Shown: piece by piece, positions 1 through 64,000 of the stretch
Position numbering within the stretch: position 1 is the first letter of the stretch
How the letters are laid out: each line of letters opens with the position of its first letter
Assembly (NCBI GenBank): GCA_947628205.1
Contig: CANQYX010000002.1
Coordinates: forward strand, 4,975 to 68,974
Length of the DNA: 64,000 bases
DNA from: an uncultured Clostridia bacterium
Lineage (GTDB): Bacteria; Bacillota; Clostridia; Christensenellales; UBA1242
Direction: 5' to 3'
Notes under the pieces: model-generated
The model's input: only the letters and a program-made list of their open reading frames with translations
Told to the model about the DNA's origin: nothing
The model's database searches: none
Position numbers and translations under genes: made by a program

Positions 1-640
1 GTGCACGCTCAACCGTCATTTTCTTCATTTTGCGTGGAGCTTTAATAAACCCACCCATAATTTGCCCAATGTTGATTTCCGCGCCAATGCCGTCCATCAA
101 ATTCATTTGTTTTGGCTGTTCACGCACATCAATATCTATTGGCTCGCTATCAAACTTGCCTGCCTTGTAGTCAGCATAAAACTGTTGCCTAAAAACTTCC
201 GTGTCCATTTCTTCTGGCTTGTTTGCCTTTTTAATTGGATATAAAATATCGGTTATTTTTTTATCCACCACAACAAGCGCTTTGTCTTTAATTTTAGCGG
301 TTTGCTCGTTGCGGACAATGCGCACAGATGCTTCAACTAAATCGCGAATCATGCTTTCAACGTCTCGGCCAACATAGCCCACTTCGGTGTATTTTGTGGC
401 TTCCACCTTAATGAAAGGTGCGTTAACGAGTTTGGCAAGCCTGCGTGCAATTTCGGTTTTGCCCACGCCAGTTGGACCTTTTAAAATTATGTTTTTAGGG
501 GTAATTTCATCGCTCAACTCTTTTGGCAATTTGCTGCGTCTATATCTATTTCTAAGCGCAATTGCCACCGCGCGTTTGGCTTTGGCTTGGCCGATAATGT
601 AATTATCCAAATTCTTTACAATTTCATTACATGTCATCAT
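1..640 (-). CDS. hslU: ATP-dependent protease ATPase subunit HslU (partial; C-terminus lies beyond the window start)
   Basis: Reverse translation from the ATG at 638-640 gives MMTCNEIVKNLDNYIIGQAKAKRAVAIALRNRY and Walker A GPTGVGKTEIAR. It starts 2 nt after the hslV stop. Confidence 0.9.
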   Translation of the reverse strand, partial: MMTCNEIVKNLDNYIIGQAKAKRAVAIALRNRYRRSKLPKELSDEITPKNIILKGPTGVGKTEIARRLAKLVNAPFIKVEATKYTEVGYVGRDVESMIRDLVEASVRIVRNEQTAKIKDKALVVVDKKITDILYPIKKANKPEEMDTEVFRQQFYADYKAGKFDSEPIDIDVREQPKQMNLMDGIGAEINIGQIMGGFIKAPRKMKKMTVERA

Positions 641-641
641 A

Positions 642-1175
642 CTAAACTTCCTCCACAACATAGTTGGTGTTTGTAAAAACGCAAATGCTTGATGCAATTT
701 CCATAGATTTTATTGCAATTTCGCGTGCTGATAAATCTGTGTTGCGCATAAGTGCTTTTGCCGATGCCAGTGCAAAATTTCCGCCGCTGCCAATTGCGCA
801 AACACCATCATCTGGCTCAATAACATCGCCCATGCAAGTTAAAATTAAAAGTGTGGTTTTATCTGCCACAATCATCATTGCCTCGGCGTTGTTATGCCCC
901 GCGCTGCGAATGGTTTTAGCGTATTCAACCGCGCTGCGCATTAAGCTGCCGCTATATTTATTAAGCATTTTTTCAAACTCTTCGCACATATAAAAAGCAT
1001 CTGCCGTGCCGCCAGCAAAACCAACCACAACTTTGTCATCATACAAGCGGCGAACTTTGTGTGCGTTGCCTTTAAAAATTATGCTTTGCCCCATTGTAAC
1101 CTGACCATCGCCGGCTATAACCGTTTTTCCGTCACGTTTAACTGCCACGATTGTCGTTCCTTTAAATTGATCCAT
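642..1175 (-). CDS. hslV: ATP-dependent protease subunit HslV
   Basis: 177 aa. N-terminal GTTIVAVKRDGK with the Thr nucleophile context, plus GFAGGTADAF and GSGG motifs. Forms an hslV-hslU pair. Confidence 0.92.
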   Translation of the reverse strand: MDQFKGTTIVAVKRDGKTVIAGDGQVTMGQSIIFKGNAHKVRRLYDDKVVVGFAGGTADAFYMCEEFEKMLNKYSGSLMRSAVEYAKTIRSAGHNNAEAMMIVADKTTLLILTCMGDVIEPDDGVCAIGSGGNFALASAKALMRNTDLSAREIAIKSMEIASSICVFTNTNYVVEEV

Positions 1176-1176
1176 T

Positions 1177-2487
1177 TTATTCTCCTTTTATTTCTTTCAA
1201 AGTTTCCCCTATGCTTTTTAACGAGCGCAAACGGAATTTTTTGTATCTTTCCGCCTTATTTTTTTCGTCTATCGGGTTAAGAATGCCAAAATTTGCATTT
1301 ATTGGCTGAAAATTTTGCTCGTTAGCGTGAATTAAATAATTATACAGCCCGCCAATAACTGTGTCCGCGCTAAAACTTATTAGTGGCTTATTTTTTAGCA
1401 TGCGCTCAACATTTATGGCGCAATATAGCCCACTTGCAATGCTTTCCACATAGCCCTCAACGCCGCTTAGTTGACCGGCAATAAATATATTATTGTCAAC
1501 TTTTAAGCGAGAATACACATCCAAACATTTAGGAAAGTTTACAAAATTGTTGGTGTGCATAACACCGTAGCGCAAAAATTCGGCATGCTCTAGCCCCGGA
1601 ATTAAACTAAACACGCGCTTTTGCTCGCCAAAGGTTAGGTTTGTTTGAAAACCAACCATATTATACATTGTAGCATATTTATTTTCTTTTCTCAACTGAA
1701 CAACGGCATAAGGTTTGACATTTTTGTTTGGATTTACAATTCCAACCGGTTTTAGTGGGCCAAAACGAATGGCATCCACCCCACGCTCGGCCAAAATTTC
1801 AATTGGCATGCAACTTTCAAAAATATTTTTCTTTTCAAAATTATGCAATTGAACGCGTTTTGCCGCAATTAGTTCGTTATAAAAGCGCAAATATTCATCC
1901 TTATCCATTGGGCAGTTGATATAATCCGCCTCGCCTTTATTATAGCGCGAACCTAAAAAAGCAACATCCATATTAATACTTTCGGCAGAAATAATTGGCG
2001 AAGCGGCATCGTAAAAATATAAAAAATCCTCGCCAACTTTTTGTTTTAGCGCGTTGCACATTTTGGGTGTGGTAAGCGGCCCGGTTGCAACAATTGTTAT
2101 TGAGTTTGGCTCAAAGTCCGCCACTTCTTCAGTGTGTAAAATTATGTTTTTATTGGCTTTAATTTGGTTTGTTACACTCAGCGAAAATGCATCTCTATCC
2201 ACCGCAAGCGCTTGACCTGCTGGCACGCTATTTTCATAAGCTGTTTTTAACAGCGTACTGCCTAATAGTGTAAGTTCTCGTTTAAATACGCCAGATGCAG
2301 TGTTCTCATCATCGCTTTTAAGCGAATTGCTGCAAACAATTTCGGCGTAATTTTCGCTGTGATGGGCGGGCGTCATTGTCTTTCCCTTTATGTCATAAAG
2401 ATGCACTTTGTGACCTTTGTTTGCCAGATACAAGGCACACTCGCTGCCTGCCAAGCCACCGCCAATAATATTAATCTTTTTTAACAT
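1177..2487 (-). CDS. trmFO: Methylenetetrahydrofolate--tRNA-(U54)-methyltransferase TrmFO (Gid)
   Basis: MLKKINIIGGGLAGSECA FAD-binding N-terminus. The start was moved to the ATG at 2487 (AAGGGTG SD upstream); the track ORF extends to 2559. Follows topA as in B. subtilis. Confidence 0.88.
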   Translation of the reverse strand: MLKKINIIGGGLAGSECALYLANKGHKVHLYDIKGKTMTPAHHSENYAEIVCSNSLKSDDENTASGVFKRELTLLGSTLLKTAYENSVPAGQALAVDRDAFSLSVTNQIKANKNIILHTEEVADFEPNSITIVATGPLTTPKMCNALKQKVGEDFLYFYDAASPIISAESINMDVAFLGSRYNKGEADYINCPMDKDEYLRFYNELIAAKRVQLHNFEKKNIFESCMPIEILAERGVDAIRFGPLKPVGIVNPNKNVKPYAVVQLRKENKYATMYNMVGFQTNLTFGEQKRVFSLIPGLEHAEFLRYGVMHTNNFVNFPKCLDVYSRLKVDNNIFIAGQLSGVEGYVESIASGLYCAINVERMLKNKPLISFSADTVIGGLYNYLIHANEQNFQPINANFGILNPIDEKNKAERYKKFRLRSLKSIGETLKEIKGE

Positions 2488-4543
2488 AGTTGCACCCTTT
2501 GTTAGCGCAATAAATGCGAGTGGATTTTGGCATAAATTTTTTGAATAAATTGTTGCCACAATTTGGGCATTTTTCGCTCAACTCTAAATCCCACGAAACA
2601 TAATCGCATTTTGGATAGTTAGAGCAACCAAAGAACACATTGCCCTTTTTTGAGTGCTTTGCGGTTACAACACCGCCGCATTTTGGGCAAATACCCGTGT
2701 CGGATATTTTATTTTCGTTAAGGTTTTTTGTGTTTCTGCATTTTGGAAAATTCGAGCAAGCCAAAAAGCGCCCGAACTTGCCTTCGCGATAGACCATCAT
2801 TGCACCGCATTTTTCGCAAACAATATCGCTTGGAACTGGCTCGGCTTTTGGCAACTCTACCCCCGATTGCTTGCTGGCAACTTCTAACTGTTTGCTAAAA
2901 TCCTTATAAAACCTATCCACAATATCTTGCCATTTAACCTTGCCAAGTTCCACATCATCTAGTTCTTTTTCCATATCGGCGGTAAATTTAATGTCCATGG
3001 CCTGTTTAAAATATTCTTCCAAATATTCGGTTACCTGCACGCCAAGTTCGGTTGGAACAAGATAATTTTTTTCTGTTTTGATATATTCCCTATTAAACAG
3101 AGTGGTTATTGTTGCGCCGTAGGTTGATGGCCTGCCTATGCCCTGCACTTCCATTTCGTGCGTTAGAGTGCCGGCGGTAAATCTTACTGGTGGTTTTGTA
3201 AATTTTTGTTCAGTTTTAATTTTATTTTTGGTTATCTGTTCATTTTCTAATAAATCTGGAATATTTATTCCGTTTTTATCCTCGTCTTGTGGCTTTAAAA
3301 GTTTTGTGTAGCCATCGAAAATAAGTGCTTTTCCGCTTGAACGGAATTTATAATCGGCCGCCAGCACATCCACAGTTAAGCTATCGTATTGCGCCCAACT
3401 CATTTGGCTGGCAACAAATCGGTTAAAAATAAGTGTATATAATTTTAAAAACTGTTCGTCTATTTTATCTTTTAAATATTCAGGTGTATACTTCAAATTG
3501 ATTGGACGGATTGCTTCGTGTGCATCTTGCGCATTTTGCTTTGTGGCAAACTCGTTAAATTTGCCCGGATGATATTTTTCGCCAAACTCATTTAAAATAT
3601 ATTCCTTTGCCATAAATTGTGCATCTAGGCTAACGCGCGTGCTATCCGTACGGATATATGTTACAAGCGCGGTTTTGCCCTCGCCCTTTATCATAACACC
3701 TTCATATAGTGATTGCGCAGTTTTGGTGTACCCTGCAACAGTCATTTTAAGTTTTGACAGTGCATCTTGTTGCAAACTGCTGGTTATATATGGTGCTGGC
3801 GGTTTTGAATAGGCAACCTGCCGTTTAACCGCGCTAACCTTATATTCTGCCGGCTCGATTATTTTTAAAATTTCATCAACCTCAGCTTTGTTATGCACTT
3901 CAAGTTTTTTATCTTTATATTGCACCAAATCGGCTTTAAATTTTTGATTGTTTTTGCTTAGCTCGGCAGAAATGTTCCAATATTCTTGTGGAACGAAAGA
4001 TTTTATTGCCTTTTCCCTGTCCACAATCAATTTTAATGTTACCGATTGAACCCTGCCTGCGCTCAATTTGCCATGAATTTTTTTTGAAAGAAGTGGGCTT
4101 AATTTATATCCCATAATTCTATCTAACACACGGCGGCCCTGTTGAGCGTTAACTAAATCAAGATTTATTGGTTTTGGGTTTTGAATGCTTGCATTAACTG
4201 CCTTTTTGCTTATTTCGTTAAAGGCGGTGCGCACAAGTGCATCAGGTTTTAAATTTAAAATGTTGGCAAGATGCCAAGCAATTGCTTCTCCCTCTCGGTC
4301 CGGGTCGCTTGCCAGATAAATTGCTTCGGCGTTTTTAGCAAGTTTTTTAAGCTGTTCAACCGTGGCTTTTTTGTTTGGAATAATTTCGTAAGTTGGCTCG
4401 TAATTATTATTCAAATCTATTGCAAAACTGTTTGCGGGCAAATCTCGCACATGGCCTTTTGTGGCAAAAACTGTGTAATCTGCACCTAAATATTTTTTAA
4501 TTGATTCTTGTTTACCGGGACCTTCTATAAATACTAACTTCAT
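2471..4543 (-). CDS. topA: DNA topoisomerase I
   Basis: 690 aa. TOPRIM N-terminus (MKLVFIEGPGK...DPDREGEAIAWH) and C-terminal CxxC zinc-ribbon repeats (CEKCGAMM...CSNFPKC, CPKCGG...CSNYPKC). Confidence 0.95.
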   Translation of the reverse strand: MKLVFIEGPGKQESIKKYLGADYTVFATKGHVRDLPANSFAIDLNNNYEPTYEIIPNKKATVEQLKKLAKNAEAIYLASDPDREGEAIAWHLANILNLKPDALVRTAFNEISKKAVNASIQNPKPINLDLVNAQQGRRVLDRIMGYKLSPLLSKKIHGKLSAGRVQSVTLKLIVDREKAIKSFVPQEYWNISAELSKNNQKFKADLVQYKDKKLEVHNKAEVDEILKIIEPAEYKVSAVKRQVAYSKPPAPYITSSLQQDALSKLKMTVAGYTKTAQSLYEGVMIKGEGKTALVTYIRTDSTRVSLDAQFMAKEYILNEFGEKYHPGKFNEFATKQNAQDAHEAIRPINLKYTPEYLKDKIDEQFLKLYTLIFNRFVASQMSWAQYDSLTVDVLAADYKFRSSGKALIFDGYTKLLKPQDEDKNGINIPDLLENEQITKNKIKTEQKFTKPPVRFTAGTLTHEMEVQGIGRPSTYGATITTLFNREYIKTEKNYLVPTELGVQVTEYLEEYFKQAMDIKFTADMEKELDDVELGKVKWQDIVDRFYKDFSKQLEVASKQSGVELPKAEPVPSDIVCEKCGAMMVYREGKFGRFLACSNFPKCRNTKNLNENKISDTGICPKCGGVVTAKHSKKGNVFFGCSNYPKCDYVSWDLELSEKCPNCGNNLFKKFMPKSTRIYCANKGCNYVKKD

Positions 4544-4551
4544 AACTTTCC

Positions 4552-5634
4552 TTAAGATTTAATATAACTATTGTTGGCGAGTTTGGTTATAAGCCCTTCC
4601 ACTTCGAGGTTTAATAGCGTTGCATTAAGTTCGTTAACTGGCATGCCGGTGTGATCGGCAATCTCTTGAAAGGTCTTTTTCTCCGCCATTATATAATTTA
4701 ATATAATTTGCTCGTTTAAGTCAAGTTGAATCGAAGTTATTTTTGAATTTTCTTGCTTTTTTATGTCTAAGGCCGACAAAATATCGTCCGGCGAAAGCGC
4801 AATTGAGCCCGAATATTCCTTAATTATGTTGTTGCATCCCATCGAATTTGGCGAATTTATTCTGCCCGGGATGGCAAAAATATCTCGGCCATAGTCGATT
4901 GCGTAATTTATTGTGTGAAGCGAGCCGCTCTTTTCGCCTGCCTCGGTTACCAAAACGGCACGGGAAAGGCCCGCTATTATGCGGTTACGAATTGGAAAAT
5001 TGTACGCTTGCGGCGTTATATCTGGGCTGTTTTCGCTTAAAATTAAGTTGTTTTCCGCTATCGTTTTTGAAAGTTGGAAATTGACAGCCGGATAGATATG
5101 GTAAAGCCCACCAGCCAAAACGGCAATGGTTTTGCCGTTGTTTTCGAGGGCGGTTTTATGAGCAAGTGTATCCACCCCAACCGCCATGCCGGAAACAATT
5201 GTTACGTCGTTTTCAACAAGTTCTTTGGCAAATAGCTTGGTGGTTACAATGCCATATTCGCTCGGCTTACGTGTGCCAACAATGGCCACACAAAGCGTGT
5301 TTAAAAGTTGAGTGTTGCCGCGGCAATACAAGCAAAGCGGCGGGTCGGCAATGTTGGCAAGCATGGTTGGATATTCTGGGCTCAAAATGGTTATCATTTT
5401 GATGTTGTTGCGCTCGAACTCGGCAATTTTATCGTTCAAAAACTTATCCTCCAGCACAACGGACATCTTTTTATATTCATTTTCGCTTAAAATTTCTTTA
5501 TACGCCAAGTTGGAAAGAAATTTTTGCTTAATATCCTGCCCCTTTGGAGTTATTTCAAGCAACTTTTTCTTTTTAGAATATGGCAGGTTTGGGAACAAAT
5601 CCAGCCAAATTATGTTTCGTTCGTCAATTGTCAT
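4552..5634 (-). CDS. dprA: DNA processing protein DprA (Smf)
   Basis: 360 aa. VSGMAVGVDTLAHKTAL and AVLAGGLYHIYP motifs typical of DprA. The dprA-topA order matches B. subtilis. Confidence 0.88.
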   Translation of the reverse strand: MTIDERNIIWLDLFPNLPYSKKKKLLEITPKGQDIKQKFLSNLAYKEILSENEYKKMSVVLEDKFLNDKIAEFERNNIKMITILSPEYPTMLANIADPPLCLYCRGNTQLLNTLCVAIVGTRKPSEYGIVTTKLFAKELVENDVTIVSGMAVGVDTLAHKTALENNGKTIAVLAGGLYHIYPAVNFQLSKTIAENNLILSENSPDITPQAYNFPIRNRIIAGLSRAVLVTEAGEKSGSLHTINYAIDYGRDIFAIPGRINSPNSMGCNNIIKEYSGSIALSPDDILSALDIKKQENSKITSIQLDLNEQIILNYIMAEKKTFQEIADHTGMPVNELNATLLNLEVEGLITKLANNSYIKS

Positions 5635-5635
5635 G

Positions 5636-7168
5636 TTACACCGTGTATTTTTTATCTAGCGACCTATATTGAATTGCCTCTAAAATGTGTTGTTTTTCTA
5701 TGTTTTCTTTGCCGTCCAAATCCGCAATTGTGCGCGCAACCTTTAAAATGCGGTTATATGCGCGGGCGGAAAGGTTGAGTTTTTTAAACGCAATTTCCAA
5801 AATATCGGTTGAGGCTTTATCCAGCGCGCAATACTCTTTAAATTCCTTTTCATTCATTTTAGCGTTTGAGTAAATTCCGCTGTTTTTAAAGCGTTGAAGT
5901 TGCACGCCGCGTGCCTTGTTTACGCGCTTTTTAATTTCCGCGCTGCTTTCTTCTAGTTTAAAATGGGTTAGTTCCTCATAATCCACGCTATCCACTTCAA
6001 TATGCAAATCTATGCGGTCAAGTAGTGGACCGCTTATTTTAGACAAATATTTGTGTATGGCTGCCGGCGTGCATTTACACTCGTGCGTTGTGCTGCCGTA
6101 ATATCCGCATGGGCATGGGTTCATGCTGGCAACCAAAATGAAGTTGGCAGGATATTGCACGGTTAGCGCGTTGCGGGCAACCGTTATGTAGCCATCCTCC
6201 ATTGGTTGGCGGAGTGTTTCAATTGTGTTGCGCGCATATTCGGGCAATTCGTCCAAAAACAACACACCGTTATGCGCCAAACTTATTTCGCCCGGCTTGG
6301 CTTTTAGGCCGCCGCCAGTTAGCGCAATTAGGGTTGCCGTGTGGTGTGGGCTTCTAAATGGGCGCTCAACCACAATGCCCTTTTTGGGGTCCAACACGCC
6401 AGCTACGCTGTGAATTTTGGTTACTTCTAGGCTCTCTTCAAAAGTTAAGTCGGGCAAAATGGACGGGAAGCACTTTGCAAGCATAGTTTTGCCTGCCCCC
6501 GGAGGGCCAATAAGCATAATATTATGTCCGCCTGCCGCGGCAATTTCCATGGCGCGTTTTGCGCTGGCTTGACCTTTAACATAGGCAAAATCGTGCTTAA
6601 AATTATGTTCTTTAAGCGCGCTTTCAAACGTTTTATTGTCGTTAGGGGCAATGTCAATTTCACCTTTCAAAAATGCCACAACTTGCTTTAGCGTTTCAAC
6701 CGGATAAACCTCAATTTTATCTATAAACGCCGCTTCCATAGCGTTGGCTTTTGGGATTATAAACTTGTTAAAGCCCATCTGTTTGGCGGAAATTAGCATA
6801 GGCAAAATGCCGTTAAGTTTTCTAACATCGCCATCAAGGCTTAGTTCTCCCAAAACAACATAATCTTTAACCGCTTTGTTTGGGATAATTTCCTGCGCAA
6901 CCAAAATGCCAAGCGCAATAGGAAGGTCGTACAAACTGCCCTCTTTTTTAGTGTCCGCCGGCGCAAGGTTGATTATAATTTTATTTATAGGATAGTTAAA
7001 AGTGCTGTTTTTTATGGCAGCATGCACACGGCTTTTGCTTTCCTTAATGGCAGTGTCCGCCAAGCCGACCACGTCGTAGCCCGGCAAACCCGCGTTAATG
7101 TCCAACTCAATTGTTACAGGATAACCGGTTATTCCGGTTATGCCAAATGATAATATTTTTGATAACAT
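5636..7168 (-). CDS. YifB/ComM family Mg-chelatase-like ATPase
   Basis: 510 aa. N-terminal Lon-like domain, Walker A GPPGAGKTMLAK, FLDELPE Walker B and the CxC...C cluster typical of the ComM/YifB family. Confidence 0.88.
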   Translation of the reverse strand: MLSKILSFGITGITGYPVTIELDINAGLPGYDVVGLADTAIKESKSRVHAAIKNSTFNYPINKIIINLAPADTKKEGSLYDLPIALGILVAQEIIPNKAVKDYVVLGELSLDGDVRKLNGILPMLISAKQMGFNKFIIPKANAMEAAFIDKIEVYPVETLKQVVAFLKGEIDIAPNDNKTFESALKEHNFKHDFAYVKGQASAKRAMEIAAAGGHNIMLIGPPGAGKTMLAKCFPSILPDLTFEESLEVTKIHSVAGVLDPKKGIVVERPFRSPHHTATLIALTGGGLKAKPGEISLAHNGVLFLDELPEYARNTIETLRQPMEDGYITVARNALTVQYPANFILVASMNPCPCGYYGSTTHECKCTPAAIHKYLSKISGPLLDRIDLHIEVDSVDYEELTHFKLEESSAEIKKRVNKARGVQLQRFKNSGIYSNAKMNEKEFKEYCALDKASTDILEIAFKKLNLSARAYNRILKVARTIADLDGKENIEKQHILEAIQYRSLDKKYTV

Positions 7169-7252
7169 AATTAAATTTTACAAAATTTGGCAAAATATGT
7201 CAATTATTTTCAAACATTTGTTCTAATTTTTTTAATAATATCACAAATTAAC

Positions 7253-7303
7253 AAAAAACAACTCATAGCGAGTTGTTGCAAAGAAAAAAGGCATTACTGC
7301 CTT
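7253..7303 (-). terminator. Tandem Rho-independent terminators after rplS
   Basis: On the minus strand, aaggcagtaatgcctt plus a T-run (7284-7303) and caactcgctatgagttg plus a T-run (7253-7276). Confidence 0.7.
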
Positions 7304-7643
7304 ATTTAACTTCTTTAACTTTTGCCGCTTTGCCTGAAAGATTGCGAATGTAATATATTTTAGCGCGACGAACTGCACCCTTTCTAACCACAACAATTTT
7401 TTCAATGCGTGGGCTGTTTAGTGGGAAAGTTCTTTCAACGCCAATGCCAAACGAAATGCGCCTTACTGTGAAGTTTTCTCTAACACCGGCACCTTTTTTG
7501 GCAATTACAACGCCTTCGTAGTTTTGAACACGCTCTTTATCCCCTTCTTTGACTTTGTACGAAACACGCACAGTGTCTCCAATATTAAAAGAAGCGAGGT
7601 CGGTTCTAACTTGTTCCTTTTCAAGTTGGTCGATAATAGTCAT
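7302..7643 (-). CDS. rplS: 50S ribosomal protein L19
   Basis: [11 protein letters not shown]...[26 protein letters not shown]. Start set to the ATG at 7643, preceded by a GAAGGAGGT SD; the track ORF has a spurious 17-aa extension. Confidence 0.93.
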
Positions 7644-7708
7644 TTCTACCTCCTTCATTGACGTTCTTATGATTGGACCACAGCGGACCGCCAATATTCA
7701 ACTTGAAT

Positions 7709-7737
7709 ATATTAGCACAAAATTTTACAATTTGCAA
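7709..7737 (-). promoter_or_regulatory. Putative sigma-A promoter of rplS
   Basis: On the minus strand, TTGCAA (7737-7732), a 17-nt spacer, then TAATAT (7714-7709) with an upstream TG. It leaves a leader of roughly 58 nt containing an ATTGG...CCAAT hairpin. Confidence 0.5.
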
Positions 7738-7806
7738 GTGTTTTTTAAAAATTTTTCATAAATTTGTTGTAAATTTTTCATAAATTGGTTGTGTTTATGT
7801 TGAATT

Positions 7807-9090
7807 TTAAACCTCGTGTTGGTTCTCTAAACGAAATTTTACCTCTTTTATAAGCTCAACTGCATTTATTAGCCGCGTGCCATATTTATTTGGCTTGCTG
7901 GCAGTTTTTTGCGCTATTTTTGCAAATTCATTCATTGTTAAGTTGGCGTCAACTTGTTTTGCTAAGCAAAACAGCCCTAAAACTTGCGGAATACTCCAAC
8001 TTGCACAACCAAAATTATTTTCATATTTATATCCGTCCGTTGTGTATGGCATTGGTGTTAATTTATCTGCATCAATAACAGCAACGGCATTTGGTTTTGG
8101 CACATTAGAAACATAATTGTCTAAATCTTCATTAGGTTTTTGACAGTCCTTTTTATACGCATAAGTGAAATTATTCCAAAATTCATTAGCACTAAAAATA
8201 GCAGTCCCATAGTTTTCAAGTTCTTTTACAAGTTTGTTATATTGTTTTAAAAGTTCGTCTTTCTTTTTCGTGTTTCCATTTGTATATAAATCAATATGAT
8301 AAGTGATTGATGCTGATAAACCAACAGCCACTATTTTTTCGCCTGCTTTTACGCGTTTTAAAATGTCTTTAAGAGCTGCAAATTCATTTTTGAGTTCCGA
8401 ACCAATATAATCAGCAAATTGTCCACCTTCTGTTCCGTCAGTTGCATAATAAACGCAATCTACATCGGGTGCAATTCCAATGTTTTTGCCCATTAGGCGC
8501 GAAAGGACTGAATACCCATGAAAATCTAAATTAGGGTTTTGCTGAATGTTGACAAAGTCAATTTTTCTATCTTTAAATTCCTTGTGAGACAAATCCAATT
8601 TTTTGTCTATATATGCAACCTTAACGCCCTTGCCCGTTATTCCCTGTTTATGCAATTGTTCCACGCCTAAACCTTTATATGTTTTGGCCTTAGCAACAAG
8701 TTTTTCGGGGTCGAAACCTTTTGGCAATTTAAATTTTGGTGGCCATTTTGTTGCAGTGCTAAACGGAATGCGCATCAGTTTTTCTGCTGGAATTTTAGAT
8801 AAATCCATTTTAGAAAAATCTTCCAAACTAAAACCCCAAATAAAATCGCCGGTATAAATTAAATCAATCAACTTATCCCTTTCAGCTTGAAGTTCAACAA
8901 TTTTTTTGCTGTTCTCGTCAGTTTTAGGTTGGCTAAACAAAACTTGAAGTTGTTGTTCAATTTCAATCTTTTCTTGAATTGTTTTTTCTAAGTTAAAATT
9001 TTCGCTTAATAAATTAGAAACCAAATCCTTATTCGCTCTATAACTTAAAATAATATTCTTAAACTCTTCAAAATTTTTGATTGTTTCCAC
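7807..9090 (-). CDS. Subtilase (S8)-like serine peptidase with a coiled-coil N-terminal region and no signal peptide
   Basis: 427 aa. Asp motif GKGVKVAYIDKKLDLSHKEF, His motif FHGYSVLSRLMG...GIAPDVD and Ser motif GCASWSIPQVLGL (compare GTSMAAPHVAG). The N-terminal ~75 aa are E/K/Q-rich. Confidence 0.5.
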   Translation of the reverse strand: METIKNFEEFKNIILSYRANKDLVSNLLSENFNLEKTIQEKIEIEQQLQVLFSQPKTDENSKKIVELQAERDKLIDLIYTGDFIWGFSLEDFSKMDLSKIPAEKLMRIPFSTATKWPPKFKLPKGFDPEKLVAKAKTYKGLGVEQLHKQGITGKGVKVAYIDKKLDLSHKEFKDRKIDFVNIQQNPNLDFHGYSVLSRLMGKNIGIAPDVDCVYYATDGTEGGQFADYIGSELKNEFAALKDILKRVKAGEKIVAVGLSASITYHIDLYTNGNTKKKDELLKQYNKLVKELENYGTAIFSANEFWNNFTYAYKKDCQKPNEDLDNYVSNVPKPNAVAVIDADKLTPMPYTTDGYKYENNFGCASWSIPQVLGLFCLAKQVDANLTMNEFAKIAQKTASKPNKYGTRLINAVELIKEVKFRLENQHEV

Positions 9091-9151
9091 ATTCTGCTCC
9101 TATTTTTATTTTAAAACAAACGAAACAAATTCGCAAGCGGTGTCACGAGAT

Positions 9152-9499
9152 TTAAAACGCGTTTTCTACATGGCGGATGTCGGCATCCGTGTCGCCTAAA
9201 ACGGCGATGGCATCAAAGCGGCAAGGGGTTTCTAGCAAGCCTTTAGATTTTAAATACATTGTGGCAACCATGCGGATTTTGCGCTGCTTTTCATAATTTA
9301 TTGCTTCAAACGGGTCGCCAAACGCGCGGGACATTCTGCCCTTCACCTCAACAAAAACAATTGTGTTGTTAAATCGGGCGATGATGTCTATTTCGCCAAT
9401 TTTGTTTTTATAGTTGTTGGCAATTATTGTGTAACCTTTGCGCTTTAAATAGCTGGTTGCTTTGGCTTCGCACATTTTGCCATAAGTTAAATTATCCAT
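9152..9499 (-). CDS. YraN family (UPF0102) endonuclease-like protein
   Basis: 115 aa. YLKRKGYTIIANNYKNKIGEIDIIA...VFVEVKGR matches the YraN signature. Confidence 0.85.
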   Translation of the reverse strand: MDNLTYGKMCEAKATSYLKRKGYTIIANNYKNKIGEIDIIARFNNTIVFVEVKGRMSRAFGDPFEAINYEKQRKIRMVATMYLKSKGLLETPCRFDAIAVLGDTDADIRHVENAF

Positions 9500-9522
9500 T
9501 TTTTCTCCTTTGTTTTAAGGTT

Positions 9523-9697
9523 GAGATTCTTCACTTCGTTCAGAATGACACCTACCATATTTTTTAACACAAATTGACTAAATGTATATTCAATTTTTAA
9601 AACGACTGAAATAGACCACAGTCATGTTGAGCGTAGTCGAAACATCTCATTTTCTCAAAAAGATTCTTCTCTACGTTCAGAATGACACGAACATCTC
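9523..9697. repeat. Cluster of GAGAT...ATGACA hairpin repeats (yraN-rnhB spacer)
   Basis: 9523-9550 gagattcttcacttcgttcagaatgaca; 9621-9648 gtcatgttgagcgtagtcgaaacatctc (inverted copy); 9661-9687 agattcttctctacgttcagaatgaca; a partial cgaacatctc at 9688-9697. Confidence 0.85.
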
Positions 9698-10316
9698 ATT
9701 TTGCTTGCTTGTCGGCTAGGTTTTTGAGGAATGATAGACGGTGAATTGGTGTTATGCCGAACTTATTTATGGCCTCATAATGCTTTTTTGTGCCGTAACC
9801 AACGTTATTTTCAAAATCATAGTTTGGATAGGTTTTGGCGTATTCTGCCATCAATTTGTCACGATAAACTTTTGCAACAATTGATGCGCAAGCAATGGCG
9901 TAACTTGTGGCATCGCCGTGAATTATTGATTTTTCATTTTCTGCAACATGCAATTTAACAGCGTCAATTAAAAGCAAATCTGGCTTTACAACAAGTTTTT
10001 GATAACTTTCTTTCATTGCCTCGATTGTAGCTTGCAGGATATTAATTTGGTCTATGCACTGATTGTCGCGTTCGGTGATGGAAACTGCCAATGCCTTATT
10101 TAAAATTTGTTTATTTAGTTCCTCTCGCTTTTTTGCGGAAAGTTTTTTGCTATCAAAAACACCATCTATCATTTCGTCATAAGGCATAACCACGCAAGCG
10201 GTTACAACCGGACCAGCAAGCGGGCCGCGCCCAACTTCATCAATGCCGGCAATTGTTTTGATGTTCTTGTTTAATAGATGCTTGTCATATTCAAAAATTT
10301 CTTTTGTGTTTATCAT
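9696..10316 (-). CDS. rnhB: Ribonuclease HII
   Basis: GIDEVGRGPLAGPVV catalytic motif. Start moved to the ATG at 10316 (AAGGA SD); the track ORF extends to 10355. Confidence 0.9.
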   Translation of the reverse strand: MINTKEIFEYDKHLLNKNIKTIAGIDEVGRGPLAGPVVTACVVMPYDEMIDGVFDSKKLSAKKREELNKQILNKALAVSITERDNQCIDQINILQATIEAMKESYQKLVVKPDLLLIDAVKLHVAENEKSIIHGDATSYAIACASIVAKVYRDKLMAEYAKTYPNYDFENNVGYGTKKHYEAINKFGITPIHRLSFLKNLADKQAK

Positions 10317-10357
10317 ATTGTCCTTTTTTATTTTTTTGTTAAGATATCCATGCAATT

Positions 10358-10531
10358 GAGATACACTCCACTCGCTTTATACCCCACCGCGAAGCAAGTT
10401 CTTATGGGGACCCCGAATTTACCCCACTGCGAAGCAAGTTCTTGTGGGGACCCCGAACGCTCGGTTGGTATGACATGACACATTTATTTTATTGCGAGGC
10501 AACTTGACCATCAAGTTGGCGTGGCAATCTC
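10358..10531. repeat. Composite repeat: a GAGATAC-type element carrying two tandem CCCCAC...GTGGGG hairpin modules, followed by an inverted GAGATTGCC-type element
   Basis: gagatacactccactcgct, then two ~40-nt modules (about 10377-10417 and 10418-10457), then cgctcggttggtatgaca (to 10475). 10491-10531 attgcgaggcaacttgaccatcaagttggcgtggcaatctc is the reverse complement of the core of the 12738 copy. Confidence 0.85.
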
Positions 10532-10534
10532 AAA

Positions 10535-11368
10535 TTATTCTAAACAAATTTTGCCGAGTTTACCAGTTCTAAAATCGGTTAGCAAAATTTTTGCCGCGCG
10601 CTCCAAATCAATTTCTCCGCCTTTAACAACGCATCCGCGCTTTTTGCCAATTTGATTTAGTATGTCTATATTTTGAGTATTTTCATTATATACTACACTG
10701 TATTTTGTATTCAAAATGTTTTTATCAATTAAATTTAAGCGATTAATTAGTTCGGTTGCAACCTCTACTAAATTTAGAACTTCGTCTTTAACCGAACCAA
10801 TGATGGCAAGGTTATATGCCTTTTGTTCATCATCAAAATTTGGCAAGAGCACGCCCGGAGTGTCCATAAACTCAATGTTTTCGCTGACCTTAATCCACTG
10901 CTTAGATTTGGTTACGCCGGCGCGGTTACCGGTTACTGCGCGCGCCTTTTTACAAAGATTGTTGACAATTGTGGACTTGCCCGAATTTGGAACGCCAAGT
11001 ACCATTGCGCGCGTTATGAAATTTGCACCTTTAAGTTTGTTTTGCGCTAGCCTAGATTTAAAGATTTTGTTTATTGCATCGATTATAACTTTTGAATTTC
11101 CGCTAACTGTGGCATTAAGGCTAACGCACTGCTGCCCTTGCGAGGTGAAATAATTTTTAAATTTGTCTATGGCAGGTTTGTCAACCAAATCTGCCTTGTT
11201 TAGAACATAAATAATTGGCTTATCTTTAACCACCTTTAAAAATTCTGGGTTAATGCAACTTGTTGGGCAACGTGCATCCAAAACATAAACGAAACAATCG
11301 CAAAGTTTGCTATCGCTTTGCATTTGCTTTAATGTTTTGTTCATGTGCCCCGGAAACCAATTTATCAT
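10535..11368 (-). CDS. rbgA: Ribosome biogenesis GTPase A (RbgA/YlqF)
   Basis: MINWFPGHMNK start, circularly permuted GTPase motifs (LNKADL...GVPNSGKST...DTPG). Confidence 0.9.
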   Translation of the reverse strand: MINWFPGHMNKTLKQMQSDSKLCDCFVYVLDARCPTSCINPEFLKVVKDKPIIYVLNKADLVDKPAIDKFKNYFTSQGQQCVSLNATVSGNSKVIIDAINKIFKSRLAQNKLKGANFITRAMVLGVPNSGKSTIVNNLCKKARAVTGNRAGVTKSKQWIKVSENIEFMDTPGVLLPNFDDEQKAYNLAIIGSVKDEVLNLVEVATELINRLNLIDKNILNTKYSVVYNENTQNIDILNQIGKKRGCVVKGGEIDLERAAKILLTDFRTGKLGKICLE

Positions 11369-11440
11369 AATTTTATATTAGCACAAAATTTTATTTTTTC
11401 AAACTATTTATAAAAAATAAAAAAAACAAAAATTGGCAAC

Positions 11441-11467
11441 AAAAAAACTGCGCTAATTTGCAGTTTT
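11441..11467 (-). terminator. Rho-independent terminator after trmD
   Basis: actgcgctaatttgcagt hairpin flanked by A-run/T-run; on the minus strand it is followed by T7. Confidence 0.6.
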
Positions 11468-11540
11468 AAAAATAATTTAATCATATTTTTAAATTACTTA
11501 GATTTTTGTATTTTTTATTTTATTTTGAATCTGCTTAATT

Positions 11541-12218
11541 TTATTTTTTCAAATTTTTTTTCAATAAATCTGGGCGGTTGCGCTGGGTGATTTCTAGTGA
11601 TTGTTGTTCGCGGAACTCTTTAATTTTTTTATGGTTGCCATTTAAAAGCACTTCTGGCACGGATAAATCTCTAAAAACTGCTGGGCGGGTGTATTGATTA
11701 TATTCAAGCAAACCATTAGAAAAACTTTCTTCTTGCGTGCTTTCCGCCGTTATTGCGTCTGGCAAAAGGCGGATGACCGCATCTGCCACCACCATTGCTG
11801 GCAGTTCGCCACCCGTTAGCACATAATCGCCAATCGAAAGTTCTTGAACTTTAAAATAATCTAAAACGCGCTGGTCTATGCCCTCATAATGCCCACAAAT
11901 TAAGATGATGTGTTTAAATTCTTTCATTTCATTGGCTTTTTCTTGGCAAAAAACGCTGCCGCGTGGGGACATGTAAAAAATTTTGGAACCGCGCTTTTTA
12001 ACGCTTTCAATTGCCTTAAAAAGTGGCTCGCACATCATAACCATGCCGGCGCCACCGCCAAAAGGCTCGTCGTCGCATTTATAGTGTGGCGGAGCGGCAA
12101 AATCACGAATATTGATAATGTTAATTTCGGCAACGCCCTTTTCCACCGCGCGCTTAATTATGCTTTCTTTTAGCGGCGCAAACATTTCTGGGAATAAGGT
12201 TAAAATATCTATTTTCAT
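11541..12218 (-). CDS. trmD: tRNA (guanine37-N1)-methyltransferase TrmD
   Basis: MKIDILTLFPEMF...DDEPFGGGAGMVM...LICGHYEGIDQRV, the classic TrmD motifs. Confidence 0.95.
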   Translation of the reverse strand: MKIDILTLFPEMFAPLKESIIKRAVEKGVAEINIINIRDFAAPPHYKCDDEPFGGGAGMVMMCEPLFKAIESVKKRGSKIFYMSPRGSVFCQEKANEMKEFKHIILICGHYEGIDQRVLDYFKVQELSIGDYVLTGGELPAMVVADAVIRLLPDAITAESTQEESFSNGLLEYNQYTRPAVFRDLSVPEVLLNGNHKKIKEFREQQSLEITQRNRPDLLKKNLKK

Positions 12219-12219
12219 G

Positions 12220-12720
12220 TTACACCCTTACATCTTCAAACCTTTGTTGGTTGATTATAAATGCTTCTAGTTCGGCGTTATATTCAATTATGTCATCAAC
12301 GAAAGGTATTTGATAACTAACCGCACCTGAGCGGATTGTTAGCACTACGCTTGCGCCATAATCGTCAAAATCCACCATCGTGCCGAGTTCTTCGCCGCGC
12401 TCGTTTAAAACCGGCTTGTTGACCAAATCTGACAAATACAATTTGTCTTTAAGTTCGGCATAGTTTGCCCTATCCACAAAAACCGACTGATTTTTGAGTT
12501 TTTCTGCCGCATCGATATTGGGCGCGATGTCCAACCCAATTGAATACGCATCGCCATTAAGTGGCTGGCAATTTGTGATTTTGGCTTTGGTGAGTTTTTC
12601 ACCCACAAAAACATCTTTAAATATAGAAAAATTCACGCCATCAAGGTAACTTAAAATTTTAACTGCACCTTTAATGCCGTGAGTTCGCACAATTTTGCCA
12701 ATTTCTAAAAGATTTTGCAT
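12220..12720 (-). CDS. rimM: 16S rRNA processing protein RimM
   Basis: 166 aa. IGKIVRTHGIKGAVK N-terminus and a PRC-barrel C-terminus. The rimM-trmD pair is conserved. Confidence 0.88.
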   Translation of the reverse strand: MQNLLEIGKIVRTHGIKGAVKILSYLDGVNFSIFKDVFVGEKLTKAKITNCQPLNGDAYSIGLDIAPNIDAAEKLKNQSVFVDRANYAELKDKLYLSDLVNKPVLNERGEELGTMVDFDDYGASVVLTIRSGAVSYQIPFVDDIIEYNAELEAFIINQQRFEDVRV

Positions 12721-12737
12721 TTTTACCTTTTAATGTG

Positions 12738-12930
12738 GAGATTGCCACGCCAACTTGATGGTCAAGTTGCCTCGCAATGACATTGAGATACACTCCACGC
12801 GTTCGCAATGCTCACTTGGTCGGTATGACATACACAATTGTCATGTTGAGCAAAGCGAAACATCTAGATTCTTCGCTTTTACCCCACTGCGCACAAGTGC
12901 TGGTGGGGACCCCGAACGCTCAGAATGACA
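12738..12930. repeat. Array of four GAGAT...ATGACA repeats (rimM-KH spacer), one with a nested hairpin module
   Basis: 12738-12782 GAGATTGCC type; 12785-12830 GAGATAC type; 12840-12865 inverted ATGTT type; 12866-12930 GAGATTCTT type interrupted by tttaccccactgcgcacaagtgctggtggggaccccgaa. Confidence 0.88.
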
Positions 12931-12945
12931 CGGAAGCGCGAAAAT

Positions 12946-13179
12946 TTATTTTTCTTCAAATTTGATAACTAATCGGTCGTGGCTATTGCCGACAGATTTT
13001 ACAACTGTGCGGATGGCGTTGGCGATTGCGCCGCCCTTGCCAATGACATTGCCTAAATCCTTTTTAGCAACTTTAACTTTAAAAACCTTTGTTTTGCCCT
13101 CGTTAGCTTGAATTTCAACCTGCTCGGGCGCGGAAACAAGATTTTTAACAATGTATTCTAACATTTCTTGCATAGACAA
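12946..13179 (-). CDS. KH domain RNA-binding protein (YlqC family)
   Basis: 77 aa. KVKVAKKDLGNVIGKGGAIANAIRTV contains the KH GxxG motif. It sits between rpsP and rimM as in Bacillus. Confidence 0.85.
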   Translation of the reverse strand: MSMQEMLEYIVKNLVSAPEQVEIQANEGKTKVFKVKVAKKDLGNVIGKGGAIANAIRTVVKSVGNSHDRLVIKFEEK

Positions 13180-13182
13180 CTC

Positions 13183-13476
13183 CTACTTCTTCTTTTTCTT
13201 ATTGTTAGTTTTAGGAACGCTGTTGCCTTTAACTTCCAACACGCCGGCTGTTTGAAGCAACGCCTTAGCGGTTTCGGTTGGCTGTGCGCCATTTTTTAAC
13301 CATGTAAGAGCCAAATCTTTATCTATCTTGATTTCTGCTGGGTTTTTAAGCGGATTGTAAGTGCCAAGTTGAGCAATATATTGCCCATCACGAGCAACGC
13401 GCGCATCTGCAACCACAACACGATAGAATGGGGATTTTTTGTCTCCTAAACGGGTTAATCTAATTTTAACTGCCAT
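13183..13476 (-). CDS. rpsP: 30S ribosomal protein S16
   Basis: [31 protein letters not shown]. Start at the ATG at 13476 with an AAAGGAGAA SD; the track ORF has a 10-aa extension. Confidence 0.93.
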
Positions 13477-13638
13477 AAATTCTCCTTTTAAATTAAACTT
13501 TATCATCGCAAACGCTTAAAATTCAACTTAACTGTTGTTTATAGTTAGGCGTTTTGCATGCTGTAAAGTTATTTCGCTTTACATTATAACACAAAAATTT
13601 TTATTTGTAAAGGGTTTTTTAAAAATTTTTTAAATGTC

Positions 13639-13666
13639 TTGACAAATTTTATTTTGATGTTATAAT
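13639..13666 (+). promoter_or_regulatory. Near-consensus sigma-A promoter positioned for a leaderless transcript of the 13673 ORF
   Basis: TTGACA (13639-13644), a 16-nt spacer, then TGtTATAAT (-10 at 13661-13666). Only gaactt separates the -10 from the ATG at 13673, and there is no SD. Confidence 0.55.
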
Positions 13667-13672
13667 GAACTT

Positions 13673-14182
13673 ATGGAAGAAAATAACGAACTTTATGAGC
13701 AGTATTTTGAGCAAGTTGTGCACATGTTGGACAATAATGATGTGTTTGAGGAGTTCGATAGCCCAATCAACAACATAAGCACGGAGTTGGCAGCTCAAAC
13801 AAATGCTTATGTTAAAACTATTTGTAAAGATGCCAAATTTAATAATTATATTTTTGCAATTTCGGCGTTGATTACACTGAACATGATGTGCAAAAGGTCT
13901 AATAAATTTTCTGACAGTGACATAGAATTATATGAATTGCCAATTTTCAACGGCTTTTATATCGACACAATTGATTTTGCAAAATACTTTAGCGATTTAT
14001 CTGGCGTAAACCTTGACGACACCTTGCTATATGGTTTTGCTTATGCAAATTACAGCATGAGTTTGGCGGATGAAGATAAAAAACGTTTGAATTTTTATAA
14101 AAAGGAATTGGTAAAACCTCTTAGCAAATATTTTATAAAAGAATATAAATCTGCACGCAAAGCAAGAAGAATTATATATTAA
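13673..14182 (+). CDS. Hypothetical protein (169 aa), no recognisable motif
   Basis: A long ORF on the strand opposite the flanking ffh and rpsP, with its own strong promoter. No motif recognised. Confidence 0.55.
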   Translation: MEENNELYEQYFEQVVHMLDNNDVFEEFDSPINNISTELAAQTNAYVKTICKDAKFNNYIFAISALITLNMMCKRSNKFSDSDIELYELPIFNGFYIDTIDFAKYFSDLSGVNLDDTLLYGFAYANYSMSLADEDKKRLNFYKKELVKPLSKYFIKEYKSARKARRIIY

Positions 14183-14213
14183 AAAAAGAGTTAATTTCCC
14201 TTTTTTTGTTTAT

Positions 14214-15560
14214 TTAGCCACCCATAAGTTTGCGCATCATTGCCATTTTGCCACCATAGGCTTTTGGGTTTTTAAGCATGCGCATTATTTCTTTGCTTTG
14301 ATTAAACTGCTTTAAAAGTGTGTTCACATCGTTGACAGAAACGCCTGCGCCCTTTGCAATGCGTTGGCGGCGGCTGCCGTTGATTATATCTGGATTTTGG
14401 CGTTCTTTGGCAGTCATTGATTGAATTATTGCCTTGTTTTTTTCTAGCATTTTGTCGTCAATCATATTTTCTAGTTGCTTCATTTTGCCGCTAACGCCCG
14501 GCATCATAGACAGAACGGCTTTCAATCCACCCATTTTTTTGAGCGAATTGACTTGCTCAATATAATCATTAAGGTCAAAACTATTTTCGCGGAATTTGCG
14601 TTCCATTTCTTTGGCGGTTTGCTCGTCTACCGCCTCTTGTGCCTTATCTATAAGCGTTAAAACGTCGCCCATGCCAAGAATGCGCGAAGCCATGCGGTCG
14701 GGATAGAATGGCTCTAAGTCAGTCAACTTTTCGCCCACGCCCACAAATTTTATTGGTTTGCCAATAACCGAACGAATTGAAAGTGCTGCGCCGCCGCGAG
14801 TGTCGCCATCCGTTTTGGTGAGAACAACGCCAGTTACATCAAGTGCGTCATTAAATGCTTTAGAAACTGCCACTGCCTCTTGGCCAATCATGGCATCAAT
14901 TACAAGCAAAATTTCGGTTGGATTGATGGCCTTTTTAATTTCTTTAAGTTCATCCATCAACTTTTCGTCTATCTGCAAGCGGCCGGCAGTATCAATAATA
15001 ACAGTATCTAACGCAAATTTGTTGGCATAATCGATGGCCTCTTTAACCGTTTTAACTGGGTTATTTGTGCCGCGCTCAAAAACTTCAATTTGAATTGATT
15101 TGCCAAGAACTTTAAGTTGGTCTATTGCCGCTGGGCGGTAAATATCACACGCAACTAAAAGCGGTTTTTTGTTTTCCTTTTTAAGTTTAAGGGCAAGTTT
15201 GCCGCACAACGTGGTTTTGCCGCTGCCCTGCAAGCCACACATCATAATTATTGTTGGCGGTTTTGGGCTGACGTTTAGTTTTTGGTTATCGCCGCCCATA
15301 AGCGTGGTTAATTCGTCGCGCACAATCTTTATGACCTGCTGAGTTGGGGTTAGGCTTTTTAAAATTTCCTCCCCCTGTGCCTTTTCGCTGACCTTGTTTA
15401 TAAAATCCTTAGCAACGGTGTAGTTTACATCCGCCTCTAAAAGCGCAACGCGGATTTCGCGCATTGCCTCTTTAATTTCAAGCGCGGTTAGTTTGCCGTG
15501 CTTGGTAAGTTTGCTAAAAATATGGTTTAATCGTTCGCTTAAATTTGAAAAGAAAGCCAT
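14214..15560 (-). CDS. ffh: Signal recognition particle protein Ffh (SRP54)
   Basis: GLQGSGKTT, DTAGR and TKTDGDTRGGAALS GTPase motifs with a Met-rich C-terminal M domain. Confidence 0.95.
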   Translation of the reverse strand: MAFFSNLSERLNHIFSKLTKHGKLTALEIKEAMREIRVALLEADVNYTVAKDFINKVSEKAQGEEILKSLTPTQQVIKIVRDELTTLMGGDNQKLNVSPKPPTIIMMCGLQGSGKTTLCGKLALKLKKENKKPLLVACDIYRPAAIDQLKVLGKSIQIEVFERGTNNPVKTVKEAIDYANKFALDTVIIDTAGRLQIDEKLMDELKEIKKAINPTEILLVIDAMIGQEAVAVSKAFNDALDVTGVVLTKTDGDTRGGAALSIRSVIGKPIKFVGVGEKLTDLEPFYPDRMASRILGMGDVLTLIDKAQEAVDEQTAKEMERKFRENSFDLNDYIEQVNSLKKMGGLKAVLSMMPGVSGKMKQLENMIDDKMLEKNKAIIQSMTAKERQNPDIINGSRRQRIAKGAGVSVNDVNTLLKQFNQSKEIMRMLKNPKAYGGKMAMMRKLMGG

Positions 15561-15907
15561 TAATTGTCCTCCAAAATAGATAAAATTTTCTTTATGTCCG
15601 CCTGAGTGAGTGCGGTTTTATCTATAAGTATTTTCTTTATTTTAGCATCTCGGGCAAAAAAATGCAAGTTATTTTCATAGGTTTGCAGCGTGGTTATGGC
15701 TTTATCTAACCCGTCCTTAACCGCTTGGCGAGTGATATTAAGCTCCTCACCCACTTCGGCCAGCGAAAGATTATTGTCCACATACATTGCAACAATTTGG
15801 CGTTGCTTTTCGGTTAGTAGGCAACCATAATATTTTGTTAAAACTGAAATTTTTACTCTATCGTTTATGTTCATATTGATTTTAAAAACGGAAAGTGGCT
15901 TAGACAC
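15560..15907 (-). CDS. ylxM: YlxM family (UPF0122) helix-turn-helix protein
   Basis: LLTEKQRQIVAMYVDNNLSLAEVGEELNITRQAVKD sigma-70 region-4-like HTH. Sits between ftsY and ffh. The true start could be the internal MNIND (15874). Confidence 0.8.
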   Translation of the reverse strand: MSKPLSVFKINMNINDRVKISVLTKYYGCLLTEKQRQIVAMYVDNNLSLAEVGEELNITRQAVKDGLDKAITTLQTYENNLHFFARDAKIKKILIDKTALTQADIKKILSILEDN

Positions 15908-16771
15908 TTACATTAGGATTTTATCTACGAAGTTGTTGGCATCGAAAAGAGACAAATCGTCCACCCCCTCGCCAAAGCCGGTGAAAATGATTGGCACTTT
16001 AAGGTCGTTAATTATTGGATAAACCACCCCGCCTTTACTTGTGCCGTCAAGTTTTGTTAGCACAATGCCATCTATCTGCACGCTATCTTTAAATGCTTTA
16101 ACTTGCGCAATTGAGTTTTGACCGATTGAAGCATCTAGCACAATTAGGTTTAAAAAGTTAGCGGTTGGATATTCGCGCTTGGCAACGTTGTTGATTTTTT
16201 CAAGCTCTTTCATAAGATTTGTTTTAGTGTGCAATCTGCCGGCAGTATCTACAATAAGCACATCCATATTTTTGGCTTTCATGCTGGTTATGGCGTCAAA
16301 CACAACTGACGCACTATCCGCACCTTCGCCTTGTTTGATTATTTTAACCTTCAATTTTTCCGCCCAAGTGTTAAGTTGCTCGGTTGCTGCTGCGCGGAAA
16401 GTATCCCCCGCCGCTAGCAAAACTGACTTTTTGTTTTTTGTAAAAAATTTGGTCATTTTAGCAATGGTGGTGGTTTTGCCCACACCATTTACACCCACAA
16501 CTGTAATTATTAGCGGATAGGAAAAATTTATGTCTTGAACATTCAATTTGTCAATTAAAATTTGTTTAAGTTCGGCTTGTGCGCGCTCGGTGTCCTTAAT
16601 CAATTTTTGCTTACAAGTGTCGCGCAACTCGTCCATTATGTCCATGGCGGTTTCCACGCCCATATCCGACGAAACAAGTAGCGCTTCTAGTTCATCATAA
16701 AAATCATCATCTAGTTCGGTGTGCTTAAAAGTGTATTTTAACTTTTCAAAAAACTTTTTAAATATTCCCAT
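15908..16771 (-). CDS. ftsY: Signal recognition particle receptor FtsY
   Basis: GVNGVGKTTT, DTAGRLH and TKLDGTSKGG motifs. Start set to the ATG at 16771 (GGAG SD); the track ORF extends to 16798. Confidence 0.92.
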   Translation of the reverse strand: MGIFKKFFEKLKYTFKHTELDDDFYDELEALLVSSDMGVETAMDIMDELRDTCKQKLIKDTERAQAELKQILIDKLNVQDINFSYPLIITVVGVNGVGKTTTIAKMTKFFTKNKKSVLLAAGDTFRAAATEQLNTWAEKLKVKIIKQGEGADSASVVFDAITSMKAKNMDVLIVDTAGRLHTKTNLMKELEKINNVAKREYPTANFLNLIVLDASIGQNSIAQVKAFKDSVQIDGIVLTKLDGTSKGGVVYPIINDLKVPIIFTGFGEGVDDLSLFDANNFVDKILM

Positions 16772-16832
16772 TGTTACTCCATATATTGTGTAAAACACTT
16801 GCTAAATACACAGCATTTAGCAAGTGAAAATT

Positions 16833-19800
16833 TTAAGATGCTTTATTTTGTTTTTCTTGTTCTTCGGCAGTTTCGGCAACTTTAACCGCATCTTTAAGTT
16901 TAACTGAAACGATTTTGCTTACGCCTTTTTCTTCCATTGTAACGCCGTACAAACTGTCTGCCACTTCCATGGTTGCCTTTTTGTGGGTGATTACAATGAA
17001 CTGTGTGTTATTTGCAAAATATTTTAAATATTTAGCAAAGCGCTCAATATTTGTGTCGTCAAGTGCCGCCTCAATTTCGTCCAAGAACACGAACGGCATT
17101 GGCTTTAATTTGATTATTGCAAACAAGATTGCAATGGCGGTGATTGTCTTTTCCCCACCGCTTAATAGGCTGATATGTTCAAGCTTTTTCCCCGGTGGCT
17201 GCGCAATAATTTCAACGCCCGCTTTTAATGGGTCTTCATTTGGCAAAATTTCCAACCTAGCATTGCCGCCGCCAAACAAATCTCGAAATGTGCGGGTGAA
17301 GTTATCTTGAATTTTGGCAAATTCGGTGTTAAATTTTTCTAGCATTTCATTTGAAAGGTCACGAATAATTGAAACTGCATCCTCTTCCGCCTTTTTCAAG
17401 TCGGCAATTTGGGCGCTCATTTCTTCATAGCGCGCGCCCTCGCTTTTATACTCTTCAACCGCATTAATGTTTACATAGCCAAGCGCGGTGATTTGGTTTT
17501 TGGTTTTGCTAATTTCCGCTAGGCAGGTTTTGATGTCAAAAGCGTCATCCGCCGTTTTTAGAGGCACACAATCGCTATATGTTAGGCTATACTCTTCCAT
17601 TATGCGCTCTTGCATATTTTCAATGTCTAAATCCACCTTTTGAAGTTTGTTTTCCTCTTGGAAAATGCGGTTGTTTAGGCGAGAAATATCGTTATTTATG
17701 TTGAGTTTTCTATCGTCAATTTCCTTAACTTCATTCATTAAACTTTGTTTAAATTCGTCAAACTGGCTTAGTTTTGTGTTAAGGTCGGCAAGAGTTGATT
17801 GAATTTCGTTAAGTTCACTATCCTGCTCATTAGATTTATTCAAATTGATGGCTTCGTTATAAACGGCTTGCTGGCTAGCAACCTCTTTTTCTAAACGGGC
17901 AATTGAAGTTTTAAGGTTTTCAATTTCCGCTGTTTGAGTTTCTATATTTTTTGTTAATGAATTGATTTTTTCTTCAGCCGAGGCAATTTCAACGCGAGAT
18001 GCCATCATTTTTTCTTGATAGTCATCACGTTTCAATTTAAGTTGCTCATAGGCATTTTTATTCTCTTTAAGTTCGTTAGATTGTGCCTTAGAATTGCTTA
18101 AATCTAACTCGGTTTGGTCGATTGAATTAATTTTGCTGTTTAAATCGTTAACAATGCCAGATGCAACCTTAATTTGCGCTTGTAGTGAGAAAATATCCTC
18201 TTCCAACTTATCTAAATTGGCTTGCAAATTCTCCAAACGAGAATTTTTGGTGTAATATTCTGTGTTGGTTTTTTGCATGCTAGTGTTTTCGTCCGCCAGC
18301 ATGGTTTTAAGCTTTTCCATTGCGCCTAAATATGTTTTTAATTGCCCCTCATTAGTGCGCAATTCTTGCGTGCGGGCTTGAATGTTTTGTTTTAGATTGT
18401 TAATTTCGTTTTCTTTGCCCAAAAGTGAGCCATCTTTGCTTTTTTTGCTGCCACCCGACATGCTGCCCTGTGGCGAAATAACATCGCCGTCAAGCGTAAC
18501 AAGGCGGAAAGCATAGTGTGATTTTATTGCTAGTGCGGTGGCGTTATCTAGCGTATCCACAACCACGGTTGAGCCAAGCAAACTTTCAATAACCGGCCTA
18601 TATACCGCATCTGTTTTAACAAGTTCACTTGCAACACCTATGCAACCTTTTGAGGTTAAATATTGCCTATCTGCCGCCGACAAACTGCGCGTTTTAACCG
18701 CACTTATTGGCAAGAAAGTGGCACGACCACAATTTTGGCTTTTTAAGTAGTTAATTAAAACTTTTGCATCGTCCTCATTTTTGGTTACAATGTTTTGAAT
18801 GCTGCCGCCAAGCACAATTTCAATGGCGGTTTGATATTTTTCCTCCACCTTAATTATGTTGCCAACCACGCCCATAATGGCAGAATTGAGTTGGCTATTA
18901 CGCTTGTTATCCTGCAACAAGCGTTTAACTGCAAGTTGATATCCCTCAAACTCAGTTTGCAAGCTGGTTAGCAAATTAACGCGGTTGGTGTCGTTAGTTA
19001 TAGAGGATTTTAGCGCAAAAATTTTGTCGTTGCACACAGCAATAGCTTGCTCTAATTCCTTTTGTTTAGTTAAGATTTTGCTTGAATTTTCGGCGGATTT
19101 TGTGCGAACTTTGGCAAGATTTTCCACCTCAATTTTAAGTTTTTCAAATTCGGCTTGCGCGCTTTGTTTGGCTTGCTGAGATTGTTCTAACTTTTCGCTA
19201 TCCTGCTTAATATTTTCGGTTAGTGTATCCCGTTTGGCAATGTATGCAGACAAATTTGCCTTAATGTCGGTCAACTTTGCTAAATTATCTATAATTTGGC
19301 GTTGATTTTCCTCTTTTTCGCCTTCGTTTTTGGTTATTTCGTCCACAAGCGCAAAATATTCATCACTAATTTTTTGTGATTGTTTCCTTAATTCAATTAA
19401 TCTATTTTGCTCTTCTTGCTTAAGTGCGGCAGCGTTAGTTACTAGCGCGGTGCGTTGGTTTAAATCTAAATTTTGAGCGTTTAAGTCAGCTGTTAATCTA
19501 TCCAACTGCTCTTTTAAATATTTTGTTTGTTCGCTAAGAAGGCGGCTATCTCCCTGCTTTTTTTCAAGTTTTACGGTATATTGCAAAACTTGTTCATGCA
19601 GGTCGTTAGATTTTTTATCCAGCTGATTGATTTCGTTAAGGGCTTTATCATATTTAGCTTGCTCGGTTTCCAAACTGTTGGTTAAAACGTTTAAATTATC
19701 CCTAAATCCGTCTAATTTTTCTTGAATTCCCTGCTTAGTTTTGGCGGAGTTATCGTACTGATAAATATACGCATTAATTTCCAAATTCTTTAAACTATCG

Positions 19801-20459
19801 CGAAGTTCTAGGTATTTTTTAGCATCCTCACTTTGTTTTTTTAATGGACCTAAGCGGCGCTCAACTTCGGTCATAATATCATTGGCGCGGCTTAAATTGT
19901 CGCGCACCTTTTCCAATCTGCGCTCGGTTTCTTCCTTCCTAGATTTATATTTAGAAATGCCAACTGCCTCTTCAAAAATGATGCGCCTATCCTCTGGCTT
20001 GGATGAAATGATGCTTTCCACCCTGCCTTGCCCGATTATTGAATAACCATCCAAACCCAAGTTGGCATCTTGCAACATTTCGGTTATATCTTTTTTGCGG
20101 CAAATTTGACGATTAATATAATATTCGCTAAGCCCGTTGCGATATAATTTACGGGTTATAACAACCTCTTCATACTCCAAATTAAACCATTTGTTTGAGT
20201 TATCAAAAACAAGCGAAACCTCGCAATAACTTAGCTTTTTGCGCTTTTCGCTGCCGGCAAAAATTACGTCTTGCATGGATTGCCCACGCAATTCTTTGCT
20301 TGATGTTTCCCCCATAACCCAACGGATGGCGTCACTTACATTACTTTTGCCACAACCGTTAGGGCCAACAATAGCGGTTGCGCTGCCGTCAAAAACAATG
20401 TTTGTTTCGTCCGCAAACGATTTGAACCCCACCATGTTAATTTGTTTTAAATTTATCAT
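16833..20459 (-). CDS. smc: Chromosome partition protein Smc
   Basis: N-terminal FKSF...GPNGCGKSN Walker A, long coiled coils with a central hinge, and C-terminal LSGGEKT signature plus FLDEIEAALD Walker B. Start set to MINLKQI (20459). Confidence 0.95.
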   Translation of the reverse strand: MINLKQINMVGFKSFADETNIVFDGSATAIVGPNGCGKSNVSDAIRWVMGETSSKELRGQSMQDVIFAGSEKRKKLSYCEVSLVFDNSNKWFNLEYEEVVITRKLYRNGLSEYYINRQICRKKDITEMLQDANLGLDGYSIIGQGRVESIISSKPEDRRIIFEEAVGISKYKSRKEETERRLEKVRDNLSRANDIMTEVERRLGPLKKQSEDAKKYLELRDSLKNLEINAYIYQYDNSAKTKQGIQEKLDGFRDNLNVLTNSLETEQAKYDKALNEINQLDKKSNDLHEQVLQYTVKLEKKQGDSRLLSEQTKYLKEQLDRLTADLNAQNLDLNQRTALVTNAAALKQEEQNRLIELRKQSQKISDEYFALVDEITKNEGEKEENQRQIIDNLAKLTDIKANLSAYIAKRDTLTENIKQDSEKLEQSQQAKQSAQAEFEKLKIEVENLAKVRTKSAENSSKILTKQKELEQAIAVCNDKIFALKSSITNDTNRVNLLTSLQTEFEGYQLAVKRLLQDNKRNSQLNSAIMGVVGNIIKVEEKYQTAIEIVLGGSIQNIVTKNEDDAKVLINYLKSQNCGRATFLPISAVKTRSLSAADRQYLTSKGCIGVASELVKTDAVYRPVIESLLGSTVVVDTLDNATALAIKSHYAFRLVTLDGDVISPQGSMSGGSKKSKDGSLLGKENEINNLKQNIQARTQELRTNEGQLKTYLGAMEKLKTMLADENTSMQKTNTEYYTKNSRLENLQANLDKLEEDIFSLQAQIKVASGIVNDLNSKINSIDQTELDLSNSKAQSNELKENKNAYEQLKLKRDDYQEKMMASRVEIASAEEKINSLTKNIETQTAEIENLKTSIARLEKEVASQQAVYNEAINLNKSNEQDSELNEIQSTLADLNTKLSQFDEFKQSLMNEVKEIDDRKLNINNDISRLNNRIFQEENKLQKVDLDIENMQERIMEEYSLTYSDCVPLKTADDAFDIKTCLAEISKTKNQITALGYVNINAVEEYKSEGARYEEMSAQIADLKKAEEDAVSIIRDLSNEMLEKFNTEFAKIQDNFTRTFRDLFGGGNARLEILPNEDPLKAGVEIIAQPPGKKLEHISLLSGGEKTITAIAILFAIIKLKPMPFVFLDEIEAALDDTNIERFAKYLKYFANNTQFIVITHKKATMEVADSLYGVTMEEKGVSKIVSVKLKDAVKVAETAEEQEKQNKAS

Positions 20460-20582
20460 TGCTTTTATCCTTATTTGTACTAGGATATTATAGCAAATTA
20501 GCAAAAAAACGCAAAAGATTTTCATTATCTTTTTTGAAATTAGCAAATTTTGTTAGCCGATGTGTAAAAATTTGGACAAAAT

Positions 20583-20604
20583 AAAAACTCGATTTATTTC
20601 GAGT
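20583..20604 (-). terminator. Rho-independent terminator after the 20605-20955 ORF
   Basis: On the minus strand, aaactcgaaataaatcgagttt followed by T5, immediately after the stop codon. Confidence 0.7.
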
Positions 20605-20955
20605 TTAAACGCCATTTATTAAATTAGCGTGATAATTTAAATAATCTTGTTTATAAGTTGTAAAGTTGTTGTTTAAGGTGCGAATCCAGAATTTATTGAT
20701 ATTTTCTAAATTTGAAACAACGAATGCACGGCTATCCAACCATTTTAATTCGCAATAAAAATCGAACAATTCAAAAATTAGCACCCTAACCTTTTTGCCT
20801 TTTTCGTTATAATCAAAAAGTGAAACGACAATTGATTTATCCGAACTTGTTATAATTTCCGCCGTGCCATTGCCATCGCCAAAAAATTTGGGCAGTTGAT
20901 TTATAAACTCTTCGCGCATGCCTTCTGAAAACCGGCTAATGTAACTTTTTCCCAT
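20605..20955 (-). CDS. Hypothetical protein (116 aa)
   Basis: An ORF with its own terminator and a TTGACA-16-TGtTAATAT promoter (20992-20965) only 9 nt from the ATG, with no SD. No motif recognised. Confidence 0.55.
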   Translation of the reverse strand: MGKSYISRFSEGMREEFINQLPKFFGDGNGTAEIITSSDKSIVVSLFDYNEKGKKVRVLIFELFDFYCELKWLDSRAFVVSNLENINKFWIRTLNNNFTTYKQDYLNYHANLINGV

Positions 20956-21001
20956 AACAATTATATATTAACATAAAATATAAATTTGTCAACAGTTTAT
21001 A

Positions 21002-22972
<1,971 letters not shown>

Positions 22973-25237
22973 TTAATCTTTAAATTCAATAGGTGCATAA
23001 TCTAGGCTGAGCATTTTTTCGCCAACCGTATCAAACTTAATTTTAACTGTGTGGTTGGTTGAACCGGGGGTTATCTCCACAATTTTGCCCTCGCCAAACT
23101 TAGGGTGCGTTACAAGCGCGCCTAGTTTGAGTTTGGAATAATCCACCGTCTTTTTCTCAACAGTGTCCTTTTTAAAAGTATAATTATATGATTGATTGTT
23201 GTTTGAACCGATTGTGTTCATATTATCTCCTTTATTAACATAATTATTTGAATAGCGCGTTCCGCTATATTGATTTGAATATTGGCTAACTCCGCCAAAA
23301 CTATTTCTATTATAACTATTATACTGCAAATTAGGCTCGAATTTGCGCTCTTTTGCCAAATCTAGTTCATATAAAAACCTAGATTTTACGCTATACTCGC
23401 GCTTGCCATACATAAAGCGCGAACTGCTTGAGGTTAAAATTAACTCTTTCTTGGCGCGCGTTACTGCAACATACATTAGGCGGCGCTCTTCTTCCAAATC
23501 CTCGCTATCCTCGCGCGAAATGGGGAAGATTTTTTCCTCGCACCCGACCACGAAAACTGTGTTAAATTCAAGGCCCTTTGCGCCATGCACGGTTGCCAAA
23601 ACCACGCCTTTGCCGTCGTCCTCATCCATGGCAGATGATAGTGTTACATTTTGCAAATAGTCAATTATTGTTGCGCCCTCGTTGTTCTCCTCAAACTCCC
23701 TAACCGAATTGACTAATGAGTTAATGTTCAGCAGGCGTTCATATTCTTGCTCGTTATCCTTATCAAACGAATTTAAAATGTTGGCTTGGTTTATCATATA
23801 GGTGAAAAACTCGTAAACGCCCATGTTGTTGATGTTATCATCCAAATCTTTAAGCAAATCTTTAAGCGGTTTAAGTTTATCTTTAAGCGGGCGCGGCAAA
23901 ATTTCGTTTTCGCTGTTCATAACCACGTCTTTAATCGAGCGTTTGCTTGCAGAGGCAATGTCAACCAATTTATCTACGCTAGTTTCGCCTATGCCGCGCT
24001 TTGGAAAGTTGATAATTCTAAGGAAACTAACATCGTCCGTTGGGTTTACCACCGCGGTGAGATATGAAAGCACGCTTTTGATTTCGGCACGCTCAAAGAA
24101 CTTGAAACCGTTGTACATAATGTGCGGAATATTGTAAGTAAGCAACTTTTCTTCAAACGCGCGGGACAAGGCATTTAAGCGCATCAAAATTGCCATTTCG
24201 TTATACGGCACGCCTTGATTATGTTTTTGAATTATCGAGTGGACAACAAAATCTGCCTCATCTGCTTCGTTCATTGCCGGATAATAGAAAACTTCTGCTC
24301 CGTCATCATTGGTTGTATATAATTTTTTATCCAACCTATTTTTATTGTTTTTTATAATAAGGTTTGCGCGCTCCAGAATTTTTTTAGTAGAGCGATAATT
24401 TTGCTCTAATTTGAACACTTTTGCGTCCTTAAAATCGCGCGTGAACTGAAAAATGTTGTCTATATTCGCGCCGCGCCAACCGTAAATTGATTGGTCCTCA
24501 TCGCCTACAATTAAAATATTTCGCGTTTTGCTAGATAGAAGTTTGATGATGTCATATTGCAATTTGTTTGTATCCTGAAATTCGTCCACACTGAAATATG
24601 AATATTTATTTTGTATGCTGGCAAGCACTTCGGCATTTGTGGAAATTAGGTTATAAAAATTTACAAGCAAATCGTCAAAATCCATGGCATTGTTTTTAAT
24701 TAGTTCGTTTTGATAATTTAAATAAAACTTTTCAAACTCGCGCATCGTAGGGTTGTAACTATAAACCTTCATGAACTCGTCAATTGATAAATTTTCATTT
24801 TTAATTGTTGAAATGTTATGTTTGAAATTGGATTTTAACTCCTCATCCGTTATGTTCATTTGCTTAAAAAGTTCTTTAAAAATTTTGTTTGTGTCCGCGT
24901 CCGTAAAAATTGAAAAATTTTCTTTATAGTTTTTTAAAAAACTTGCGTACGTTCTTAGCATTCGGGCGCAAAAACTGTGAAAGGTGCAAACTGTAACCAT
25001 ATTGCCGTTTGGCACAATTCTTTCAATGCGCTCTTTCATTTCGTTGGCGGCTTTGTTGGTGAAAGTTATTGCCAAAATTTTGTGCGCCGGCACGCCGCAA
25101 TCGCTAATTAAATACGCAATTCTATATGTTAAAAGGCGAGTTTTGCCACTGCCCGCGCCTGCGCTAACTAGCACAGGGCCGTCCGTTGCCAACATCGCCA
25201 CATATTGTTCATCGTTAAGTTCTGCCTTGTAGTCCAT
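22973..25237 (-). CDS. pcrA: ATP-dependent DNA helicase PcrA/UvrD family
   Basis: 754 aa. AGAGSGKTRLLTYRIAYL Walker A, VDEFQDTN, NYRST and VTRAKKEL superfamily-1 helicase motifs. The pcrA-ligA pair matches Bacillus. Confidence 0.93.
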   Translation of the reverse strand: MDYKAELNDEQYVAMLATDGPVLVSAGAGSGKTRLLTYRIAYLISDCGVPAHKILAITFTNKAANEMKERIERIVPNGNMVTVCTFHSFCARMLRTYASFLKNYKENFSIFTDADTNKIFKELFKQMNITDEELKSNFKHNISTIKNENLSIDEFMKVYSYNPTMREFEKFYLNYQNELIKNNAMDFDDLLVNFYNLISTNAEVLASIQNKYSYFSVDEFQDTNKLQYDIIKLLSSKTRNILIVGDEDQSIYGWRGANIDNIFQFTRDFKDAKVFKLEQNYRSTKKILERANLIIKNNKNRLDKKLYTTNDDGAEVFYYPAMNEADEADFVVHSIIQKHNQGVPYNEMAILMRLNALSRAFEEKLLTYNIPHIMYNGFKFFERAEIKSVLSYLTAVVNPTDDVSFLRIINFPKRGIGETSVDKLVDIASASKRSIKDVVMNSENEILPRPLKDKLKPLKDLLKDLDDNINNMGVYEFFTYMINQANILNSFDKDNEQEYERLLNINSLVNSVREFEENNEGATIIDYLQNVTLSSAMDEDDGKGVVLATVHGAKGLEFNTVFVVGCEEKIFPISREDSEDLEEERRLMYVAVTRAKKELILTSSSSRFMYGKREYSVKSRFLYELDLAKERKFEPNLQYNSYNRNSFGGVSQYSNQYSGTRYSNNYVNKGDNMNTIGSNNNQSYNYTFKKDTVEKKTVDYSKLKLGALVTHPKFGEGKIVEITPGSTNHTVKIKFDTVGEKMLSLDYAPIEFKD

Positions 25238-25347
25238 AAATTTATTATACCAAATTCCCCTTTAAGTTGCAAATAAAAAAGAAAATTTTAAAATTTTTCT
25301 TTTTGGTTTAGAAAAGAAATCGCTTTTCTGTATATTTAATTCCTAAT

Positions 25348-25464
25348 TGTCATCCTGAGTAAGCGGAGCGCATCGAAGGATCTTGATAACACTCAATGAG
25401 ATTCTTCGCTATTACCCCACTGCGAAATTAATTCTTGTGGGGACCCCGTACGCTCAGAATGATA
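25348..25464. repeat. Two GAGAT...ATGACA-family repeats (pcrA-rpsU spacer), one with a nested hairpin module
   Basis: 25348-25383 tgtcatcctgagtaagcggagcgcatcgaaggatct (inverted ATCCT type). 25398-25464 gagattcttcgct[attaccccactgcgaaattaattcttgtggggaccccgta]cgctcagaatgata. Confidence 0.85.
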
Positions 25465-25493
25465 TCGGCGTAAAACACCGAAACATCTGTAAA

Positions 25494-25522
25494 TAAAAAA
25501 ATAAGCGTTACACTTATTTTTT
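25494..25522 (-). terminator. Rho-independent terminator after rpsU
   Basis: ataagcgttacacttat hairpin; on the minus strand it is followed by T7. Confidence 0.65.
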
Positions 25523-25528
25523 AACTGA

Positions 25529-25726
25529 TTAATACTTGCTGCGTTTCATAGCGCGTTTTCTAGCGGCTTTTTGTTTTTCCTTTTTCTTAACGCTTGGCTT
25601 TTTGTATTCAGTGTTCTTTTTAAGGTCGCCAATTATGCCGTCTTTTTGGCATTTGCGTTTAAAACGTTTTAAAGCGCTATCAACCGATTCATTTTCGCCA
25701 CATTTAACTGTTGTCAACTTATTCAC
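25529..25726 (-). CDS. rpsU: 30S ribosomal protein S21
   Basis: VKCGENESVDSALKRFKRKCQKDGI...KPSVKKKEKQKAARKR. The exact start is uncertain (GTG at 25726 or a TTG four codons in). Confidence 0.88.
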   Translation of the reverse strand: MNKLTTVKCGENESVDSALKRFKRKCQKDGIIGDLKKNTEYKKPSVKKKEKQKAARKRAMKRSKY

Positions 25727-25887
25727 CCACTTTTATTTTAAAATTTTTCATTAAAAAGGTGGTTTGCCACCACTCTTTTTTAATTATATAACAAAAAAAT
25801 TTAAAAGTCAACTAGTTTTTTGAAAAATTTATTAAAAAGTTGACATATTTTCGCTTATTGTTTAAAATAAAATTGTAGGAGAAAAGT

Positions 25888-26406
25888 ATGGAATTGTGGG
25901 ATTTATATGACGAAAATCGCCAAAAAACGGGCAAAGTTGTTGAGCGTGGCGAAAAATGCCCTGCTGGATTGTGCCATTTGGTTGTGCATGTGTGTATATT
26001 TAACAGAGCTGGCGAAATGTTAATTCAACAACGGGCGGCAAGCAAGAAAAGTTGGCCTAACGCGTGGGATATAACATTGGGTGGATGCGCGGTTAAAGGC
26101 GAAAGTTCAGTGCAAGCAATTCAACGTGAACTTTATGAGGAATTAGGCATTAGGCACGATTTTTCTAACGAAAGAGCGTTTTTCACAATCAATTTTGAAA
26201 ATGGGTTTGATGATTATTATTTGATTGAAAAAGATGTTGATTTGGAAGACATTAAGTTTGTTGATAACGAAGTTCAAAATATAAAATGGGCAAGCAAAGA
26301 TGAAATTTTGCAAAAAATTAAAAACAAAGAATTTATTTGTTATTACCCTTCTTTTATTAACGCACTTTTTGAAATGCGCGCCAAACGCGGCGTGCATGCG
26401 CTGTAA
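25888..26406 (+). CDS. NUDIX hydrolase
   Basis: Nudix box GGCAVKGESSVQAIQRELYEELGI. AGGAGA SD and a TTGACA-17-TAAAAT promoter upstream. Confidence 0.85.
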   Translation: MELWDLYDENRQKTGKVVERGEKCPAGLCHLVVHVCIFNRAGEMLIQQRAASKKSWPNAWDITLGGCAVKGESSVQAIQRELYEELGIRHDFSNERAFFTINFENGFDDYYLIEKDVDLEDIKFVDNEVQNIKWASKDEILQKIKNKEFICYYPSFINALFEMRAKRGVHAL

Positions 26407-26424
26407 AAATTTGCAAAAAAAACG

Positions 26425-26448
26425 AAAACCACACAATGTGGTTTTTTT
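26425..26448. terminator. Bidirectional terminator between the NUDIX and HIT genes
   Basis: aaaaccacacaatgtggtttt hairpin flanked by an A-run and a T-run, placed between convergent stops. Confidence 0.7.
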
Positions 26449-26461
26449 GTTTTTAATTGAC

Positions 26462-26797
26462 TTACAAATCTTTAAGTTTTTCGCCGCCCATAATGTGAAT
26501 GTGGACATGGTTGACTGTTTGGCCGGCGTTATCCCCTTGATTGATAACCAAGCGGTAGCCCTCAGTTATGCCTAACTCCTCTTGCATTTTGGAAATTTTT
26601 AATAAAATTTTACCAAGCAGTGCCGCGCCATCGTCAGTCATCATGTCCAAATAAGGCACATGGTTGGTTGGAATTGCAAGCAAGTGAACTTTGGCTTGCG
26701 GATTGATGTCCTTAATAATCATAAAATCTTTATCTTCATACACTTTGGTGCTAGGGATTTCCCCTTTTCTAATTGCACAAAATACACAATTGTCCAT
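26462..26797 (-). CDS. HIT family (histidine triad) nucleotide-binding protein
   Basis: MDNCVFCAIRKGEIPS...HVHIHIMGG (HxHxHxx). Start at the ATG at 26797 with an AAAGGAGAA SD. The 30-aa extension in the track ORF reads through a repeat element. Confidence 0.88.
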   Translation of the reverse strand: MDNCVFCAIRKGEIPSTKVYEDKDFMIIKDINPQAKVHLLAIPTNHVPYLDMMTDDGAALLGKILLKISKMQEELGITEGYRLVINQGDNAGQTVNHVHIHIMGGEKLKDL

Positions 26798-26818
26798 AAT
26801 ATTCTCCTTTTTTATCTT

Positions 26819-26939
26819 AGATACACTCCACGCGTTCGCGATGCTCACTTGGTCGGTATGACATGTCAGCAAGAGCCAGCATGGCAATCTCTACCTTTAA
26901 AAATGTCATTCTGAGCGAGCAAAGCGAGCTGAAGAACTC
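26819..26939. repeat. Three GAGAT...ATGACA-family repeats (HIT-mtaB spacer)
   Basis: 26819-26863 agatacactccacgcgttcgcgatgctcacttggtcggtatgaca; 26864-26891 tgtcagcaagagccagcatggcaatctc (inverted, degenerate); 26904-26939 tgtcattctgagcgagcaaagcgagctgaagaactc (inverted; overlaps the mtaB stop). Confidence 0.8.
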
Positions 26940-28188
26940 AACCTTTTATTTCGCCTTTCATGCCGTCTAAATATGGCTCGGTTAGGGTTATATCGTAAAT
27001 TTCCCCAAGTTTGAGTTTAGTTGGTATGTAGGTATATATATAATTATCAGTATAGCCCAAACTGAAATTTTGGTCAACTAATTCAACCAAAACTTTGTGA
27101 GTTGTGTTTATATTTTGGCTGAAAAACGCATTTTTAAACTGATTGTTGAGTTCAATAAGCAGTTTTTCGCGCTGTTTTTTTGTGGCTTTATCCACCTTTG
27201 GCGCGTTTAACTTAAGGGCGACTGTGCCGGCGCGTTCGCTATACGGGAATATGTGCATAAAACTGAAATTGATTTTTTTCAAATTTTCAACCGTTGTGTT
27301 GAATTCCTCGTCCGTTTCGCCAACAAAGCCAACAATGATGTCGGTTGAAATTGATGCATTTTTGAAAATTTTGCGGATTTTTTGCGTTGTTTCAATAAAC
27401 TGCTCGATTGTATATCGCCTATTCATGCGTTTGAGGGTCTCGTTGCAAGCGGACTGCAAACTAAGGTGAAAATGTGGGCAGAAATTTTTGCATTGCTTTA
27501 AGGTTTTTAGCATTTCATCGTCCAGCACATTGCACTCTAACGAGGATAAGCGGAAGCGTTTGCCGCACTTATCCACGGCCGCAACAAGCGTTTTTAGCGC
27601 GAGTTTGCCATCAATTTTATAGTCACTCATATTTATGCCAGTTAGCACAATTTCTTGCGCTTTGGTGCTGGCAATTTCGTCAATAATATCTGCCAAATCG
27701 CGGCTGCGGCTGCGGCCACGCACATACGGGATGAGGCAATAAGTGCAAAAATAATCACAACCATCTTGAATTTTTATAAATTGTCGGGTGCGCGTTTCAA
27801 TTGGGCGCGAGGTGTTGGTATATTTATTATGAACAATATCTGGCAAAGTTTTGTTTGGTTTGTTTACAAACGCCATAATATCATTTTTGCCGGCGTTGCC
27901 AAGAACAGCAAAAACATTTTTATTTTTTAAAAATTGAGCCGGGTTATTTTGCGCCGCACAACCGCAAACGATAATTTTTGCGTTTTTATTGAGTTTTAAA
28001 ATTTTGGTGAGTGTTTGCCTAGATTTTTGCTCGGCAGTGTTGGTTACCGCGCAAGTGTTTAGCACATAAACATCTGCTTTAACAAACCCTTCGGCAATTT
28101 CATACCCCGCCGATTTTAGTTGGTTTAAAATGGACTGGCTTTCATATTCATTCACCTTGCAACCTAAGGTTACCACACTAGCAATCAT
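26938..28188 (-). CDS. mtaB: tRNA methylthiotransferase, MiaB-like (MtaB family)
   Basis: N-terminal UPF0004 Cys residues (LGCKVNEYES...NTCAV...CGC) and the radical-SAM motif CDYFCTYC. Next to rsmE, like B. subtilis yqeV-yqeU. Confidence 0.85.
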   Translation of the reverse strand: MIASVVTLGCKVNEYESQSILNQLKSAGYEIAEGFVKADVYVLNTCAVTNTAEQKSRQTLTKILKLNKNAKIIVCGCAAQNNPAQFLKNKNVFAVLGNAGKNDIMAFVNKPNKTLPDIVHNKYTNTSRPIETRTRQFIKIQDGCDYFCTYCLIPYVRGRSRSRDLADIIDEIASTKAQEIVLTGINMSDYKIDGKLALKTLVAAVDKCGKRFRLSSLECNVLDDEMLKTLKQCKNFCPHFHLSLQSACNETLKRMNRRYTIEQFIETTQKIRKIFKNASISTDIIVGFVGETDEEFNTTVENLKKINFSFMHIFPYSERAGTVALKLNAPKVDKATKKQREKLLIELNNQFKNAFFSQNINTTHKVLVELVDQNFSLGYTDNYIYTYIPTKLKLGEIYDITLTEPYLDGMKGEIKG

Positions 28189-28870
28189 GGTTCACCGCCT
28201 TTAAGGTGCTGACCGCACTTACGCACGCTACAGGTGCGCGCATTATGGTTTTACCTAAACTTATTTGTTTTGCAAAACCGCTAAAATACTCCACTTCGGC
28301 TGGCGAAAACCCACCTTCTGGGCCGATTATAATGGCAAAATCTCCGCTGAAAGTTGTGGGTTTTTGTGTGGCGTTTTCGTAAGCAAAAAAAGTCGTGGTT
28401 TTGGCGCAATCCTTTTTAATATCCGCCTTTTTTATAGTTGAAATTTGCATAATATCTGCGCGCTCGCATTGCTTGCTGGCTTGAATTGAAATTGAATTGA
28501 GTTTTTCTAGTTTTTTATCGTCTACATTTGCAATGCTGAAATCTGCTTTAAACAATTTGACATGTTTCACGTTCAATTCTGCCAAATTGTCTATTGCAGT
28601 TAACAACGCATCATTTTTAAGCAATGCGAGATAGACGGTTATGTTCGGCTCTGCACTCGCCAAATTTTTGCGTTTTTCAAGCACGCGTGCGGTTAAATTG
28701 GATTTTGAAATTGCCTCAATTTTAAGTGTATAATCAAAGCCATCGCCGTTAAAACCTTTAATAGTGTCACCCACCTGTTTGCGCCTAACTTTTGCAATAT
28801 GGTTGGTTTCGCTTGCATCAAAAATGGCAAGGTCGTTTTCTAATTTAGAGATATAAAACCTTTCGTCCAT
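28178..28870 (-). CDS. rsmE: 16S rRNA (uracil1498-N3)-methyltransferase RsmE
   Basis: 230 aa. HIAKVRR PUA-like N-terminus and IIIGPEGGFSPAEVE...LGKTIMRA SPOUT C-terminus. Confidence 0.88.
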   Translation of the reverse strand: MDERFYISKLENDLAIFDASETNHIAKVRRKQVGDTIKGFNGDGFDYTLKIEAISKSNLTARVLEKRKNLASAEPNITVYLALLKNDALLTAIDNLAELNVKHVKLFKADFSIANVDDKKLEKLNSISIQASKQCERADIMQISTIKKADIKKDCAKTTTFFAYENATQKPTTFSGDFAIIIGPEGGFSPAEVEYFSGFAKQISLGKTIMRAPVACVSAVSTLKAVNHDC

Positions 28871-29535
28871 TATTCTGCCACCGACTTGCCTTTAAGCGTT
28901 TGAATTGCGCTATATGTGTCGTTCGCGTAAATGTATGCGCCGCTAACCAAAATGTCCGCCCCAGCTTTAACGCAATCTTTGGCGGTTTCCGCGTTTATGC
29001 CGCCGTCCGCCTCAATTAAAATGTCCTTGCTTAAATTGCGGACATATTTAATTTTTTTAATTGCCGCATCTTGAAATTTTTGCCCGCCTTTGCCAACTTT
29101 AACGCATAAAATTAGTGCCATATCTATTAAATTTAAATATTCGTCTATTACCTTAATGTCTGTGTCAATATCTATTGCCAAACCTGCCATAACGCCGCTC
29201 TTTTTAATTTTGATTAAGGTTTTTTTTAAAAGTTCTTTATCTTGAAAAGCCTCATATTCAAGTGAAATTATGTTTGCACCTGCCTTAATGTATTTTGAAA
29301 TGACTTTTTCCGCCTCAACAATCATTAAATGCACATCAAAAAGAAGGGTTGAATGCTCCTTCAACTGCTCTAAATACGCGTAATCTACCGATTTTTGCTT
29401 GGTGAACTTGCCATCCATCACGTCCAGATGATACATATCCACACCATAAGTTCCCACGCGCTCTATATACTCTAATTGGCTGGACATATTGCGCCCAGCT
29501 GGCAAGCTAGATGCCGACACAACAATTTTTTTCAT
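28870..29535 (-). CDS. rpe: Ribulose-phosphate 3-epimerase
   Basis: 221 aa. YHLDVMDGKF, DVHLM and EADGGIN...GADILVSG motifs. Confidence 0.88.
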   Translation of the reverse strand: MKKIVVSASSLPAGRNMSSQLEYIERVGTYGVDMYHLDVMDGKFTKQKSVDYAYLEQLKEHSTLLFDVHLMIVEAEKVISKYIKAGANIISLEYEAFQDKELLKKTLIKIKKSGVMAGLAIDIDTDIKVIDEYLNLIDMALILCVKVGKGGQKFQDAAIKKIKYVRNLSKDILIEADGGINAETAKDCVKAGADILVSGAYIYANDTYSAIQTLKGKSVAE

Positions 29536-29611
29536 GTTACCTTCTTAAGTTATTATATCATAAAAAAATTTATTTTAAAAATAATTTATAAAGGTTTTAC
29601 AATTTACACAA

Positions 29612-29639
29612 GAGATTCTTCGCTCCGCTCAGAATGACA
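29612..29639 (+). repeat. Minimal ('empty') GAGATTCTT-type repeat
   Basis: gagattcttcgctccgctcagaatgaca. This is the same element as at 12866 and 25398, but without the nested hairpin module between the two CGCT motifs. Confidence 0.85.
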
Positions 29640-29667
29640 TAAATAAACTAATTTCATTTTATATTTT

Positions 29668-30690
29668 TTAATTTTGTTTTAAAGTTTTAGCCCTAAGCAT
29701 GCCGCATGCGCCCTCGATGTCACTGCCCTGACTGCGGCGCAAAGTGGCAGAAACGCCAAGGTCGTTAAGCGCTTTAACAAACGCAACTGCCTCGGCGCGC
29801 GTGGTGGCTTTAAGCGGTCCGCCGTTCGGGTTTAGGCAAATTACATTTACATGACATTTAAGGTCTTTTGTCAACTCTTTCAAGCGCAAAATATCTTGTT
29901 TGCTGTTGTTAACATCTTTAATTAGGCAATATTCAAACACCACTCGCCTATTGTTTTCGCCAATATAAAATTTTAGCGCATCCACTATTTCGCTTATTGA
30001 ATAGCGGTTGGCAATTGGCATAATGGTTTTGCGGATTTCGTCCGTCGTGGCATGCAGCGAAACGCAAAGCGTGATGTTGAAATTCAGTTTGGCGAAATCA
30101 TATATTTTATCCACCAAACCGCAAGTTGATAGTGAAATGTTGCGCTCGCTAACATTAAAGCCGGCTTTGTCCGTTATAAGTTGCAACCACTTAACCACAT
30201 TATCATAATTATCAAACGGCTCGCCGCTGCCCATAAGCACAATGTTTGTGAAGTTGCGCTCGTTGCACTTACCATTATCCGCATTTACAACCGCGATAGT
30301 TGAGAGCATTTCGCCCGCCGTTAAATTCCTAACGCACCCATTTAACGTTGACGCGCAAAACTTGCATCCCATTTTGCAGCCCACTTGCGTGGACATACAA
30401 ATTGTGTTACCATAATTTTGCAATAAATATACGCATTCAATGATGTTGTTGTCGCTAAGTTTCAATAGATATTTTTTTGTTCCATCACGGCTTTTTAGCG
30501 TTTTAAAAATTTCGACCGGCTTTAAAATGTAATTTTGTTTTAGCGTTTCAATGTCTTTTTTAGGCAGTTTCAATTCACTAAAATCCTTCGCCTGCAATAT
30601 TGCATCAAAAACTTGCTTGGCACGAAATGCGGGTAAATCTGCCAACTCTTTTTTTAATTCATCTAAACTAAAATCACTTAAAATTTTCAT
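29668..30690 (-). CDS. rlmN: 23S rRNA/tRNA (adenine-C2)-methyltransferase RlmN (radical SAM)
   Basis: 340 aa. FRAKQVF N-terminus, CKMGCKFCAS radical-SAM cluster, and MGSGEP and CGML motifs. Confidence 0.92.
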   Translation of the reverse strand: MKILSDFSLDELKKELADLPAFRAKQVFDAILQAKDFSELKLPKKDIETLKQNYILKPVEIFKTLKSRDGTKKYLLKLSDNNIIECVYLLQNYGNTICMSTQVGCKMGCKFCASTLNGCVRNLTAGEMLSTIAVVNADNGKCNERNFTNIVLMGSGEPFDNYDNVVKWLQLITDKAGFNVSERNISLSTCGLVDKIYDFAKLNFNITLCVSLHATTDEIRKTIMPIANRYSISEIVDALKFYIGENNRRVVFEYCLIKDVNNSKQDILRLKELTKDLKCHVNVICLNPNGGPLKATTRAEAVAFVKALNDLGVSATLRRSQGSDIEGACGMLRAKTLKQN

Positions 30691-30704
30691 TGTATGTTTT
30701 TAAT

Positions 30705-30748
30705 AGATTGCCACGCGATTTTTATGGTAAAAATCTCTCGCAATGACA
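30705..30748 (+). repeat. GAGATTGCC-type repeat with a variable stem and TGG loop
   Basis: agattgccacgc-gattttta-tgg-taaaaatc-tctcgcaatgaca. Confidence 0.85.
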
Positions 30749-30775
30749 TAGGGATATATTGAGCTGCTTATAAAA

Positions 30776-31693
30776 TTATTGTTCAATAAAACTGCCAAGT
30801 ATAAATTTGTTGGCGTTCATGTAGGCTTTTGCCGGCATGGGCTGTTTGCCCTCAGGCTGTATCGTGTCCAGGCTTAGGCTGCCATCTAGTGTGCCAACAA
30901 TAAGGCCAAGTTTTGAATTGCACGCCAAAATTTCGCCCACTTTGCCGCTTACATTTGCAATGCTGGCAGCTTTAACTTTATATCTTTTGCCCTCGTAAAA
31001 AAAATAGCAATCTTCAAGCGCGCGGATGCGGTTAAACAATTCAAGCGAAGTTGCGTTGAAATTCAAATGATAATCTTCGTCCTTAATCATTTTGGCATAA
31101 GTTGAAAGTGCGTCATTTTGCGGTGTGCCGTTCTTAGTTAAATTATCAAAATCGTTTAAAAATTCAATTAAACAAGTTTTTCCAAGTTCAATAAGTTTTT
31201 CGGTTAAACTTTGCAAATTGTCCGATGGCAAAATTTCAACACTTTTTTGCAGATACATTTCGCCCGTATCCAACCCGAGTTCGGTTTTCATAATGGTTAT
31301 GCCGGTTTTGGTTTCGCCGTCCATAATGGCGCGCTGAATTGGCGCAGCGCCCCTTAACTTTGGCAGCAAACTAGCGTGAACGTTATATGTGCCACGCAAT
31401 GGGATATCCAAAATGTTTTGCTTAATAATTTGCCCAAAACTTGCAGTTATAAACACATCTGGCTGATAGGCTTTAAGCACGCTTTCGCCCTCTAAATTAA
31501 GGTTTTTAAATTGATAAAGTGGCAAGCCATTGTCCAGACAAAAATTTTTAATTGGAGAAAAAACAATTTTGTTGTTCCTGCCATTGACCTTATCCGGCTG
31601 CGAAACAACTGCAACCACTTCAAAATGATTTTCAACAAGCGATTTTAAAATTTCTGCACTAAAATGATTTGTTCCAAAAAAAACTATTTTCAT
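30776..31693 (-). CDS. fmt: Methionyl-tRNA formyltransferase
   Basis: MKIVFFGTNHFS...HASLLPKLRGAAPIQ. Start at the ATG at 31693, overlapping the def stop (TAATG). The track ORF has a 33-aa extension. Confidence 0.92.
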   Translation of the reverse strand: MKIVFFGTNHFSAEILKSLVENHFEVVAVVSQPDKVNGRNNKIVFSPIKNFCLDNGLPLYQFKNLNLEGESVLKAYQPDVFITASFGQIIKQNILDIPLRGTYNVHASLLPKLRGAAPIQRAIMDGETKTGITIMKTELGLDTGEMYLQKSVEILPSDNLQSLTEKLIELGKTCLIEFLNDFDNLTKNGTPQNDALSTYAKMIKDEDYHLNFNATSLELFNRIRALEDCYFFYEGKRYKVKAASIANVSGKVGEILACNSKLGLIVGTLDGSLSLDTIQPEGKQPMPAKAYMNANKFILGSFIEQ

Positions 31694-32157
31694 TATTCTT
31701 CCGCCTTGCCTTTTGGTGGGGTGCAAAGTTTGTCGATATACAAAATTCCGTCTAGGTGGTCGGTTTCGTGGCAAACGCAAACGGCAGTCCAATCCTCACA
31801 AGTTAGCGTAAACTTGTTGCCATATCTATCGAACGCGCTAACAGTTATCGTTTGCGGACGTTTAACATAGCCAAATGGCAGCGACACGCTCAAACACCCC
31901 TCTTTTTTATATTGTTCCCCACTTTTTTTAGTTATAACAGGGTTAATAAATTCAATGTTCATATTATTGATGTGAATTATAAAAACGCGCTTTAAAACGC
32001 CCACTTGCACCGCGCTTAAGCCTGCGCCCTCTTTTGAATTAAGTGTTTCGTGCATATCGTCCAAAAGTTCCCATAATTTTTCATCGAAAGAACTAACGGG
32101 CTTGCTTGCCTTTCTAATAAATTTATCTGTGTGCGGCACAATTTCTCTAATTGCCAT
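31693..32157 (-). CDS. def: Peptide deformylase
   Basis: GAGLSAVQVG, EGCLS and HETDHLDG metal-binding motifs. Confidence 0.95.
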   Translation of the reverse strand: MAIREIVPHTDKFIRKASKPVSSFDEKLWELLDDMHETLNSKEGAGLSAVQVGVLKRVFIIHINNMNIEFINPVITKKSGEQYKKEGCLSVSLPFGYVKRPQTITVSAFDRYGNKFTLTCEDWTAVCVCHETDHLDGILYIDKLCTPPKGKAEE

Positions 32158-32250
32158 AAATTCTCCTTAACTTTGCTTAAAATACATTATATTTTAACAC
32201 AAATTGCGCGTATAGTCAATGTTTTTAATAAAAAAAGTGGCGAAAGCCAC

Positions 32251-34428
32251 TTAGCGCAAATTGTTTGGGTTGAGTTCAACAAAAATGGACACATCTTTTT
32301 CTATTATGTCGGCTATTGAATAGAAATCTGCCGTGATGGCGTCATTTGGCGTGTAACGCGTTAAAATTTGATAGCGGAATTTGGTTTGAATGCGTTTAAC
32401 CGGGCTTGCCATCGCTTGCAAAAATATTATTTGATTGCCATATTTTTCTTTTAATTTTTTGGCATTGTCAAAAATCTTTTTGGTGGTTTCAATTGCTCTA
32501 TTTTCGCTTACGCTAGAAACCAAAATGCGCAAAATGTTGCTGTATGGCGGGAAGCCGGTGGTTTGGCGCAAGTTTATTTCTTTATCGTAAAAACCGAGAT
32601 AATCATAGTTCGACGCGAACCTATAAACATAGTGTTTAGGCGCATAAGTCTGCAAAACAACAAAGCCATCGTTGTGCGCGCGGCCGGCTCTGCCCGCAAC
32701 TTGTGTTACAAGTTGGAATGTGCGCTCGTTCGACTTATAGTCGCTGTTATAAAGGCTGACATCCGCATCCAAAATGCCAACAAAAGTAACATCGGGATAG
32801 TCATGCCCCTTAGCAATCATTTGTGTGCCAACCAAAATTGATGGCGTGGTGTGGCTGAACTGCTCCAAAATCTTTTTGTGGCCATCCTTGCCGCGCGTTG
32901 TGTCATTATCCATCCTAAAAATTGCCACATCGGGAAATAGTTTTTTAAGGTCATTTACCACGCGTTCGGTGCCAAGCGCGCCATATTTAATGTTCGTGCT
33001 GTTGCAATGCGGGCAATTTGTAAGCATGCGATATCGCTTGCCGCAAAAATGGCATTTTAGTTCGTTGTCCTCTTTGTGATAGACCAAACTAACTTCACAA
33101 TCGTCGCATTTTGCACGATAACCGCACTCGCGGCAGATGACAAACGAGGCAAAGCCGCGCCTGTTTATAAACAAAATGGCTTGCTTTTTGTTTTTAACGC
33201 ACTTGTCCAGTTCGGCAATAAGTTTTTTGCTATATGGCGAACTGTTACCATCAAGCAGTTCATTAATCATATCCACAATTTCAATTTTTGGCATCTCTAA
33301 GCCGTTAATTCGCTCGGGCAAAGTGATAAGTTTATACTGCCCATCTTTTGCCTTTTTAAAACTTTCTATGCTTGGCGTAGCGCTGCCCAAAACTAGCGGA
33401 CAATTATTGTATCTTGCCCTAAATTCAGCTACATCGTGCGTTACAAAGCGCGGATTGCTTTCGCTTATGTAACTAGTATCATGCTCCTCGTCAATAATGA
33501 TTGCGCCAACATTTTCAACCGGGGCAAAAATGGCACTGCGCGCGCCCAAAACCACGTGCGCTTGGCCGGAAAATATTCTATCCCATTCGTCAAAGCGCTC
33601 GCCTTCGCTTAACCCGCTGTGCAGCACGGCAACATTGTTTGGAAAACGCGAATTAAAGCGGCTCATCATCTGCGGCGTTAGCGAAATTTCTGGCACAAGC
33701 ATAATGGCAGTTTTGCCTTGTTTTAGCGCGTTTTCAATGATTGTCATATAAACTTCGGTTTTACCGCTGCCGGTTACGCCCTGAAGCAAAAATGTTTGGT
33801 TTTGGCCGATTATCGCATCAACCGCGGCCTGTTGGCTTTTGGTTAGTGTCTTTTTGGGCTCTTTAATTTGCTCCACATTTGGCGTGCGCATGCGCCTAAG
33901 CGGTGTTTTTAAAACTATGCCCTTATCCACAAGCGCATTGACAGAAGTTCTGCCAAAAAGCGACACTAAATCACTAAATTTCACCTCTCCTTGCTCGCTT
34001 AAATGTGCCACAACGCCAAGTTGCGCTTTTGCGCGCTTTCCTATGATATTTATGGCATTTTCTAGGTCAAGAGCAAGCGAACAAACATATTCAATTTGCT
34101 CGCGCGCGTTATCTAACCTAACGCAAGAAGGAATTGCAAGTTTAATGCAGTCGCTCATGCGCAAAAAAAACCGCCTAGACATGAAATTGCAAAGCGACAA
34201 AATTTCAGGCTTTAATCTAGGAACAGTTTCTAAATTTTTTTTAATTGTTTTAATTTTTGCTGGGTCAAAATTCGTGGTTTTGCTTAAAGCCAGCACATAT
34301 CCAAGCACATTTCTGCCCGCAAATGGCACTAGAACGCGCATACCTATTTGTGTGGTAGGCAAAGCAAGATAGTCAAAAACTCTATCAACTGCATCGTTTG
34401 ATATGTCCACCACCACTTGCGCGTACAT
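32251..34428 (-). CDS. priA: Primosomal protein N' (PriA helicase)
   Basis: 725 aa. GVTGSGKTEVY Walker A, DEEHD, and a Cys-rich zinc insertion (CRECGYRAKCDDCEVSLVYH...CHFCG...CPHC). Confidence 0.93.
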   Translation of the reverse strand: MYAQVVVDISNDAVDRVFDYLALPTTQIGMRVLVPFAGRNVLGYVLALSKTTNFDPAKIKTIKKNLETVPRLKPEILSLCNFMSRRFFLRMSDCIKLAIPSCVRLDNAREQIEYVCSLALDLENAINIIGKRAKAQLGVVAHLSEQGEVKFSDLVSLFGRTSVNALVDKGIVLKTPLRRMRTPNVEQIKEPKKTLTKSQQAAVDAIIGQNQTFLLQGVTGSGKTEVYMTIIENALKQGKTAIMLVPEISLTPQMMSRFNSRFPNNVAVLHSGLSEGERFDEWDRIFSGQAHVVLGARSAIFAPVENVGAIIIDEEHDTSYISESNPRFVTHDVAEFRARYNNCPLVLGSATPSIESFKKAKDGQYKLITLPERINGLEMPKIEIVDMINELLDGNSSPYSKKLIAELDKCVKNKKQAILFINRRGFASFVICRECGYRAKCDDCEVSLVYHKEDNELKCHFCGKRYRMLTNCPHCNSTNIKYGALGTERVVNDLKKLFPDVAIFRMDNDTTRGKDGHKKILEQFSHTTPSILVGTQMIAKGHDYPDVTFVGILDADVSLYNSDYKSNERTFQLVTQVAGRAGRAHNDGFVVLQTYAPKHYVYRFASNYDYLGFYDKEINLRQTTGFPPYSNILRILVSSVSENRAIETTKKIFDNAKKLKEKYGNQIIFLQAMASPVKRIQTKFRYQILTRYTPNDAITADFYSIADIIEKDVSIFVELNPNNLR

Positions 34429-34430
34429 AA

Positions 34431-34628
34431 CTATTTTGTTTTAACCCCAACAACTTCGCCACGCAAAACTTCGTTGGCAGCGTAATCAATTGCCAAGTTA
34501 GAACTTCCGTTTAAAAGCGCCGGGATTTTGTTTGCCAAATCCTTGGCACGTGCGCCAACAACAACTGCCACTGCGTAGCGGCAACCCAACATTTTAACTA
34601 GGGCATCAATAGGTGGTTCAAATAACAT
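34431..34628 (-). CDS. rpoZ: DNA-directed RNA polymerase subunit omega
   Basis: 65 aa. MLFEPPIDALVKMLGCRYAVAVVVGARAKDL is typical of Firmicute omega. Sits upstream of priA. Confidence 0.8.
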   Translation of the reverse strand: MLFEPPIDALVKMLGCRYAVAVVVGARAKDLANKIPALLNGSSNLAIDYAANEVLRGEVVGVKTK

Positions 34629-34685
34629 AATTTCTCCTTATTTTTTAATATTATATACCAAAAAATTTATTTGTCAAGCAAAAAT

Positions 34686-35237
34686 TTAATTTTCTTTTTT
34701 GTTGGTGTCAATTATTGCTTTAACATCTTTATATACTTCGTATGGGTTTTCAATGTATGCAAAAGCAAATTTTGCCACACCTTGATTTGTTAGCGGGCTG
34801 GACATGCTGCCAAACGCGATAAGACCGGTGTTTTTGTGGAGCAATTTATCCACCCAAGTTACGTTAACAGTTATTGCGCCAAGCATTGAGAAATCCAAAC
34901 TTTTATAGTCCACCCCAATGCGCCCGGTGCGGATTAAAACACGCTTGTTTGTTATTGCATAAACCGTTTTTTTGCACCACATTGCGGTTAAAATTAACGA
35001 AAGAGCCGCTAACACAACAAAAATTGAAGCAATAACAATAACGCCGGAAACGCTGCCACTTTCTTTGTCTATCAACATGCCTGCACAGCAGATGCCAATT
35101 AGAACTAACAGCAACAGCCATGTTATAATTTGCGTGAAAAACGCGCGAAATTTGCGCGGACGATAAGTTTTTAAAACTTCTTCGCCGTCGCCCAAAACCA
35201 TACTAAACAATTCTTTATCTTCCATTTTTTCCTCCAC
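34686..35237 (-). CDS. Membrane protein with a bacterial PH (bPH_2/YdbS-like) domain
   Basis: 183 aa. Two hydrophobic helices, followed by VYAITNKRVLIRTGRIGVDYKSLDFSMLGAITV. Confidence 0.6.
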   Translation of the reverse strand: MEEKMEDKELFSMVLGDGEEVLKTYRPRKFRAFFTQIITWLLLLVLIGICCAGMLIDKESGSVSGVIVIASIFVVLAALSLILTAMWCKKTVYAITNKRVLIRTGRIGVDYKSLDFSMLGAITVNVTWVDKLLHKNTGLIAFGSMSSPLTNQGVAKFAFAYIENPYEVYKDVKAIIDTNKKEN

Positions 35238-35273
35238 AGAATTATATTATCACTTTTGCAAATTTTTGTCAAA

Positions 35274-35927
35274 TTATTTTTTTAATTTTTGTAGTGCAAG
35301 GTGAGCGGCGTTTTGTTCGGCTTCGCGCTTGGTTGAGCCATTGCCGAAAGCTAAAAATTGCCCGTCTATAAAACAATTTGCCCTAAAATTTTCTTGCCCA
35401 TTTTCTAGCAAATATTTTTCAACTTTATATTCAAGTTTAAATTTGTTTGCTTGGGCATACTCTTGCAAGTCGGTTTTATAATCAATTGGCTTAATGCCGT
35501 TTTTTAGTTTGCTTTTAATCTGCAAAGCATCCAACACGGCGGTTGAAATTGATGGCAAACCAAACGAGAGATACATTGCGCCAATCATGCTTTCAATTGT
35601 ATCCGCCAAAATGGCATCGCTAATTGAACTGCCCTTAAAACTTTTGCCAAACTTGATGTGCGGCAAAATGTCAATTTGCTTTGCAAGTTCTGCCAAACTT
35701 TCTGTGCAAACAAAATTGGCGCGCACTTTGCTCATTTTGCCTTCGTCTTTTTTTAGGTGGCGATATAGATAGTCGCTAACAATTGTTTCAAGCACGCTAT
35801 CGCCCAAAAATTCAATGCGCTCGTTGCTTTCGGTTTTGTGTTCGTGCGCAAAAGATGAGTGAGTTAGCGCAAGCGTTTTTAACTCTTCACTGCATTTTTC
35901 AAATAATTCTAAAAAGTTGTTTTTCAT
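35274..35927 (-). CDS. rnc: Ribonuclease III
   Basis: ERIEFLGDSVL signature and a C-terminal dsRBD (GNGSTKREAEQNAAHLAL). Confidence 0.93.
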   Translation of the reverse strand: MKNNFLELFEKCSEELKTLALTHSSFAHEHKTESNERIEFLGDSVLETIVSDYLYRHLKKDEGKMSKVRANFVCTESLAELAKQIDILPHIKFGKSFKGSSISDAILADTIESMIGAMYLSFGLPSISTAVLDALQIKSKLKNGIKPIDYKTDLQEYAQANKFKLEYKVEKYLLENGQENFRANCFIDGQFLAFGNGSTKREAEQNAAHLALQKLKK

Positions 35928-36059
35928 ATTTTTTTAATATTTCCGCAAAAACTTTTTGCGTTTTTCTACAAAAATTTTTAAAATTTTGCGTTTTTTGCAT
36001 TAAATTTTAAGTTTTTTTGTGTTTTTAGTGTTATTTTTAAATTTTTTAAAATTTTTTAT

Positions 36060-37052
36060 TTATTTAGCAACCGCTTCGGTTACCTTTTGAATTAATTTAT
36101 TTTTGCCAAGTTGATATGCTTGTTCAATTGTTTTAGCAATGCTATCTGCCTTGCTGTTTCCGTGACATTTCAGCACAATTTTGCTAACGCCTAAAAGCGG
36201 AGCACCGCCAAGTTTTTGATAGTCATATTTATTTTTTATTTCCTTTAAACTCTTTTTTAAAAGCAATCCACCGAGTTTAGCTTTAAACGAAGATTTAACA
36301 GTATCTTTAAGTTCGCCAAACAAAATTTCTGCAACGCCCTCAATAGTTTTAAGTGCAATGTTGCCGGCAAAACCTTCACTTACAACCACATCGCAATTGC
36401 CGCGCATAATGTCGCGCGCTTCAATGTTGCCAACAAAATTCAAATCTGAATGTTTCAAAAGTTGGTGTGCCTCTTTAATCATCTCGCTGCCCTTTTCTTC
36501 TTCCGTGCCAATGTTTAAAAGGGCGATGCGCGGATTTTTAACGCCAAGCGCTTTCATATATTCGTTGCCCATAATGCCAAAGTGCAACAAATTTTCTGCC
36601 TTGCAATCTGCGTTGGCGCCGCAATCAAGCAACATTACGCCGCGGTCATTAACCGTTGGCAATATTGGTGCTAGCGCAGGGCGAGAAATGTTTGGTATTC
36701 TACCCAATTTCAGCACCGCACCAGTGAGTGTTGCGCCCGTGCTGCCCGCGCTAACCAGTGCGACCGCATCGTCATTGTTTTTTAGATAATCATAAGCCAC
36801 AACAATGCTAGAAGTTTTTTTGGTGCGAATAGCAGTTGTAGGCACATCATCATTTGTAACAACATCCGGTGCGTGCACAATTTCTAGCCTATCGCTTACA
36901 AAAACAAGTTCTTGAAGCAGTTCGGTTATTTTGTCTTTATCGCCAACCAAAACAACTTCTAATTTTTCGTTTGCTAGTAACGCTTTAACTGCGCCAGCAA
37001 CCACTTCATGCGGAGCAAAATCTCCACCAAAAGCATCTACAACAATTTTCAT
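36060..37052 (-). CDS. plsX: Phosphate acyltransferase PlsX
   Basis: MKIVVDAFGGDFAP...SAGSTGA...KCHGNS motifs. Confidence 0.93.
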   Translation of the reverse strand: MKIVVDAFGGDFAPHEVVAGAVKALLANEKLEVVLVGDKDKITELLQELVFVSDRLEIVHAPDVVTNDDVPTTAIRTKKTSSIVVAYDYLKNNDDAVALVSAGSTGATLTGAVLKLGRIPNISRPALAPILPTVNDRGVMLLDCGANADCKAENLLHFGIMGNEYMKALGVKNPRIALLNIGTEEEKGSEMIKEAHQLLKHSDLNFVGNIEARDIMRGNCDVVVSEGFAGNIALKTIEGVAEILFGELKDTVKSSFKAKLGGLLLKKSLKEIKNKYDYQKLGGAPLLGVSKIVLKCHGNSKADSIAKTIEQAYQLGKNKLIQKVTEAVAK

Positions 37053-37105
37053 ATTTAACTCCTTTAAAATTCAAATTTAATCAAAAGATTATTTATATTA
37101 TAAAT

Positions 37106-37141
37106 AAAAAAAGAACAAAAGTAAAATGATTTTTTGTTCTT
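37106..37141 (-). terminator. Rho-independent terminator downstream of the split methyltransferase gene
   Basis: 10-bp stem aagaacaaaa/ttttgttctt (37111-37120 / 37132-37141); on the minus strand it is followed by a T-run. Confidence 0.65.
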
Positions 37142-37312
37142 ATATTTTAATATAAATTTTTTTGCATTTTAATCTTTGTCTTATTTTAAATAATTAAATT
37201 TTTTTATAGTTTTTTTTAATTTGCTTTTCTGTTTCTCTTTTTGCCCAAAAAGATAAACAAATAAAATAAAAAATAAAAATTAAAATTTTATTTAAAATTT
37301 TGCAAAAAAAAT

Positions 37313-38454
37313 TTAAAAATTTTTTGTTAAATCGTATAATTTTTGCGAAAAATTGTAATTTTTGATGTAATTTTGCAACTTTTCAAAAATTTTTGTGTTA
37401 AACTTTGATATTGTCTGTTTTGCACGTATCATAATATTTTTTGGCGAGTGGGCAAAATCTACAAACTCAATCATATCCACCGAATAGCCAAACGCACGCA
37501 AAATTTGGGCGCGGAATTCATCCGTTAAAAGTGCGCAAAATCTTTCTTTGATGATGCCGTCTTTCAGCATAATGTCTAACTCGCCGCCCTTGTTGATTGA
37601 CAAATTAATTTCGTGCTGGCAACATGGAACGGAAAAGATATATTTCGCTTTGTTTTGAATGGCAAAATTTAGCGCGTAATCGGTGGCCGTGTCGCACGCA
37701 TGTAGTGTGATAACCATATCAATTTTGCCAGAAAACAATTTGTCCTTTTTAACATCGCTCAAAACAAATTCTAGCCCAGTGTAGTTATATTTTTTGCCAA
37801 TTTGTTGCAAGTTTCAACCACGTCTTTTTTAATGTCGTAGCCAATAATGTGTGCCTTAATTTTTTTAATATTTACAAAATAGTGATAAATTAAAAATGTT
37901 AAATAACTTTTGCCGCAGCCAAAATCTAAAATCGTGATTTCTTTTAAATTAGAGTTTTTAAATTCGTCATCTATAATTTCAATAAACCTATTAATTTGTT
38001 TAAATTTATCGTACATGGCGGCGACAATTTTATTTTCTTTTGTGAAAATGCCAAGTTCTTGCATAATGGGAACATTGTCACCCTCGTTTAGCAGATAATT
38101 TTTTGTTTTGTTGTGCGCGGTTGAAATTTTTGCTTGCGTTATGGTGTTAGCTTGCTCTTTCTTTTTAAAGCCACCTTTTGAAAATGAAAATGAAATAGTT
38201 TTACCCTCTGCCTCAACCAAAATTTGCTTAAAATTTTTAAAATCTACACTTTCAACCGCATTTTCATAAGCCAAATTAGCATGAAAAACTTGTGTGCCTT
38301 TATAACTTTCAACTTGATATACGCGCTGCCCTTTAATTTCTACTGGGCGCAACATAATTTTTGAAAAATCTCCGTTTAGCCTATCACTAAACACAATTTT
38401 TTTAATAGGCAAATTTAAATTTAGCAAATAATCTTTAACTTCATCAATTTTCAT
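37313..38454 (-). pseudogene. Class I SAM-dependent methyltransferase split by a frameshift at an A6 run
   Basis: ORFs 37771-38454 (ends ...ILDFGCGKSYLTF...ETCNKLAKNITTLG*) and 37313-37810 (QQIGKKYNYTGLEF...LHACDTATDYAL...VPCCQHE) overlap. Adding one A to the run at 37790-37795 (T6 on the plus strand) gives a continuous ...CNKLAKKYNYTGLEF... ORF. Confidence 0.75.
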
Positions 38455-38587
38455 AATAATATTTTAAAACAAAAACATAAATCTGTCAACTAAATAAAAA
38501 ATGTATTATTTTAATAATAAAATTAAAAGAAAAAAATATAAATAACAATAAAAGACAAAAAACAATAGAATAAAATTAATAACAAAT

Positions 38588-38612
38588 AAAAAAATAGAGC
38601 ATTTTGCTCTAT
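38588..38612 (-). terminator. Rho-independent terminator after rpmF
   Basis: atagagcattttgctctat hairpin flanked by an A-run and a T-run, 5 nt after the stop. Confidence 0.7.
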
Positions 38613-38616
38613 TTTA

Positions 38617-38808
38617 TTATTTTGTCTTTTTCTTTTCAAGGTCAACGATTTGCTCGCCATCATAATATCCGCAATTTTTGCACACTTGGTGTGCCACTTT
38701 CTTTTCGTGGCAGTGTGGGCATTCTACTAATGTAGGAACAGCGGCTTTCCAGTTGGCGCGGCGCTTATCTCTTCTTGCCTTGGAAACTTTTCCCTTTGGA
38801 ACAGCCAT
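38617..38808 (-). CDS. rpmF: 50S ribosomal protein L32
   Basis: MAVPKGKVSKARRDKRRA...CPHCHEKKVAHQVCKNCGYY zinc-ribbon form. AGGAGGT SD. Confidence 0.93.
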   Translation of the reverse strand: MAVPKGKVSKARRDKRRANWKAAVPTLVECPHCHEKKVAHQVCKNCGYYDGEQIVDLEKKKTK

Positions 38809-38938
38809 TTTTACCTCCTATATATATTGTGTTCCGCGCAAGTTGGCACTATATATTGATTTTATCCCCTAAAAATTTAATAAAACTAATATTAATAATT
38901 CAATGCCAAAATGTTAAAACACTGACAAAATCGAATTG

Positions 38939-38967
38939 ATTATACCACACCTAAAAGCAAATGTCAA
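38939..38967 (-). promoter_or_regulatory. Consensus sigma-A promoter far upstream of rpmF
   Basis: On the minus strand, TTGACA (38967-38962), a 17-nt spacer, then TATAAT (38944-38939). This implies a leader of roughly 120 nt before rpmF. Confidence 0.55.
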
Positions 38968-39002
38968 CTGCTTTTTTGAAATTTTTTGAATTAAATAATA
39001 AT

Positions 39003-39022
39003 AAAAAAGAACCAAAAGGTTC
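39003..39022 (-). terminator. Rho-independent terminator after ackA
   Basis: gaaccaaaaggttc hairpin; on the minus strand it is followed by T6. Confidence 0.6.
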
Positions 39023-39035
39023 AATTTTATTTAAT

Positions 39036-40220
39036 CTATTTAACTAAGCTGGCGGTGTCCAGCGCAATCATGTATTCTTCATCGGTTGGGATGCGGTAAA
39101 CTTTTACGCGGCTGGTTTTTTTAGAAAACTCTTGAATTGTACCGCGCGGTGCGGACTTGTTAATTTTGCTATCGAACTCAACGCCCAAATATTCCATATC
39201 CTTGCAAACGGCCTCGCGCACAAGTTCGTCATTTTCACCAACGCCGGCGGTGAAAATGATATAATCCACGCCGTTCATGGCGGCGGCATATGCACCGATA
39301 TATTTTTTAATTGAATAAACAAGCATATCAAACGCAAGTTTAACGCGTGGCTCGTCTAGGTGCGCATCGATATCGCGCAAATCGCTGTAAGTGCCCGTGA
39401 TGCCAACCAAACCGCTTTGTTTGTTCAACAAGTCAACCGCTTGGTCAACGGTTAAATTTTTTGCTTCCATAATGGCTTTAACAACAGATGCGTCAATGTC
39501 GCCCGAACGCGTGCCCATAACCACGCCTGCAAGCGGAGTGTAGCCCATTGATGTGTCTATGCACTTGCCATCTTTAATGGCGCAAATGCTGCTGCCGCTG
39601 CCAAGGTGGCAAGAGATGATTTTTTTGCCTTTAAGGTTGCCAAACAACTCTTTGCACTTTAAGGCAATGTAGCGGTGGCTGGTGCCGTGAGCGCCATAGC
39701 GGCGAATTTTGTTTTTGGAATATAATTCGTAAGGGATTGCATACATATATGCTTTTTCTGGCATGGTGGAATGGAAGGCAGTGTCGAACACGGCAACATT
39801 TTTAACTTTTGGCATTAATTCCATGCAAACTTTGATGCCGAGCAAGGCGGCAGGGTTGTGAAGTGGCGCAAAATGAATTTGCTTTTCCAAATCTTTAAGC
39901 ACAGTTTTATCCACGACAACCGATTGATTATATTTTTCGCCAAAATTGACCATCCTATGCCCTATGGCTTTAATTTCGTCTAGCGATTTAATAACACCTA
40001 AATCTTTGCTTGTTAGCGTGTTCAAAAACAGTTGAAAAGCCTCTTTGTGCGTTGGCATTGGCGCGTTTATAACATGTTTTTCGCTTGTTTTGTAATCCAT
40101 AAAAGGTTTATCCAACCCAATGCGTTGGCAATATGCCTTTGCAAGCACTTTGCCATTTGATGTTTCCATAAGTTGTGCTTTTAAACTGCTGCTGCCCGAA
40201 TTTACAACTAAAACTTTCAT
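39036..40220 (-). CDS. ackA: Acetate kinase
   Basis: MKVLVVNSGSSSLK N-terminus, plus RRYGAHGTSH and HLGSGSS motifs. Confidence 0.95.
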   Translation of the reverse strand: MKVLVVNSGSSSLKAQLMETSNGKVLAKAYCQRIGLDKPFMDYKTSEKHVINAPMPTHKEAFQLFLNTLTSKDLGVIKSLDEIKAIGHRMVNFGEKYNQSVVVDKTVLKDLEKQIHFAPLHNPAALLGIKVCMELMPKVKNVAVFDTAFHSTMPEKAYMYAIPYELYSKNKIRRYGAHGTSHRYIALKCKELFGNLKGKKIISCHLGSGSSICAIKDGKCIDTSMGYTPLAGVVMGTRSGDIDASVVKAIMEAKNLTVDQAVDLLNKQSGLVGITGTYSDLRDIDAHLDEPRVKLAFDMLVYSIKKYIGAYAAAMNGVDYIIFTAGVGENDELVREAVCKDMEYLGVEFDSKINKSAPRGTIQEFSKKTSRVKVYRIPTDEEYMIALDTASLVK

Positions 40221-40330
40221 AAAAAAATCTCCTTATATCAATAAGGAAATTTTAGCACAATAAAAATTTAAAACAAAATATTTTTAACAAATTTTAAAAA
40301 CAAAATTTTTTAAAAAATTTTTATCAAATT

Positions 40331-40945
40331 TTAAAATTCACTATCTTTTTCGGATTCTTTTAATTCGGAAAATTTCCACATAAAACCTTTTTCTGTTAAT
40401 AATTTTATTTGCTCATCGTTAAGTTTTATTACTTTAGATCTAATTCTCAATTGAAGGCGGCCCAACGGATAGCCGTCGTCTGCAATGAATAATGATTTTA
40501 CATTCCCATATTCAAGAAAGTATGACAAAAAAACGTCAAAATTAAAACGCTCTTTACTCTTCCAAGCAAAGCCAATATCTGTTAACATCTTTTTTTGTTT
40601 TGTCGTAAGGATAATAATGCCTTTTTTAATTTTATAAGTTTGAAAACCCAACGGATATCCTTGTGGCGTTACAAAAGAAAATCCAACTTCGCCATACTGC
40701 TGAAAGTTTTTATAAAAATTTTCAAAATTAAATTGATTGTTAACCAAACGAAACCCAAGTGCATGCAATTGCTGTTTTTCTTCTGGGCTTAAAACATATC
40801 CGCTCCTTATATTCCTTAGATTTTTGCCAAGAGGATAGCCATTTGGTGTTATAAAGTTTTCATCAACTTCACCATATTCGTTATAATATTGAATAAATTC
40901 TTCAAACTTTATCCTTTGAGAGGCTTTAAAAACTAAATTTTTCAT
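40331..40945 (-). CDS. Stand-alone protein made of three tandem helicase-associated (HA)-like repeats
   Basis: 204 aa = 3 x ~65 aa. Each repeat reads F(E/N)xF...YGEV....(I/V)TPxGYPLG......I(R/K)......L...(Q/E)...L...GF.W. Confidence 0.45.
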   Translation of the reverse strand: MKNLVFKASQRIKFEEFIQYYNEYGEVDENFITPNGYPLGKNLRNIRSGYVLSPEEKQQLHALGFRLVNNQFNFENFYKNFQQYGEVGFSFVTPQGYPLGFQTYKIKKGIIILTTKQKKMLTDIGFAWKSKERFNFDVFLSYFLEYGNVKSLFIADDGYPLGRLQLRIRSKVIKLNDEQIKLLTEKGFMWKFSELKESEKDSEF

Positions 40946-40986
40946 ATTAATGTTTATGATAAAATATCAAAAATAATCACAAAAAT

Positions 40987-41952
40987 TTAAAATAAAGTTA
41001 GCAATTTTGTTATAACCACTGTGTCCACAATTTCATCTGCCGTGCAGCCGCGGCTTAAATCGTTAACCGGCTTGTTGAAATTGAGCATTATTGGCCCGAT
41101 GGCAGTGTAGCCACCCAAACGTGCCACAAGTTTATATGATATGTTGCCCGCGTTTAAATCTGGGAAAATAAACACATTTGCATTGCCACCCACATCGCTC
41201 TTTATGCCTTTTTTTGTGGCAACCGCTTTGTTTAGCGCGCTATCCACCTGCATTTCGCCATCAATATGGAAGGTGGATTTTGACTGCGCAAGTTTTGTGG
41301 CAAGCGCAACTTTATCAACCATTTCACTTTTTGCACTGCCCTTTGTGGAATAAGAGAGCATGGCAACTTTTGGTGTTTTGCGCGTTAGAGTTTTATAAAA
41401 TTCAGCGGCCGAAATTGCAATATCTGCCAAATTTTCGCTTGTTGGGTTTTCAACCAGCGAAACATCGGCAAAAACAAGCGGTTTTTTGCCATATTTTAGC
41501 ATCAGCATTGCACCTGTTACAAGCGATTTATTTGGTTTTGTTTTAATAATTTGGAGCGCCGGCCTAAGTGTGTCCGCAGTTGAATAATACGCGCCCGCCA
41601 CCACGCCATCTGCCATATTATTTTTTAAAAGCATCATGGCAAAATATCCGGGCTCAAGAACAAGTTTTTGGGCTTCTGATAACGTTAGGCCTTTATTTTT
41701 TCTTAGTTCAAAAAGTTGGTTAGCAAATTCATCTAATCTTTTAAATTTGCTAATATCTATAATTTGGCAATTGTTTGATTTAAACTCTTCGCCAAAATCT
41801 TTTGGCTTGCCAAACACTATAATTTTTGCCAAATTCTTTTTCAAAATTTTTTGGCATGCTAAATACACCCGTTTATCTAAATTTGCTTCGGGCAACACAA
41901 TTGTTGCATTAATTGTTTTGGATCTTTTTCTTAGTTCGTTTAACAGTTCCAT
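40987..41952 (-). CDS. pta: Phosphate acetyltransferase
   Basis: 321 aa. IVLPEA...VVAGAYYSTADTLRPALQIIKT...GPIMLNFNKPVNDLSRGC motifs. Its 5' end overlaps the patatin gene's 3' end by 44 nt. Confidence 0.92.
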   Translation of the reverse strand: MELLNELRKRSKTINATIVLPEANLDKRVYLACQKILKKNLAKIIVFGKPKDFGEEFKSNNCQIIDISKFKRLDEFANQLFELRKNKGLTLSEAQKLVLEPGYFAMMLLKNNMADGVVAGAYYSTADTLRPALQIIKTKPNKSLVTGAMLMLKYGKKPLVFADVSLVENPTSENLADIAISAAEFYKTLTRKTPKVAMLSYSTKGSAKSEMVDKVALATKLAQSKSTFHIDGEMQVDSALNKAVATKKGIKSDVGGNANVFIFPDLNAGNISYKLVARLGGYTAIGPIMLNFNKPVNDLSRGCTADEIVDTVVITKLLTLF

Positions 41953-42742
41953 TTTTAACTCCTAATAAACTTAAAATTTCTGTAAGATGTTTTTGGATTA
42001 TTAACTCGCCTTTTCTAATCGATTTTTTGGCAGTTTTGTTTGAGAAATCTGCCTGACTTATTGTTGGTTGGCTTATAACAAGGCGCAAATCTGCTTTTTG
42101 GGGTTTATTTTTAACAACATTGCTAGTCATAAGCGTGGTTGCGTTTAAAAGCGTGTCCATCATTTTCATGTGCCCTTTTTCATATTGCTTTGCATAATCT
42201 CCAATAACGTCAACCGAAAGAATAAAGGCATCCGGCATAAGTTCGCGCGCAACATCTTCTGGCAAATTGTTTAGTGTGCCACCATCGCAATAAGTGTTTT
42301 CGCCAATTGTGATGCTAGGAAAAACTCCCGGTATGGATATGCTAGCCATAACACTATCATACACTAGGCCGGCATCAAAATGTTTTTCCGTGCCTGTGTT
42401 CAATTCGGTGGAAACGGATACAAATTTAATTTTACAATCTTCGTGAGTGGTTTCACCCAAGTTGGATTTTAAAATTTTTCTTACTTTATTTACATTTAAC
42501 AGGTTGCCTTTAAATAGAGTTGAAAACAGGCTAAAATATCCTATTCCATTTATTTTAAGTGCCAAATTTTCCAATTCTTCAACCGTTTTGCCTGCGGCAT
42601 ACAGCCCACCAATTAGCGCGCCCATAGATGTGCCAACAATAAGGTCGGGCTTTAAACCATTCTTTTCTAAAATTTTTAAAACGCCAATATGGGCATATCC
42701 TTTTGCTGCACCACCACCTAAAACGAGTGCAAATTTCTTCAT
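41909..42742 (-). CDS. Patatin-like phospholipase
   Basis: GGGAAKGYAHIGVL oxyanion motif, GTSMGA lipase serine and DGG catalytic Asp motif. Confidence 0.88.
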   Translation of the reverse strand: MKKFALVLGGGAAKGYAHIGVLKILEKNGLKPDLIVGTSMGALIGGLYAAGKTVEELENLALKINGIGYFSLFSTLFKGNLLNVNKVRKILKSNLGETTHEDCKIKFVSVSTELNTGTEKHFDAGLVYDSVMASISIPGVFPSITIGENTYCDGGTLNNLPEDVARELMPDAFILSVDVIGDYAKQYEKGHMKMMDTLLNATTLMTSNVVKNKPQKADLRLVISQPTISQADFSNKTAKKSIRKGELIIQKHLTEILSLLGVKNGTVKRTKKKIQNN

Positions 42743-42793
42743 TTTTACCCCTAATTTGTAATTAATTTGAATGCTTATTTAATATCATTATAT

Positions 42794-43756
42794 ATGAAAA
42801 TTAAGCTAAAATCAAACAAAATAATACTCTTGCTATTAATTTTAGTTTGTTTTATTTTTGTGTTATCTCCAAAAGTTTATGCAAATTGTTGTTTAAATGC
42901 ACTATCCGTTTGGGCAATTAATGTTTTGCCCACCCTTTTGCCCTTCTTTATTTTAACGCGGTTGATTGTTAATCTTTCTGGCACAAAGCCAAATAAACTG
43001 GACAAGTATTTTAAAAATATATACCACACCAACAACAGCTCTATGGTGTATTTTTTATCTATTTTATCCGGCTACCCAATGGGTGCCAAACTGATTTGCA
43101 ATATGTATGAATTGGGAAGAATTGACCAAACCGATGCAAAAAAAATGTTATCGTTTTGTTCGGTTAGTGGGCCGATGTTTATTGTTGGAACGGTGGGGGT
43201 TGGCTTCCTATTTTCTTTTAAAGCGGGAATTATAATATTAATTTCCAACATCGTTGCAAGTTTGATAAACGGGCTAATTTACAGAGGCAAAAAAGGCAAG
43301 GATTTGTCCTTTGATTATCTCCCTCAAAAAAGAAATTCTAATTTGCTATATGATTGTGTTTATGACGCAATGATTTCTGTGCTTATGGTTGGGGCTTTTA
43401 TTGTGTTAAGTTTTTTGATTATAGAAATTTTAATAAATTTAAAAGTTTTAACCCATCTTTCAATTCTAATTTCAAAAATTTTTAATGTGGATTTTAATGT
43501 TGTTCTTTCTGTTTTAAAAGGCACAATTGAAATTACGCGAGGCACATTAGATTTAGGCAAAACGTGCATTAGCTTAAATGCAAAACTTGTTATTGCTAGT
43601 GGTTTGGTTGGCTTTGGCGGAATAAGCGTGATGTTGCAATCTATGGGGTTTTTATCCAAACTTAAAATTCGTTTAACAACCATGCTATTGCAAAAATTAA
43701 CTCAAGCGATGTTGTGCATAATAATTTCGCTTGCCCTTGTTAAAATGTTTTTTTAA
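42794..43756 (+). CDS. ylbJ: Polytopic membrane protein resembling sporulation protein YlbJ
   Basis: N-terminal ...CLNALSVWAINVLPTLLPFFILTRL... resembles the YlbJ signature, with multiple TM helices. The ATG at 42794 is preferred over the TTG at 42767. Confidence 0.5.
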   Translation: MKIKLKSNKIILLLLILVCFIFVLSPKVYANCCLNALSVWAINVLPTLLPFFILTRLIVNLSGTKPNKLDKYFKNIYHTNNSSMVYFLSILSGYPMGAKLICNMYELGRIDQTDAKKMLSFCSVSGPMFIVGTVGVGFLFSFKAGIIILISNIVASLINGLIYRGKKGKDLSFDYLPQKRNSNLLYDCVYDAMISVLMVGAFIVLSFLIIEILINLKVLTHLSILISKIFNVDFNVVLSVLKGTIEITRGTLDLGKTCISLNAKLVIASGLVGFGGISVMLQSMGFLSKLKIRLTTMLLQKLTQAMLCIIISLALVKMFF

Positions 43757-43783
43757 AAGATTTTATAAGGTGTTTAAAATTAA

Positions 43784-43812
43784 TTGACTTAAAAATTTTT
43801 AAATTATAAAAT
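43784..43812 (+). promoter_or_regulatory. Promoter positioned for a leaderless transcript of the 43819 ORF
   Basis: TTGACT (43784-43789), a 17-nt spacer, then TAAAAT (43807-43812), followed by aatagt and the ATG at 43819. No SD. Confidence 0.5.
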
Positions 43813-43818
43813 AATAGT

Positions 43819-44364
43819 ATGAAAAATGAACGTTTTGAATATCAAAATAGAGATATTCCTATGCTTAAAAAAGATATTTTTTTCCGTTTTCTTTTTATGC
43901 TTTTGTTTATTGGGATATTTGCTTGGCAATTATTTTTGCTAATTTCAAATTATTTACATGGCACGCTTTCCCCAATTAAAACTATTGTTTCCGTTGCCCT
44001 GTTAATATCTTCTTTGATGTTTTCCTTAGTTTCGTTTACTTACGCTTTTAGAAGTTTAAACATTATGCAAAAAGTTATTTTGCATGGAACAGCAGTTAAA
44101 ACAATTTCTGTTATTTCTAACGCTAAAAAGAACAGCTTTTTAAGGATATATTCTTTTGTAACTCAGCTTATTTCGCTTGTTATGCTTGTTGTTTTGTGTT
44201 GCGCAGTAACTTACAATGTTTTAGAATATGTTTACTTTACAACTATTTCATATTATTTGCCTGTTCTGTTGTTCGTTAGTGCGGCAGGGTTCAATAGCGT
44301 ATATCATATTAAACACGAAATAAAAACAATTCAAAATGTGCGTGAATTTAACAGCATTTTTTAA
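43819..44364 (+). CDS. Hypothetical membrane protein (about 4 TM helices)
   Basis: 181 aa with four long hydrophobic segments. No motif recognised. Confidence 0.55.
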   Translation: MKNERFEYQNRDIPMLKKDIFFRFLFMLLFIGIFAWQLFLLISNYLHGTLSPIKTIVSVALLISSLMFSLVSFTYAFRSLNIMQKVILHGTAVKTISVISNAKKNSFLRIYSFVTQLISLVMLVVLCCAVTYNVLEYVYFTTISYYLPVLLFVSAAGFNSVYHIKHEIKTIQNVREFNSIF

Positions 44365-44388
44365 AAAAGGGGCTTATGCCCTTTTTTA
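44363..44388. terminator. Bidirectional terminator
   Basis: aaaaaaggggcttatgccctttttt lies between convergent genes. Confidence 0.65.
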
Positions 44389-44922
44389 ATTTTCTATAAC
44401 CTTACTGTAAATATATTGATAAACGCTTGGTGCAATGTCCTTCCATTTTTTGCAACTCATCATTGCGCTGTGGCGAGAATCCGCTTTAATTGATAAAGCA
44501 AATACATTTTGTGCGATGTTTGGTTCTAATATTCTAAGCTCAACTGTGTAGCTGCCGTCCTCATTCTTGAAATATTTTGAAACATATTCTTGGCTGCGTT
44601 TGAAATTTAATTTATTATCCACAACAAATTGGTCGATGTTATCTCGTAAACTTTTAGGAATGCGTGAATAAAATTGGGATACGCACTCCCTACCCTTAAC
44701 CGTTATGTTGTATCTATCCTCTTCGTTATCCGTGCTGGGTTTATAAATAAATTCTGCCTTAATTAGTTGCGCCAAAATATCCTTGCACTCCATCCAATTA
44801 ATCCAATCATTTTGGGTTGAACAAATTTCCAAAATGGAATTTTCTGTTAAAGGAATTTCCATTTTGTCTAACATATACAGCAAAATGAGTTTATAAGTTG
44901 TGCTATCTGGTTTAAATTCCAT
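44386..44922 (-). CDS. DUF4364-like putative winged-helix regulator
   Basis: MEFKPDSTTYKLILLYMLDKMEIPLTENSILEI... resembles the clostridial DUF4364 family. The ATG at 44922 (GGAGA SD) is preferred over the TTG at 44934. Confidence 0.4.
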   Translation of the reverse strand: MEFKPDSTTYKLILLYMLDKMEIPLTENSILEICSTQNDWINWMECKDILAQLIKAEFIYKPSTDNEEDRYNITVKGRECVSQFYSRIPKSLRDNIDQFVVDNKLNFKRSQEYVSKYFKNEDGSYTVELRILEPNIAQNVFALSIKADSRHSAMMSCKKWKDIAPSVYQYIYSKVIEN

Positions 44923-45018
44923 AAATTTCTCCAATAAAAAACTTTTGTAAAAACTTTTTACTTTAATATTTTATAACAAAATAAGATAAAACACAAATAT
45001 TTTTGCCATTATTTTTGC

Positions 45019-45047
45019 TTGCTTACAAAATTTTAAGATGTTATAAT
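45019..45047 (+). promoter_or_regulatory. Sigma-A promoter of the 45064 ORF
   Basis: TTGCTT, a 17-nt spacer, then TGtTATAAT (45042-45047), followed by an AAAGGAGA SD. Confidence 0.55.
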
Positions 45048-45063
45048 ATTAAAAGGAGATTTT

Positions 45064-45729
45064 ATGGAAGAAGAATTAATTCCTTTTAACACCGCCTGTG
45101 AAGAATTTGCAAACGGAAAATTTATTTTCCCAGAAAATAAAATTGCATCTATTTTAAACGCTCTTGAAAACAACGAAAAACTTAAAGCGATTGTTTCTAA
45201 TGCTCTGTCCAATTACAATTTCAACGAAATTTATGCTAATATGGTTGAAAATGGCAGTATTGACCTGCCAGACACTAACAACGAACTAATTGCGTTCGTT
45301 TATAGTTTGCTTTTCAATTTTCAAAACAAATTTTTGCATTTTAATGATTTTGTGGCAAAAATTAAAACGGAAACTGCCGGCGAGGAATTTAAAGAATTTT
45401 GTTCTTCCATCCTTTTCCCGTTTAGAGAGGCAATTAATACCGCATTTTATAGCCAAAGCATGTCAACTTCTGCGCCAGAAGTTAAAAAAACATATTTTGT
45501 TAAGTTGAAGACCGCTATTGAGCAAATTTTTAAAAATATAGATAATTTTAAGCTTAAAATGACCGAAAAAGAAGAGTTTTCAATGCTTTTAAACTCGCTT
45601 TATCTTGCTTGCGAAAAATGCGATAAAAAGCTTGTCTATTCACTTATGGTTGGGCTAGATTATTTTACAAAAGCATATAAGAAAACACGCAATGCATATT
45701 ATTCGCTCGAAGAGTGTTTTGCTAATTAA
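45064..45729 (+). CDS. Hypothetical protein (221 aa)
   Basis: Good promoter and SD. No motif recognised. Confidence 0.6.
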   Translation: MEEELIPFNTACEEFANGKFIFPENKIASILNALENNEKLKAIVSNALSNYNFNEIYANMVENGSIDLPDTNNELIAFVYSLLFNFQNKFLHFNDFVAKIKTETAGEEFKEFCSSILFPFREAINTAFYSQSMSTSAPEVKKTYFVKLKTAIEQIFKNIDNFKLKMTEKEEFSMLLNSLYLACEKCDKKLVYSLMVGLDYFTKAYKKTRNAYYSLEECFAN

Positions 45730-45868
45730 TTTTATTATTATTTGTTAAATTTTCTTTGCATTTTTGTCCTATTATTAAAGTTCCGCCCAAAAAAATAAAG
45801 ATTTTAAAAAAATTTTTAAAAAAATGTTGCTTTTTTTTGATTTATCATATATAATAATAAAGTTATTT

Positions 45869-45891
45869 GCCGGTGTGGCGAAATGGCAGAC
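45869..45891 (+). repeat. 23-nt duplicate of the 5' end of tRNA-Leu
   Basis: gccggtgtggcgaaatggcagac is identical to 46031-46053. The sequence downstream diverges and cannot fold as a tRNA. Confidence 0.9.
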
Positions 45892-46030
45892 ACTCGTCAC
45901 AACCCCGCCCTTTTACTTATTTGCTATTCGCAAATTGCGCCTTTTGGGCGAGTTGTTCCTCTTTCCCAAAAAACTTGCGTTTTTATGGGAACCCTTATTG
46001 TCCTGTGCGTCTCCACAAATCTTAATATAT

Positions 46031-46118
46031 GCCGGTGTGGCGAAATGGCAGACGCACAGGACTTAAAATCCTGGGTCCGTAACAGGACGTGTCGGTTCGA
46101 CCCCGACCACCGGCACCA
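46031..46118 (+). tRNA. tRNA-Leu (anticodon UAA), CCA encoded
   Basis: Manual fold: acceptor GCCGGTG/CACCGGC, anticodon arm CAGGA-CTTAAAA-TCCTG, a long variable arm, and T arm GTCGG-TTCGACC-CCGAC. Confidence 0.92.
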
Positions 46119-46347
46119 AAACCCAACCCCAAAAAAATCGCGCGAAAAGGTTTACCCTTTGAGTGCGAAAAAGGAGCAAACGAGTTTAGGCTTACAATTG
46201 CGAGTTTACGAGCAATTTAGCAAAAACAAACAAAAAAACTTTTAAAGAGTTAACGAAGTGCTCTTTAAAAGTAAAGGAGCAACCGAGCAAAGGCCTACAT
46301 TTGCGGAATGCAATGAAGCAAATTGGCTATGGCGAGAGTTGCGACGT

Positions 46348-46421
46348 GGCACCATCGCCAAGAGGTAAGGCCAGGGTCTGCAAAACCCTCATCACCAGTT
46401 CGATTCTGGTTGGTGCCTCCA
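46348..46421 (+). tRNA. tRNA-Cys (anticodon GCA), CCA encoded
   Basis: Acceptor GGCACCA/TGGTGCC, anticodon arm AGGGT-CTGCAAA-ACCCT, T arm ACCAG-TTCGATT-CTGGT. Confidence 0.92.
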
Positions 46422-46485
46422 TCAATTTGTGTGTAAACACAAATTTTTTTATTCTAGAATAGAAATTAAATGTTTAATTTTGATA

Positions 46486-46514
46486 TTGACAAAATTTAAA
46501 CTTTGTAATATAAT
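46486..46514 (+). promoter_or_regulatory. Consensus promoter positioned for a leaderless transcript of the 46521 ORF
   Basis: TTGACA (46486-46491), a 17-nt spacer, then TATAAT (46509-46514), followed by ataatt and the ATG at 46521. No SD. Confidence 0.55.
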
Positions 46515-46520
46515 ATAATT

Positions 46521-47189
46521 ATGACCGATAGAGTTTTAGACATCTGGGCAATTCAAAACTACCCTAACGAAATTTACACCGCGCTAAAAAACATTATTAA
46601 TGATGTTGTTATTTTTAAGCACCTTATTTGCAAGTTTAAAATTGGCAATAAACTTGTGCAAACCTGCCTTTATGATAGCGTAATTTACAGCGAAGGCAGC
46701 GACACACTTATTATGCTAAAACGCGATGGAAAAGCCGAAATTCAGCAAGCAGAAAAATATTTTGATGAGCATGAAATTGACTATCAAGTTGTGGATTTTA
46801 TGCCCACCGAACAAACTCAAATCGAGGGTGAAAACAAAGAATTTTGGTTTGCTAGAGATATTTATGTTGTGGAAGATGCGGTTGAAGATTCTATCGAAAA
46901 AGGCAACACCTCTTGCAAATATGACCCATCTGTTAAAAGCAGTATAATTTTTAAATATCCTGTTCACAAAAAGCTGGAAGATAGCCAAGTTTTAAATGCA
47001 AGGTTTTTGGATAATGAATTTTTGTTTAAAATAAGTTTTCGCGGTTTGGTTGAATTTGAGGATAAATATATTTTGTCAACAATTTCCAAAGTGCAAAACA
47101 ATATCCATTATAGCGATATAATGGACATTTTAGAAAGACATAAAATAAATGTTCAAATTGACGAAAATTTAGAAAACTATTCATTCTAA
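46521..47189 (+). CDS. Hypothetical protein (222 aa)
   Basis: An ORF bracketed by tRNA pairs, with a consensus promoter and a downstream terminator. No motif recognised. Confidence 0.6.
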   Translation: MTDRVLDIWAIQNYPNEIYTALKNIINDVVIFKHLICKFKIGNKLVQTCLYDSVIYSEGSDTLIMLKRDGKAEIQQAEKYFDEHEIDYQVVDFMPTEQTQIEGENKEFWFARDIYVVEDAVEDSIEKGNTSCKYDPSVKSSIIFKYPVHKKLEDSQVLNARFLDNEFLFKISFRGLVEFEDKYILSTISKVQNNIHYSDIMDILERHKINVQIDENLENYSF

Positions 47190-47193
47190 AACA

Positions 47194-47222
47194 AAAAAAT
47201 GCCTTATTTAAGGCATTTTTTT
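47194..47222. terminator. Bidirectional terminator
   Basis: aaaaaaatgccttatttaaggcattttttt lies between the 46521 ORF and tRNA-Gly. Confidence 0.75.
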
Positions 47223-47223
47223 A

Positions 47224-47298
47224 TGGAGCGGAAGACGGGGATCGAACCCGCGACCTTTGCCTTGGCAAGGCAACGCTATACCACTAAGCCACTCCCGC
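47224..47298 (-). tRNA. tRNA-Gly (anticodon GCC), CCA encoded
   Basis: The reverse complement is GCGGGAGTGGCTTAGTGGTATAGCGTTGCCTTGCCAAGGCAAAGGTCGCGGGTTCGATCCCCGTCTTCCGCTCCA, which folds as a cloverleaf. Confidence 0.92.
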
Positions 47299-47396
47299 GT
47301 GGTGCAAACTGCATTTATGTTAGTTTAATGGCTGTTATCCTTATATTTTATTAATAACTTAATCTTTTTGTAACTTGTTAATTAAAAAAATAAAGG

Positions 47397-47472
47397 TGGT
47401 GGGAGATACAGGACTCGAACCTGTGACCCTCTGCTTGTAAGGCAGGTACTCTACCAACTGCGCTAATCTCCC
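47397..47472 (-). tRNA. tRNA-Val (anticodon UAC), CCA encoded
   Basis: The reverse complement is GGGAGATTAGCGCAGTTGGTAGAGTACCTGCCTTACAAGCAGAGGGTCACAGGTTCGAGTCCTGTATCTCCCACCA. The D stem has a G12-A23 mismatch and the anticodon stem a C27-A43 mismatch. Confidence 0.85.
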
Positions 47473-47590
47473 ATAAATATTAAGTTGTTTTCCGCTAATC
47501 TCCCAATTAGATTGCGTAATTAATATAGCATAAGTTTAAACTATTGTCAAGAAAATTTTATAAAATTTTTAAAAATTTTTAATTTTCATT

Positions 47591-47620
47591 AAAAAATCTC
47601 AACCGAAGTTGAGATTTTTT
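47591..47620. terminator. Bidirectional terminator after the Cys-rich ORF
   Basis: aaaaaatctcaaccgaagttgagatttttt. Confidence 0.75.
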
Positions 47621-47622
47621 AA

Positions 47623-47916
47623 TTATTTAGCGCATTTGCAGTTGTTAGAAATTTTTGTGCTAGATTTGCCGCTGCACGCTTTGGCAGACGAACTTAATTT
47701 GCCACTGCATGCCTTTGCGGATGAAGTCATTTTGCCGCTACAAGATTTTGTGGTTTTGCCGCCGCACTTGCCACAAGATGCCTTGGCAGAATTGCTGTTT
47801 GAAACTGCCTTTACCGTTTTAGCGGTAGATTTTGCGCCGCAATTTTTAGCATCCATTGAAGAACTTTCATTTTGCGGGGTTGTGCTTACTGCCTTTTCTT
47901 TTTTTCTAAAAAACAT
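47623..47916 (-). CDS. Small Cys/Ser/Lys-rich repeat protein (97 aa)
   Basis: AAAAGGAGAG SD 4 nt upstream of the ATG, and its own terminator. The C-terminal half has SCGKCGGK...SCSGK...SSAKACSGK x2...NNCKCAK repeats. The antisense ORF 47609-47935 lacks an SD. Confidence 0.6.
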   Translation of the reverse strand: MFFRKKEKAVSTTPQNESSSMDAKNCGAKSTAKTVKAVSNSNSAKASCGKCGGKTTKSCSGKMTSSAKACSGKLSSSAKACSGKSSTKISNNCKCAK

Positions 47917-47978
47917 AAACTCTCCTTTTATGTAGTTATCCTACGCCCTTATTATGCGCAAAATCGGCAAAATAATAC

Positions 47979-48006
47979 AAAAAAAGCCCTAAATTAGGGC
48001 ATTTTT
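47979..48006. terminator. Terminator after yloV
   Basis: aaaaaaagccctaaattagggcattttt. Confidence 0.7.
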
Positions 48007-48007
48007 C

Positions 48008-49639
48008 CTATTCCACTGAAACAATGTAATAATAAACAGGTTGGCCGCCAAAAACCATTGAAACGTCCACATCTGGGAAGCACCCTTCCAACCTCTCTTG
48101 AAGGATATTTGCATCCTCTTCGGTTACGCCTTCGCCATAGAATAAAGTTAGGTTGCTAGAATCTGGTGAAATGAGCTTTTTAACCAATTCTATTGTGGTT
48201 TCGCCCACTTCTTTGCCGGTTGTTAGCACTGCGTGGCCGTCCAACCCCATAATATCGCCAACTTTGACATTTACACCATCCACATTAGTTGTTCTAACTG
48301 CATATGTAACTTCGCCAGAACGAACGTTTGCGATTGCGTCCATCATGTTAGATTTATTTTCTTCCACACTTGCGCTAGAATCCAACGCCAAAACGGCGCT
48401 TATGCCTTCTGGAATGCTGGTTGTTGGGATAACAATTAGATTTTTATCCGTAATATCCTTTGCCTGTTCAGCCGACATAATAATGTTTTTGTTATTAGGG
48501 AAAACAAAGATATTTTTTGCGTTAACGTTTTCTGCCGCGGTTGCAATGTCGTTTGCGCTCGGGTTCATGGTTTGGCCGCCACTTATAACATAGTCAACAT
48601 CAATATCTTTAAACACGCTGTTTAACCCATCGCCCGCCGCAACAACAATCATTCCATACTCTTTTGCCGGAGTTTTTTCTTGCTGTTTGCGAAGTTGTCG
48701 ATTTTGTTCTAGCATATTTTCAATTTTAACGCCGTTTAATTCGCCCAATTGAAGCGCGTAACCTAACGCTTTATTTGGCTCGTTGGTATGAACGTGAACT
48801 TTGATAAGTTGCAAATCACCTATGCAAAGCACGCAATCGCCAATTTCCATTAAACGAGAGCGAAGCTTGTTAATATCTGCATCGGTGGTTTTTTCGTAGA
48901 TATTTATAACGAAAAACTCGGTGCAATAGGCATATTTAATGTCCGCAAGCGATTGGAAACTAACATGGAATTCTTCACTAGTGACATCCTTTTCCACATT
49001 ATTTACAAAATTGACCTCAGTTAATTCGCCCGTAAGTGCCTTATAAAAGCCACTGAATATGTAAACAAGGCCGCGCCCACCTGCATCAACCACACCCGCT
49101 TTTTTAAGCACTGGAAGCATGTCCGGCGTCATTTGCAAGGTGTTTTCGCCATGAAGGATAAGTTCATTGAAAAACTCTTCAAAAGTTTTACAAGATTTGG
49201 CAGCTTGCTTTGACTTTTCTGCCATAGCTTTAATTATGGTTAAAATTGTGCCTTCTTTTGGCACGGTAACCGCCCTATAAGCCATTTCTGCGCCCGTTTG
49301 AATGGCTTTAGCAAAATCCTTAATTAAAATGGACTCTTTTGCCATCAGCCCAGAGCAAATGCCTTTTATAATTTGCGAAGTTATAACGCCGCTGTTGCCG
49401 CGCGCGCCCTTAAGCGCACCGCGATTGAACGCAACACAAATTGATTCTATTGAATTAGAATCGCACGCGTTCATTTCCGCCACTGCGCTTTTAAGCGTTA
49501 AACTCATGTTTGTGCCCGTGTCGCCGTCCGGCACTGGAAAGACATTGAGCGCGTCAATATCCTTCTTGTTCTCTTCCACTAAAGAATATGCATTTGAAAA
49601 CATCTTTCTCAGCGTAGAGCCATCGATTGTTTTTCCCAT
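48008..49639 (-). CDS. yloV: DAK2 domain fusion protein (YloV family)
   Basis: 543 aa. N-terminal DhaL-like DGDTGTNM and GARGNSG motifs, with a DegV-like C-terminal half. Follows the Asp23 gene as in B. subtilis yloU-yloV. Confidence 0.88.
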   Translation of the reverse strand: MGKTIDGSTLRKMFSNAYSLVEENKKDIDALNVFPVPDGDTGTNMSLTLKSAVAEMNACDSNSIESICVAFNRGALKGARGNSGVITSQIIKGICSGLMAKESILIKDFAKAIQTGAEMAYRAVTVPKEGTILTIIKAMAEKSKQAAKSCKTFEEFFNELILHGENTLQMTPDMLPVLKKAGVVDAGGRGLVYIFSGFYKALTGELTEVNFVNNVEKDVTSEEFHVSFQSLADIKYAYCTEFFVINIYEKTTDADINKLRSRLMEIGDCVLCIGDLQLIKVHVHTNEPNKALGYALQLGELNGVKIENMLEQNRQLRKQQEKTPAKEYGMIVVAAGDGLNSVFKDIDVDYVISGGQTMNPSANDIATAAENVNAKNIFVFPNNKNIIMSAEQAKDITDKNLIVIPTTSIPEGISAVLALDSSASVEENKSNMMDAIANVRSGEVTYAVRTTNVDGVNVKVGDIMGLDGHAVLTTGKEVGETTIELVKKLISPDSSNLTLFYGEGVTEEDANILQERLEGCFPDVDVSMVFGGQPVYYYIVSVE

Positions 49640-49653
49640 AAAATTTTAAACTC

Positions 49654-50001
49654 CTATACTCTAACATCTACGATATGAACGGATACGGTTTTAACCATCA
49701 TGCCAGAAAAGCGTTCAACCGAATATTTAACGCTTTGCCTAACTGACTCCGAAACCGCAGAGGCGCTAACACCACAATGTTTCATGATAATGTAGACATC
49801 AATTTTCATATTATCGTTGCCGAGAGTTGTAACAACCACGCCCTTGTGGTTTGTGGTTAACACGTTCCCCTTAAAGAAGCTGCGCTGTGAAACCAAACCC
49901 ACCACGCCAACGCACTCCATAACAGAAACAGCGGCAACTTTACTAATTGCCTTTTTGCTAATTGAAATTTTACCAAAAGAATTAAAAGTGGTTAATTTCA
50001 T
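49654..50001 (-). CDS. Asp23/Gls24 family (YloU-like) protein
   Basis: MKLTTFNSFGKISISKKAISKVAAVSVMECVGVVGL. Start at the ATG at 50001 (GGAGA SD); the track ORF extends to 50061. Confidence 0.85.
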   Translation of the reverse strand: MKLTTFNSFGKISISKKAISKVAAVSVMECVGVVGLVSQRSFFKGNVLTTNHKGVVVTTLGNDNMKIDVYIIMKHCGVSASAVSESVRQSVKYSVERFSGMMVKTVSVHIVDVRV

Positions 50002-50145
50002 TACAATCTCCGTGCCTATTATACAACATATTTTGGAAATAATCAAACATTTTTGCCACAATTTTTCAAAAATACTTGATTTTTGGCTTTTGTTGTGTTA
50101 TTATATGCAAGTATTATTATAAATAAACTAATTAGGAGGATATGT

Positions 50146-50331
50146 ATGAAGGTTTGTGAAGTATGTGGAAAGGGTCGCACTTCTGGCAACAATGTTAGCC
50201 ACAGCATGCGCCACACAAAAAGAACTTTTGGTGCAAATATACAAAAAGTTGATGTTGAATTAGATGGCAAAAAAGGCAAAAAGAACATCTGCGCCAACTG
50301 CTTAAAAACGATGAAAAAAGAGGCTAAATAG
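50146..50331 (+). CDS. rpmB: 50S ribosomal protein L28
   Basis: MKVCEVCGKGRTSGNNVSHSMRHTKRTFGANIQKV. AGGAGGA SD. Divergent from the asp23-yloV genes as in Bacillus. Confidence 0.92.
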   Translation: MKVCEVCGKGRTSGNNVSHSMRHTKRTFGANIQKVDVELDGKKGKKNICANCLKTMKKEAK

Positions 50332-50398
50332 CCTCTTTTTTTCTGGCAAAATTTTAATTTTGACAGTAAATAATTAAGCAAGTAATTTGCTTTCTTTT

Positions 50399-50956
50399 TT
50401 ATTTAATGACTTTCCACTCGCTGCTAAGTATGCCAAAATTTATGCTGTCTAAATATTTTCCGTTTTTCCTTCTTGCTTCACGGTCTACCCCTTCTTGTTT
50501 AAAGCCTAAGCGCAACGCTAAATTTTGGCTTGCCTCGTTGCCTTGCCAAACATTAATTTCAATGCGGTGCAAGTTGTATGTGTTAAACATATAATTAATA
50601 ATTGCACTCACGCCTTCGGTGGCGTAACCTTTATGCCAAAATTTGCTATTTAATGCCCAGCTGAGCCTGCCTAAATTATTAGGCCAGTTAACCGCCACCC
50701 CGACATAGCCAATAACTTTTTGCGTGCTTTTTAAAAAAATTGCATAACGTTGCATGCCTATTTTTGTGCGTTTTCTATATTCCGCCAACACTTTTGGAAA
50801 TTCGTTGATATAATCCTTTTTCGTTTTATTGTTATCGGGCTGAAATTCCCACATGCGTTTATCGCTCATAAATTCGGCGTAATCGTTTGCGTCTGCCTCG
50901 TTGAACTTCCTTAATATTAGGCGTTCAGTTTCAATATCCACAATTTTAACTTTCAT
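50399..50956 (-). CDS. GNAT family N-acetyltransferase (RimJ/RimL-like)
   Basis: 185 aa. LILRKFNEADANDY...WHKGYATEG...HRIEINVWQGNEASQNLALRLGFKQEG. Confidence 0.8.
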   Translation of the reverse strand: MKVKIVDIETERLILRKFNEADANDYAEFMSDKRMWEFQPDNNKTKKDYINEFPKVLAEYRKRTKIGMQRYAIFLKSTQKVIGYVGVAVNWPNNLGRLSWALNSKFWHKGYATEGVSAIINYMFNTYNLHRIEINVWQGNEASQNLALRLGFKQEGVDREARRKNGKYLDSINFGILSSEWKVIK

Positions 50957-51197
50957 ATTTATATTTTAACATATTTTGGGCTGTTATTCAAGCAATTTTA
51001 ACCAAAACGGGCGCGATTTCATATATTGTGTTATGAAAATTTATTGCTGGAAAGCCCCAAAAATTTTAAAGCCAATTTTTAAACTGCTGTTTGGCAAAAA
51101 AATTTACTATATAGGAAAATAAAACACTATTGTCAATAAAATTTAGCGTTAAATTATATTTAATGCTTTTATTTTGTTTTCATTGCCTTTTTACAAC

Positions 51198-51222
51198 AAA
51201 AAAGTGCCGAGAAGAGGCACTT
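51198..51222 (-). terminator. Rho-independent terminator after dnaJ
   Basis: aagtgcctcttctcggcactt plus T6 on the minus strand; overlaps the stop codon. Confidence 0.7.
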
Positions 51223-52345
51223 AATCTAATTTTTTAGTATAATTGTTCGTTTTAGGGTATGCTTTTTCGTTTATTGTGGTTTGCAATTCTTTAACAAGTT
51301 TTATGGCGTTTTTATCTAGGTCTTTTGGCATTTCGCCTTTTAAGGTTACAATAATATCCCCACTGCCAATGCCCTTTAAATACTTAATTCCTTTGCCTTT
51401 AAGCGTGAATTTGGTGTTAGATTGAGTTAGCGGCGCAACATCTATCGTTTGCGTGCCTTTTAGGGTTGGAACTTCCACCTTTCCGCCCAAAATTAAGGTG
51501 GTTATTGGCGCGTAGGCATCCACATACAAATCGAACCCTTTGCGCACAAGCAGTGGGTGCGGCTGAACGGTTATTGCAATGCGCAAATCGCCCGGGATGC
51601 CGTTGGTTGAGGCTGTTTGATGCCCCTCGCCATTTAGGCGGATGACTTGGTCGTTATCTATGCCGGCAGGGATTTTAACCTTAATTTTTGTGGTTGTGGT
51701 TTTAAGCCCAGTTCCGCGGCAAGAGGCGCATTTGTTTTTAACCACCTTACCCTTGCCGTTACAGTTGCGGCAGATGCCGACAGTTTGAGTTATGCCAAAC
51801 ATGGTGCGTTGGGTTAGAGTTACACGCCCGGTGCCGTTACATTCGCCGCAAGTTACATAGTCACTGTTAGATTTTGCGCCCGTGCCATTGCAATCTTTGC
51901 AACGCTCTTTGCGAGTTATGCTAATTTCTTTTTCACAACCAAACGCTGCCTCGGCAAATGAAATGGTAAGGTTGGTGTTAATATCTTCGCCTTCTTCTCT
52001 TCTTTGTGCTTGCGCTCCGCGACCGCCAAAGCCAAACATATTGAAAAGGTCTTCAAAACCGCCAAACCCTTCTGCGCCAGAAAAACCGCCTGAAAAACCA
52101 CCAGCGCCGCCGCCAAACCCTTGCGGACCGTCTGCCGAGCCGAATTGGTCGTAATTAGCGCGCTTTTCTTTATCGCTTAAAACGGAATAAGCTTCGTTAA
52201 TTTCTTTAAACTTTTCCGCTGCTTCAGGCGTTTTGTTGAGATCGGGGTGATATTTCTTTGCTAAATTTCTAAACGCTGACTTAATTTCATCGTCGCTCGC
52301 GTTTTTATTCACGCCTAAAGTTTCATAATAATCTTTATTAGCCAT
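51221..52345 (-). CDS. dnaJ: Molecular chaperone DnaJ
   Basis: J domain (DYYETLGV...KYHPD), a G/F-rich linker and four CxxCxGxG zinc motifs. Confidence 0.95.
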
Positions 52346-52467
52346 TTGTTTCCTTTTATAAGGTTATTTGCATTTCTTTTTTATTTGCTCTTTTTTAGAA
52401 AAGAGGAATAAAAAATAGTTGTTCTTTTGGTGGCTTTTCTATCAAGAAAAAGCCAATAAAATAGGTT

Positions 52468-52512
52468 GAGATTGCCACGGCAAAATCATGGTGATTTTGC
52501 CTCGCAATGACA
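52468..52512 (+). repeat. GAGATTGCC-type repeat in the dnaK-dnaJ spacer
   Basis: gagattgccacg-gcaaaatca-tgg-tgattttgc-ctcgcaatgaca. Confidence 0.88.
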
Positions 52513-52517
52513 TAATT

Positions 52518-54350
52518 TTATTCAACTACTACTTCAGGGTCGCCGTCATCCTTTGGTTTGTCGCCATTTGGGTTGCCGTTAGGGTTGCCATTGTCGCCTT
52601 GTGGTTGCTGACTAGCCATGTTTTGATACATCTTGCTGAACACGGTGTTTGAAACATTTGTTAGGTCGTCTGTTGCCTTTTTAATTTCGTCCATGCTTTC
52701 GCTTTGTAAGTGCTTTTTAGCTTCTTCCACCGAGTCAGTTAAAGCTTTTTTATCTTCCTCGCTTAGTTTGTCGCCATTTTCCTTCATAACCTTTTCGATG
52801 TTCATAGTCATGCCGTCAAGATTATTGCGTGCGTCGATAAGTTCGCGTTTCTTTTTATCCTCTTCTGCAAATTGTTCTGCCTCTTTAACTGCCTTATTGA
52901 TTTCGTCTTCGCTTAGGTTGGTTGAAGCGGTGATGGTTATTTTTTGCTCTTTATTTGTGCCGAGGTCCTTTGCCGAAACGTTGACAATGCCGTTCGCATC
53001 GATATCAAAAGTAACTTCAATTTGTGGAACGCCGCGTGGTGCTGGCGGAATGCCGGTCAATTGGAAGCGTCCTAACGATTTATTTTGAGCGGCAAATTCG
53101 CGTTCGCCTTGAAGGACGTTAATTTCAACGCCCGGTTGATTATCTTGTGCTGTAGAGAAAATTTGGCTTTTTTTGGTTGGGATTGTGGTGTTGCGCGGAA
53201 TAAGCTTTGTGCACACGCCGCCCAAAGTTTCAATGCCCAAAGAAAGTGGAGTTACATCAAGCAACAAAACGTCTTTAACATCGCCACCAAGCACGCCCGC
53301 TTGAATTGCTGCACCTACTGCTACGCACTCGTCTGGGTTTATGCCCTTGAATGGGGTTACAGGAATTTCTTTTGCAAGCGCATCAACCACGCAAGGAACA
53401 CGGGTTGAGCCACCAACAAGCACAACGTTTTGAATGTCGTTTTTGGTTAGTCCCGCATCTTTAAGTGCATTGCGCACGCAAACAAGTGTGCTATCAACAA
53501 GGTCGCTAATCATGCTCTCAAATTTAGCGCGTGTAAGCGTATATTCCAAGTGTTTAGGGCCGGTTGCATCAGCTGTGATAAATGGCAAACTGATTGTGGT
53601 TTGTGTGAGTGTAGAAAGTTCAATTTTTGCCTTTTCTGCTGCCTCTTTCAAGCGTTGTTTTGCTAGTTTGTCGGTTGAAAGGTCTATGCCATTTTCCTTT
53701 TTAAATTCGCTAATTAACAAGTCCATAATGCGGTTATCAAAGTCATCACCGCCAAGGCGAGTGTTGCCGTTGGTTGAAAGCACTTCAAACACGCCATCGC
53801 CAATTTCTAGGATGGAAACATCAAATGTGCCGCCACCCAAATCGTAAATCAAAATCTTTTGATTTTTTCTATCGCTCTTATCTAGTCCGTAAGCAAGTGC
53901 GGCTGCGGTTGGCTCGTTAATGATGCGCAAAACCTCAAGGCCGGCAATTTTACCCGCATTTTTTGTCGCTTGACGTTGGCTATCGTTAAAATATGCTGGT
54001 ACAGTAATAACTGCTTGGGTTACTGGTCCGCCCAAATATGCTTCTGCATCTTGCTTTAACTTGCTTAAAATCATTGCGCTGATTTCTTCTGGGCTGTATT
54101 GTTTGCCTCCGATAGATACTTTATAATCCGTACCCATTTCGCGCTTAATTGAAATGACAGTGTTGTCTGGGTTGGCAACTGCTTGACGCTTTGCCACTTG
54201 ACCTACTAACCTATCATTATCTTTAAAACCTACCACGCTAGGGGTTGTTCTGCTGCCCTCGCTGTTAGGGATTACGGTTGGCTGTCCGCCTTCCATAACT
54301 GCGACACAACTATTTGTTGTGCCAAGGTCTATGCCTATTATCTTACTCAT
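52518..54350 (-). CDS. dnaK: Molecular chaperone DnaK
   Basis: [22 protein letters not shown] and VLVGGSTR Hsp70 signatures. Confidence 0.97.
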
Positions 54351-54401
54351 ATATTTAAATCTCCTTTAATTTTTATTTTAATTTTTATTAACCCTATTTT
54401 G

Positions 54402-54490
54402 CTTACTTTTTTAAAGTAAGTTGTTTGCAGGGGTCTGGGGAGAATCGAAACTCCCCAGGTCTTTTGTAACTTTTCTAGCATAGAAAAGTT
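54402..54490. other. Three consecutive perfect hairpins in the grpE-dnaK spacer
   Basis: 54402-54420 cttacttt-ttt-aaagtaag; 54435-54458 ctggggag-aatcgaaa-ctccccag; 54468-54490 aacttttcta-gca-tagaaaagtt (touches the grpE stop). None is followed by a clear T-run on the minus strand. Confidence 0.6.
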
Positions 54491-55053
54491 TATTGCTTAA
54501 CGATAACTTGCGAATATCTTATAACTTTGCCTTTATATGTGAAACCTTTGTATGCCTCTTTAACTATATATCCGCTTTCGACGTCGGCGGTGCTGTCCGT
54601 GTCTATGGCTTGATGCAAATTAGGGTCGAACTTGCCGGTTGCGTCAATCACTTCCACGCCCATTTTAGAAAGTGTATCCAAAATGCCCTTTTCAATGAAC
54701 TTTATGCCCATAAGGGTGTTTTTGTCCGTTATCATATCCGCCGCCATTTTAAAACTATCCAACGCGGGCAAGAACTGGGTTATTGCGTCCATAAAGCCGT
54801 CTTGACGCGCATCTCCTAATGCGGTTACCATGCGTTTGCGGTAGTTATCGAACTCGGCTTGAACGCGCAATAGGTCGTTTAAATAGTTGGTTTCTACCTT
54901 TTCTTCTGGTGGTGGAATTGGCTGTTCTTCCACTGTTTGATTTGTTTCTGTGTTATCATCGGTTGTTTCGGTTGTTTCTTCTATATTTTCATTTTGCTCG
55001 AATTGTTCATTTTGCTCGGTTAAATTGTCTTTTTCTTCCGTTTCGTCGTTCAC
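54490..55053 (-). CDS. grpE: Nucleotide exchange factor GrpE
   Basis: 187 aa. Acidic N-terminus, then LRVQAEFDNYRKR and a C-terminal beta domain. Its start overlaps the hrcA stop. Confidence 0.92.
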   Translation of the reverse strand: MNDETEEKDNLTEQNEQFEQNENIEETTETTDDNTETNQTVEEQPIPPPEEKVETNYLNDLLRVQAEFDNYRKRMVTALGDARQDGFMDAITQFLPALDSFKMAADMITDKNTLMGIKFIEKGILDTLSKMGVEVIDATGKFDPNLHQAIDTDSTADVESGYIVKEAYKGFTYKGKVIRYSQVIVKQ

Positions 55054-56069
55054 TTTTTGCCTCCTTTTAAGTCAATCTGCCCGACAATGAATTTAAGTGC
55101 AGCGGCAATGTTGGCGTAGTCCACCCGTTTTGGGCCGACAAGCGCAAGGCTGGCGATTGGCACTCCGTTGATGACGATTGGCGCGCTTAGCATCATGCCG
55201 CCTTTTAGCGAACTTTCCTCGCCACCCACTTGATAGTTGACATTTGAAGTGTTGTCCTTAACCGCATCAATAATTTTGTCCGCATCTTGCAAAAACTCAA
55301 ACACATCCTTCGTTTCATCAATTTCACTGGCGGTTTGGCCGGACAACAATTTGGCAGGGTTGCCGCTAGAAATGTCACATTTCGTTTTAATAACTGCCAT
55401 AAGCACATTGGCAACGCTATCTATAAGCTCTTTAAACTCGGCAATCTGCGCGCCCGCTTTTAGGCAAGTTGAATTGATGTTATCCACCAAAAATTCAATT
55501 GTTTTGCCTTTAAACTGGCTTGTTAGATATTTGCCTGCCTCGGCGCAACTTGCGCGGTCTATTGATGGGTCTAGGCTCATATTATCGTCTATAATGCCTG
55601 CATTGGTTTCAACCAACAACAGCGCATCTTTGTTGATAAGCGGAATAATTTGAATGTTTTCAATCACTAAATTTTGAAGCCCGTGCTGCACTAACACTGC
55701 TGGGCAGTTTGTTGCGCGGCTGAGGCGCTTTGCAAGGCTAGATAGCGTGCTTATTAAACTGACCGAGCGATTTTCGTAGTCCGTAACCACATTTTTCACA
55801 TTGGCGTAGTTCAATTTGTTATTATCCAAAATGTTTGCTACATACTCTTTATATGCAAGCGCAGTCGGCACTCGCCCGCCCGAAGTGTGCAGTTGCTTAA
55901 AATAGCCCATGCTTTCTAGCGCGTTAAGCTCATTGCGGAGCGTTGCCGAACTTATGTCCTGAAAATGCGCGTTAAGCGAGCCACTTGTTATTGGCTGCGC
56001 GGACTTAATGTAATCGTCCACCGCCACCAAAACAATATCGTGTTTGCGTTTGTTTTTATCGTTTATCAC
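55050..56069 (-). CDS. hrcA: Heat-inducible transcription repressor HrcA
   Basis: 339 aa. N-terminal winged helix (PITSGSLNAHF...SSATLRNELNALESMGY). GTG start at 56069. CIRCE element upstream. Confidence 0.9.
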   Translation of the reverse strand: MINDKNKRKHDIVLVAVDDYIKSAQPITSGSLNAHFQDISSATLRNELNALESMGYFKQLHTSGGRVPTALAYKEYVANILDNNKLNYANVKNVVTDYENRSVSLISTLSSLAKRLSRATNCPAVLVQHGLQNLVIENIQIIPLINKDALLLVETNAGIIDDNMSLDPSIDRASCAEAGKYLTSQFKGKTIEFLVDNINSTCLKAGAQIAEFKELIDSVANVLMAVIKTKCDISSGNPAKLLSGQTASEIDETKDVFEFLQDADKIIDAVKDNTSNVNYQVGGEESSLKGGMMLSAPIVINGVPIASLALVGPKRVDYANIAAALKFIVGQIDLKGGKK

Positions 56070-56120
56070 TAATCAATCCTAATTAATTTAAAGATACTCG
56101 ACTATATCTTAGCAATTTTA

Positions 56121-56153
56121 TAACCCACGAGAACTTGCTTCGAGTGGGTAAGC
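56121..56153 (-). repeat. Inverted copy of the CCCCAC...GTGGGG hairpin module inside the hrcA leader
   Basis: The plus strand reads taacccacgagaacttgcttcgagtgggtaagcg. Its reverse complement cgcttacccactcgaagcaagttctcgtgggtta matches the modules at 10418 and 12877. Confidence 0.7.
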
Positions 56154-56222
56154 GCAGCAACCGCTTAAGGACTTACAATTTTTTGTGTCCACAAAAAATT
56201 TAGTTTAAAAGCGTGTTGCGAG

Positions 56223-56249
56223 CTAGCACTCTTATTATATGATTGCTAA
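56223..56249. promoter_or_regulatory. CIRCE operator (HrcA binding site)
   Basis: CTAGCACTC-ttattatat-GATTGCTAA against the consensus TTAGCACTC-N9-GAGTGCTAA (16/18), directly downstream of the hrcA promoter. Confidence 0.85.
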
Positions 56250-56253
56250 CTCT

Positions 56254-56282
56254 ATTTTATACACATTGCTAACGCTTGTCAA
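56254..56282 (-). promoter_or_regulatory. Sigma-A promoter of the hrcA-grpE-dnaK-dnaJ operon
   Basis: On the minus strand, TTGACA (56282-56277), a 17-nt spacer, then TAAAAT (56259-56254), 4 nt before CIRCE. Confidence 0.65.
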
Positions 56283-56468
56283 GCAAAATTGTCAAAATTT
56301 TTAAAATTTTTTTTATTTTTTTTCGCGCTTAATTAAATATTTTTTAAAGATATATATTATTATTTGCTACTACCATAGTTAAACGATGATTTTAATAAGC
56401 ATTAAATAATGGGGAAAAAAACAAAAACGACAGGCGGGCTGGCGTTTTGGCGCGTTTATTCAAATTGA

Positions 56469-56915
56469 TTATTTTTTTGTTGGAACTTGTGAATTGTTTT
56501 TTGATGTGGGGATTATTGCAGTAATTTCATCCTGCTTAGTTTGATTGTCCAACAAAAAGTTTATGTCACGTTTAATTTGTGGCAGTAAGGCAAATTTGCA
56601 GCGCTTTAAAAATTTGTTAAGTTCCAATTCAGGCAAAATATCACGATAAATATAAAAATTGACCTGATAAATTTCGTTAATTAAAGCTTGCTTTTTTGCT
56701 AACAATTTCAATAAAAAATCCTTATTTTGAATGTATGAATGAGGCAAGCAATTTAAAGGCACATCTTTGGAAAGCACAAGATATTCAAAAAAGGCATCTA
56801 GCGTTTCAAAACTGCCGATGTGAGATATTAAATCCTCATTTTGATGTTTCCATTCATGAGAGTTTATGCATTTTAAAATAACATTTTTTGCGATAATTTT
56901 TTGTGAAAAATTCAT
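56469..56915 (-). CDS. Hypothetical protein (148 aa)
   Basis: TTGACA-16-TGtTATAAT promoter and an AAAGGAA SD upstream. Inserted between hemW and hrcA. No motif recognised. Confidence 0.55.
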   Translation of the reverse strand: MNFSQKIIAKNVILKCINSHEWKHQNEDLISHIGSFETLDAFFEYLVLSKDVPLNCLPHSYIQNKDFLLKLLAKKQALINEIYQVNFYIYRDILPELELNKFLKRCKFALLPQIKRDINFLLDNQTKQDEITAIIPTSKNNSQVPTKK

Positions 56916-57021
56916 AAATTTCCTTTTAATTGAGTTTTAATTATAACATAATATTTGTTTTTGTCAAATGATTTCGACAATTTGCAAAAATATTTTAATT
57001 TGTTTTAATTTCAACGATTTT

Positions 57022-58149
57022 TTAAATTAATTCTAGAATAACGGCGTTTGAAACATAAAAATCCACAACCTTTAAAAACCCTTTTTCTATTTTTATTTTG
57101 TTTAATTTTATTAGATTTTCAATTGCGTGTTTTTTGGAAACTAGCAAATTTTCGCCAAATTCCTTTTGAAAAGCGCGCAAATTAAGCCCTTTTGATGTGC
57201 GCAGCGCAAGCATAATGCGTTCTTCTCTTTTTTGATTGATTGTTAAATTTTCGCGTTCGCTAATTGGCAGTTGGCGTTTAGACAACAGATTAATATATTC
57301 GCCAAAGTTAGAAGTGTTGCTAAATCTTACATCGTTTATGAAACTACTTGCCGCCACCCCTAGCCCTATATAATTTGTTCCGTTCCAATAAGAATAATTA
57401 TGCTTGCACTCGAAGCCAGATTTTGCAAAATTTGAAATTTCATATTGCTTAAAGCCCGAGCGCGCCAAGTTTTTGGCAGTTTTATGGAAAATTTCTGCCA
57501 CTTCATCATCTGGCAGGGCGGCAACTTTCCCCGATTTTATGTTGTTATATAGCGGTGTACCTTCTTCTATTTGCAAGCCATAAACCGAAATGTGCTGAAC
57601 GCGCGGTTTTAAATAGTTTATTGTTTTTAAAACCGAGCTATATGTTTGGTTTGGAAGCCCCACAATAACATCCGCATTTATGTTTTTAACCGCATATTTT
57701 TTAAGTAATTTAAAAGCGGCGTAAACATCTTGCGGAGTTTGCTCGCGGTGAATTGTATTTAAAACAACCTCATCCAAACTTTGCACGCCCAAACTTATGC
57801 GATTTACCCCACAGGACAGATATTCTTTAAGTTTTTCTTCGGTTAGCGAGCGCGGATTTGCCTCGATTGTAAACTCGCAATCTTTGGCAAATTTAAAACT
57901 AGAAAACAATTTTTGGCACAATTCGCGCACAAAACCGCCATAAACAATGCTGGGTGTGCCGCCACCTATAAATATGGTTGAAATGGTTTTATCTTTGTAT
58001 TTATCTTTAACAAGGTCAATTTCGCTTAACAGTGCCTGCAAATATTGCTTTTGCACGCTTTCATTTAGCGAAAAAGACACAAAGTTGCAATAATCGCACT
58101 TTTTTGAACAAAATGGGATGTGAATATATAATCCAAAATTTTTAGTCAT
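57022..58149 (-). CDS. hemW: Radical SAM family heme chaperone HemW (HemN-like)
   Basis: [17 protein letters not shown] radical-SAM cluster and GGGTPS. The lepA-hemW order matches Bacillus. Confidence 0.9.
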
Positions 58150-59941
58150 CTAACTTTAAAATTGTAACAAACGCTTCGCTTGGCAGGTCCACACTGCCTA
58201 AACGCCTCATGCGTTTTTTGCCCTCTTTTTGCTTTTCCAATAGTTTGCGTTTACGCGTTACATCGCCGCCGTAGCATTTGGCAAGCACGTCCTTACGCAT
58301 GGCAGAAATTGTCTCTCTAGCAATAACCTTGCCGCCAATAACCGCCTGAATAGGAATTTCAAACAGATGGCGTGGAATAACAGTTTTAAGTTTTTCGCAC
58401 AGCGCACGCCCACGCGCATACGCTTTATCTTTATGCACAATAAGCGACAGCGCATCGCAAATTTCACCGTTTAACAAAATGTCTAACTTAACTAAATCGC
58501 TTTGCTGATAGCCGTTCAGTTCGTAATCCATACTGGCATATCCCTTGCTTAGCGATTTAATTTTATCAAAAAAGTCATAAACAATTTCATTTAGCGGCAT
58601 GGTGTAAATTAAGCGCGTGCGGTTAGCGTCGATATACTGCATGTCGTGGTAAATTCCGCGCCTATCTGCGCACAAATCCATAATTCCGCCCAGATATTCT
58701 TTTGGCGTGATAATTTCCATTTTAACAATTGGCTCTTCCATTTTAGAAATGCTTGCCATGGGCGGCATTTCGCTTGGGTTGGTTACGTCGAATTCTTTGT
58801 TTTTGTTGTCATATATTTTATACTCGACGCTTGGCGCGGTGGTTATAATTTCAAGGTCAAATTCGCGCTCTAGGCGTTCGGTTATAATTTCCATGTGCAA
58901 TAAGCCCAAAAAGCCACACCTAAACCCGTGCCCAAGCGCAAGCGATGTTTCTTTTGTAAAGTGCAGGCTGGCATCGTTTAATTTTAGTTTTTCTAGCGCA
59001 TCGTTAAGTTCTTGATATTTATCCCCATCAAGCGGATAAATGCCGCAAAACACCACGCTTGTGGCCTCTTTGTAGCCATCAAGTGGCTTTTCAAGTGGAT
59101 TATTTTTTAGGGTTATTGTGTCCCCCACCTTAGTGTCCGACACATTTTTTATTGATGCGGCAATGTAGCCCACCTCTCCTGCCATCAAACACTCGGTTGG
59201 GCTGGACTGCGGAGTGTAAACGCCCACTTCGGTTACCATGAAGGTTTTGTTGGTTTGCATAAACAAAATTTCATCGCCAACTTTAACGCTGCCATCGAAA
59301 ATGCGCACCATGCTGACTGCGCCCTTATAACTATCGTAATAACTATCAAAAATAAGGGCTTTTAGCGGTTTGTTTTCGTCTCCCTTAGGGCTTGGCACGG
59401 TTTTTACAATTGCATCTAGCACGCTAGTTATATTTAAGCCAGTTTTGGCACTAATTTCACACGCTTCATCGCACGGGATGCCTATAACATCCTCAATTTC
59501 CTTTTTTGTGCCAGCAACATCCGCACTAGGAAGGTCAATTTTGTTTATAACAGGGATAATTTCCAAATTAGCATCTAACGCCAAATAGACATTGGCAAGC
59601 GTTTGAGCTTGCACGCCTTGGCTGGCATCAACCACCAAAATTGCGCCCTCGCACGCGGCTAACGAACGGCTAACTTCGTAAGAAAAATCCACATGGCCAG
59701 GGGTGTCAATTAAATTTAGCGTATATTCCTCGCCATTATATGTGTATTTCATTGTTGCGGGGGTTAGTTTTATGGTTATGCCGCGCTCGCGCTCGATATC
59801 CATACTATCTAGCATCTGCTCTTCCATATCACGCTTGGCAACCGTGTTTGTAGCTTCCATCAACCTATCTGCCAAAGTGGATTTGCCGTGGTCAATATGC
59901 GCAACAATGCAAAAATTGCGGATTTTTTCTTGTCTTGTCAT
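58142..59941 (-). CDS. lepA: Translation elongation factor 4 (LepA)
   Basis: [29 protein letters not shown] and NKIDL GTPase motifs, with the LepA C-terminal domain. Confidence 0.96.
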
Positions 59942-59982
59942 GAAAATAGTATATCAAAACAAAATTGAAATGTCAATCTATA

Positions 59983-60060
59983 GGGGCTTTTGCGCAAAAG
60001 AATTTTGCGCACGCTTGGCAGTTTTGCCAAGCGAATGTGCCAAAGGCACATTAAAGCCCC
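59983..60060. other. Cloverleaf (four-way junction) element, copy A
   Basis: P1 GGGGCTTT/AAAGCCCC encloses TGCGCAAAA-gaa-TTTTGCGCA, c, GCTTGGCA-gttt-TGCCAAGC, g, AATGTGCC-aaa-GGCACATT. All 33 base pairs are Watson-Crick. Confidence 0.8.
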
Positions 60061-60075
60061 ACCTTCAACCCATGA

Positions 60076-60104
60076 TTGTCAAAATTTTTAAGATAATTCA
60101 TATA
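60076..60104 (+). promoter_or_regulatory. Putative promoter of the first sigma gene (leaderless geometry)
   Basis: TTGTCA (60076-60081), a 17-nt spacer, then CATATA (60099-60104), followed by aataatt and the ATG at 60112. No SD. Confidence 0.35.
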
Positions 60105-60111
60105 AATAATT

Positions 60112-60786
60112 ATGAAAATTGAACCAGAACACCAATCCACATTTCCTCTTCCGCTAACAGCGGAAAAAGAAAAATATTATCTTGAAAAAATGCAACAAGG
60201 CAACAAACAAGCAAAAGAAAAACTCATTTTGCACAACATGCGTTTAGTTGTACACATTGCAAAAAAATATTTTGTAAAAAATGAAAATGAAGATTTAATT
60301 TCCATTGGATATTTTGGTCTTGTTAAAGGTTTAGAAAGTTTTCAATTGGATAAAGATATAAAACTTTCAACCTATCTTGGCAGGTGCATTGACAATGAAA
60401 TCAAAATGTATTTAAGAAAGGTTAAAACTCGCCAAAACTACGTAAGCATTGAATCGTCAACATATAAATTTAAAAATGGCAACGAACTGACATTAAACGA
60501 TATATTAAAGGACGAAAACAGCGAAACTCTACTTAACTTAATTAATGAGATTTTGGATAAAGATCAGCTAGAAAATCTTTTGCGCTGTTTAAGCGAACTT
60601 GAAGTTAAAATTATAACCATGCGCTACGGGCTATGCGATGGCATTGAGCACACGCAAAACGAAATTGCGCAATTGTTGGGCGTTAGCAGAAGTTACATTT
60701 CCCACCTTGAAAAAATCGCCATAAACAAGATGAAAGACGAACTAAAATTTAACGAAAAATTTAGAGAAAACAATAATAATTTTTAA
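60112..60786 (+). CDS. Sporulation-type sigma-70 family factor, SigE-like, lacking a pro-sequence
   Basis: 224 aa. ...FPLPLTAEKEKYYLEKMQQGNKQAKEKLILHNMRLVVHIAKKY...KLSTYLGRCIDNEIKMYLRK...SRSYISHLEK aligns with mature SigE/SigK. Confidence 0.75.
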   Translation: MKIEPEHQSTFPLPLTAEKEKYYLEKMQQGNKQAKEKLILHNMRLVVHIAKKYFVKNENEDLISIGYFGLVKGLESFQLDKDIKLSTYLGRCIDNEIKMYLRKVKTRQNYVSIESSTYKFKNGNELTLNDILKDENSETLLNLINEILDKDQLENLLRCLSELEVKIITMRYGLCDGIEHTQNEIAQLLGVSRSYISHLEKIAINKMKDELKFNEKFRENNNNF

Positions 60787-60836
60787 GTACAAGCAAAATT
60801 CGACCTTTTTCGCCATACAAATAAAAGAGGTGAAAA

Positions 60837-61532
60837 ATGGTTTTTGAAAGTTTAGGTCAATTTTTATCAAAACTTATGCTGTTTCATGGCTATGTTAACG
60901 AATATAATGGCTACCCCAAAGCACTAACAAAGGAAGAGGAAGAAAAATTGGTGGAACTTATGGCTGAGGGAGATAAATCCGCCCGTGAAAAGCTTATAAA
61001 CCACAATATGCGCCTTGTGGCACATGTTGCAAAAAAATATAACGGCGCGGCTGAGGCAGACGAGTTAATTTCGGTTGGCTCTATTGGGCTAATTAAGGCA
61101 ATTGATAGTTTTCGCGCAGAAAAGGGTTCGCAACTTTCAACTTATGCAAGCAGATGCATTGAAAATGAAATGTTGATGCTTTTGCGTGCCAACAAAAAAC
61201 ATAAAGTTTGCGAAAGCATTGAAAAGGCAATTGGCGTGGATAAAGAAGGCACCGAATTAACACTTAGAGATATAATTCCGCAAGAGGAAGAGGATGACCC
61301 CGACCACATTGTTGAAATTCGTGTTTTAATGGAAGAAGTTAAGGCGGAAATGAAAAAATTGCTAAGCGCACGCGAATATCAAATTATATCCCTCCGCTTT
61401 GGCGTTGAGGATGGCATAGAACGCACCCAACAAGAAGTGTCCGAAATGATGAACATAAGCCGAAGTTATGTTTCTCGCATTGAAAATAAGGCATTTGAGA
61501 TTATCCAACAACAATTTAAAATAAAAAATTAG
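60837..61532 (+). CDS. Sporulation-type sigma-70 family factor, pro-SigK-like
   Basis: 231 aa. MVFESLGQFLSKLMLFHGYVNEYNGYPKALTKEEEEKLVELMAEGDKSAREKLINHNMRLVAHVAKKY parallels B. subtilis pro-SigK (...[38 protein letters not shown]...). AGAGGTGA SD. Confidence 0.78.
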   Translation: MVFESLGQFLSKLMLFHGYVNEYNGYPKALTKEEEEKLVELMAEGDKSAREKLINHNMRLVAHVAKKYNGAAEADELISVGSIGLIKAIDSFRAEKGSQLSTYASRCIENEMLMLLRANKKHKVCESIEKAIGVDKEGTELTLRDIIPQEEEDDPDHIVEIRVLMEEVKAEMKKLLSAREYQIISLRFGVEDGIERTQQEVSEMMNISRSYVSRIENKAFEIIQQQFKIKN

Positions 61533-61556
61533 GGGCATTTTGCCCCTTATTTTTTT
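61527..61556. terminator. Bidirectional terminator between the sigma gene and the LRR gene
   Basis: aaaaaattaggggcattttgccccttattttttt. Confidence 0.75.
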
Positions 61557-63211
61557 GTGTAAATTGTATAACTTCCACTTGTGGATTTAGTAAAATATGA
61601 TGTATTGTTTAAATAAGTGTTGTTATATCCACCAATGCAAGATGTTAAAACTTTTAAAGTCCCACCTGTCTGCAACGCATTAATTAAGCGGCCGCAAGAT
61701 AAAGTATATGATGTTATTTCCCTATAAATATAGCTACTATTTAATGTAATTGTGTCAAATTTGCAATATGAGAAAAAATTTCCACTAATTCCCCTTAAGT
61801 TTGCGGGGATTGTTATAGTTTTGAATTTAAAATAAAAAGAACCATCACTAAGAATAAATTTGCATTGTTCGGGAATTGTTATAGAATTTAAATTACTGCT
61901 GCTAGTATATTTAAACATGATCATATATGGATTGTTAGAATTGCCCAAATACGCAAATCCACTATCTGTTGCACTATAATTTAAATTAACATTATGCCCT
62001 AAACCATCAAATGCATCATATCCTATATACTCCACGCTATCTGGAATAACAACATCACCTGAAACATATACGCAACCATCAAAAGCGGAATCCTCAATCC
62101 TTTGCAATGTTGATGGGAATTTTATACTTGTTAAAGAAGTACAAGAGTAAAACGCGTATCCTCCAATAGTTGTAATATTTAAATTTGACATATCTCCGCC
62201 ATTGCTTGAACCTAGCAATAATGTTTTTGAGGTTTTGTCAACTAACACATTGCATTCTTTGGTTTCCGTTTTATCTCTGCTAGTAAAAGTTGAGTTCCCT
62301 TTGTCCACATAAATTTTACTAAGACAATTATCTACGATTCCAAATGTTGTATTCCCAAAGGATTTTATCGAACTCCCAACATTAAGTTGAGATATATTAC
62401 TTCTATATAACATTTCATAAAGCTTGAAATTTTGCACATTGTTACCTATATTAAAAACAGCTCCGTCAGAATATAAGTCGCCGAAAACTCCAGCTCCACC
62501 GGAAGATGGGTCGGCGTCTGTTTCGCAATTTTTCGCATTATAATTGACAGTGGTTAGCGAAACACAATGTGCAAATGCACAGTGTCCTAAAAATGTTACA
62601 TTGTCATGAATGGTAACGCTTGTAAAATCGTTACTGTAAAACGCACTATTCCCAATAGACGTTACTTGATTAGGCACGACAAAATTCCCTGAAAATTGGC
62701 AAGAGTAAAAAGCATGATCAGAAATAGAAGTTATCCCTGTTGGTATATTTAATGTGCCGCTAAGTTTACGACAATTACAAAAAGCGTATGGGCCAATAGA
62801 TGTTAGACCATCTGGCAGTTTTAATGTTCCTTCTATCGTGTTACATTCATAAAAGGCCCTCTCTCCAATTGTTTTAACATTTTTGCCTATTTTTAGTGAT
62901 GTGAATTTTTTGGATTGATAAAATGCTCTTTCGCCTATTTCAGTAACGGGCAAATTGTTTCCGTTTTCATCAGCACGAGTGTCGGGTATTTCCAACACTG
63001 TTGTAGGATAACCATCATTATATCCCACCACCTTATATTCCGTGCCTGCCGCATTTTTTTCATATTTTAACAACTCTTTCGGAGCGGTGTATTGAATATT
63101 TACACTGCCATCTAGTTGTTGGCGGTCCAAACAAAAAACAAATGTTCCACATGCCAACAAAAATGAAAGGCATGCCATTATTGTTAAAAATTTTGTTCGA
63201 GATTTAAACAT
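61547..63211 (-). CDS. BspA-like leucine-rich-repeat surface protein with an N-terminal signal/anchor and a possible lipobox
   Basis: 554 aa. MFKSRTKFLTIMACLSFLLACG hydrophobic leader, then repeated ...IP..VTSIG..AFY.C... LRR_5-type units. GGAGGAAAG SD. Confidence 0.75.
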   Translation of the reverse strand: MFKSRTKFLTIMACLSFLLACGTFVFCLDRQQLDGSVNIQYTAPKELLKYEKNAAGTEYKVVGYNDGYPTTVLEIPDTRADENGNNLPVTEIGERAFYQSKKFTSLKIGKNVKTIGERAFYECNTIEGTLKLPDGLTSIGPYAFCNCRKLSGTLNIPTGITSISDHAFYSCQFSGNFVVPNQVTSIGNSAFYSNDFTSVTIHDNVTFLGHCAFAHCVSLTTVNYNAKNCETDADPSSGGAGVFGDLYSDGAVFNIGNNVQNFKLYEMLYRSNISQLNVGSSIKSFGNTTFGIVDNCLSKIYVDKGNSTFTSRDKTETKECNVLVDKTSKTLLLGSSNGGDMSNLNITTIGGYAFYSCTSLTSIKFPSTLQRIEDSAFDGCVYVSGDVVIPDSVEYIGYDAFDGLGHNVNLNYSATDSGFAYLGNSNNPYMIMFKYTSSSNLNSITIPEQCKFILSDGSFYFKFKTITIPANLRGISGNFFSYCKFDTITLNSSYIYREITSYTLSCGRLINALQTGGTLKVLTSCIGGYNNTYLNNTSYFTKSTSGSYTIYTKK

Positions 63212-63277
63212 CTTTCCTCCAACTAGTGCTTGTTTTATGCGGTTATTTATTTTTCCACATTTTTGCCCTATATATTC

Positions 63278-63307
63278 ATGTTAGCACATTGCCCCCCCCC
63301 CTGTCAA
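63278..63307 (-). promoter_or_regulatory. Putative promoter of the LRR gene with a G10 tract in the spacer
   Basis: On the minus strand, TTGACA (63307-63302), then GGGGGGGGGGcaatgtgc (18 nt), then TAACAT (63283-63278) with an upstream TG. The homopolymer is at 63292-63301. Confidence 0.5.
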
Positions 63308-63420
63308 GCGATTTTATGCTATTTTTTAAAATTTTTTTAAAAAAATTTTAAAAAACGGGCAATTTGTACCCGTTTTTAATAAAAATATCGTTTTTTACAG
63401 CAATTTTGCTATATAAGGTT

Positions 63421-63599
63421 GAGATTGCCACATCACTTCGTTCCTCGCAATGACATTTTTAGTGAGATTCTTCGACTTCACTTCGTTCCGCTCAGAATGA
63501 CAAGTGAGTGGTTGAGATTGCACAGCGGTTTGATGGTCTAACTGCTTCGCGATGACTTAAGAGATTCTTCGACTTCACTTCGTTCCGCACAGAATGACA
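63421..63599 (+). repeat. Array of four GAGAT...ATGACA repeats
   Basis: 63421-63455 gagattgccacatcacttcgttcctcgcaatgaca; 63464-63502 gagattcttcgacttcacttcgttccgctcagaatgaca; 63514-63557 gagattgcacagcggtttgatggtctaactgcttcgcgatgact; 63561-63599 gagattcttcgacttcacttcgttccgcacagaatgaca. Confidence 0.88.
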
Positions 63600-63602
63600 A
63601 AA

Positions 63603-63674
63603 GGGCTTTGCGCGCGCGTCAGCGCGTTGGCGGTATCGACCGCCAACTTTGCCTCGTGGCAAAGTGCAAAGCCC
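63603..63674. other. Cloverleaf (four-way junction) element, copy B
   Basis: P1 GGGCTTTGC/GCAAAGCCC encloses GCGCGC-gtca-GCGCGT, TGGCGG-tatcga-CCGCCA and CTTTGCC-tcgt-GGCAAAG. It shares its termini with copy A. Confidence 0.75.
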
Positions 63675-63698
63675 CCATTAATAAAAACCTTAATTAAT

Positions 63699-63730
63699 AA
63701 AAAAAATGGAGAACGTTTGCACATTCTCCA
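63699..63730 (-). terminator. Rho-independent terminator after rnpB
   Basis: On the minus strand, tggagaatgtgcaaacgttctcca followed by T8. Confidence 0.75.
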
Positions 63731-63749
63731 CCATCCAAAAGGATGAAAG

Positions 63750-64000
63750 CATTTAGGTGGCAGTTTGGTCTATAAGCCGAGTTCTGTGTTAGATGGTCAT
63801 CTATCTAATCCATAAATTGCTTTATGGCTTTAGCGGTGTACGTATTCTAGCGAGCAACGTTAAAACGAATACATTTACCTTGCTTCGGATGGGGTTTGCA
63901 TGGACCAAGTTTGTCGCCAAACTCGCGGTGAGCTCTTACCTCGCCTTTTCATCCTTACTAACCACTCAGGGGTATAGCGGTTATTTTCTGTTGCACTTTC
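63750..64000 (-). ncRNA. rnpB: RNase P RNA, type-A-like (partial; 5' part beyond the window end)
   Basis: The reverse complement contains GAAAGTGCAACAGAAAATAACCGC, GGATGAAAAGGCGAGGTAAGAGCTCACCGCGAG, AAACCCCATCCGAAGCAAGG and ACAGAACTCGGCTTATAGACCAAACTGCCACC. These parallel the E. coli M1 RNA blocks GTGCAACAGAGAGCAAACCGCC, GGTAAGAGCGCACCGCG, AAACTCCACCCGGAGCAAGG and ACAGAACCCGGCTTATCGGTCAGTTTCACC. The 3' end is approximate. Confidence 0.85.

Follow-up and report, generated by a model that had tools for sequence, protein, structure and literature searches.

What are the short imperfect palindromes that recur between the genes of this 64-kb stretch of DNA (the window), and which enzyme is likely to recognise them? 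A sequence-only reading had described about 21 copies in nine spacers and suggested REP/BIME elements mobilised in trans by a RAYT transposase. The repeats are an additional member of an already described and very widespread family, not a new kind of system. They probably belong to the superfamily of CGTC/TGTC-tagged REPs, now called NTS/SRM, which would be recognised by an SsnA-type GIY-YIG ssDNA nuclease encoded elsewhere in the genome and spread by a linked ssDNA-based process.

Form and location of the repeat units

A looser scan of the 64-kb window with hand curation gave 20 full or near-full units and three fragments in nine intergenic spacers, in agreement with the earlier count, and every position previously assigned to a copy checks out. 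The exact pattern GAGAT-N(10-40)-ATGACA matches eight times against 0.27 expected, a count reached in 0 of 100 shuffles. On the other strand than that of the earlier notation, a unit has the form (T)GTC-AT…AT-CTC. The flanks, earlier taken as an invariant GAG...GACA, are nearly but not strictly so: the core AGAT…ATGAC stands, the outer G is substituted in units 9661, 12866, 25384, 26819 and 30704, and GACA is changed in units 9620, 25463 and 63557. The tag is TGTC in 16 of about 20 units, the remainder being degenerate copies with AGTC, ATC or TTTT; the stem ends are AT…AT in all units, and the most conserved non-palindromic bases are the GTC before the palindrome and the C after it. The 3′ tail of 3 nt, CTC, is often lengthened to CTCAACC, and CTC tails also occur beside the SsnA-like locus L426.

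Five covarying stem types are present as first described (T1 to T5: ATTCT/AGAAT, ATTGC/GCAAT, ATAC/GTAT, ATGTT/AACAT and ATCCT/AGGAT). An outer stem of 4–5 bp leads through a 2x2 or 2x3 internal loop to a further 2–10 bp, with loops of 3 to >80 nt. The pyrimidine mismatches T.C and C.C do recur, and on the opposite strand they are tandem G.A/A.G (T1, T4, T5) or G.G (T2). As DNA, the short T1 and T4 units form weak folds of -1 to -2 kcal/mol. A second hairpin, N (GGGGTCCCCAC…GTGGGGTA), is unrelated to T1–T5, has GTC directly before its palindrome, and is nested in some T1 and T3 loops, co-oriented with the host unit. The catalogue is as follows.

9523–9550, minus strand: T1 unit, TGTCATTCTGAACGAAGTGAAGAATCTC on the minus strand, 24 nt upstream of the yraN start
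9620–9648, plus strand: T4 unit AGTCATGTTGAGCGTAGTCGAAACATCTC, tail-to-tail dimer with 9661
9661–9687, minus strand: T1 unit, dimer partner of 9620
9687–9698, plus strand: T4 3′-half fragment ACGAACATCTCA, its tail forming the rnhB stop codon (TGA on the minus strand, 9696–9698)
10358–10475, minus strand: T3 unit TGTCATACC…GGAGTGTATCTC, two N hairpins nested
10380–10414, minus strand: nested N hairpin, copy 1, GGGGTCCCCAT…GTGGGGTA on the minus strand
10420–10454, minus strand: nested N hairpin, copy 2
10487–10531, plus strand: T2 unit, degenerate tag TTTT for TGTC, head-to-head with 10358
12738–12782, minus strand: T2 unit, long inner hairpin CAACTTGA-CCA-TCAAGTTG, DNA fold -11.7 kcal/mol
12785–12830, minus strand: T3 unit
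12839–12866, plus strand: T4 unit, tail adjoining that of the 12866 unit, ATCTAGAT
12866–12930, minus strand: T1 unit, loop holding an N hairpin at 12880–12913
25348–25384, plus strand: T5 unit TGTCATCCTGAG…CGAAGGATCT, tail-to-tail heterodimer with 25398
25398–25463, minus strand: T1 unit, N hairpin nested at 25413–25447, degenerate tag ATCAT
25463–25490, plus strand: fragment with a T4-like 3′ half at its end, CGAAACATCT
26819–26864, minus strand: T3 unit, about 23 nt upstream of a HIT-family gene start
26863–26891, plus strand: degenerate T2 unit, …GGCAATCTC
26904–26939, plus strand: degenerate T1 unit, its tail forming the stop codon of the MtaB-like gene (26938–26940)
29612–29639, minus strand: T1 unit, canonical short form TGTCATTCTGAGCGGAGCGAAGAATCTC
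30704–30748, minus strand: T2 unit, covarying inner stem GATTTTTA/TAAAAATC
52468–52512, minus strand: T2 unit, covarying inner stem GGCAAAATCA/TGATTTTGCC, between dnaK and dnaJ
63421–63455, minus strand: short T2 unit, purine-rich loop GGAACGAAGTGAT
63464–63502, minus strand: long T1 unit, loop GGAACGAAGTGAAGT
63513–63557, minus strand: degenerate T2 unit AGTCATCGCGAAG…TGTGCAATCTCA
63561–63599, minus strand: long T1 unit

Degenerate or truncated copies lie at 9687, 10487, 25463, 26863, 26904 and 63513; additions to the earlier list are the degenerate copies 26863, 26904 and 63513 and the fragments 9687 and 25463. All 5′ half-sites fall inside one of the nine spacers, and all units lie between co-directional genes, several within operons (rnhB-yraN, KH-rimM, dnaK-dnaJ). 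The contact with stop codons also holds, the repeat tail ATCTCA supplying those of rnhB and the MtaB-like gene; the rnhB C-terminus in the window is unlike that in the related locus L123.

Hairpins beside genes for SsnA-type nucleases

CGTC-tagged REPs are defined by an unpaired 5′ tag, CGTC (variants TGTC, CCTC), directly before a palindrome with complementary A-T at stem positions 1–2, the classical form having an uninterrupted G+C-rich stem of 8–9 bp, a 4–5 nt loop and an unpaired CCA tail (Di Nocera 2013, PMC3733652). The superfamily comprises families CGTC-1 to -4, includes Neisseria dRS3 and Rickettsia RPE-4 and RPE-6, and is reported from Proteobacteria, Chlorobi, Bacteroidetes, Spirochaetes and Thermotogae (PMC3733652). 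These elements were renamed NTS/Ssn-related motifs (SRM) in 2025 (Chenal et al., Nat Commun 2025, PMC11893778) and were shown to be sites at which SsnA, a single-domain GIY-YIG nuclease of 94 aa, acts on ssDNA. Mutagenesis showed that a C immediately after the palindrome is needed for binding of the folded ssDNA hairpin and that the three bases before the palindrome control cleavage, a nick made in the ssDNA a few nucleotides upstream; SsnA does not act on dsDNA, RNA or the opposite strand (PMC11893778). The Neisseria enzyme modulates integration of transforming DNA, and the ssn gene usually lies between copies of its own hairpins (PMC11893778). The GTC that precedes and the C that follows the palindrome, the most constant bases outside it in the window units, coincide with these mutagenesis determinants. 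The published SRM motif, HGTCWYN(0-2)YYVSBRHN(0-5)WNVSBRGN(0-2)RNCYNB, has no match in the 64-kb window, and the T1, T4 and T5 consensus sequences fall outside it whereas the canonical NTS passes.

The association with nuclease genes is most direct on plasmid p1 of Planktothrix agardhii, where a gene matching Pfam GIY-YIG, with 48% identity to the N. gonorrhoeae SsnA orthologue (E 2e-28), has TGTCATTCTGAGTGAAACGAAGAATCTCT and T5-type units on both sides. All hairpins of T1/T5 type in 50 kb of this plasmid lie within 3.5 kb of the ssn-like gene, and the T5/T1 heterodimer layout of window units 25348/25398 recurs around it. Hairpins of T1/T5 type likewise bracket SsnA-family genes on metagenomic contigs L449–L458, one of which, L449, carries beside the gene a hairpin identical at 27 of 28 positions to window 9523–9550, and the SsnA homologues P0019 and P0060 are flanked by TGTCATCCTGAGCAACAGCGAAGGATCTAG and by TAGATTCTTCACTTCGTTCAGAATGACA. 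More broadly, (C/T)GTCAT…ATCC hairpins with covarying stems lie within 150 bp of 11–12 of 24 SsnA-like genes on viral contigs and of one Kuenenbacteria gene; none was found near 80 UPF0213-like GIY-YIG loci. The N. gonorrhoeae ssn gene, taken as a positive control, is bracketed by canonical NTS. Searches of the 64-kb window, of 80 syntenic loci from relatives and of hairpin-bearing loci totalling ~1.7 Mb yielded no GIY-YIG gene, and because no ssn gene lies in the window or the searched loci we infer, rather than observe, the partner nuclease of the source genome.

We propose that each unit is a strand-specific module consisting of an unpaired (T/C)GTC tag, an AT…AT palindrome whose interior would be free to vary while self-complementarity is kept, and a C with a short tail (here CTC). 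In single-stranded form the module would fold into a hairpin that an SsnA-type nuclease would bind, nicking a few nucleotides upstream, as in Neisseria. Such a nuclease would be encoded elsewhere in the source genome, that of a gut Christensenellales; the window hairpins are predicted to be its recognition sites, bound and cleaved by it, and to have multiplied by a process that acts on ssDNA and is linked to this nuclease. The stem types may reflect several nuclease specificities or one relaxed specificity.

Distribution, turnover and alternative explanations

Covariation extends beyond the window. Of 172 viral-contig matches to AGATNNTTCG…CTCANNATGAC, 148 have complementary bases at the free NN/NN positions, compared with 1/16 by chance, and the T1/T5 and T2 patterns each occur in >120 viral contigs with free positions complementary or interiors self-complementary. 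Many phage contigs carry hairpins without an ssn gene, an observation that a model of the hairpins as restriction targets does not readily predict. In sister genomes (Christensenellales, "Ca. Onthoplasma"-like) the syntenic regions L122 and L123 have spacers of 18, ~7 and 49 bp in place of the three arrays at 9.5–12.9 kb, and L124 has a different hairpin type in one of the three spacers. The window arrays are thus lineage-specific fillings of operon spacers, recently gained or lost. A MITE of a DDE transposon was also considered and rejected, since the outermost bases TGTC/CTC are not complementary and the filled-versus-empty comparison shows no clean target-site duplication.

The nested N hairpins suggest a more adventurous extension, which we rate as rather unlikely: an actively expanding ‘hairpin-in-hairpin’ system in which the Ssn-type nuclease mobilises T1–T5, beyond a restriction-like role, and N is a second, undescribed ssDNA element with a preference for the single-stranded loops of TGTC hairpins, which it would enter in one constant orientation. 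If true, the T1–T5/N pair would be the first handle on SRM/NTS multiplication and might explain hairpin-peppered phage genomes.

It is quite unlikely that the repeats act mainly at the RNA level, as hairpins between cistrons that serve to stabilise operon transcripts, process them or terminate them, with an incidental nuclease link. The placement between co-directional genes and within operons, the covarying interiors, and the G.A-containing strand being the sense strand in 15 of 21 copies would all fit such a role, and many CGTC-type REPs have been argued to be transcribed (Di Nocera et al., PMC3733652). However, viral contigs show no sense/antisense preference (21 versus 22 between co-directional ORFs), the window hairpins are followed by no T-runs and match no Rfam family, the short units fold weakly, orthologous operons of sister genomes do without hairpins, and SsnA does not bind the RNA form (PMC11893778). 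Effects on RNA could be a side consequence of the hairpins.

We think it very unlikely that the units are orphans with no partner enzyme here, which arrived by recombination or phages or outlived a lost nuclease gene and now persist neutrally or decay. The degenerate and truncated copies, the abundance of the same hairpin types in phage contigs lacking ssn, and the 19% of genomes with >200 SRMs that lack an SsnA homologue (PMC11893778) are consistent with that origin. Against it, the density of about one unit per 3 kb, the many intact copies, some near-identical (63464 versus 63561; 12785 versus 26819 at 98%), and the absence of the arrays from close relatives indicate recent amplification rather than old relics.

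Most improbable is the original proposal of classical REP/BIME elements mobilised by a RAYT (IS200/IS605-like Y1 HUH transposase) encoded elsewhere in the genome. Its description of the organisation stands: these are short imperfect extragenic palindromes with conserved unpaired flanks, in arrays and both orientations, and 15 of 21 copies share a strand on the probable lagging-strand template, like IS200/IS605-type elements. The proposed mobilisation is not supported, as the tag is TGTC, no window unit carries GTAG, the T1/T5 units bracket SsnA-family genes rather than RAYTs, and the CGTC class has no RAYT/IS200 association in >80 species (PMC3733652). Searches by tblastn with IS200 TnpA and E. 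coli RAYT sequences found no RAYT/IS200 gene in the window, as earlier stated, and no Y1 HUH gene flanked by these repeats in the window or loci; the one RAYT-like gene, in L094, is bracketed by its own unrelated REPs, with TGTC hairpins 4 kb off.

Significance and comparison with known systems

Assignment to the SsnA-linked family corrects the annotation of very common hairpins, often called as spurious small ORFs, which belong to Ssn/NTS and not to RAYT REPs. It also brings out an A/T-rich, mismatch-containing subfamily (T1, T2, T4, T5) that is abundant in cyanobacteria, in a gut bacterium of the Bacillota and, for each type, in >120 phage contigs. The published SRM pattern misses this subfamily, which leaves surveys of Ssn partners and specificities incomplete. 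Close relatives that differ in whether a spacer is filled or empty, and the nested N hairpin, offer a natural system for studying repeat spread.

GTAG REP/BIME elements resemble the window repeats in being small extragenic palindromes with polarity from an unpaired tag, in forming arrays, in their presumed recognition as ssDNA hairpins, and in having a partner gene bracketed by its own repeats. They differ in pairing a GTAG tag with a HUH Y1 transposase instead of TGTC with a GIY-YIG nuclease, and in being usually species-specific, whereas T1, T2 and T5 are nearly unchanged across very different environments and phages. Cyanobacterial small dispersed repeats reportedly include nested hairpin elements, very small repeats inserted within other repeats (attributed to Elhai et al. 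2008). The N hairpins in T1 and T3 loops may be comparable to them in layout.

The CGTC superfamily shares with the window repeats the tag, the AT stem start, a tail of 3 nt, though one that reads CTC in place of CCA, the lack of a RAYT, head-to-head and tail-to-tail heterodimers, location between co-directional ORFs and occasional overlap with gene ends. The window stems, in contrast, are A/T-rich and mismatch-interrupted, departing from the classical stem and loop lengths, and the host, a member of the Bacillota, lies outside the phyla reported for classical members. Closest are NTS/SRM, which have in common with the window units the GTC tag, the AT-start palindrome, the C after it, a strand-specific orientation, and hundreds of copies clustered around genes. 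The differences are the CTC rather than CYRG tail, tandem G.A or G.G mismatches in A/T-rich stems, loops that sometimes hold a nested second hairpin, and the host, a gut Clostridia of a Gram-positive lineage, whereas the SsnA homologues described so far come mostly from Gram-negative lineages (PMC11893778).

Structure and placement of the repeat units

The repeats are TGTC-tagged hairpins whose layout, on the strand opposite to that first described, is (T)GTC, then a stem AT-xxx … x'x'x'-AT, then C-TC. Our re-scan of the window recovered every position and all five stem types named in the sequence-only reading. The flanks that it had called invariant are near-invariant rather than strictly so, with a unit core, in its notation, of AGAT…ATGAC. 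The pyrimidine mismatches it described are also present, and appear on the opposite strand as tandem G.A/A.G (T1, T4, T5) or G.G (T2).

Stem types of the window units
T1: TGTCATTCTGAGCG-loop-CGAAGAATCTC
T2: TGTCATTGCGAG-inner hairpin-GTGGCAATCTC
T3: TGTCATACC…GGAGTGTATCTC
T4: ATGTT stem, rest as T1
T5: ATCCT stem, rest as T1

The interior of the units is modular. T1 loops are either 3 nt or 15 nt and purine-rich, and the arms of the T2 inner hairpin covary among copies (CAACTTGA/TCAAGTTG, CAAAATCA/TGATTTTG, GATTTTTA/TAAAAATC), the CCA loop between them staying constant. Units are arranged as tail-to-tail heterodimers, head-to-head heterodimers and direct arrays. Calculated as DNA, the TGTC strand folds more stably in 14 of 20 units, by a mean difference (0.5 kcal/mol) that is uninformative. 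At gathering thresholds, Rfam recovered only RNase P RNA and tRNAs from the window and left the repeats unmatched, and full-text literature searches with sequence words taken from the repeats turned up PCR primers and nothing else; the 16S 27F-like strings matching GCTCAGGATGA are a coincidence. By inspection only, the 16S rRNA 5′ end (which T5 alone resembles), the hammerhead core and the kink-turn motif were dismissed as kin, the tandem G.A pair being all they have in common with the repeats.

Exact matches to GAGAT-N(10-40)-ATGACA number 8 in the window, where 0.27 would be expected, and 0 of 100 shuffles reached that count. Once the outer bases and length were relaxed and the hits curated manually, the tally became 20 full or near-full units plus three fragments; additional degenerate copies are at 26863, 26904 and 63513, with additional fragments at 9687 and 25463. 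A half-site scan confined all 5′ halves to nine spacers, in agreement with the proposed intergenic location, and the stop codons of rnhB and the MtaB-like radical-SAM gene, which copies had been said to touch, are both supplied by the repeat tail. Together the units cover 956 bp and have a G+C content of 48.5%, compared with 38% for the window. Of 21 units, 15 have their TGTC strand on the minus strand of the window. This majority strand coincides with the sense strand of every flanking gene and probably, judged from the uniformly negative GC skew, with the lagging-strand template, so that the three are inseparable from one another within 64 kb.

Other features of the window were recorded alongside the repeats:
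7730-7797: A/T-rich repeats, short and with an 11-nt period (…TTTTTCATAAATTTGTTGTAAATTTTTCATAAATT…), in the spacer that lies upstream of the ORF at 7302-7694
37313-38454, minus strand: two overlapping ORFs sharing one Methyltransf_32 domain, profile positions 1-76 (N-terminal half) and 72-141 (C-terminal half), a pattern suggestive of a methyltransferase gene that is split or carries a frameshift
63292-63301: C10 homopolymer, read as G10 on the gene strand, with a TTGACA box on one side and a TAACAT/TATATA box on the other, upstream of a BspA-type leucine-rich-repeat surface protein gene (61547-63211, minus strand); a homopolymer between promoter boxes is a layout typical of a phase-variable promoter spacer
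63600-63680: long imperfect palindrome rich in G+C (GGGCTTTGC…GCAAAGCCC; inner GGCGGT…ACCGCC), a possible terminator lying directly downstream of the gene for RNase P RNA (63757-64000, minus strand, truncated at the window end)

Age and spread of the repeats

The window TrmD led to syntenic loci in MAGs from the gut that carry the labels uncultured Clostridia, Christensenella or Candidatus Onthoplasma; the best match has 94% protein identity. Gene order is kept in these relatives and the arrays are not, any unit being present in only 6 of 80 loci. Two of the loci, L122 (11.5 kb) and L123 (20.7 kb), contain zero units.

Array positions in the window and in syntenic loci
rimM-KH spacer: 219 bp in the window, 18 bp in L122, absent in L123
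yraN-rnhB spacer: 196 bp in the window, about 7 bp in L123
rnhB-GTPase spacer: 212 bp in the window, 49 bp in L123
L124: one T2 unit at the position of the window T1-T4-T1

The absence of the arrays from syntenic loci argues that they are lineage-specific and recent, reflecting either gain in the window lineage or repeated loss among relatives. Comparison with the relatives indicates that the last codons of rnhB were altered by insertion; filled and empty junctions are not clean, and no target-site duplication is discernible in them. YraN, a UPF0102 nuclease-like protein encoded next to an array (9152-9499), was rejected as a partner, the same gene being present in repeat-free relatives.

Beyond the lineage, a pattern leaving the covarying dinucleotides free, AGATNNTTCG-N(3-33)-CTCANNATGAC, matched at least 120 IMG/VR contigs, and among the matches listed these dinucleotides are complementary in 148 of 172 (TC/GA 77, CC/GG 60, GC/GC 7). 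The T2 clamp pattern likewise matched at least 120 viral contigs. Among the T2 matches listed, most copies carry a differing self-complementary hairpin, with at least 124 distinct interiors; 58% close with at least 4 bp compared with 6.6% of shuffled interiors. The hairpin-bearing contigs are true phage fragments, carrying portal, capsid and tail-fibre genes. T3 was not found in viral contigs, its 7 matches there resembling chance hits or coding sequence. The T2 type is also seen, as a T2-like heterodimer, in a Halomonas replicon. BLAST of one array against plasmids and phages, a method too insensitive for 30-nt units, gave few short matches (Halomonas, Fischerella and human-gut phage contigs). 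Classical REPs are species-specific, and the breadth over which T1/T5 and T2 are spread therefore indicates a partner of a different kind. The genes between inverted repeat pairs in viral contigs were considered as candidates for the partner and encode portal, capsid, tail-fibre and HTH proteins.

Some units carry a second hairpin, N, nested inside about four T1/T3 loops of the window. Its layout, GGGGTCCCCAC-variable stem-loop-stem-GTGGGGTA, is unrelated to T1-T5.

Copies of N in the window
10380-10414
10420-10454
12880-12913
25413-25447

N was found in 0 viral contigs and matched at least 120 metagenomic contigs from peat, soil and sediment (L293-L412), in which its inner stems covary strongly. 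On at least 10 of these it is nested in TGTC-type hairpins of various stems, and in every nested case, the 4-5 window copies included, it is co-oriented with its host hairpin. Elsewhere it sometimes has short direct repeats on either side. In orthologous radical-SAM genes from peat and soil metagenomes (L303, L313, L343, L353, L389, L402) an in-frame N insert adds about 11 residues (GVPTDRSSSVG), with the flanking Tyr-Glu-Pro codons duplicated. Clustering of 695 neighbouring ORFs yielded as a gene associated with N only this radical-SAM gene, and a full-text search with sequence words found nothing relevant on N.

Association of like hairpins with SsnA-family genes

REPs have been divided into GTAG-tagged and CGTC-tagged superfamilies, the latter taking in Neisseria dRS3 and Rickettsia RPE-4 and RPE-6 (Di Nocera et al. 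2013, PMC3733652). The Neisseria NTS (CGTCATTCCCGCGMAVGCGGGAATCYRG) is bound and cleaved, as ssDNA only, by SsnA, a GIY-YIG protein of 94 aa encoded by a gene with NTS on both sides; related SRM hairpins adjoin 71% of SsnA homologues (Chenal et al. 2025, PMC11893778). The key base for binding is the C directly after the palindrome, and the key to cleavage is the three bases preceding it (PMC11893778). These determinants coincide with the near-invariant bases of the window units. The published SRM regular expression matched 0 window units, and so membership was not assumed and association with SsnA genes was tested.

An approximate SsnA-like consensus, used as query, recovered GIY-YIG proteins about 95 aa long, which form a very large family. 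A real member, P0008, also matched the N. gonorrhoeae orthologue by tblastn, and that gene has canonical NTS on both sides. A Kuenenbacteria member is flanked on either side by TGTCATTGCCCGA…/TGTCATCCTCGGA… hairpins, and in viral contigs (C/T)GTCAT…ATCC hairpins of six stem variants lie within 150 bp of 11-12 of 24 SsnA-like genes. On Planktothrix agardhii plasmid p1, arrays of TGTCATTCTGAGTGAAACGAAGAATCTCT (T1), tail-to-tail with T5-type units, stand on both sides of the gene, and all T1/T5-type hairpins in 50 kb are within 3.5 kb of it. The metagenomic homologues P0019 and P0060 are flanked by units of types T5 and T1, and one of these units has 27/28 identity with window 9523-9550. UPF0213/YhbQ-type GIY-YIG genes, rejected as partners and serving also as a specificity control, had background hairpins only at 80 viral loci.

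Cassettes of SsnA-family genes and hairpins were seen inside defence operons (L448, the Planktothrix plasmid, 13848-23369; metagenomic contigs L449-L456): one separates the MmeI-like gene from drmA in a DISARM system and another separates hsdM from hsdS in a type I R-M system, with two more hairpin clusters within the annotated MmeI coding region. At locus L445 (1185-1500 and 1786-2100), adjoining an ssn-like gene, the 5′ half-site alone is in tandem (TGTCATTCTGAG plus 11 nt, three copies) and precedes complete hairpins; these duplications may have been left by recurrent cleavage and repair.

Apart from one RAYT-like gene on the phage-like contig L094, no GIY-YIG, IS200 or RAYT gene was found in the window, the relatives' loci or the hairpin-selected loci; for RAYT and IS200 genes in the window this agrees with the sequence-only reading. 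With the nuclease gene absent from the loci searched, that the window bacterium encodes an SsnA-type nuclease is an inference, supported by the reported 81% co-occurrence with an SsnA homologue in SRM-rich genomes (PMC11893778).

Alternative explanations and relation to known repeat families

RNA side-effects of the repeats are possible, and a primary RNA role would accord with their operon-internal location and sense bias in the window. However, phage contigs have no such bias (21 sense, 22 antisense), terminator features are lacking, short units fold weakly and sister genomes manage without arrays. That the repeats are orphan relics is possible but a poor fit, many copies being intact and near-identical. 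Mobilisation in trans by RAYT, as first proposed from a REP/BIME likeness, is disfavoured: the repeats are REP-like in kind, but the enzyme appears to be wrong, given their tag, the literature on the CGTC-tagged class (PMC3733652) and associations that, here, are with SsnA-family genes. On L094 (1000-1900), which also has a terminase gene, the RAYT-like Y1 gene (216 aa) has REPs of its own on both sides (GGCGCAGGCTTCCAGCCTG…), unrelated to the TGTC hairpins 4 kb away. In sum, the repeats appear to belong to the TGTC-tagged REP or Ssn-related hairpins as a subfamily that is A/T-rich, carries mismatches, escapes the published search motif and seems to have expanded recently in a gut Christensenellales genome.

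Follow-up and report, generated by a model that had tools for sequence, protein, structure and literature searches.

Small hairpin repeats fill many of the spacers of bacterial genomes, and the spread of most of them is unexplained. The locus studied here raises a pointed form of this question: how does one hairpin repeat come to lie exactly at the tip of another? We analysed 64,000 nucleotides of DNA (hereafter the window) from an uncultured gut Clostridia-like bacterium, in whose intergenic spacers a 40-base hairpin repeat (the module) stands at the tip of another one, 27 bases long and very widespread (the host). They are two stacked small repeats of differing kind, both without coding capacity. 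The nested repeat is real, recently gained and modular, and of a kind already known from other bacteria; the sequence comparisons made here demonstrate no function for either module or host.

Anatomy of the module

We found four full copies of the module at three sites in the 64 kb, one site being a 40-nt tandem pair, together with one degenerate copy, every one of them intergenic. Copies a (10377-10417, 41 nt) and b (10418-10457, 40 nt) stand head-to-tail on the minus strand. Tandem Repeats Finder returned a period of 40, 2.0 copies and 94% matches over 10380-10457, in agreement with the tandem pair reported in the preliminary description of this DNA, whose stated sequences are all present in the window. 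Copies c (12878-12916, 39 nt) and d (25411-25450, 40 nt; inner loop ATTAA, tail ACCCCGTA) are also on the minus strand. The conserved halves TACCCCACNGCG and GTGGGGACCCCGAA each matched four times in the window, against 0.35 and 0.06 matches expected, and for the first of them none of 100 shuffles reached four. Two independent assemblies (L017 and L018) are identical across the module region, so the region is not an assembly artefact.

In the direction of the host's tag strand, the module runs (Y)CGGGGT, CCCCAC, a variable inner hairpin, GTGGGG and TA(A/T); it is a separate, independent REP-like hairpin, GGGGT followed by CCCCAC…GTGGGG. In the alignment 88% of cells are paired, compared with 45-51% when the partner columns are slid, and two pairs are altered on both sides; at L002:3013-3060 CCCCGT/ACGGGG substitutes for CCCCAC/GTGGGG. 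These compensatory changes support the stem. The inner stem varies likewise, being GCAC/GTGC in copy c but GAA/TTC in the other three, as had been noted before, although the 3' strand of the internal loop, earlier given as ttg, is actually TT or TG, the G being part of GTGGGG. A C.A mismatch in the outer stem of copy a on the plus strand corresponds to a T.G wobble on the minus strand, and a G.U versus C.A strand test over the module stem gave mixed signals. Predicted single-strand DNA folding energies lay near those of shuffled sequence (z-scores from +0.3 to -1.1).

The degenerate copy lies at 56123-56149 on the plus strand, opposite in orientation to the others, and reads ACCCAC-GA-GAA-CTTGC-TTC-GA-GTGGGT. 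The preliminary description took it for an inverted copy in the hrcA leader. The hairpin is there and has a 12-nt core, GAAGCAAGTTCT, in common with copies a and b, but it is a degenerate relative whose stem is one C shorter than that of the module, whose ACCCCGAA tail is missing and which a covariance model of the module (R1) did not detect. It forms part of a different composite of about 110 nt that is also found in locus L026.

The host hairpin and its copies

On its tag strand the host consists of TGTC, AT plus three variable base pairs, a tandem G.A, GC, a GNA triloop, GC, G.A, the returning stem and CTC. The stem thus counts nine layers, two of them non-canonical (five Watson-Crick pairs, the tandem G.A and two G-C pairs), and opens with AT…AT in 25 of 26 hosts. 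It covaries across seven to eight stem types, whereas TGTC, GA…GA and ATCTC are constant. The TGTC tag is present in 15 of the 18 full copies in the window and in 116 of the 118 found in IMG/VR loci, the basic loop is 3 nt (GNA), and the 3-nt tail reads CTC. The G.A/A.G pairs and the C-GNA-G tip form on the tag strand only; the opposite strand would give pyrimidine mismatches. This confinement to one strand would be an indirect sign of a repeat that is bound and cut as single-stranded DNA.

The window holds 19 host-type hairpins, three of them filled and 15-16 module-free; the hairpins that bear the full modules have the form GAGAT…ATGAC. The earlier list of hosts named real sites, but few of these 19. 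Two tandem modules occupy the tip of the ATACC-type host at 10358-10474, which on the minus strand reads TGTC-ATACCAACC-GAGCG-(two modules)-AGCGAG-TGGAGTGTAT-CTC. One module each is carried by two ATTCT-type hosts, also on the minus strand, at 12865-12929 and at 25398-25463, the latter with its tag degraded to TATC. The module-free host already pointed out near 29612 is present at 29612-29638 on the minus strand (ATTCT type; GAGATTCTTCGCTCCGCTCAGAATGAC) and parses as TGTC-ATTCT-GA-GC-GGA-GC-GA-AGAAT-CTC. Further empty hosts lie at 9523-9549 and 9660-9686 (ATTCT type, minus strand, 27 nt each), at 9621-9648 (ATGTT type, plus strand, 28 nt) and at 12840-12866 (ATGTT type, plus strand, 27 nt).

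Many host copies have longer tips, which take the form of pentamer runs, CCA-loop hairpins or extended stems. A CCA-loop inner hairpin marks the ATTGC-type hosts on the minus strand at 12738-12781 (stem CAACTTGA), 30704-30747 (stem GATTTTTA) and 52468-52511 (stem CAAAATCA), and also the 5'-truncated ATTGC-type host at 10494-10533 on the plus strand, which is the inverted partner of 12738-12781 (96% complementary). An ATACC-type host without a module (12784-12828, minus strand, tip GAGCATTGCGAACGC) and the filled host at 10358 are paralogues. On the plus strand, a 36-nt ATCCT-type host at 25349-25384 has an extended pentamer tip and a 35-nt ATTCT-type host at 26905-26939 has a degraded 3' arm. 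Hosts also cluster: four fall within 192 nt at 12738-12929, and another four (63421-63454, 63464-63501, 63514-63556 and 63561-63598, with pentamer runs or a CCA-loop hairpin as tips) make up a minus-strand cluster at 63421-63598 that adjoins the RNase P RNA gene.

Host hairpins extend well beyond this genome. An identical 27-mer host occurs in 45 IMG/VR contigs, and the retrieved stretches range from 37 to 63% G+C. None of the 118 hosts in 394 kb of IMG/VR loci is filled. Together with the 16 of 19 unfilled hosts in the window, this rules out that every host carries the module, and the earlier view of a separable module nested in a host repeat, with filled (3/19) and empty copies side by side, holds.

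Position and orientation of the module within the host

In every nested case the tag strand has GAGCG before the module and AG(C/T)CGA after it, and the module is flanked by host arms as originally described. Empty hosts have a single base at this position, as in GAGCG-G-AGCGA at 29612 and GAGCG-T-AGTCGA at 9621. The module takes the place of the middle base of the C-GNA-G tip of the host. It was found in four clear host stem types (ATACC, ATTCT, ATGTT and ACCCT), and locus L011 holds a fifth, degenerate module-bearing host. At each of the seven nested sites, about five to six of which are independent, one strand carries both the TGTC tag of the host and the GGGGT foot of the module. Module units occur only singly or head-to-tail, with periods of 40 nt in the window, 38 nt in L026 and 42 nt in L001; the tandem modules of L026 are not within an intact host.

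Gain and copy-number change among close relatives

In relatives whose YlqF is 81-93% identical, the corresponding spacers are 5-6 nt long or free of repeats. The ylqF-rnhB spacer measures 217 nt in the window compared with 6 nt in L025 (93% YlqF identity) and 5 nt in L019-L021 (88%), and the KH-rimM spacer measures 225 nt compared with 18 nt in L021. Neither host nor module occurs in some 20 kb of sequence from L021 and L022 that is syntenic with the window. Because close relatives have such short or repeat-free spacers there, host and module are both recent gains.

The number of modules is polymorphic as well. At the site orthologous to 10358-10474, L024 (93% YlqF identity) has one module and the window two; L025, L019 and L021 have none. 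The single module of L024 is a hybrid that joins the 5' end of copy a to the core of copy b. Among these loci we found no strictly isogenic filled and empty pair for one host copy, L025 being without the whole cluster and not merely the module. The locus is a compact case of a hairpin repeat placed precisely on another's tip. Close relatives offer the filled, empty and absent states, and insertion and recombination can therefore be tested against each other on existing metagenomes.

The module outside the window

The module also exists without a TGTC-type host, in the 16S rRNA leader of an Onthoplasma MAG (L003). Further copies, with the inner stem recast in G+C, were found in Acidobacteriota and Chloroflexota MAG contigs and in unclassified G+C-rich metagenome contigs; the module ends in these other phyla are fixed by the search pattern, and their conservation is not readable from the matches. 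Two contigs of one MAG (L005 and L007) have module copies with an identical core and differing flanking bases, and L002, L026 and one Acidobacteriota MAG have two to three copies each. A REP-like hairpin GGGGT-CCCCAC…GTGGGG is thus common to Acidobacteriota, Chloroflexota and Firmicutes, which points to one common enzyme recognising it.

Other searches gave little. A blastn search of the module against plasmid and phage collections and a search of IMG/VR with two module patterns returned no match, and a sequence-string search of the literature returned unrelated primers only. Rfam yielded no module match at E up to 10 over 10300-10560, nothing overlapping a module at E up to 1 in 11 other loci, and no family for module or host at gathering thresholds and permissive E-values. 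A concatenated six-frame module peptide matched a single entry in protein databases, P0121, which led us to L026 and L027, while an exhaustive protein search with P0121 found only the unrelated repetitive proteins P0122 and P0123. We also considered and dropped several identities for the module: a terminator, as a T-run is absent, and a tRNA-like minihelix (12-bp helix plus ACCC tail), an integron attC site, a CRISPR repeat, a type III toxin-antitoxin repeat and a small ribozyme, for none of which we saw a supporting feature.

The repeats also give rise to spurious reading frames, among them a 66-codon ORF at 10278-10478 of the window and the called protein P0121. Recognising them is of use in annotation, since they create such ORFs and break assemblies.

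How the module may have reached the host tip

We propose that the module would enter the unpaired tip of an already folded host hairpin, displacing the middle base of the GNA triloop, and that it would do so in one fixed orientation through a single-strand-DNA process. The enzyme would act in trans from elsewhere in the genome, and a HUH/Y1 (RAYT-type) or Ssn-type protein would fit; a later change between one and two modules would follow from slippage or unequal recombination. We give this proposal as a whole an even chance of being right. It draws on the constant position and shared orientation of the module in its hosts, the covarying stems and independent occurrence of both units, their recent gain, the change in module number, and the published cases of NTS, acidobacterial REPs and REPs in palindromes that are compared below. 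Within it, we infer the folding of single-stranded DNA, the identity of the enzyme and the entry by insertion instead of inter-repeat recombination.

A candidate enzyme did not turn up close to the repeats. Pfam found no HUH/Y1 or GIY-YIG gene among the scanned ORFs of the window and no mobilising enzyme among about 40 ORFs drawn from the window and from L001-L013, L002 and L026. A HUH…Y motif scan of the window and L001-L027 and a GIY-YIG scan of all loci likewise gave nothing; both regular expressions are crude, which makes these nulls weak negative evidence. The scans cover the window and the retrieved loci, and a single-copy gene could sit elsewhere in the genome. Further points that weigh against the proposal are the foot of the module, which is not the canonical 5' GT[AG]G of REPs, its head-to-tail pairs, the lack of any host match to the SRM string, the ordinary folding energies, the tandem modules of L026 outside an intact host and the missing isogenic pair.

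Since host tips are plastic, recombination or templated tip remodelling could place a module without a dedicated insertion. One alternative is a BOX-like composite, in which arms and module are one element that arose once or a few times, spreads whole without site-specific insertion and diversifies by inter-repeat recombination or gene conversion and tip slippage, the module never moving alone within this genome. Several observations suit it. Between relatives at 93% identity it is the whole cluster, not the module alone, that is present or absent; module number varies as boxB number does; the hybrid copy of L024 is the product expected of a crossover between tandem copies; the pentamer arrays and CCA-loop hairpins attest to the general plasticity of tips; and boxB of S. 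suis likewise occurs between different outer module pairs (PMC3049150). However, the four clear stem types that bear the module are each common in empty form, and the divergence between the modules of the two ATTCT hosts exceeds that of copies a and b from the degenerate copy at 56123. The lone modules in other phyla and in L003 also speak against a composite that travels whole, and the exact replacement of the triloop middle base in each host type is not explained by recombination alone. On balance we consider the composite somewhat unlikely.

A bolder form of oriented entry would make the module the recognition hairpin of a widespread enzyme acting on single-stranded DNA, a "parasite of a parasite" that integrates one way into the GNA triloop of Ssn-type (NTS-like) hairpins when these are folded as single-stranded DNA. 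We regard this as quite improbable. If true, it would add a new target-site rule for bacterial mobile DNA, namely the loop of another selfish hairpin, and the module could alter Ssn cleavage at occupied hairpins.

A role in transcripts, with nested hairpins kept in operons for mRNA stability, processing or protein binding and the module as a conserved RNA motif, seems to us very unlikely. The copies are all intergenic and mostly within co-directional operons, their stems covary, and the tag strand is the sense strand of co-directional neighbours at each of the three sites in the window, as it is at L002:3013-3060, in the 16S leader of L003 and in L026; such effects have been shown for some REP, BIME and BOX elements. 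Sense orientation, however, is confounded with the replication strand, the orientation is the opposite one at 56123 and between the tRNA genes of L011, and even at E = 10 Rfam had no match. The G.A pairs with the GNA tip are a DNA minihairpin design, and the corresponding operon junctions of close relatives lack the elements, which shows that these are dispensable.

Finally, the first interpretation of the locus, a MITE-like module that generates a CGCT target-site duplication on insertion, is barely credible: CGCT does flank the module on either side in L024 and at all three sites of the window, but empty hosts already carry both in CGCTcCGCT (which can be read as the self-complementary GC/GC at the top of the stem and just as well as two CGCTC pentamers in tandem), so that they are not a duplication, and CGCT is absent between tandem copies. 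Nor is CGCT an obligatory boundary, as had been supposed, for the left flank at L002:3013-3060 is CGACT and the pair is lacking in L026, L003 and most G+C-rich copies; no duplication is seen at L026, L003 or that left flank.

Comparison with known repeat systems

In design the host resembles the CGTC-tagged REP superfamily (PMC3733652) and the NTS/dRS3 repeats of Neisseria (PMC11893778). CGTC-tagged REPs have a tag that is CGTC and often TGTC or CCTC, an 8-9 bp stem whose first pairs are A-T and T-A, a loop of 4-5 nt and an unpaired 3-nt tail with consensus CCA (Di Nocera 2013, PMC3733652). The host has TGTC, an AT…AT opening and nine layers; its loop is 3 nt, with many longer tips, and its 3-nt tail is CTC. 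NTS, in turn, is CGTCATTCCCGCGMAVGCGGGAATCYRG, and is bound and cut by SsnA, a GIY-YIG nuclease that acts on single-stranded DNA only and on one strand only, and that needs 3 nt before the palindrome and a C after it (Chenal et al. 2025, PMC11893778). Set side by side, the host reads (T)GTCATTC…GAATC(T) and NTS CGTCATTCCCGCG…GCGGGAATCY. Both have an invariant GTC ahead of the palindrome and a C behind it, the positions on which binding and cleavage by SsnA depend most, both stems begin A-T, T-A, and both repeats are strand-asymmetric and clustered in intergenic mosaics. The host has a tandem G.A where NTS has C-G pairs, and its tail is CTC, not CCA. The degenerate SRM string given there, HGTCWYN(0-2)YYVSBRHN(0-5)WNVSBRGN(0-2)RNCYNB, has no match in the window, L002 or L026, because the tandem G.A breaks its S positions. 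Ssn systems have a cd10448 GIY-YIG gene (ssnA) in the genome, often with the motif on its flanks; neither Pfam on the scanned ORFs of L002, L026 and the window nor a motif scan across every retrieved locus showed an ssnA homologue. The excerpts of the NTS/Ssn (PMC11893778) and CGTC-REP (PMC3733652) accounts describe no insertion in the hairpin's own loop. The NTS/CGTC-REP design is thereby extended to uncultured gut Clostridia, which raises the question of Ssn-type nucleases acting on single-stranded DNA there.

The module recalls RAYT-linked REPs of Acidobacteria, of the form GGTG, CCCCAT…GGGTGGGG (Quentin et al. 2018, PMC6006769 Table S1), with examples such as GGTG, CCCCATTC…GGGTGGGG and GGGTGC, CCCAC…GTGGG (PMC6006769). 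In both these REPs and the module, an unpaired G-rich foot at the 5' side leads into a stem with CCCCA(Y) at its opening and (R)TGGGG at its close, and both occur in Acidobacteriota. The exact module is absent from that Table S1. REP/REPIN-RAYT systems have a cognate Y1 (RAYT) gene with the repeat on its flanks, but no RAYT gene was found beside any module copy. As in REPs generally, the module is an imperfect palindrome within 20-65 nt (about 40 nt), intergenic and in several copies per genome. The foot differs: GGGT or GGGGT on the host-tag strand and (C/T)TA on the other, compared with GT[AG]G or GGTG in RAYT-REPs. Whereas REPs mostly pair head-to-head or tail-to-tail, the module pairs head-to-tail and forms no such inverted doublets.

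For the nested arrangement as a whole, of which the preliminary description knew no earlier account, the record already holds precedents. Escherichia coli BIMEs and Neisseria NIMEs are, like the repeats of the window, intergenic mosaics of short repeat types, often in alternating orientation, but their units lie side by side, whereas here one unit is within the loop of another. Nearest to it come the BOX elements of streptococci (A–Bn–C) and those REPs that have a palindrome as their insertion target. REPs within small palindromes include, in Di Nocera et al. (2013, PMC3733652), GTAG-23 of T. roseum in CCGSSCC(n3,4)GGSSCGG, with hundreds of empty targets, CGTC-1 dimers of H. neapolitanus and GTAG-15 of A. 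variabilis. These too place a REP-type hairpin at the centre of another palindrome, and T. roseum offers the same picture of filled and empty sites. There, however, the inserted unit is tagged and its target untagged, and head-to-head dimers occur; here the outer unit is a CGTC/TGTC-type REP, the inner one has a GGGGT foot, and the units are single or paired head-to-tail.

In BOX elements of Streptococcus pneumoniae and S. suis (boxA-boxBn-boxC), boxB, in zero to n tandem copies, is enclosed by outer modules that pair (Croucher et al. 2011, PMC3049150). Here as there, mutually pairing outer modules enclose an inner one that folds independently and is absent, single or tandem (zero, one or two modules per host), and the same inner module occurs within different outer pairs, in our case four clear host stem types. 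Both elements are intergenic, non-autonomous and of Firmicutes, with insertions that differ between related genomes. BOX modules measure 45-60 nt each, compared with 13-nt arms and a 40-nt module here, and we set the nested repeat beside BOX by architecture, not by sequence. Unlike the nested repeat, BOX is classed among the MITEs, its terminal inverted repeats resembling those of ISSpn2; unlike BOX, the nested repeat has as its outer unit a complete 27-nt hairpin that is far more widespread on its own.

A hairpin module at the tip of another hairpin

The window holds four full copies (~40 nt) of an inner hairpin repeat, the module, with the plus-strand consensus TTTACCCCAC-TGC-(3-4 bp stem, 2-5 nt loop)-TT-GTGGGG-ACCCCGAA. 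Copies a (10377-10417) and b (10418-10457) form a 40-nt tandem (2.0 copies, 94% by TRF); copies c and d lie at 12878-12916 and 25411-25450, and all four read as the consensus on the plus strand. The sequences quoted in the preliminary description were all found in the window, and the conserved halves each matched four times, against 0.35 and 0.06 matches expected by chance. The tandem site is identical in two independent assemblies, which rules out an assembly artefact. Read on the minus strand, the module is (Y)CGGGGT / CCCCAC / inner hairpin / GTGGGG / TA(A/T).

Every full copy sits within a TGTC-tagged outer hairpin repeat, the host ('GAGAT…ATGAC'). Nineteen hosts occur in the window, all intergenic, and 16 of them lack the module, so that filled and empty hosts do stand side by side, as had been proposed. 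The host reads TGTC / ATNNN / GA / GC / GNA / GC / GA / N'N'N'AT / CTC on the minus strand. Its five-base stem has seven to eight complementary versions (including ATTCT/AGAAT, ATGTT/AACAT, ATCCT/AGGAT, ATTGC/GCAAT, ATTTT/AAAAT and ATAC/GTAT), across which TGTC, both GA dinucleotides and ATCTC are invariant. The GA dinucleotides can pair as tandem G.A on the minus strand, with C-GNA-G as the tip, which is the motif of the highly stable DNA minihairpin d(GCGAAGC); the opposite strand has pyrimidine mismatches at these positions. The 'CGCT…CGCT' pattern is the GC/GC top of the host stem.

Nested cases were found at the three window sites, in the ylqF-region relative L024, at two sites in the Clostridia MAG L002 and in a degenerate host of metagenome contig L011, spanning four clear host stem types. 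Each time the module points the same way with respect to the host tag. It is bordered by GAGCG and AG(C/T)CGA, between which an empty host has a single base, so the triloop's middle base is what the module replaces. CGCT had been considered a possible target-site duplication, which does not hold because both copies pre-exist in the empty host. Nor is it an obligatory module boundary: CGACT is the flank at L002:3013-3060, and a CGCT pair is missing around the module in L026, in L003 and in most G+C-rich copies.

Host tips are generally variable. ATTGC-type hosts often carry a perfect 8-bp hairpin with a CCA loop, in four different stems. Such cassettes, with the CCA loop on the tag strand, are carried by the hosts at 10494-10533, 12738-12781, 30704-30747, 52468-52511 and 63514-63556, with stems wholly different (CAACTTGA, GATTTTTA, CAAAATCA) yet each perfectly complementary; the ATTGC-type host at 63421-63454 has none. 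Other hosts bear two to four GARCG-type pentamers, seen in tandem (GAGCG, GAACG, AAGTG) at 63464-63501, 63561-63598, 25349-25384 and 26905-26939 and in IMG/VR loci L043 and L058. In some IMG/VR copies both stem arms are extended by repeated GACCCT…AGGGGA units, which suggests stepwise hairpin growth. The ATTGC-type host at L038:4383-4467 (IMG/VR contig, 56% G+C) contains an inner hairpin, GAGCG-TTCGCCTG-CCCCGG-CGATTGCT-CCGGGG-GTAAG, of module-like layout but undetected by R1, our covariance model of the module; it may be a distant relative.

Distribution of the two repeats

The exact host 27-mer TGTCATTCTGAGCG-N-AGCGAAGAATCTC is present in 45 IMG/VR contigs, classed as viral or proviral and from many samples. 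G+C in the stretches retrieved ranges over 37-63%, and this A+T-rich sequence thus stays unaltered even in G+C-rich DNA. Among the 118 hosts of these loci, TGTC is kept in 116 and ATCTC in 97, and none contains the module.

A pattern scan for the module retrieved five Acidobacteriota loci from four MAGs, a Limnocylindrales (Chloroflexota) MAG with a 42-nt tandem pair, L002 (nested in an ATGTT-type host), the Onthoplasma MAG L003 (~70 nt upstream of a 16S gene, without a TGTC-type host) and eight metagenome contigs, seven of 58-68% G+C and L011 of 46%. The search pattern set the module ends in these matches and left the 3' partner bases and the variable pair free, and these unconstrained positions do pair. 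Overall, 88% of cells are paired, against 45-51% in slid controls, and two pairs vary on both sides. The inner stem is GGCGC…GCGCC in G+C-rich genomes, and an additional L002 copy has a CCCCGT/ACGGGG stem. Rfam gave no match to the module. In Acidobacteriota-type contigs, complementary arms GGCGAGCC…GGCTCGCC flank the module (L004:989-1032, L010:753-803), and in L005 a free-standing GCGGGGACCCCGC palindrome directly follows it; these arrangements hint that nesting and mosaicism may extend to G+C-rich genomes.

The inverted copy described near hrcA (56123-56149) is no more than a degenerate relative: it shares the 12-nt core, its stem is shorter and the tail is missing. It forms part of another composite, of ~110 nt (56121-56215), seen again at L026:1046-1145 and thus common to genomes of 38% and 31% G+C. 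The composite runs from the degenerate hairpin through GCAGCANCCGCYTAAGGRCTTACAAT and an A/T hairpin, TTTTTTGTG-NN-CACAAAAAA, to TTTAGYTTAAARGCGTG. The window copy is placed between the hrcA start and a CIRCE-like half-site (CTAGCACTC, about 56225-56233), that of L026 immediately upstream of a tRNA gene. Spurious ORFs of 62-119 codons arise from the repeats (10278-10478 and 12777-12965, both plus strand; L026:724-1083), one of which is annotated as a protein in public data (P0121).

Genomic context and close relatives

The window (~38% G+C, nearly all genes on the minus strand) encodes rpsP-KH-rimM-trmD-ylqF-rnhB-yraN, hrcA-grpE-dnaK with the CIRCE-like half-site, four tRNAs and a class-A RNase P RNA; its YlqF homologues come from 'Clostridiales bacterium' gut MAGs. 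Two overlapping minus-strand ORFs at 37313-38454, each matching one half of the Methyltransf_32 domain, look like a methyltransferase gene that is split or carries a frameshift. Two adjacent sigma-70-family genes (60112-61532, plus strand, opposite to most genes) both match region 2, region 4 and HTH_3. A 427-aa ORF without a Pfam match lies between yraN and rplS (7807-9090, minus strand); the relatives at 88% YlqF identity have a cupin gene in its place and a different 377-aa ORF between rnhB and yraN, and this operon stretch is variable.

The ylqF-rnhB spacer is 217 nt in the window and in L017 and L018 (YlqF identity 100%), with an ATTGC host and an ATACC host carrying two modules. At 93% identity, L024 has both hosts with one module and L025 a spacer of 6 nt; the spacer is 5 nt in L019, L020 and L021 (88%) and 145 nt, AT-rich and repeat-free, in L022 and L023 (81%). 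Likewise, the window has four hosts in a KH-rimM spacer of 225 nt, which in L021 measures 18 nt. Regex and covariance-model searches found neither host nor module in ~20 kb of syntenic sequence of L021 and L022. The single L024 module joins the 5' end of a to the core of b, as a crossover between tandem copies would give.

Possible origin of the nested arrangement

We consider it about an even bet that these are two selfish hairpin repeats folding as single-stranded DNA, the module entering host tips in one orientation with the help of an enzyme acting in trans. Both would fold on one strand, here the gene-sense strand and presumably the lagging-strand template; the module would enter the unpaired tip through an HUH/Y1 or Ssn type enzyme, and tandem copies could then be gained or lost by slippage. 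Against insertion we count the unremarkable predicted folding energies, the head-to-tail module pairing, atypical for REPs, the failure to find an enzyme gene (Pfam on window, L002 and L026 ORFs; motif scans of loci) and the lack of a strictly isogenic filled/empty pair among the compared loci. The main rival, a BOX-like composite diversifying through recombination with no dedicated insertion, seems to us rather unlikely. A function at the RNA level is quite improbable; the L011 and 56123 copies, which are reversed, count against it, as do close relatives that manage without these elements.

Comparison with known systems

The host hairpin resembles the Neisseria NTS, CGTCATTCCCGCGMAVGCGGGAATCYRG. 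This is the target of the GIY-YIG nuclease SsnA, whose binding and cleavage are restricted to ssDNA and depend critically on the three bases preceding the palindrome and on the C following it (PMC11893778). Hosts in the window, L002 and L026 gave no match to the published search string for the Ssn-related motif, and no ssnA-like gene was seen (window, L002 and L026 ORFs by Pfam; motif scan of loci). The module is similar in layout to RAYT-linked Acidobacteria REPs (GGTG/CCCCAT…GGGTGGGG; PMC6006769 Table S1) but has no GT[AG]G foot and is not listed in that table. In the REP, NTS and BOX literature compared, we found no description of these two sequence families in this lineage, of a repeat seated in an NTS-like hairpin's triloop, or of the inner hairpin's cross-phylum range. 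The repeat-within-repeat arrangement, taken at first to be undescribed, is already known: REPs lie within palindromic targets, of which T. roseum has hundreds empty (PMC3733652), and BOX elements have boxA and boxC pairing around 0 to n boxB units, with different outer pairs enclosing the same boxB in S. suis (PMC3049150). In its tag (CGTC or TGTC in the superfamily) and its stem opening (A-T/T-A), the host design itself matches the CGTC-tagged REP superfamily (PMC3733652); its tail likewise has 3 nt but reads CTC, against the superfamily consensus CCA, and its basic loop has 3 nt against 4-5.

Follow-up and report, generated by a model that had tools for sequence, protein, structure and literature searches.

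Branched folds in which an outer stem surrounds small palindromes occur in the terminal repeats of parvoviruses and AAV and in the telomere foldbacks of Streptomyces, where the fold is read by structure-specific proteins. The REP, BIME, and REPIN sequences of Proteobacteria, which are associated with RAYT, are short GC-rich intergenic palindromes in which the pairing is kept while the sequence drifts (PMC2817692, PMC3116915). Repeats of the REP type often cluster with other repeats, and folded single-stranded DNA is proposed as their active form (PMC2817692, PMC3116915). Bacterial MITEs, among them Correia, BOX, RUP, and bcr1, are non-coding elements of about 70 to 150 bp with terminal inverted repeats; they are intergenic and lineage specific, and are sometimes modular with conserved ends (PMC2229807, PMC10969869). 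The GC clusters of mitochondria are GC-rich palindromes in an AT-rich genome (PMC4478555). These clusters, the double-hairpin elements, and the repetitive hairpin-forming elements are constrained by structure; they move from one intergenic site to another and combine or shuffle into units with several hairpins (PMC4478555, PMC2800124). The two cloverleaves described here are most likely a structurally new variant of small palindromic intergenic repeats.

We analyzed a 64-kb stretch of DNA (the window) from the core genome of a sporulating Clostridia MAG with a low GC content (about 38%). Its genes run from hslUV and topA to dnaJ, dnaK, grpE, hrcA, hemN, lepA, two sporulation-type sigma genes, and rnpB. 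The first cloverleaf, copy A, occupies the spacer between lepA and the first sigma gene. Read from 59983 to 60060, it consists of the left strand of the outer stem, GGGGCTTT; the three hairpins TGCGCAAAA-GAA-TTTTGCGCA, CGCTTGGCA-GTTT-TGCCAAGCG, and AATGTGCC-AAA-GGCACATT; and the right strand of the outer stem, AAAGCCCC. The helices (8+9+9+8) comprise 34 pairs in the helix table, and 34/34 are Watson-Crick. The four-way junction has 0 linker nucleotides, and the only unpaired bases are the 10 bases of the 3- to 4-nt loops. The first-pass annotation had described an 8-bp outer stem, three hairpins with loops of 3 to 4 nt, and Watson-Crick pairing throughout, and the helix table gives the same picture. 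It had put the hairpins at 9, 8, and 8 bp and the pairs at 33; the table corrects these to 9, 9, and 8 bp and to 34 pairs. It had reported linkers of 0 to 1 nt; the table has none. It had also placed copy A between lepA and the sigma gene, ending 15 nt before the putative -35 of that gene, and this was confirmed in the sequence, where the hexamer is TTGTCA.

The fold of copy A is far more stable than chance would provide. The minimum free energy as RNA is -47.9 kcal/mol on the + strand and -47.5 on the - strand, and as DNA it is -36.1. The z-scores range from -7.6 to -9.2, and none of 200 shuffled sequences was as stable. For both copies, the fold quality is equal on either strand, with z about -7 to -8. 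Copy A has AT-rich surroundings and is bordered by TCTATA and ACCTTC, and the GC content of the two cloverleaves is 51% and 65%, versus about 38% genome-wide. The sequence of copy A is identical, base for base, in five independent ENA/Logan metagenome assemblies. Therefore, an assembly artifact is ruled out for this copy. The cloverleaf structure is real, highly non-random, and uncatalogued.

The second cloverleaf, copy B, has 30 pairs in the helix table, of which 29 are Watson-Crick and one is G·T, and it also has 0 linkers. Its minimum free energy is -51.2 on the + strand and -48.8 on the - strand, and its flanks are ACAAAA and CCATTA. Together, 63/64 pairs of the two copies are Watson-Crick, with the one G·T as the remainder. 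All six loops are 3 to 4 nt long, and no loop is common to both copies. Because the loops are minimal and unshared and the junction bases are all paired, the cloverleaves have no conserved single-stranded part, unlike ligand-binding or catalytic RNAs. The features of both copies and their surroundings are collected in Table 1.

Table 1. Positions of the cloverleaves and of neighboring features in the 64-kb window
Feature	Position	Strand	Basis or remark
Copy A, 78 nt	59983-60060	.	Sequence, RNA and DNA folding, helix table
Copy A outer stem, 8 bp	59983-59990/60053-60060		
Copy A hairpin 1, 9 bp	59991-60011		
Copy A hairpin 2, 9 bp	60012-60033		
Copy A hairpin 3, 8 bp	60034-60052		
Copy B, 72 nt	63603-63674	.	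Sequence, folding, helix table, match to the covariance model of copy A alone
Copy B outer stem, 9 bp, GGGCTTTGC/GCAAAGCCC	63603-63611/63666-63674		
Copy B hairpins, 6, 7, and 8 bp	63612-63627, 63628-63645, 63646-63665		Loops of 4 nt
lepA promoter, TTGACA-17-TATACT	59948-59976	-	Promoter scan, 11/12 matches; conserved in L085 and L091
Putative -35 of sigma gene, TTGTCA	60076-60081	+	Inferred by sequence reading, not a scan match; 15 nt after copy A
Leucine-rich-repeat surface-protein gene	61547-63211	-	Own promoter and upstream terminator
Array of four unrelated mini-repeats (AGATNNN...NNNATGACA family)	63420-63602	+	Last member ends 3 nt before copy B
rnpB intrinsic terminator	63705-63732	-	Terminator scan; rnpB by Rfam; same terminator in L085
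Mini-repeat sites	9524-9550, 9661-9687, 12739-12782, 12839-12930, 25348-25464, 29613-29639, 30705-30748, 52469-52512, 63422-63599		

The two copies share their ends and their shape. The 7-nt termini, GGGCTTT and AAAGCCC, are identical in A and B (7/7). Hairpin 3 of copy A (AATGTGCC) and that of copy B (ACTTTGCC) match at 6/8 positions in register, and both differences are compensated. Hairpins 1 and 2 have only short cores in common (GCGC and TGGC) and differ in length between the copies, and each pairs perfectly. A MAFFT alignment of A with B did not respect the structure, and for n = 2 sequences a formal covariation statistic would have little force. We built a covariance model from copy A alone and searched it against the window and its relatives. 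Copy B was the sole other significant match in the window, with 24.1 bits on the + strand (E about 3e-4) and 20.5 bits on the - strand; the next-best match in the window scored 9.4 bits. The folding and this model agree with the earlier description of a second copy at these positions with the same termini and architecture and other hairpin sequences. From the identical ends, the same shape, and the match to the model, A and B are probably related by descent and lie in the same orientation. The copies are 3.5 kb apart, and the pair may go back to a single local duplication followed by divergence.

We then asked how often such a structure occurs elsewhere. The pattern GGGCTTT-N40-70-AAAGCCC is expected 0.05 times per window by chance and was observed twice. 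A structural scan of 2.6 Mb of other Clostridia and viral DNA required a perfect outer stem (7 bp or longer), two or more enclosed hairpins, pairing of at least 78% of the bases, and the absence of G·U. Its only three-hairpin matches were the window copies, and besides these it returned two weak chance structures with two hairpins each. No further copy emerged in the window from pattern, hairpin-chain, and sliding-fold scans, and the model of copy A found no match in 1.47 Mb of related genomes. A looser structural scan of congeners and of five same-species loci, four of which re-cover the left end of the window, found no further copy. The cloverleaf was also absent, by structural scan and covariance model, from 20.7 kb of the congener L085 and from other congener contigs.

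The search of larger collections gave chance matches only. With 14 to 16 conserved bases in all, pattern scans of very large collections are not specific. In IMG/VR, the matches listed for the termini pattern (at least 120) were chance folds only, and a tighter pattern gave 18 matches, all by chance. A pattern fitted to A and B gave one chance match in the JGI metagenomes, within apparent coding sequence. The cloverleaves had no blastn match among phage and plasmid records. To look for spurious ORFs over the copies, we compared a concatenated six-frame translation of A and B with 5.8 billion protein clusters and found nothing at E<=10. The known copies are two, both inside the 64-kb window, which is the part of this genome that the search for copies mainly covered.

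We compared the cloverleaves with several classes of known elements. Their size of 72 to 78 nt and their cloverleaf outline resemble those of a tRNA. However, A and B have no D-loop, T-loop, anticodon loop, or junction nucleotides, and their arms are 6 to 9 bp long. ARAGORN and the Rfam model RF00005 detected four tRNAs in the window and none at A or B. A tRNA or tRNA mimic was rejected on these grounds, together with the 3- to 4-nt loops; the first-pass annotation had likewise held that copy A is not a tRNA. It had also known of no described motif with this shape and had called for an Rfam search. That search, of Rfam 15 at the gathering threshold and at E<=10, returned no family for A or B; the best sub-threshold score was 15 bits, versus thresholds of 50 to 90.

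Three other candidates were rejected. An intrinsic terminator was discarded because the terminator scan scores neither A nor B, yet finds true terminators nearby. A sigma-54 promoter in the TTGGCA hairpin has the wrong spacing, from reading of the sequence. The idea that A and B are the ends of a mobile 3.7-kb unit fails because the sigma genes in that interval have syntenic orthologues in the congeners. In the comparison with MITEs, both copies carry the terminal inverted repeats GGGCTTT/AAAGCCC, within outer stems of 8 bp (A) and 9 bp (B). Presence/absence polymorphism was seen between species only, and copy A is present in all five same-species assemblies. The flanks of A and B contain no direct repeat that would represent a target-site duplication or a common flanking motif. 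In a non-systematic reading of the window genes, no transposase, RAYT-type, or recombinase gene was identified.

The surroundings of copy A could be compared with two congeners. LepA is at most 70% identical to that of the GTDB species representatives. In congener L085 (GCA_947593585.1), LepA is 93.8%, DnaK 97.9%, and DnaJ 96% identical to the window proteins, and LepA of congener L091 (Logan SRR27728183) is 95.3% identical. The lepA promoter (TTGACA-17-TATAMT, 6 nt before the ATG) is common to the three species up to ATGTCAATCTWTA, and the sequences diverge beyond it. The -35 of this promoter lies 6 nt from the edge of copy A. In all three species, lepA is without a Shine-Dalgarno sequence in the same arrangement (window 59941-59976, - strand; L085:9262-9300; L091:820-860). 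Because the promoter lies only 6 nt before the ATG and there is no Shine-Dalgarno sequence, the lepA mRNA looks leaderless. On the other side, a GTCAAA...CATATA arrangement similar to that of the window precedes the sigma orthologue of L085. Copy A is upstream of the lepA -35 (6 nt) and of the sigma TTGTCA (15 nt), and so it is outside both divergent transcription units.

The element itself is confined to the window species at this site. The lepA-sigma spacer of L091 is 80 nt long and does not contain it. In L085, homology to the window stops at 59982, one base before copy A. After ATGTCAATCTWTA, at the junction of copy A, L085 has an inserted ORF of 203 aa (L085:9303-9914) of unknown function, with no Pfam match on record. 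By comparison of these genomes, the lepA-sigma spacer is an apparent insertion hot spot. The first sigma gene (window 60112-60786) is 59 to 63% identical among the window species, L085, and L091. The second sigma gene is 85% identical across species in which LepA, DnaK, and DnaJ are 94 to 98% identical. With 59 to 63% identity versus 94 to 98% for these three proteins, the first sigma gene appears to evolve unusually fast. A sharp jump in divergence at copy A was considered and rejected, because this gene evolves fast in each of the three species.

Copy B lies about 30 nt past the rnpB terminator on the - strand, and a second - strand terminator (63351-63377) follows. L085 is the sole congener that covers this site, and there the rnpB terminator and rnpB come immediately after the second sigma gene's stop codon. 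In the window, 2,165 extra bases, a 2.16-kb species-specific insertion (61533-63699), separate that stop codon from the rnpB terminator, and homology with L085 resumes at 63700. The insertion consists, in order, of a bidirectional terminator, an LRR_5 surface-protein gene, four mini-repeats, and cloverleaf B. The promoter of the surface-protein gene, TTGACA-N18-TAACAT (63278-63307, - strand), has a G10 tract in its spacer (63294-63303, C on the + strand). A paralogue of this gene in the same genome has the same promoter and G tract (L231:1-30). The tract is a candidate switch for phase variation by slipped-strand mispairing. For A and B, the promoter scan found no promoter of their own, and both cloverleaves probably lie in non-transcribed DNA.

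The array beside copy B belongs to a mini-repeat superfamily, AG-ATNNN ... NNNAT-GACA, which is not related to the cloverleaves. It has 13 copies in the window, 10/13 of them on the + strand, versus a density of 0.46 per 64 kb in 2.6 Mb of other loci. The 5-bp outer stem of the mini-repeats covaries (ATTGC/GCAAT, ATTCT/AGAAT, ATGTT/AACAT, and ATCCT/AGGAT). Their interior takes one of two forms: a perfect but variable hairpin, in many cases closed by an ATGGT loop, or a CCCCAC...GTGGGG module. One mini-repeat is kept at the orthologous site in L085, and others (L231:1258-1448) flank the paralogous surface-protein locus L231 of the same genome. The superfamily had no match in Rfam or among plasmid records. 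Isolated look-alikes occur in other phyla, for example in the Nitrospinota MAG L077. With 13 mini-repeats in the window and copy B adjoining an array of four, this genome appears to be a permissive host for small structured intergenic repeats.

What, then, are the cloverleaves? They could be a small structured ncRNA, a tRNA-sized and all-helical four-way junction transcribed from the + strand that serves as a protein-binding scaffold or decoy. The very stable fold and the compensated differences between A and B are consistent with an RNA. So are three features of copy B: its sole non-Watson-Crick pair would read G·U in a + strand RNA but A·C in a - strand RNA, it scores slightly higher on the + strand with the A model (24.1 versus 20.5 bits), and it adjoins rnpB with the second terminator (63351-63377) downstream on the - strand. 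However, such an RNA would need a promoter that the scan missed, since no promoter-like site was found for either copy. Copy A is located upstream of two divergent promoters, between their -35 boxes, and copy B sits behind the rnpB terminator. There is no conserved loop or junction nucleotide, and the loops are minimal. A share of one wobble pair in 64 is low among RNA families, which argues against a functional RNA, as do the lack of an Rfam match and the absence of the element from species with housekeeping proteins that are 94 to 98% identical. We consider an ncRNA rather unlikely. Alternatively, the cloverleaf might be a cis-acting DNA structure of the host, extruded as a double cloverleaf under negative supercoiling, that serves as a supercoil buffer, a promoter insulator, or a binding site for a junction protein. 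According to the twin-domain model, negative supercoils concentrate between divergent transcription units. Copy A is placed exactly between the divergent promoters, with spacings of 6 nt to the lepA -35 and 15 nt to the TTGTCA; its flanks are AT-rich, and the symmetry is perfect on both strands. Such a role is nevertheless improbable, given that copy B lies between tandem units, behind a terminator and not between divergent promoters, and that the same lepA and sigma promoters serve the congeners, which lack the element. The arm sequences are also unconserved, so there is no evident sequence-specific operator.

The cloverleaves might also be folded recombination sites, similar in principle to attC, that mark the capture of gene cassettes. 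The attC sites of integrons have R'' and R' cores (RYYYAAC...GTTRRRY), extrahelical bases, and an unpaired central spacer, and they are accompanied by an integrase or a cassette array. Their logic is one of conserved ends around a variable structured interior, and the conserved ends and variable arms of A and B resemble it. Copy B is located 24 nt from the right edge of the 2.16-kb species-specific insertion, which holds one surface-protein gene, and at the junction of copy A, L085 has another inserted gene, of 203 aa. But A and B end in GGGCTTT and AAAGCCC instead of attC cores, and they are perfectly paired, with no bulges, extrahelical bases, or unpaired spacer. No integrase ORF adjoins either copy, and the gene inserted in L085 has no flanking cloverleaf. 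At its left edge, the 2.16-kb insertion has an ordinary bidirectional terminator, and the sigma genes lying between A and B are orthologous and syntenic across the three species. We regard sites for cassette capture as highly improbable.

We tentatively prefer a fourth explanation, which we hold to be quite possible: that A and B belong to a family of small non-coding palindromic repeats that acts at the DNA level, of the REP, MITE, or GC-cluster kind, in which the 7-bp termini are conserved and the self-complementary arms vary freely. The inverted-repeat termini are the sole conserved sequence, and the arms vary and still pair. Folding is far beyond chance for either strand as well as for DNA, there is hardly any G·T, and the loops have minimal size. 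Congeners with sequence at these sites lack the elements, which are GC-rich, lie beside other repeats, and probably fall outside transcribed units. The first-pass annotation had offered an ncRNA, a DNA junction mimic, or a MITE; the evidence speaks for the DNA-level, MITE-like option and against the ncRNA, and none of the three is proven. We infer mobility rather than observe it, because there are two copies, no target-site duplication, no third copy, and no transposase found.

If the cloverleaves are a DNA-level palindromic repeat, the conserved terminal inverted repeat, GGGCTTT/AAAGCCC, would be the recognition site of a mobilizing or binding protein. This protein might recognize the termini or the shape of the junction. 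In the two copies observed, the three inner arms appear to be free to change as long as they remain exact palindromes with a 3- to 4-nt center. Exact Watson-Crick pairing could be kept by repair in which one arm templates its partner (quasi-palindrome correction). Alternatively, propagation could require a folded DNA intermediate, single-stranded or cruciform, and selection could act on this intermediate. The elements, which the congeners lack wherever they cover the sites, would have entered the species after its split from them and settled in non-transcribed spacers. Any effect on the host, for example on the divergent lepA and sigma promoters that copy A parts, would be secondary.

A bolder proposal is that the cloverleaves represent a new structure-defined class of mobile DNA, the "cloverleaf element," which would pass on nothing but its four-way-junction shape and its 7-nt termini. 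Such an element would be moved or copied through a folded single-stranded or extruded intermediate, would be read by a junction- or hairpin-specific enzyme (HUH-type or resolvase-like), and would keep its arms paired by intrastrand templating. We think this conceivable but unlikely. If the family proves to be many-copied, it would be the first bacterial interspersed repeat that conserves a closed four-way junction, not a hairpin or a sequence, and it would point to a structure-reading mechanism of mobilization or repair. It would also offer a natural system for the upkeep of exact palindromes and for the effects of branched DNA extrusion on neighboring promoters, here those of the divergent lepA and sporulation-sigma genes. 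If there are just two copies, the cloverleaves are a curiosity of one poorly sampled gut Clostridia lineage.

Among the systems described at the outset, REP and REPIN sequences are similar to A and B in being short, GC-rich intergenic palindromes that drift but stay paired and that occur near other repeats. However, REPs are single imperfect hairpins of 20 to 40 nt, or pairs of such hairpins, that carry a conserved 5' tetranucleotide and number in the hundreds, whereas A and B are closed four-way junctions with three different perfect hairpins and two known copies. With MITEs, the cloverleaves share a non-coding, intergenic, and lineage-specific character, terminal inverted repeats, and conserved ends. 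A typical MITE has longer terminal repeats, is flanked by a target-site duplication, and resembles its other copies in sequence; in A and B, the repeat is 7 to 9 bp, there is no duplication, the interiors are almost wholly different, and the fold is a perfect cloverleaf. The mitochondrial GC clusters are likewise GC-rich palindromic modules in an AT-rich genome. These clusters and the double-hairpin elements are organellar and have one or two hairpins and no closing outer stem, whereas A and B are on a bacterial chromosome and have three hairpins within a closing stem. The terminal repeats of parvoviruses and AAV and the telomeres of Streptomyces, like A and B, have an outer stem that encloses small inner palindromes. 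However, those structures are three-way T or Y shapes at the ends of linear replicons, whereas A and B are four-way junctions in the interior of a chromosome.

Follow-up and report, generated by a model that had tools for sequence, protein, structure and literature searches.

Switches built from a homopolymer in a promoter spacer are textbook matter in Neisseria, Treponema and Mycoplasma. Homopolymers lie between the -10 and -35 elements of porA, fetA and opc (PMC2791445), and in porA (poly-G) and fetA (poly-C) of N. meningitidis the length of the tract sets the spacing, with an optimum of 17 nt and a multi-level output (PMC2791445, PMC7864442). In Treponema pallidum, the (putative) surface protein paralogues tp0126 and tprE/G/J/L carry poly-G tracts of 7-11 in their promoters; the poly-G of tp0126 lies in the spacer, where the optimum is the length that gives 17 nt, and G8 and G10 at tprL differ in reporter activity (PMC7864442).

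A multigene version of this arrangement is the vlp surface family of Mycoplasma hyorhinis, a member of the Mollicutes, which have no cell wall. Work by Yogev in 1991 and by Citti and Wise in 1995 reportedly described vlp genes as having a common 5' region and lipoprotein leader with divergent external repeats. Each vlp gene has its own spacer homopolymer and switches independently, and spacer indels are also described for maa2 and vmm (PMC2268961, PMC10502178). The promoter poly-T of M. agalactiae vpma has been shown not to switch (PMC2268961), a caution that applies here as well. In Ca. Mycoplasma girerdii, BspA-like genes carry length-variable repeats, and the variation was seen in metagenomic reads (PMC5476646).

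The locus described here lies in a window of 64,000 bases, the whole stretch of DNA that was analysed, where a run of ten G residues occupies the spacer of a putative sigma-A-type promoter in front of a gene for a BspA-type LRR protein. The tract probably works as a dimmer of expression driven by slippage, a device of well-known type. Like porA and fetA, this gene for a putative surface protein has a G/C homopolymer in a putative sigma-70-type spacer; unlike it, those two belong to Gram-negative pathogens, target an outer-membrane porin or receptor, and are single loci that form no paralogue family with a shared cassette. Their switching has been demonstrated experimentally, whereas here we deal with a candidate read from the sequence, and the promoter here has an extended -10. 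The T. pallidum genes resemble it in having poly-G in promoters of surface protein paralogues, but belong to a spirochaete, most of the tpr tracts are placed at the -10 or beyond it, and their length variation was shown by fragment analysis. By analogy, the locus would be of the porA/fetA type in mechanism, with tp0126 as the closest poly-G example.

In organisation, the LRR family appears closest to vlp, in that both are multigene surface families with spacer homopolymers, two traits that are putative in the LRR family; this is an analogy rather than membership. The vlp tracts are poly-A, and their genes are clustered and encode lipoproteins with short tandem repeats, whereas here the tracts are poly-G, the proteins are of the LRR type and the genes lie on different contigs. 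There is no homology to Vlp lipoproteins or to the mycoplasma vlp locus: the proteins here are of the LRR_5 kind, and the organism has class A RNase P and sigma factors of the sporulation type. Ca. M. girerdii likewise combines BspA-type LRR paralogues with simple-sequence repeats; those are mostly coding dinucleotide repeats that act by frameshift as a translational ON/OFF switch (PMC5476646). With none of the compared systems is there sequence homology, so that the likeness is one of working and not of gene-family membership.

Promoter anatomy

On the minus strand, which is the gene strand, positions 63278-63307 read TTGACA-GGGGGGGGGG-CAATGTGC-TAACAT. Here GGGGGGGGGG is G10 (C10 on the plus strand, 63292-63301; a length taken from a MAG consensus, which can be off by one) and CAATGTGC (63291-63284) supplies the other 8 bases of an 18-nt spacer (Table 1). 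The complete extended -10 motif is TGTGcTAACAT, with its TG at 63286-63285; TRTGn, the -16 or extended -10 motif, is typical of Gram-positive sigma-A promoters. A consensus scan picked this promoter independently (10/12 matches, spacer 18, TG present) and so agrees with the direct reading and with the earlier note, which had placed a C10/G10 run in an 18-nt -35/-10 spacer with TG 5' of the -10. According to the scan, it alone among the sites upstream of the LRR gene has a perfect -35, and from the upstream terminator to the LRR start codon there is no promoter that fits better. Region-wide, promoter-like sites numbered 9 versus 10.0 +/- 2.9 in shuffles, that is, not above chance; it is therefore by position, quality and conservation, and not by enrichment, that we call the promoter. 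The -10 matches only 4/6, which counts against the switch proposed below.

After the G10 run, the longest G/C runs in the 64,000 bases (38% G+C) measure 5, and an i.i.d. model predicts 0.007 runs of at least 10 per window. This census bears out the earlier remark that it is the longest G/C homopolymer of the window. A G-quadruplex was rejected by inspection, as a single G10 run cannot give four separate G-tracts. A 41-aa plus-strand ORF over the tract (63226-63351), which is not on record, was put down to the C run (PPP) as an artefact. Close to the -35, on its upstream side, there is a perfect 34-nt palindrome of A and T only (TTTTTTAAAATTTTTTT/AAAAAAATTTTAAAAAA, 63322-63355), which extends into the T tail of the terminator and could be UP-element-like or plain low-complexity spacer.

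The promoter is located 67 nt upstream of the gene, which encodes a BspA-type LRR_5 protein of 554 aa. A Shine-Dalgarno sequence, GGAGG, is found at 63220-63216, and the predicted 5' UTR ends in GGAGGAAAG-ATG. This 5' UTR folds only modestly (z = -2.35), a riboswitch-like reading is unsupported, and Rfam detected no known RNA other than RNase P over the 5' UTR and the intergenic region.

Table 1. Coordinates, strand and basis of the features at the LRR locus and of the leaderless genes of the window
Feature	Position	Strand	Basis
G10 homopolymer, proposed slippage-prone element	63292..63301	-	homopolymer census
-35 hexamer TTGACA, 6/6, directly abutting the tract	63302..63307	-	sequence and consensus scan
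-10 hexamer TAACAT, 4/6, A2 and T6 retained	63278..63283	-	homologous to TAAAAT in L008
TGTG, TRTG-type -16 / extended -10 motif, 1 base 5' of the -10	63285..63288	-	sequence; TG flagged in scan
A/T-only tract 5' of the -35, possibly an UP-element-like region (putative function)	63308..63350	-	
Terminator-like hairpin and T run, which would insulate the promoter from upstream transcription	63351..63377	-	scan
Predicted 5' UTR, ~60 nt	63212..63271	-	start site predicted ~7 nt after the -10
P0001, gene for 554-aa BspA-type LRR protein	61547..63211	-	Pfam LRR_5, E = 2.4e-54
Codons 1-43, leader in the shared 5' cassette	63083..63211	-	amino acid-identical in P0006 and P0048
Leaderless start codons	7168, 11368, 25237, 35237, 38454, 50956, 59941	-	
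Leaderless start codons	13673, 43819, 46521	+	

The LRR gene and its neighbourhood

The product of the LRR gene, P0001, has a 43-aa leader specific to the family, then an LRR body that varies, and a C-terminal tail that is conserved. In the leader, basic residues precede a hydrophobic stretch, and the invariant Cys14 and Cys21 could form a lipobox. The LRR_5 match (Table 1) and this hydrophobic, Cys-containing N terminus agree with the earlier description of the target as a BspA-like LRR protein with a leader. Judging from these features P0001 would be secreted or membrane-anchored, and we infer a surface location. Its match to the NCBIfam LRR adhesin HupY/LrrG is weak and below the family cutoff.

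Upstream, the strand of the gene also carries a class A RNase P RNA, with its 3' part at 63757-64000 (161.9 bits), which is followed by a terminator (63732-63705). Between this terminator and the second hairpin (63377-63351) there is a stretch of ~330 nt with direct repeats. Two 40-nt repeats, GAGATTCTTCGACTTCACTTCGTTCCGC(T/A)CAGAATGACAA, lie 97 nt apart at 63464-63503 and 63561-63600 and are 98% identical, with a third, partial copy at 63430-63449; no further copies were found elsewhere in the window, and no Rfam family matched the repeat.

At its other end, the LRR gene shares a bidirectional terminator with two convergent SigK/SigE-like sigma factor genes. These stand in tandem at 60112-60786(+) and 60837-61532(+), and SigK/SigE-type sporulation sigma factors scored best for both. 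With 254.1 vs 252 bits, the second makes the cutoff of the SigK subfamily, the first stays below all equivalog cutoffs, and no spoIIGA-like gene was seen in front of the pair. Past the sigma genes follow lepA-hemW-hrcA-grpE-dnaK-dnaJ, together with the housekeeping genes pcrA, ligA, smc, priA, topA and ffh; neither mutS nor mutL was found within the 64-kb window. By its gene order, its class A RNase P and its sporulation-type sigma factors, the organism would belong to the Bacillota, probably to the Clostridia. The lineage is rarely sampled, considering that even LepA is the sole member of its 90% cluster.

A paralogue family with a common 5' cassette

No orthologue of P0001 with more than 50% identity was found among 5.8 billion clustered proteins, and exact-protein look-ups returned nothing on record. 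An exhaustive HMMER search with the 50-aa leader against 1.84 billion representatives retrieved only P0001, P0006 (455 aa), P0048 (381 aa) and P0121 (448 aa), the last being 60% identical over the leader query. Residues 1-43 are identical in P0001, P0006 and P0048, which outside this segment are 38-50% identical. All four proteins have the leader and a C-terminal tail of ~70 aa in common and differ in their LRR bodies, and a profile search with the four revealed no additional family members.

P0048 is encoded on ENA contig L007, which comes from the same ENA sample as contig L001. Since L001 matches the window over 3.7 kb at 100% identity, P0048 is a paralogue from the organism of the window itself. 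L007 starts within a poly-G, as GGGGGG-CAACGTGC-TAACAT-GAATATATAGGGCAAAAATGTGG..., so that its tract, cut by the contig end, has at least six G's. A break in the tract fits length heterogeneity and equally fits low coverage (~3x) or poor reads after poly-G. From the tract to about codon 45, L007 and the window are ~95% identical in DNA, with identity decaying beyond; the predicted 5' UTR of the window gene is 95% conserved in L007, and all leader differences are synonymous.

P0121 comes from another organism and lies on Logan contig L008, at a locus with 30% G+C, where the leader DNA is 65% identical to that of the window. Positions 122-150 upstream read TTGCTA-tt-GGGGGGGG-caaatgg-TAAAAT, in which the tract GGGGGGGG is G8 and the spacer is 17 nt; the 283-nt upstream region has no second promoter-like site, no G/C run of at least 5 other than the G8 occurs in 4.4 kb, and a TG (TGg) precedes the -10 here too. 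Downstream of the tract, TGgTAAAAT-TGAATA-AGGG-AAAATG of L008 aligns to TGcTAACA-TGAATAtatAGGGcaAAAATG of the window with a score of 25, as compared to 16 +/- 3.1 in shuffles, 12/1000 of which reach 25. A G run without interruption has thus persisted at the homologous promoter position across ~35% nucleotide divergence in very A/T-rich genomes; as a rough guide, the chance that eight G's all survive independently at 65% per site is ~3%. Directly after the -10, L008 has a short hairpin at 155-172 (TAAGGGAAAATGCCCTTA), and its 5' UTR is ~130 nt long with repeated TTGCAAA motifs versus ~60 nt in the window. Extra regulation in the L008 5' UTR is possible.

A poly-G at the same promoter position was found in every member with readable upstream DNA, namely the window gene, L007 and L008. 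As far as the sequences tell, promoter, 5' UTR and putative signal/anchor leader together are a conserved 5' cassette of a small lineage-specific LRR family.

Spacer lengths of other promoters in the window

The window provides its own ruler for promoter spacing. Among its 54 larger ORFs, ten, lepA included, have a TTGACA-like/TAnAAT-like promoter in which exactly 6 nt separate the end of the -10 from the start codon; five offsets were allowed, and all ten fall at 6 nt. As these genes have no Shine-Dalgarno sequence, we regard them as leaderless (Table 1), and the fixed geometry validates their promoters independently of the poly-G finding. Seven of the ten spacers are 17 nt, two are 16 nt and one is 18 nt (also readable as 17), which indicates that the organism uses canonical sigma-A promoters with 17 nt preferred. 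The LRR promoter of this assembly is one G over this usual spacing, and G9 would restore 17; as the earlier note said, the loss of one G would give 17 nt (10 G and 8 bases being 18), and 17 is the modal spacer of the anchored promoters. With ~19% of the genes looking leaderless, the number is unusually high for a Bacillota-type genome.

A proposed spacer-length switch and its alternatives

We think it rather probable that the locus is a promoter-spacer homopolymer switch, in which the G10 tract sets the spacer length of the sigma-A-type promoter TTGACA-18-TGTGcTAACAT that drives the LRR gene. This promoter would give a leadered, Shine-Dalgarno-dependent mRNA for the secreted or membrane-anchored BspA-type LRR protein. 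Slipped-strand mispairing at replication would add or remove single G's and thereby shift the distance between -35 and -10. G9 would give 17 nt, the preferred spacing of the organism, and the highest expression; expression would be reduced with G10 (18 nt, this assembly) or G8 (16 nt), and little -35-dependent expression would be left with G11 or more or with G7 or fewer. We expect G9 to be the strongest, G8 and G10 to follow at about the same level, and lengths up to G7 and from G11 on to be weaker still. Because an extended -10 (TGn) lowers the dependence on the -35, a graded dimmer is likelier than a clean ON/OFF switch, and the output may be weakly graded, as both the window promoter and that of L008 have an extended -10. 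What the earlier note had proposed, phase variation, gains from the promoter anatomy, from the same-position tracts in L007 and L008 and from the 17-nt modal spacing, while the hypermutability of the tract and the effect of its length on transcription are its predicted part.

The locus also has some of the marks of a contingency locus. Its G/C tract is of at least ~8 and far above background (G10 here, G8 in L008), its target would be a surface or host-interaction protein, to judge by LRR_5 and the leader, and it appears to belong to a set of paralogues with a common promoter, 5' UTR and leader and with divergent mature regions. Since each paralogue would have its own copy of the cassette, the family could turn members up or down independently, which would give combinatorial surface states and mixed surface phenotypes within a clonal population. 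Vlp-like combinatorial surface variation by a poly-G-spacer cassette family, in a rarely sampled lineage of Bacillota (probably Clostridia), is an idea that we put forward only tentatively.

The alternative that survives best, although we consider it unlikely, is a static promoter element with a fixed role, such as an operator, a rigid strength-tuning spacer or a cassette boundary. L007 and L008 both have the tract at this position, which speaks of conservation rather than instability, and the extended -10 of both complete promoters lessens the need for exact spacing. A promoter homopolymer without variation is on record (PMC2268961), and the tpr poly-G tracts work together with a CRP-like regulator (PMC7864442). 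The lengths G10 (18-nt spacer, window) and G8 (17-nt spacer, L008) belong to different genes in different organisms, and their difference could therefore be fixed divergence and not switching. To our knowledge, however, all bacteria that have been examined show G/C runs of at least 8 to be intrinsically prone to slippage, and a mixed sequence would serve a fixed role better. The two complete tracts do differ in length, their flanks (an extra tt; a right flank of 7 nt vs 8 nt) do not hold the spacing constant, and neither a regulator that might be a candidate nor a second operator was seen.

A further reading, which seems to us improbable, is that the tract modulates expression by a route other than spacing, with the true promoter or start lying elsewhere or depending on the extended -10 only or on an alternative sigma factor. 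In that case the tract would act on open-complex formation or on the binding of a regulator, as do the tprE/G/J/L tracts of T. pallidum. The presence of an extended -10, a start site that is a prediction, promoter-like sites that are not above chance region-wide, and two adjoining SigK/SigE-like sigma factor genes all leave room for it, and tprL provides a precedent (PMC7864442). On the other side, a perfect TTGACA directly abuts the tract, L008 also has a -35-like TTGCTA at 17 nt, and the genome clearly uses TTGACA-17-TAnAAT promoters. A sporulation-sigma -10 is argued against by the CAT-containing sequence after the -10, which is not conserved in L008.

That the tract is a sequencing or assembly artefact, an objection already raised in the earlier note, or a chance homopolymer without function is very improbable. 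The contig is metagenome-assembled, homopolymer lengths are error-prone, and L007 breaks in the tract; yet the tract is internal to a 69-kb contig and was found at the same promoter position in three loci and three independent assemblies (NCBI MAG, ENA SPAdes and Logan), and it is just such runs that are rare here, given the i.i.d. expectation and the lone G8 of L008. Least probable of all is a promoter switched by DNA inversion, with the poly-G incidental, for although two reports (PMC11602134, PMC11892184) present invertons as the common phase-variation device of gut Bacillota and Bacteroidota and the promoter stands between the arms of one imperfect inverted repeat (63181-63197 / 63339-63355; 17 nt, 82%), this sole pair is mostly A/T low-complexity with one arm within codons 5-10, no other inverted repeat of at least 14 nt flanks the promoter, and no invertase or recombinase gene was found among the neighbours.

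The spacer-length switch that we favour is of a known kind, and it is the lineage and the target family that are new. Such switches are hardly documented in metagenomic spore-former-type Bacillota, where surveys focus on invertible promoters. If tract-length heterogeneity is true, BspA-type LRR adhesin families of uncultured Firmicutes can diversify by slippage, and there would be a homopolymer phasome in a group whose phase variation is otherwise credited almost entirely to invertons. A signature for metagenome mining would then be TTGACA, poly-G and TGnTAnnAT upstream of a shared leader.

Further copies of the promoter and cassette

Look-ups with the sigma factors returned four short contigs, of which L001 and L002 were checked and are essentially identical to the window. 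They end at window positions 62939 and 63165, respectively, both inside the LRR gene and short of the promoter. Short-read contigs break in or near the 5' cassette in three places (position 1 of L007, the end of L002 and the end of L001), which may reflect paralogue repeats, low coverage or read problems at poly-G. Breaks at the cassette imply that the promoters of the LRR family are systematically missing from assemblies.

Four small intergenic ORFs are not on record. A gapped DNA promoter pattern had 0 matches in genome_contigs and 2 in metagenome_contigs, both unrelated promoters without poly-G, and a cassette pattern had 0 in genome_contigs and 0 in viral contigs. The sole match of a degenerate leader pattern, an A/T-rich giant-virus contig, was dismissed as a chance hit. 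None of these look-ups and pattern scans turned up another copy of the window locus that runs across the tract.

In an unrelated organism, JGI contig Ga0210019_1027945 (L006) reads GCTTGACA-gataaattt-CAATGTGCTAACAT at positions 246-276. It has the same -35 and the same 14-nt block with TGTGcTAACAT, with a mixed 9-nt sequence instead of the G run and a spacer of 17 nt. As the TGTGCTAACAT block occurs in L006, it is a workable promoter half elsewhere, and the L006 promoter appears to precede a structured leader.
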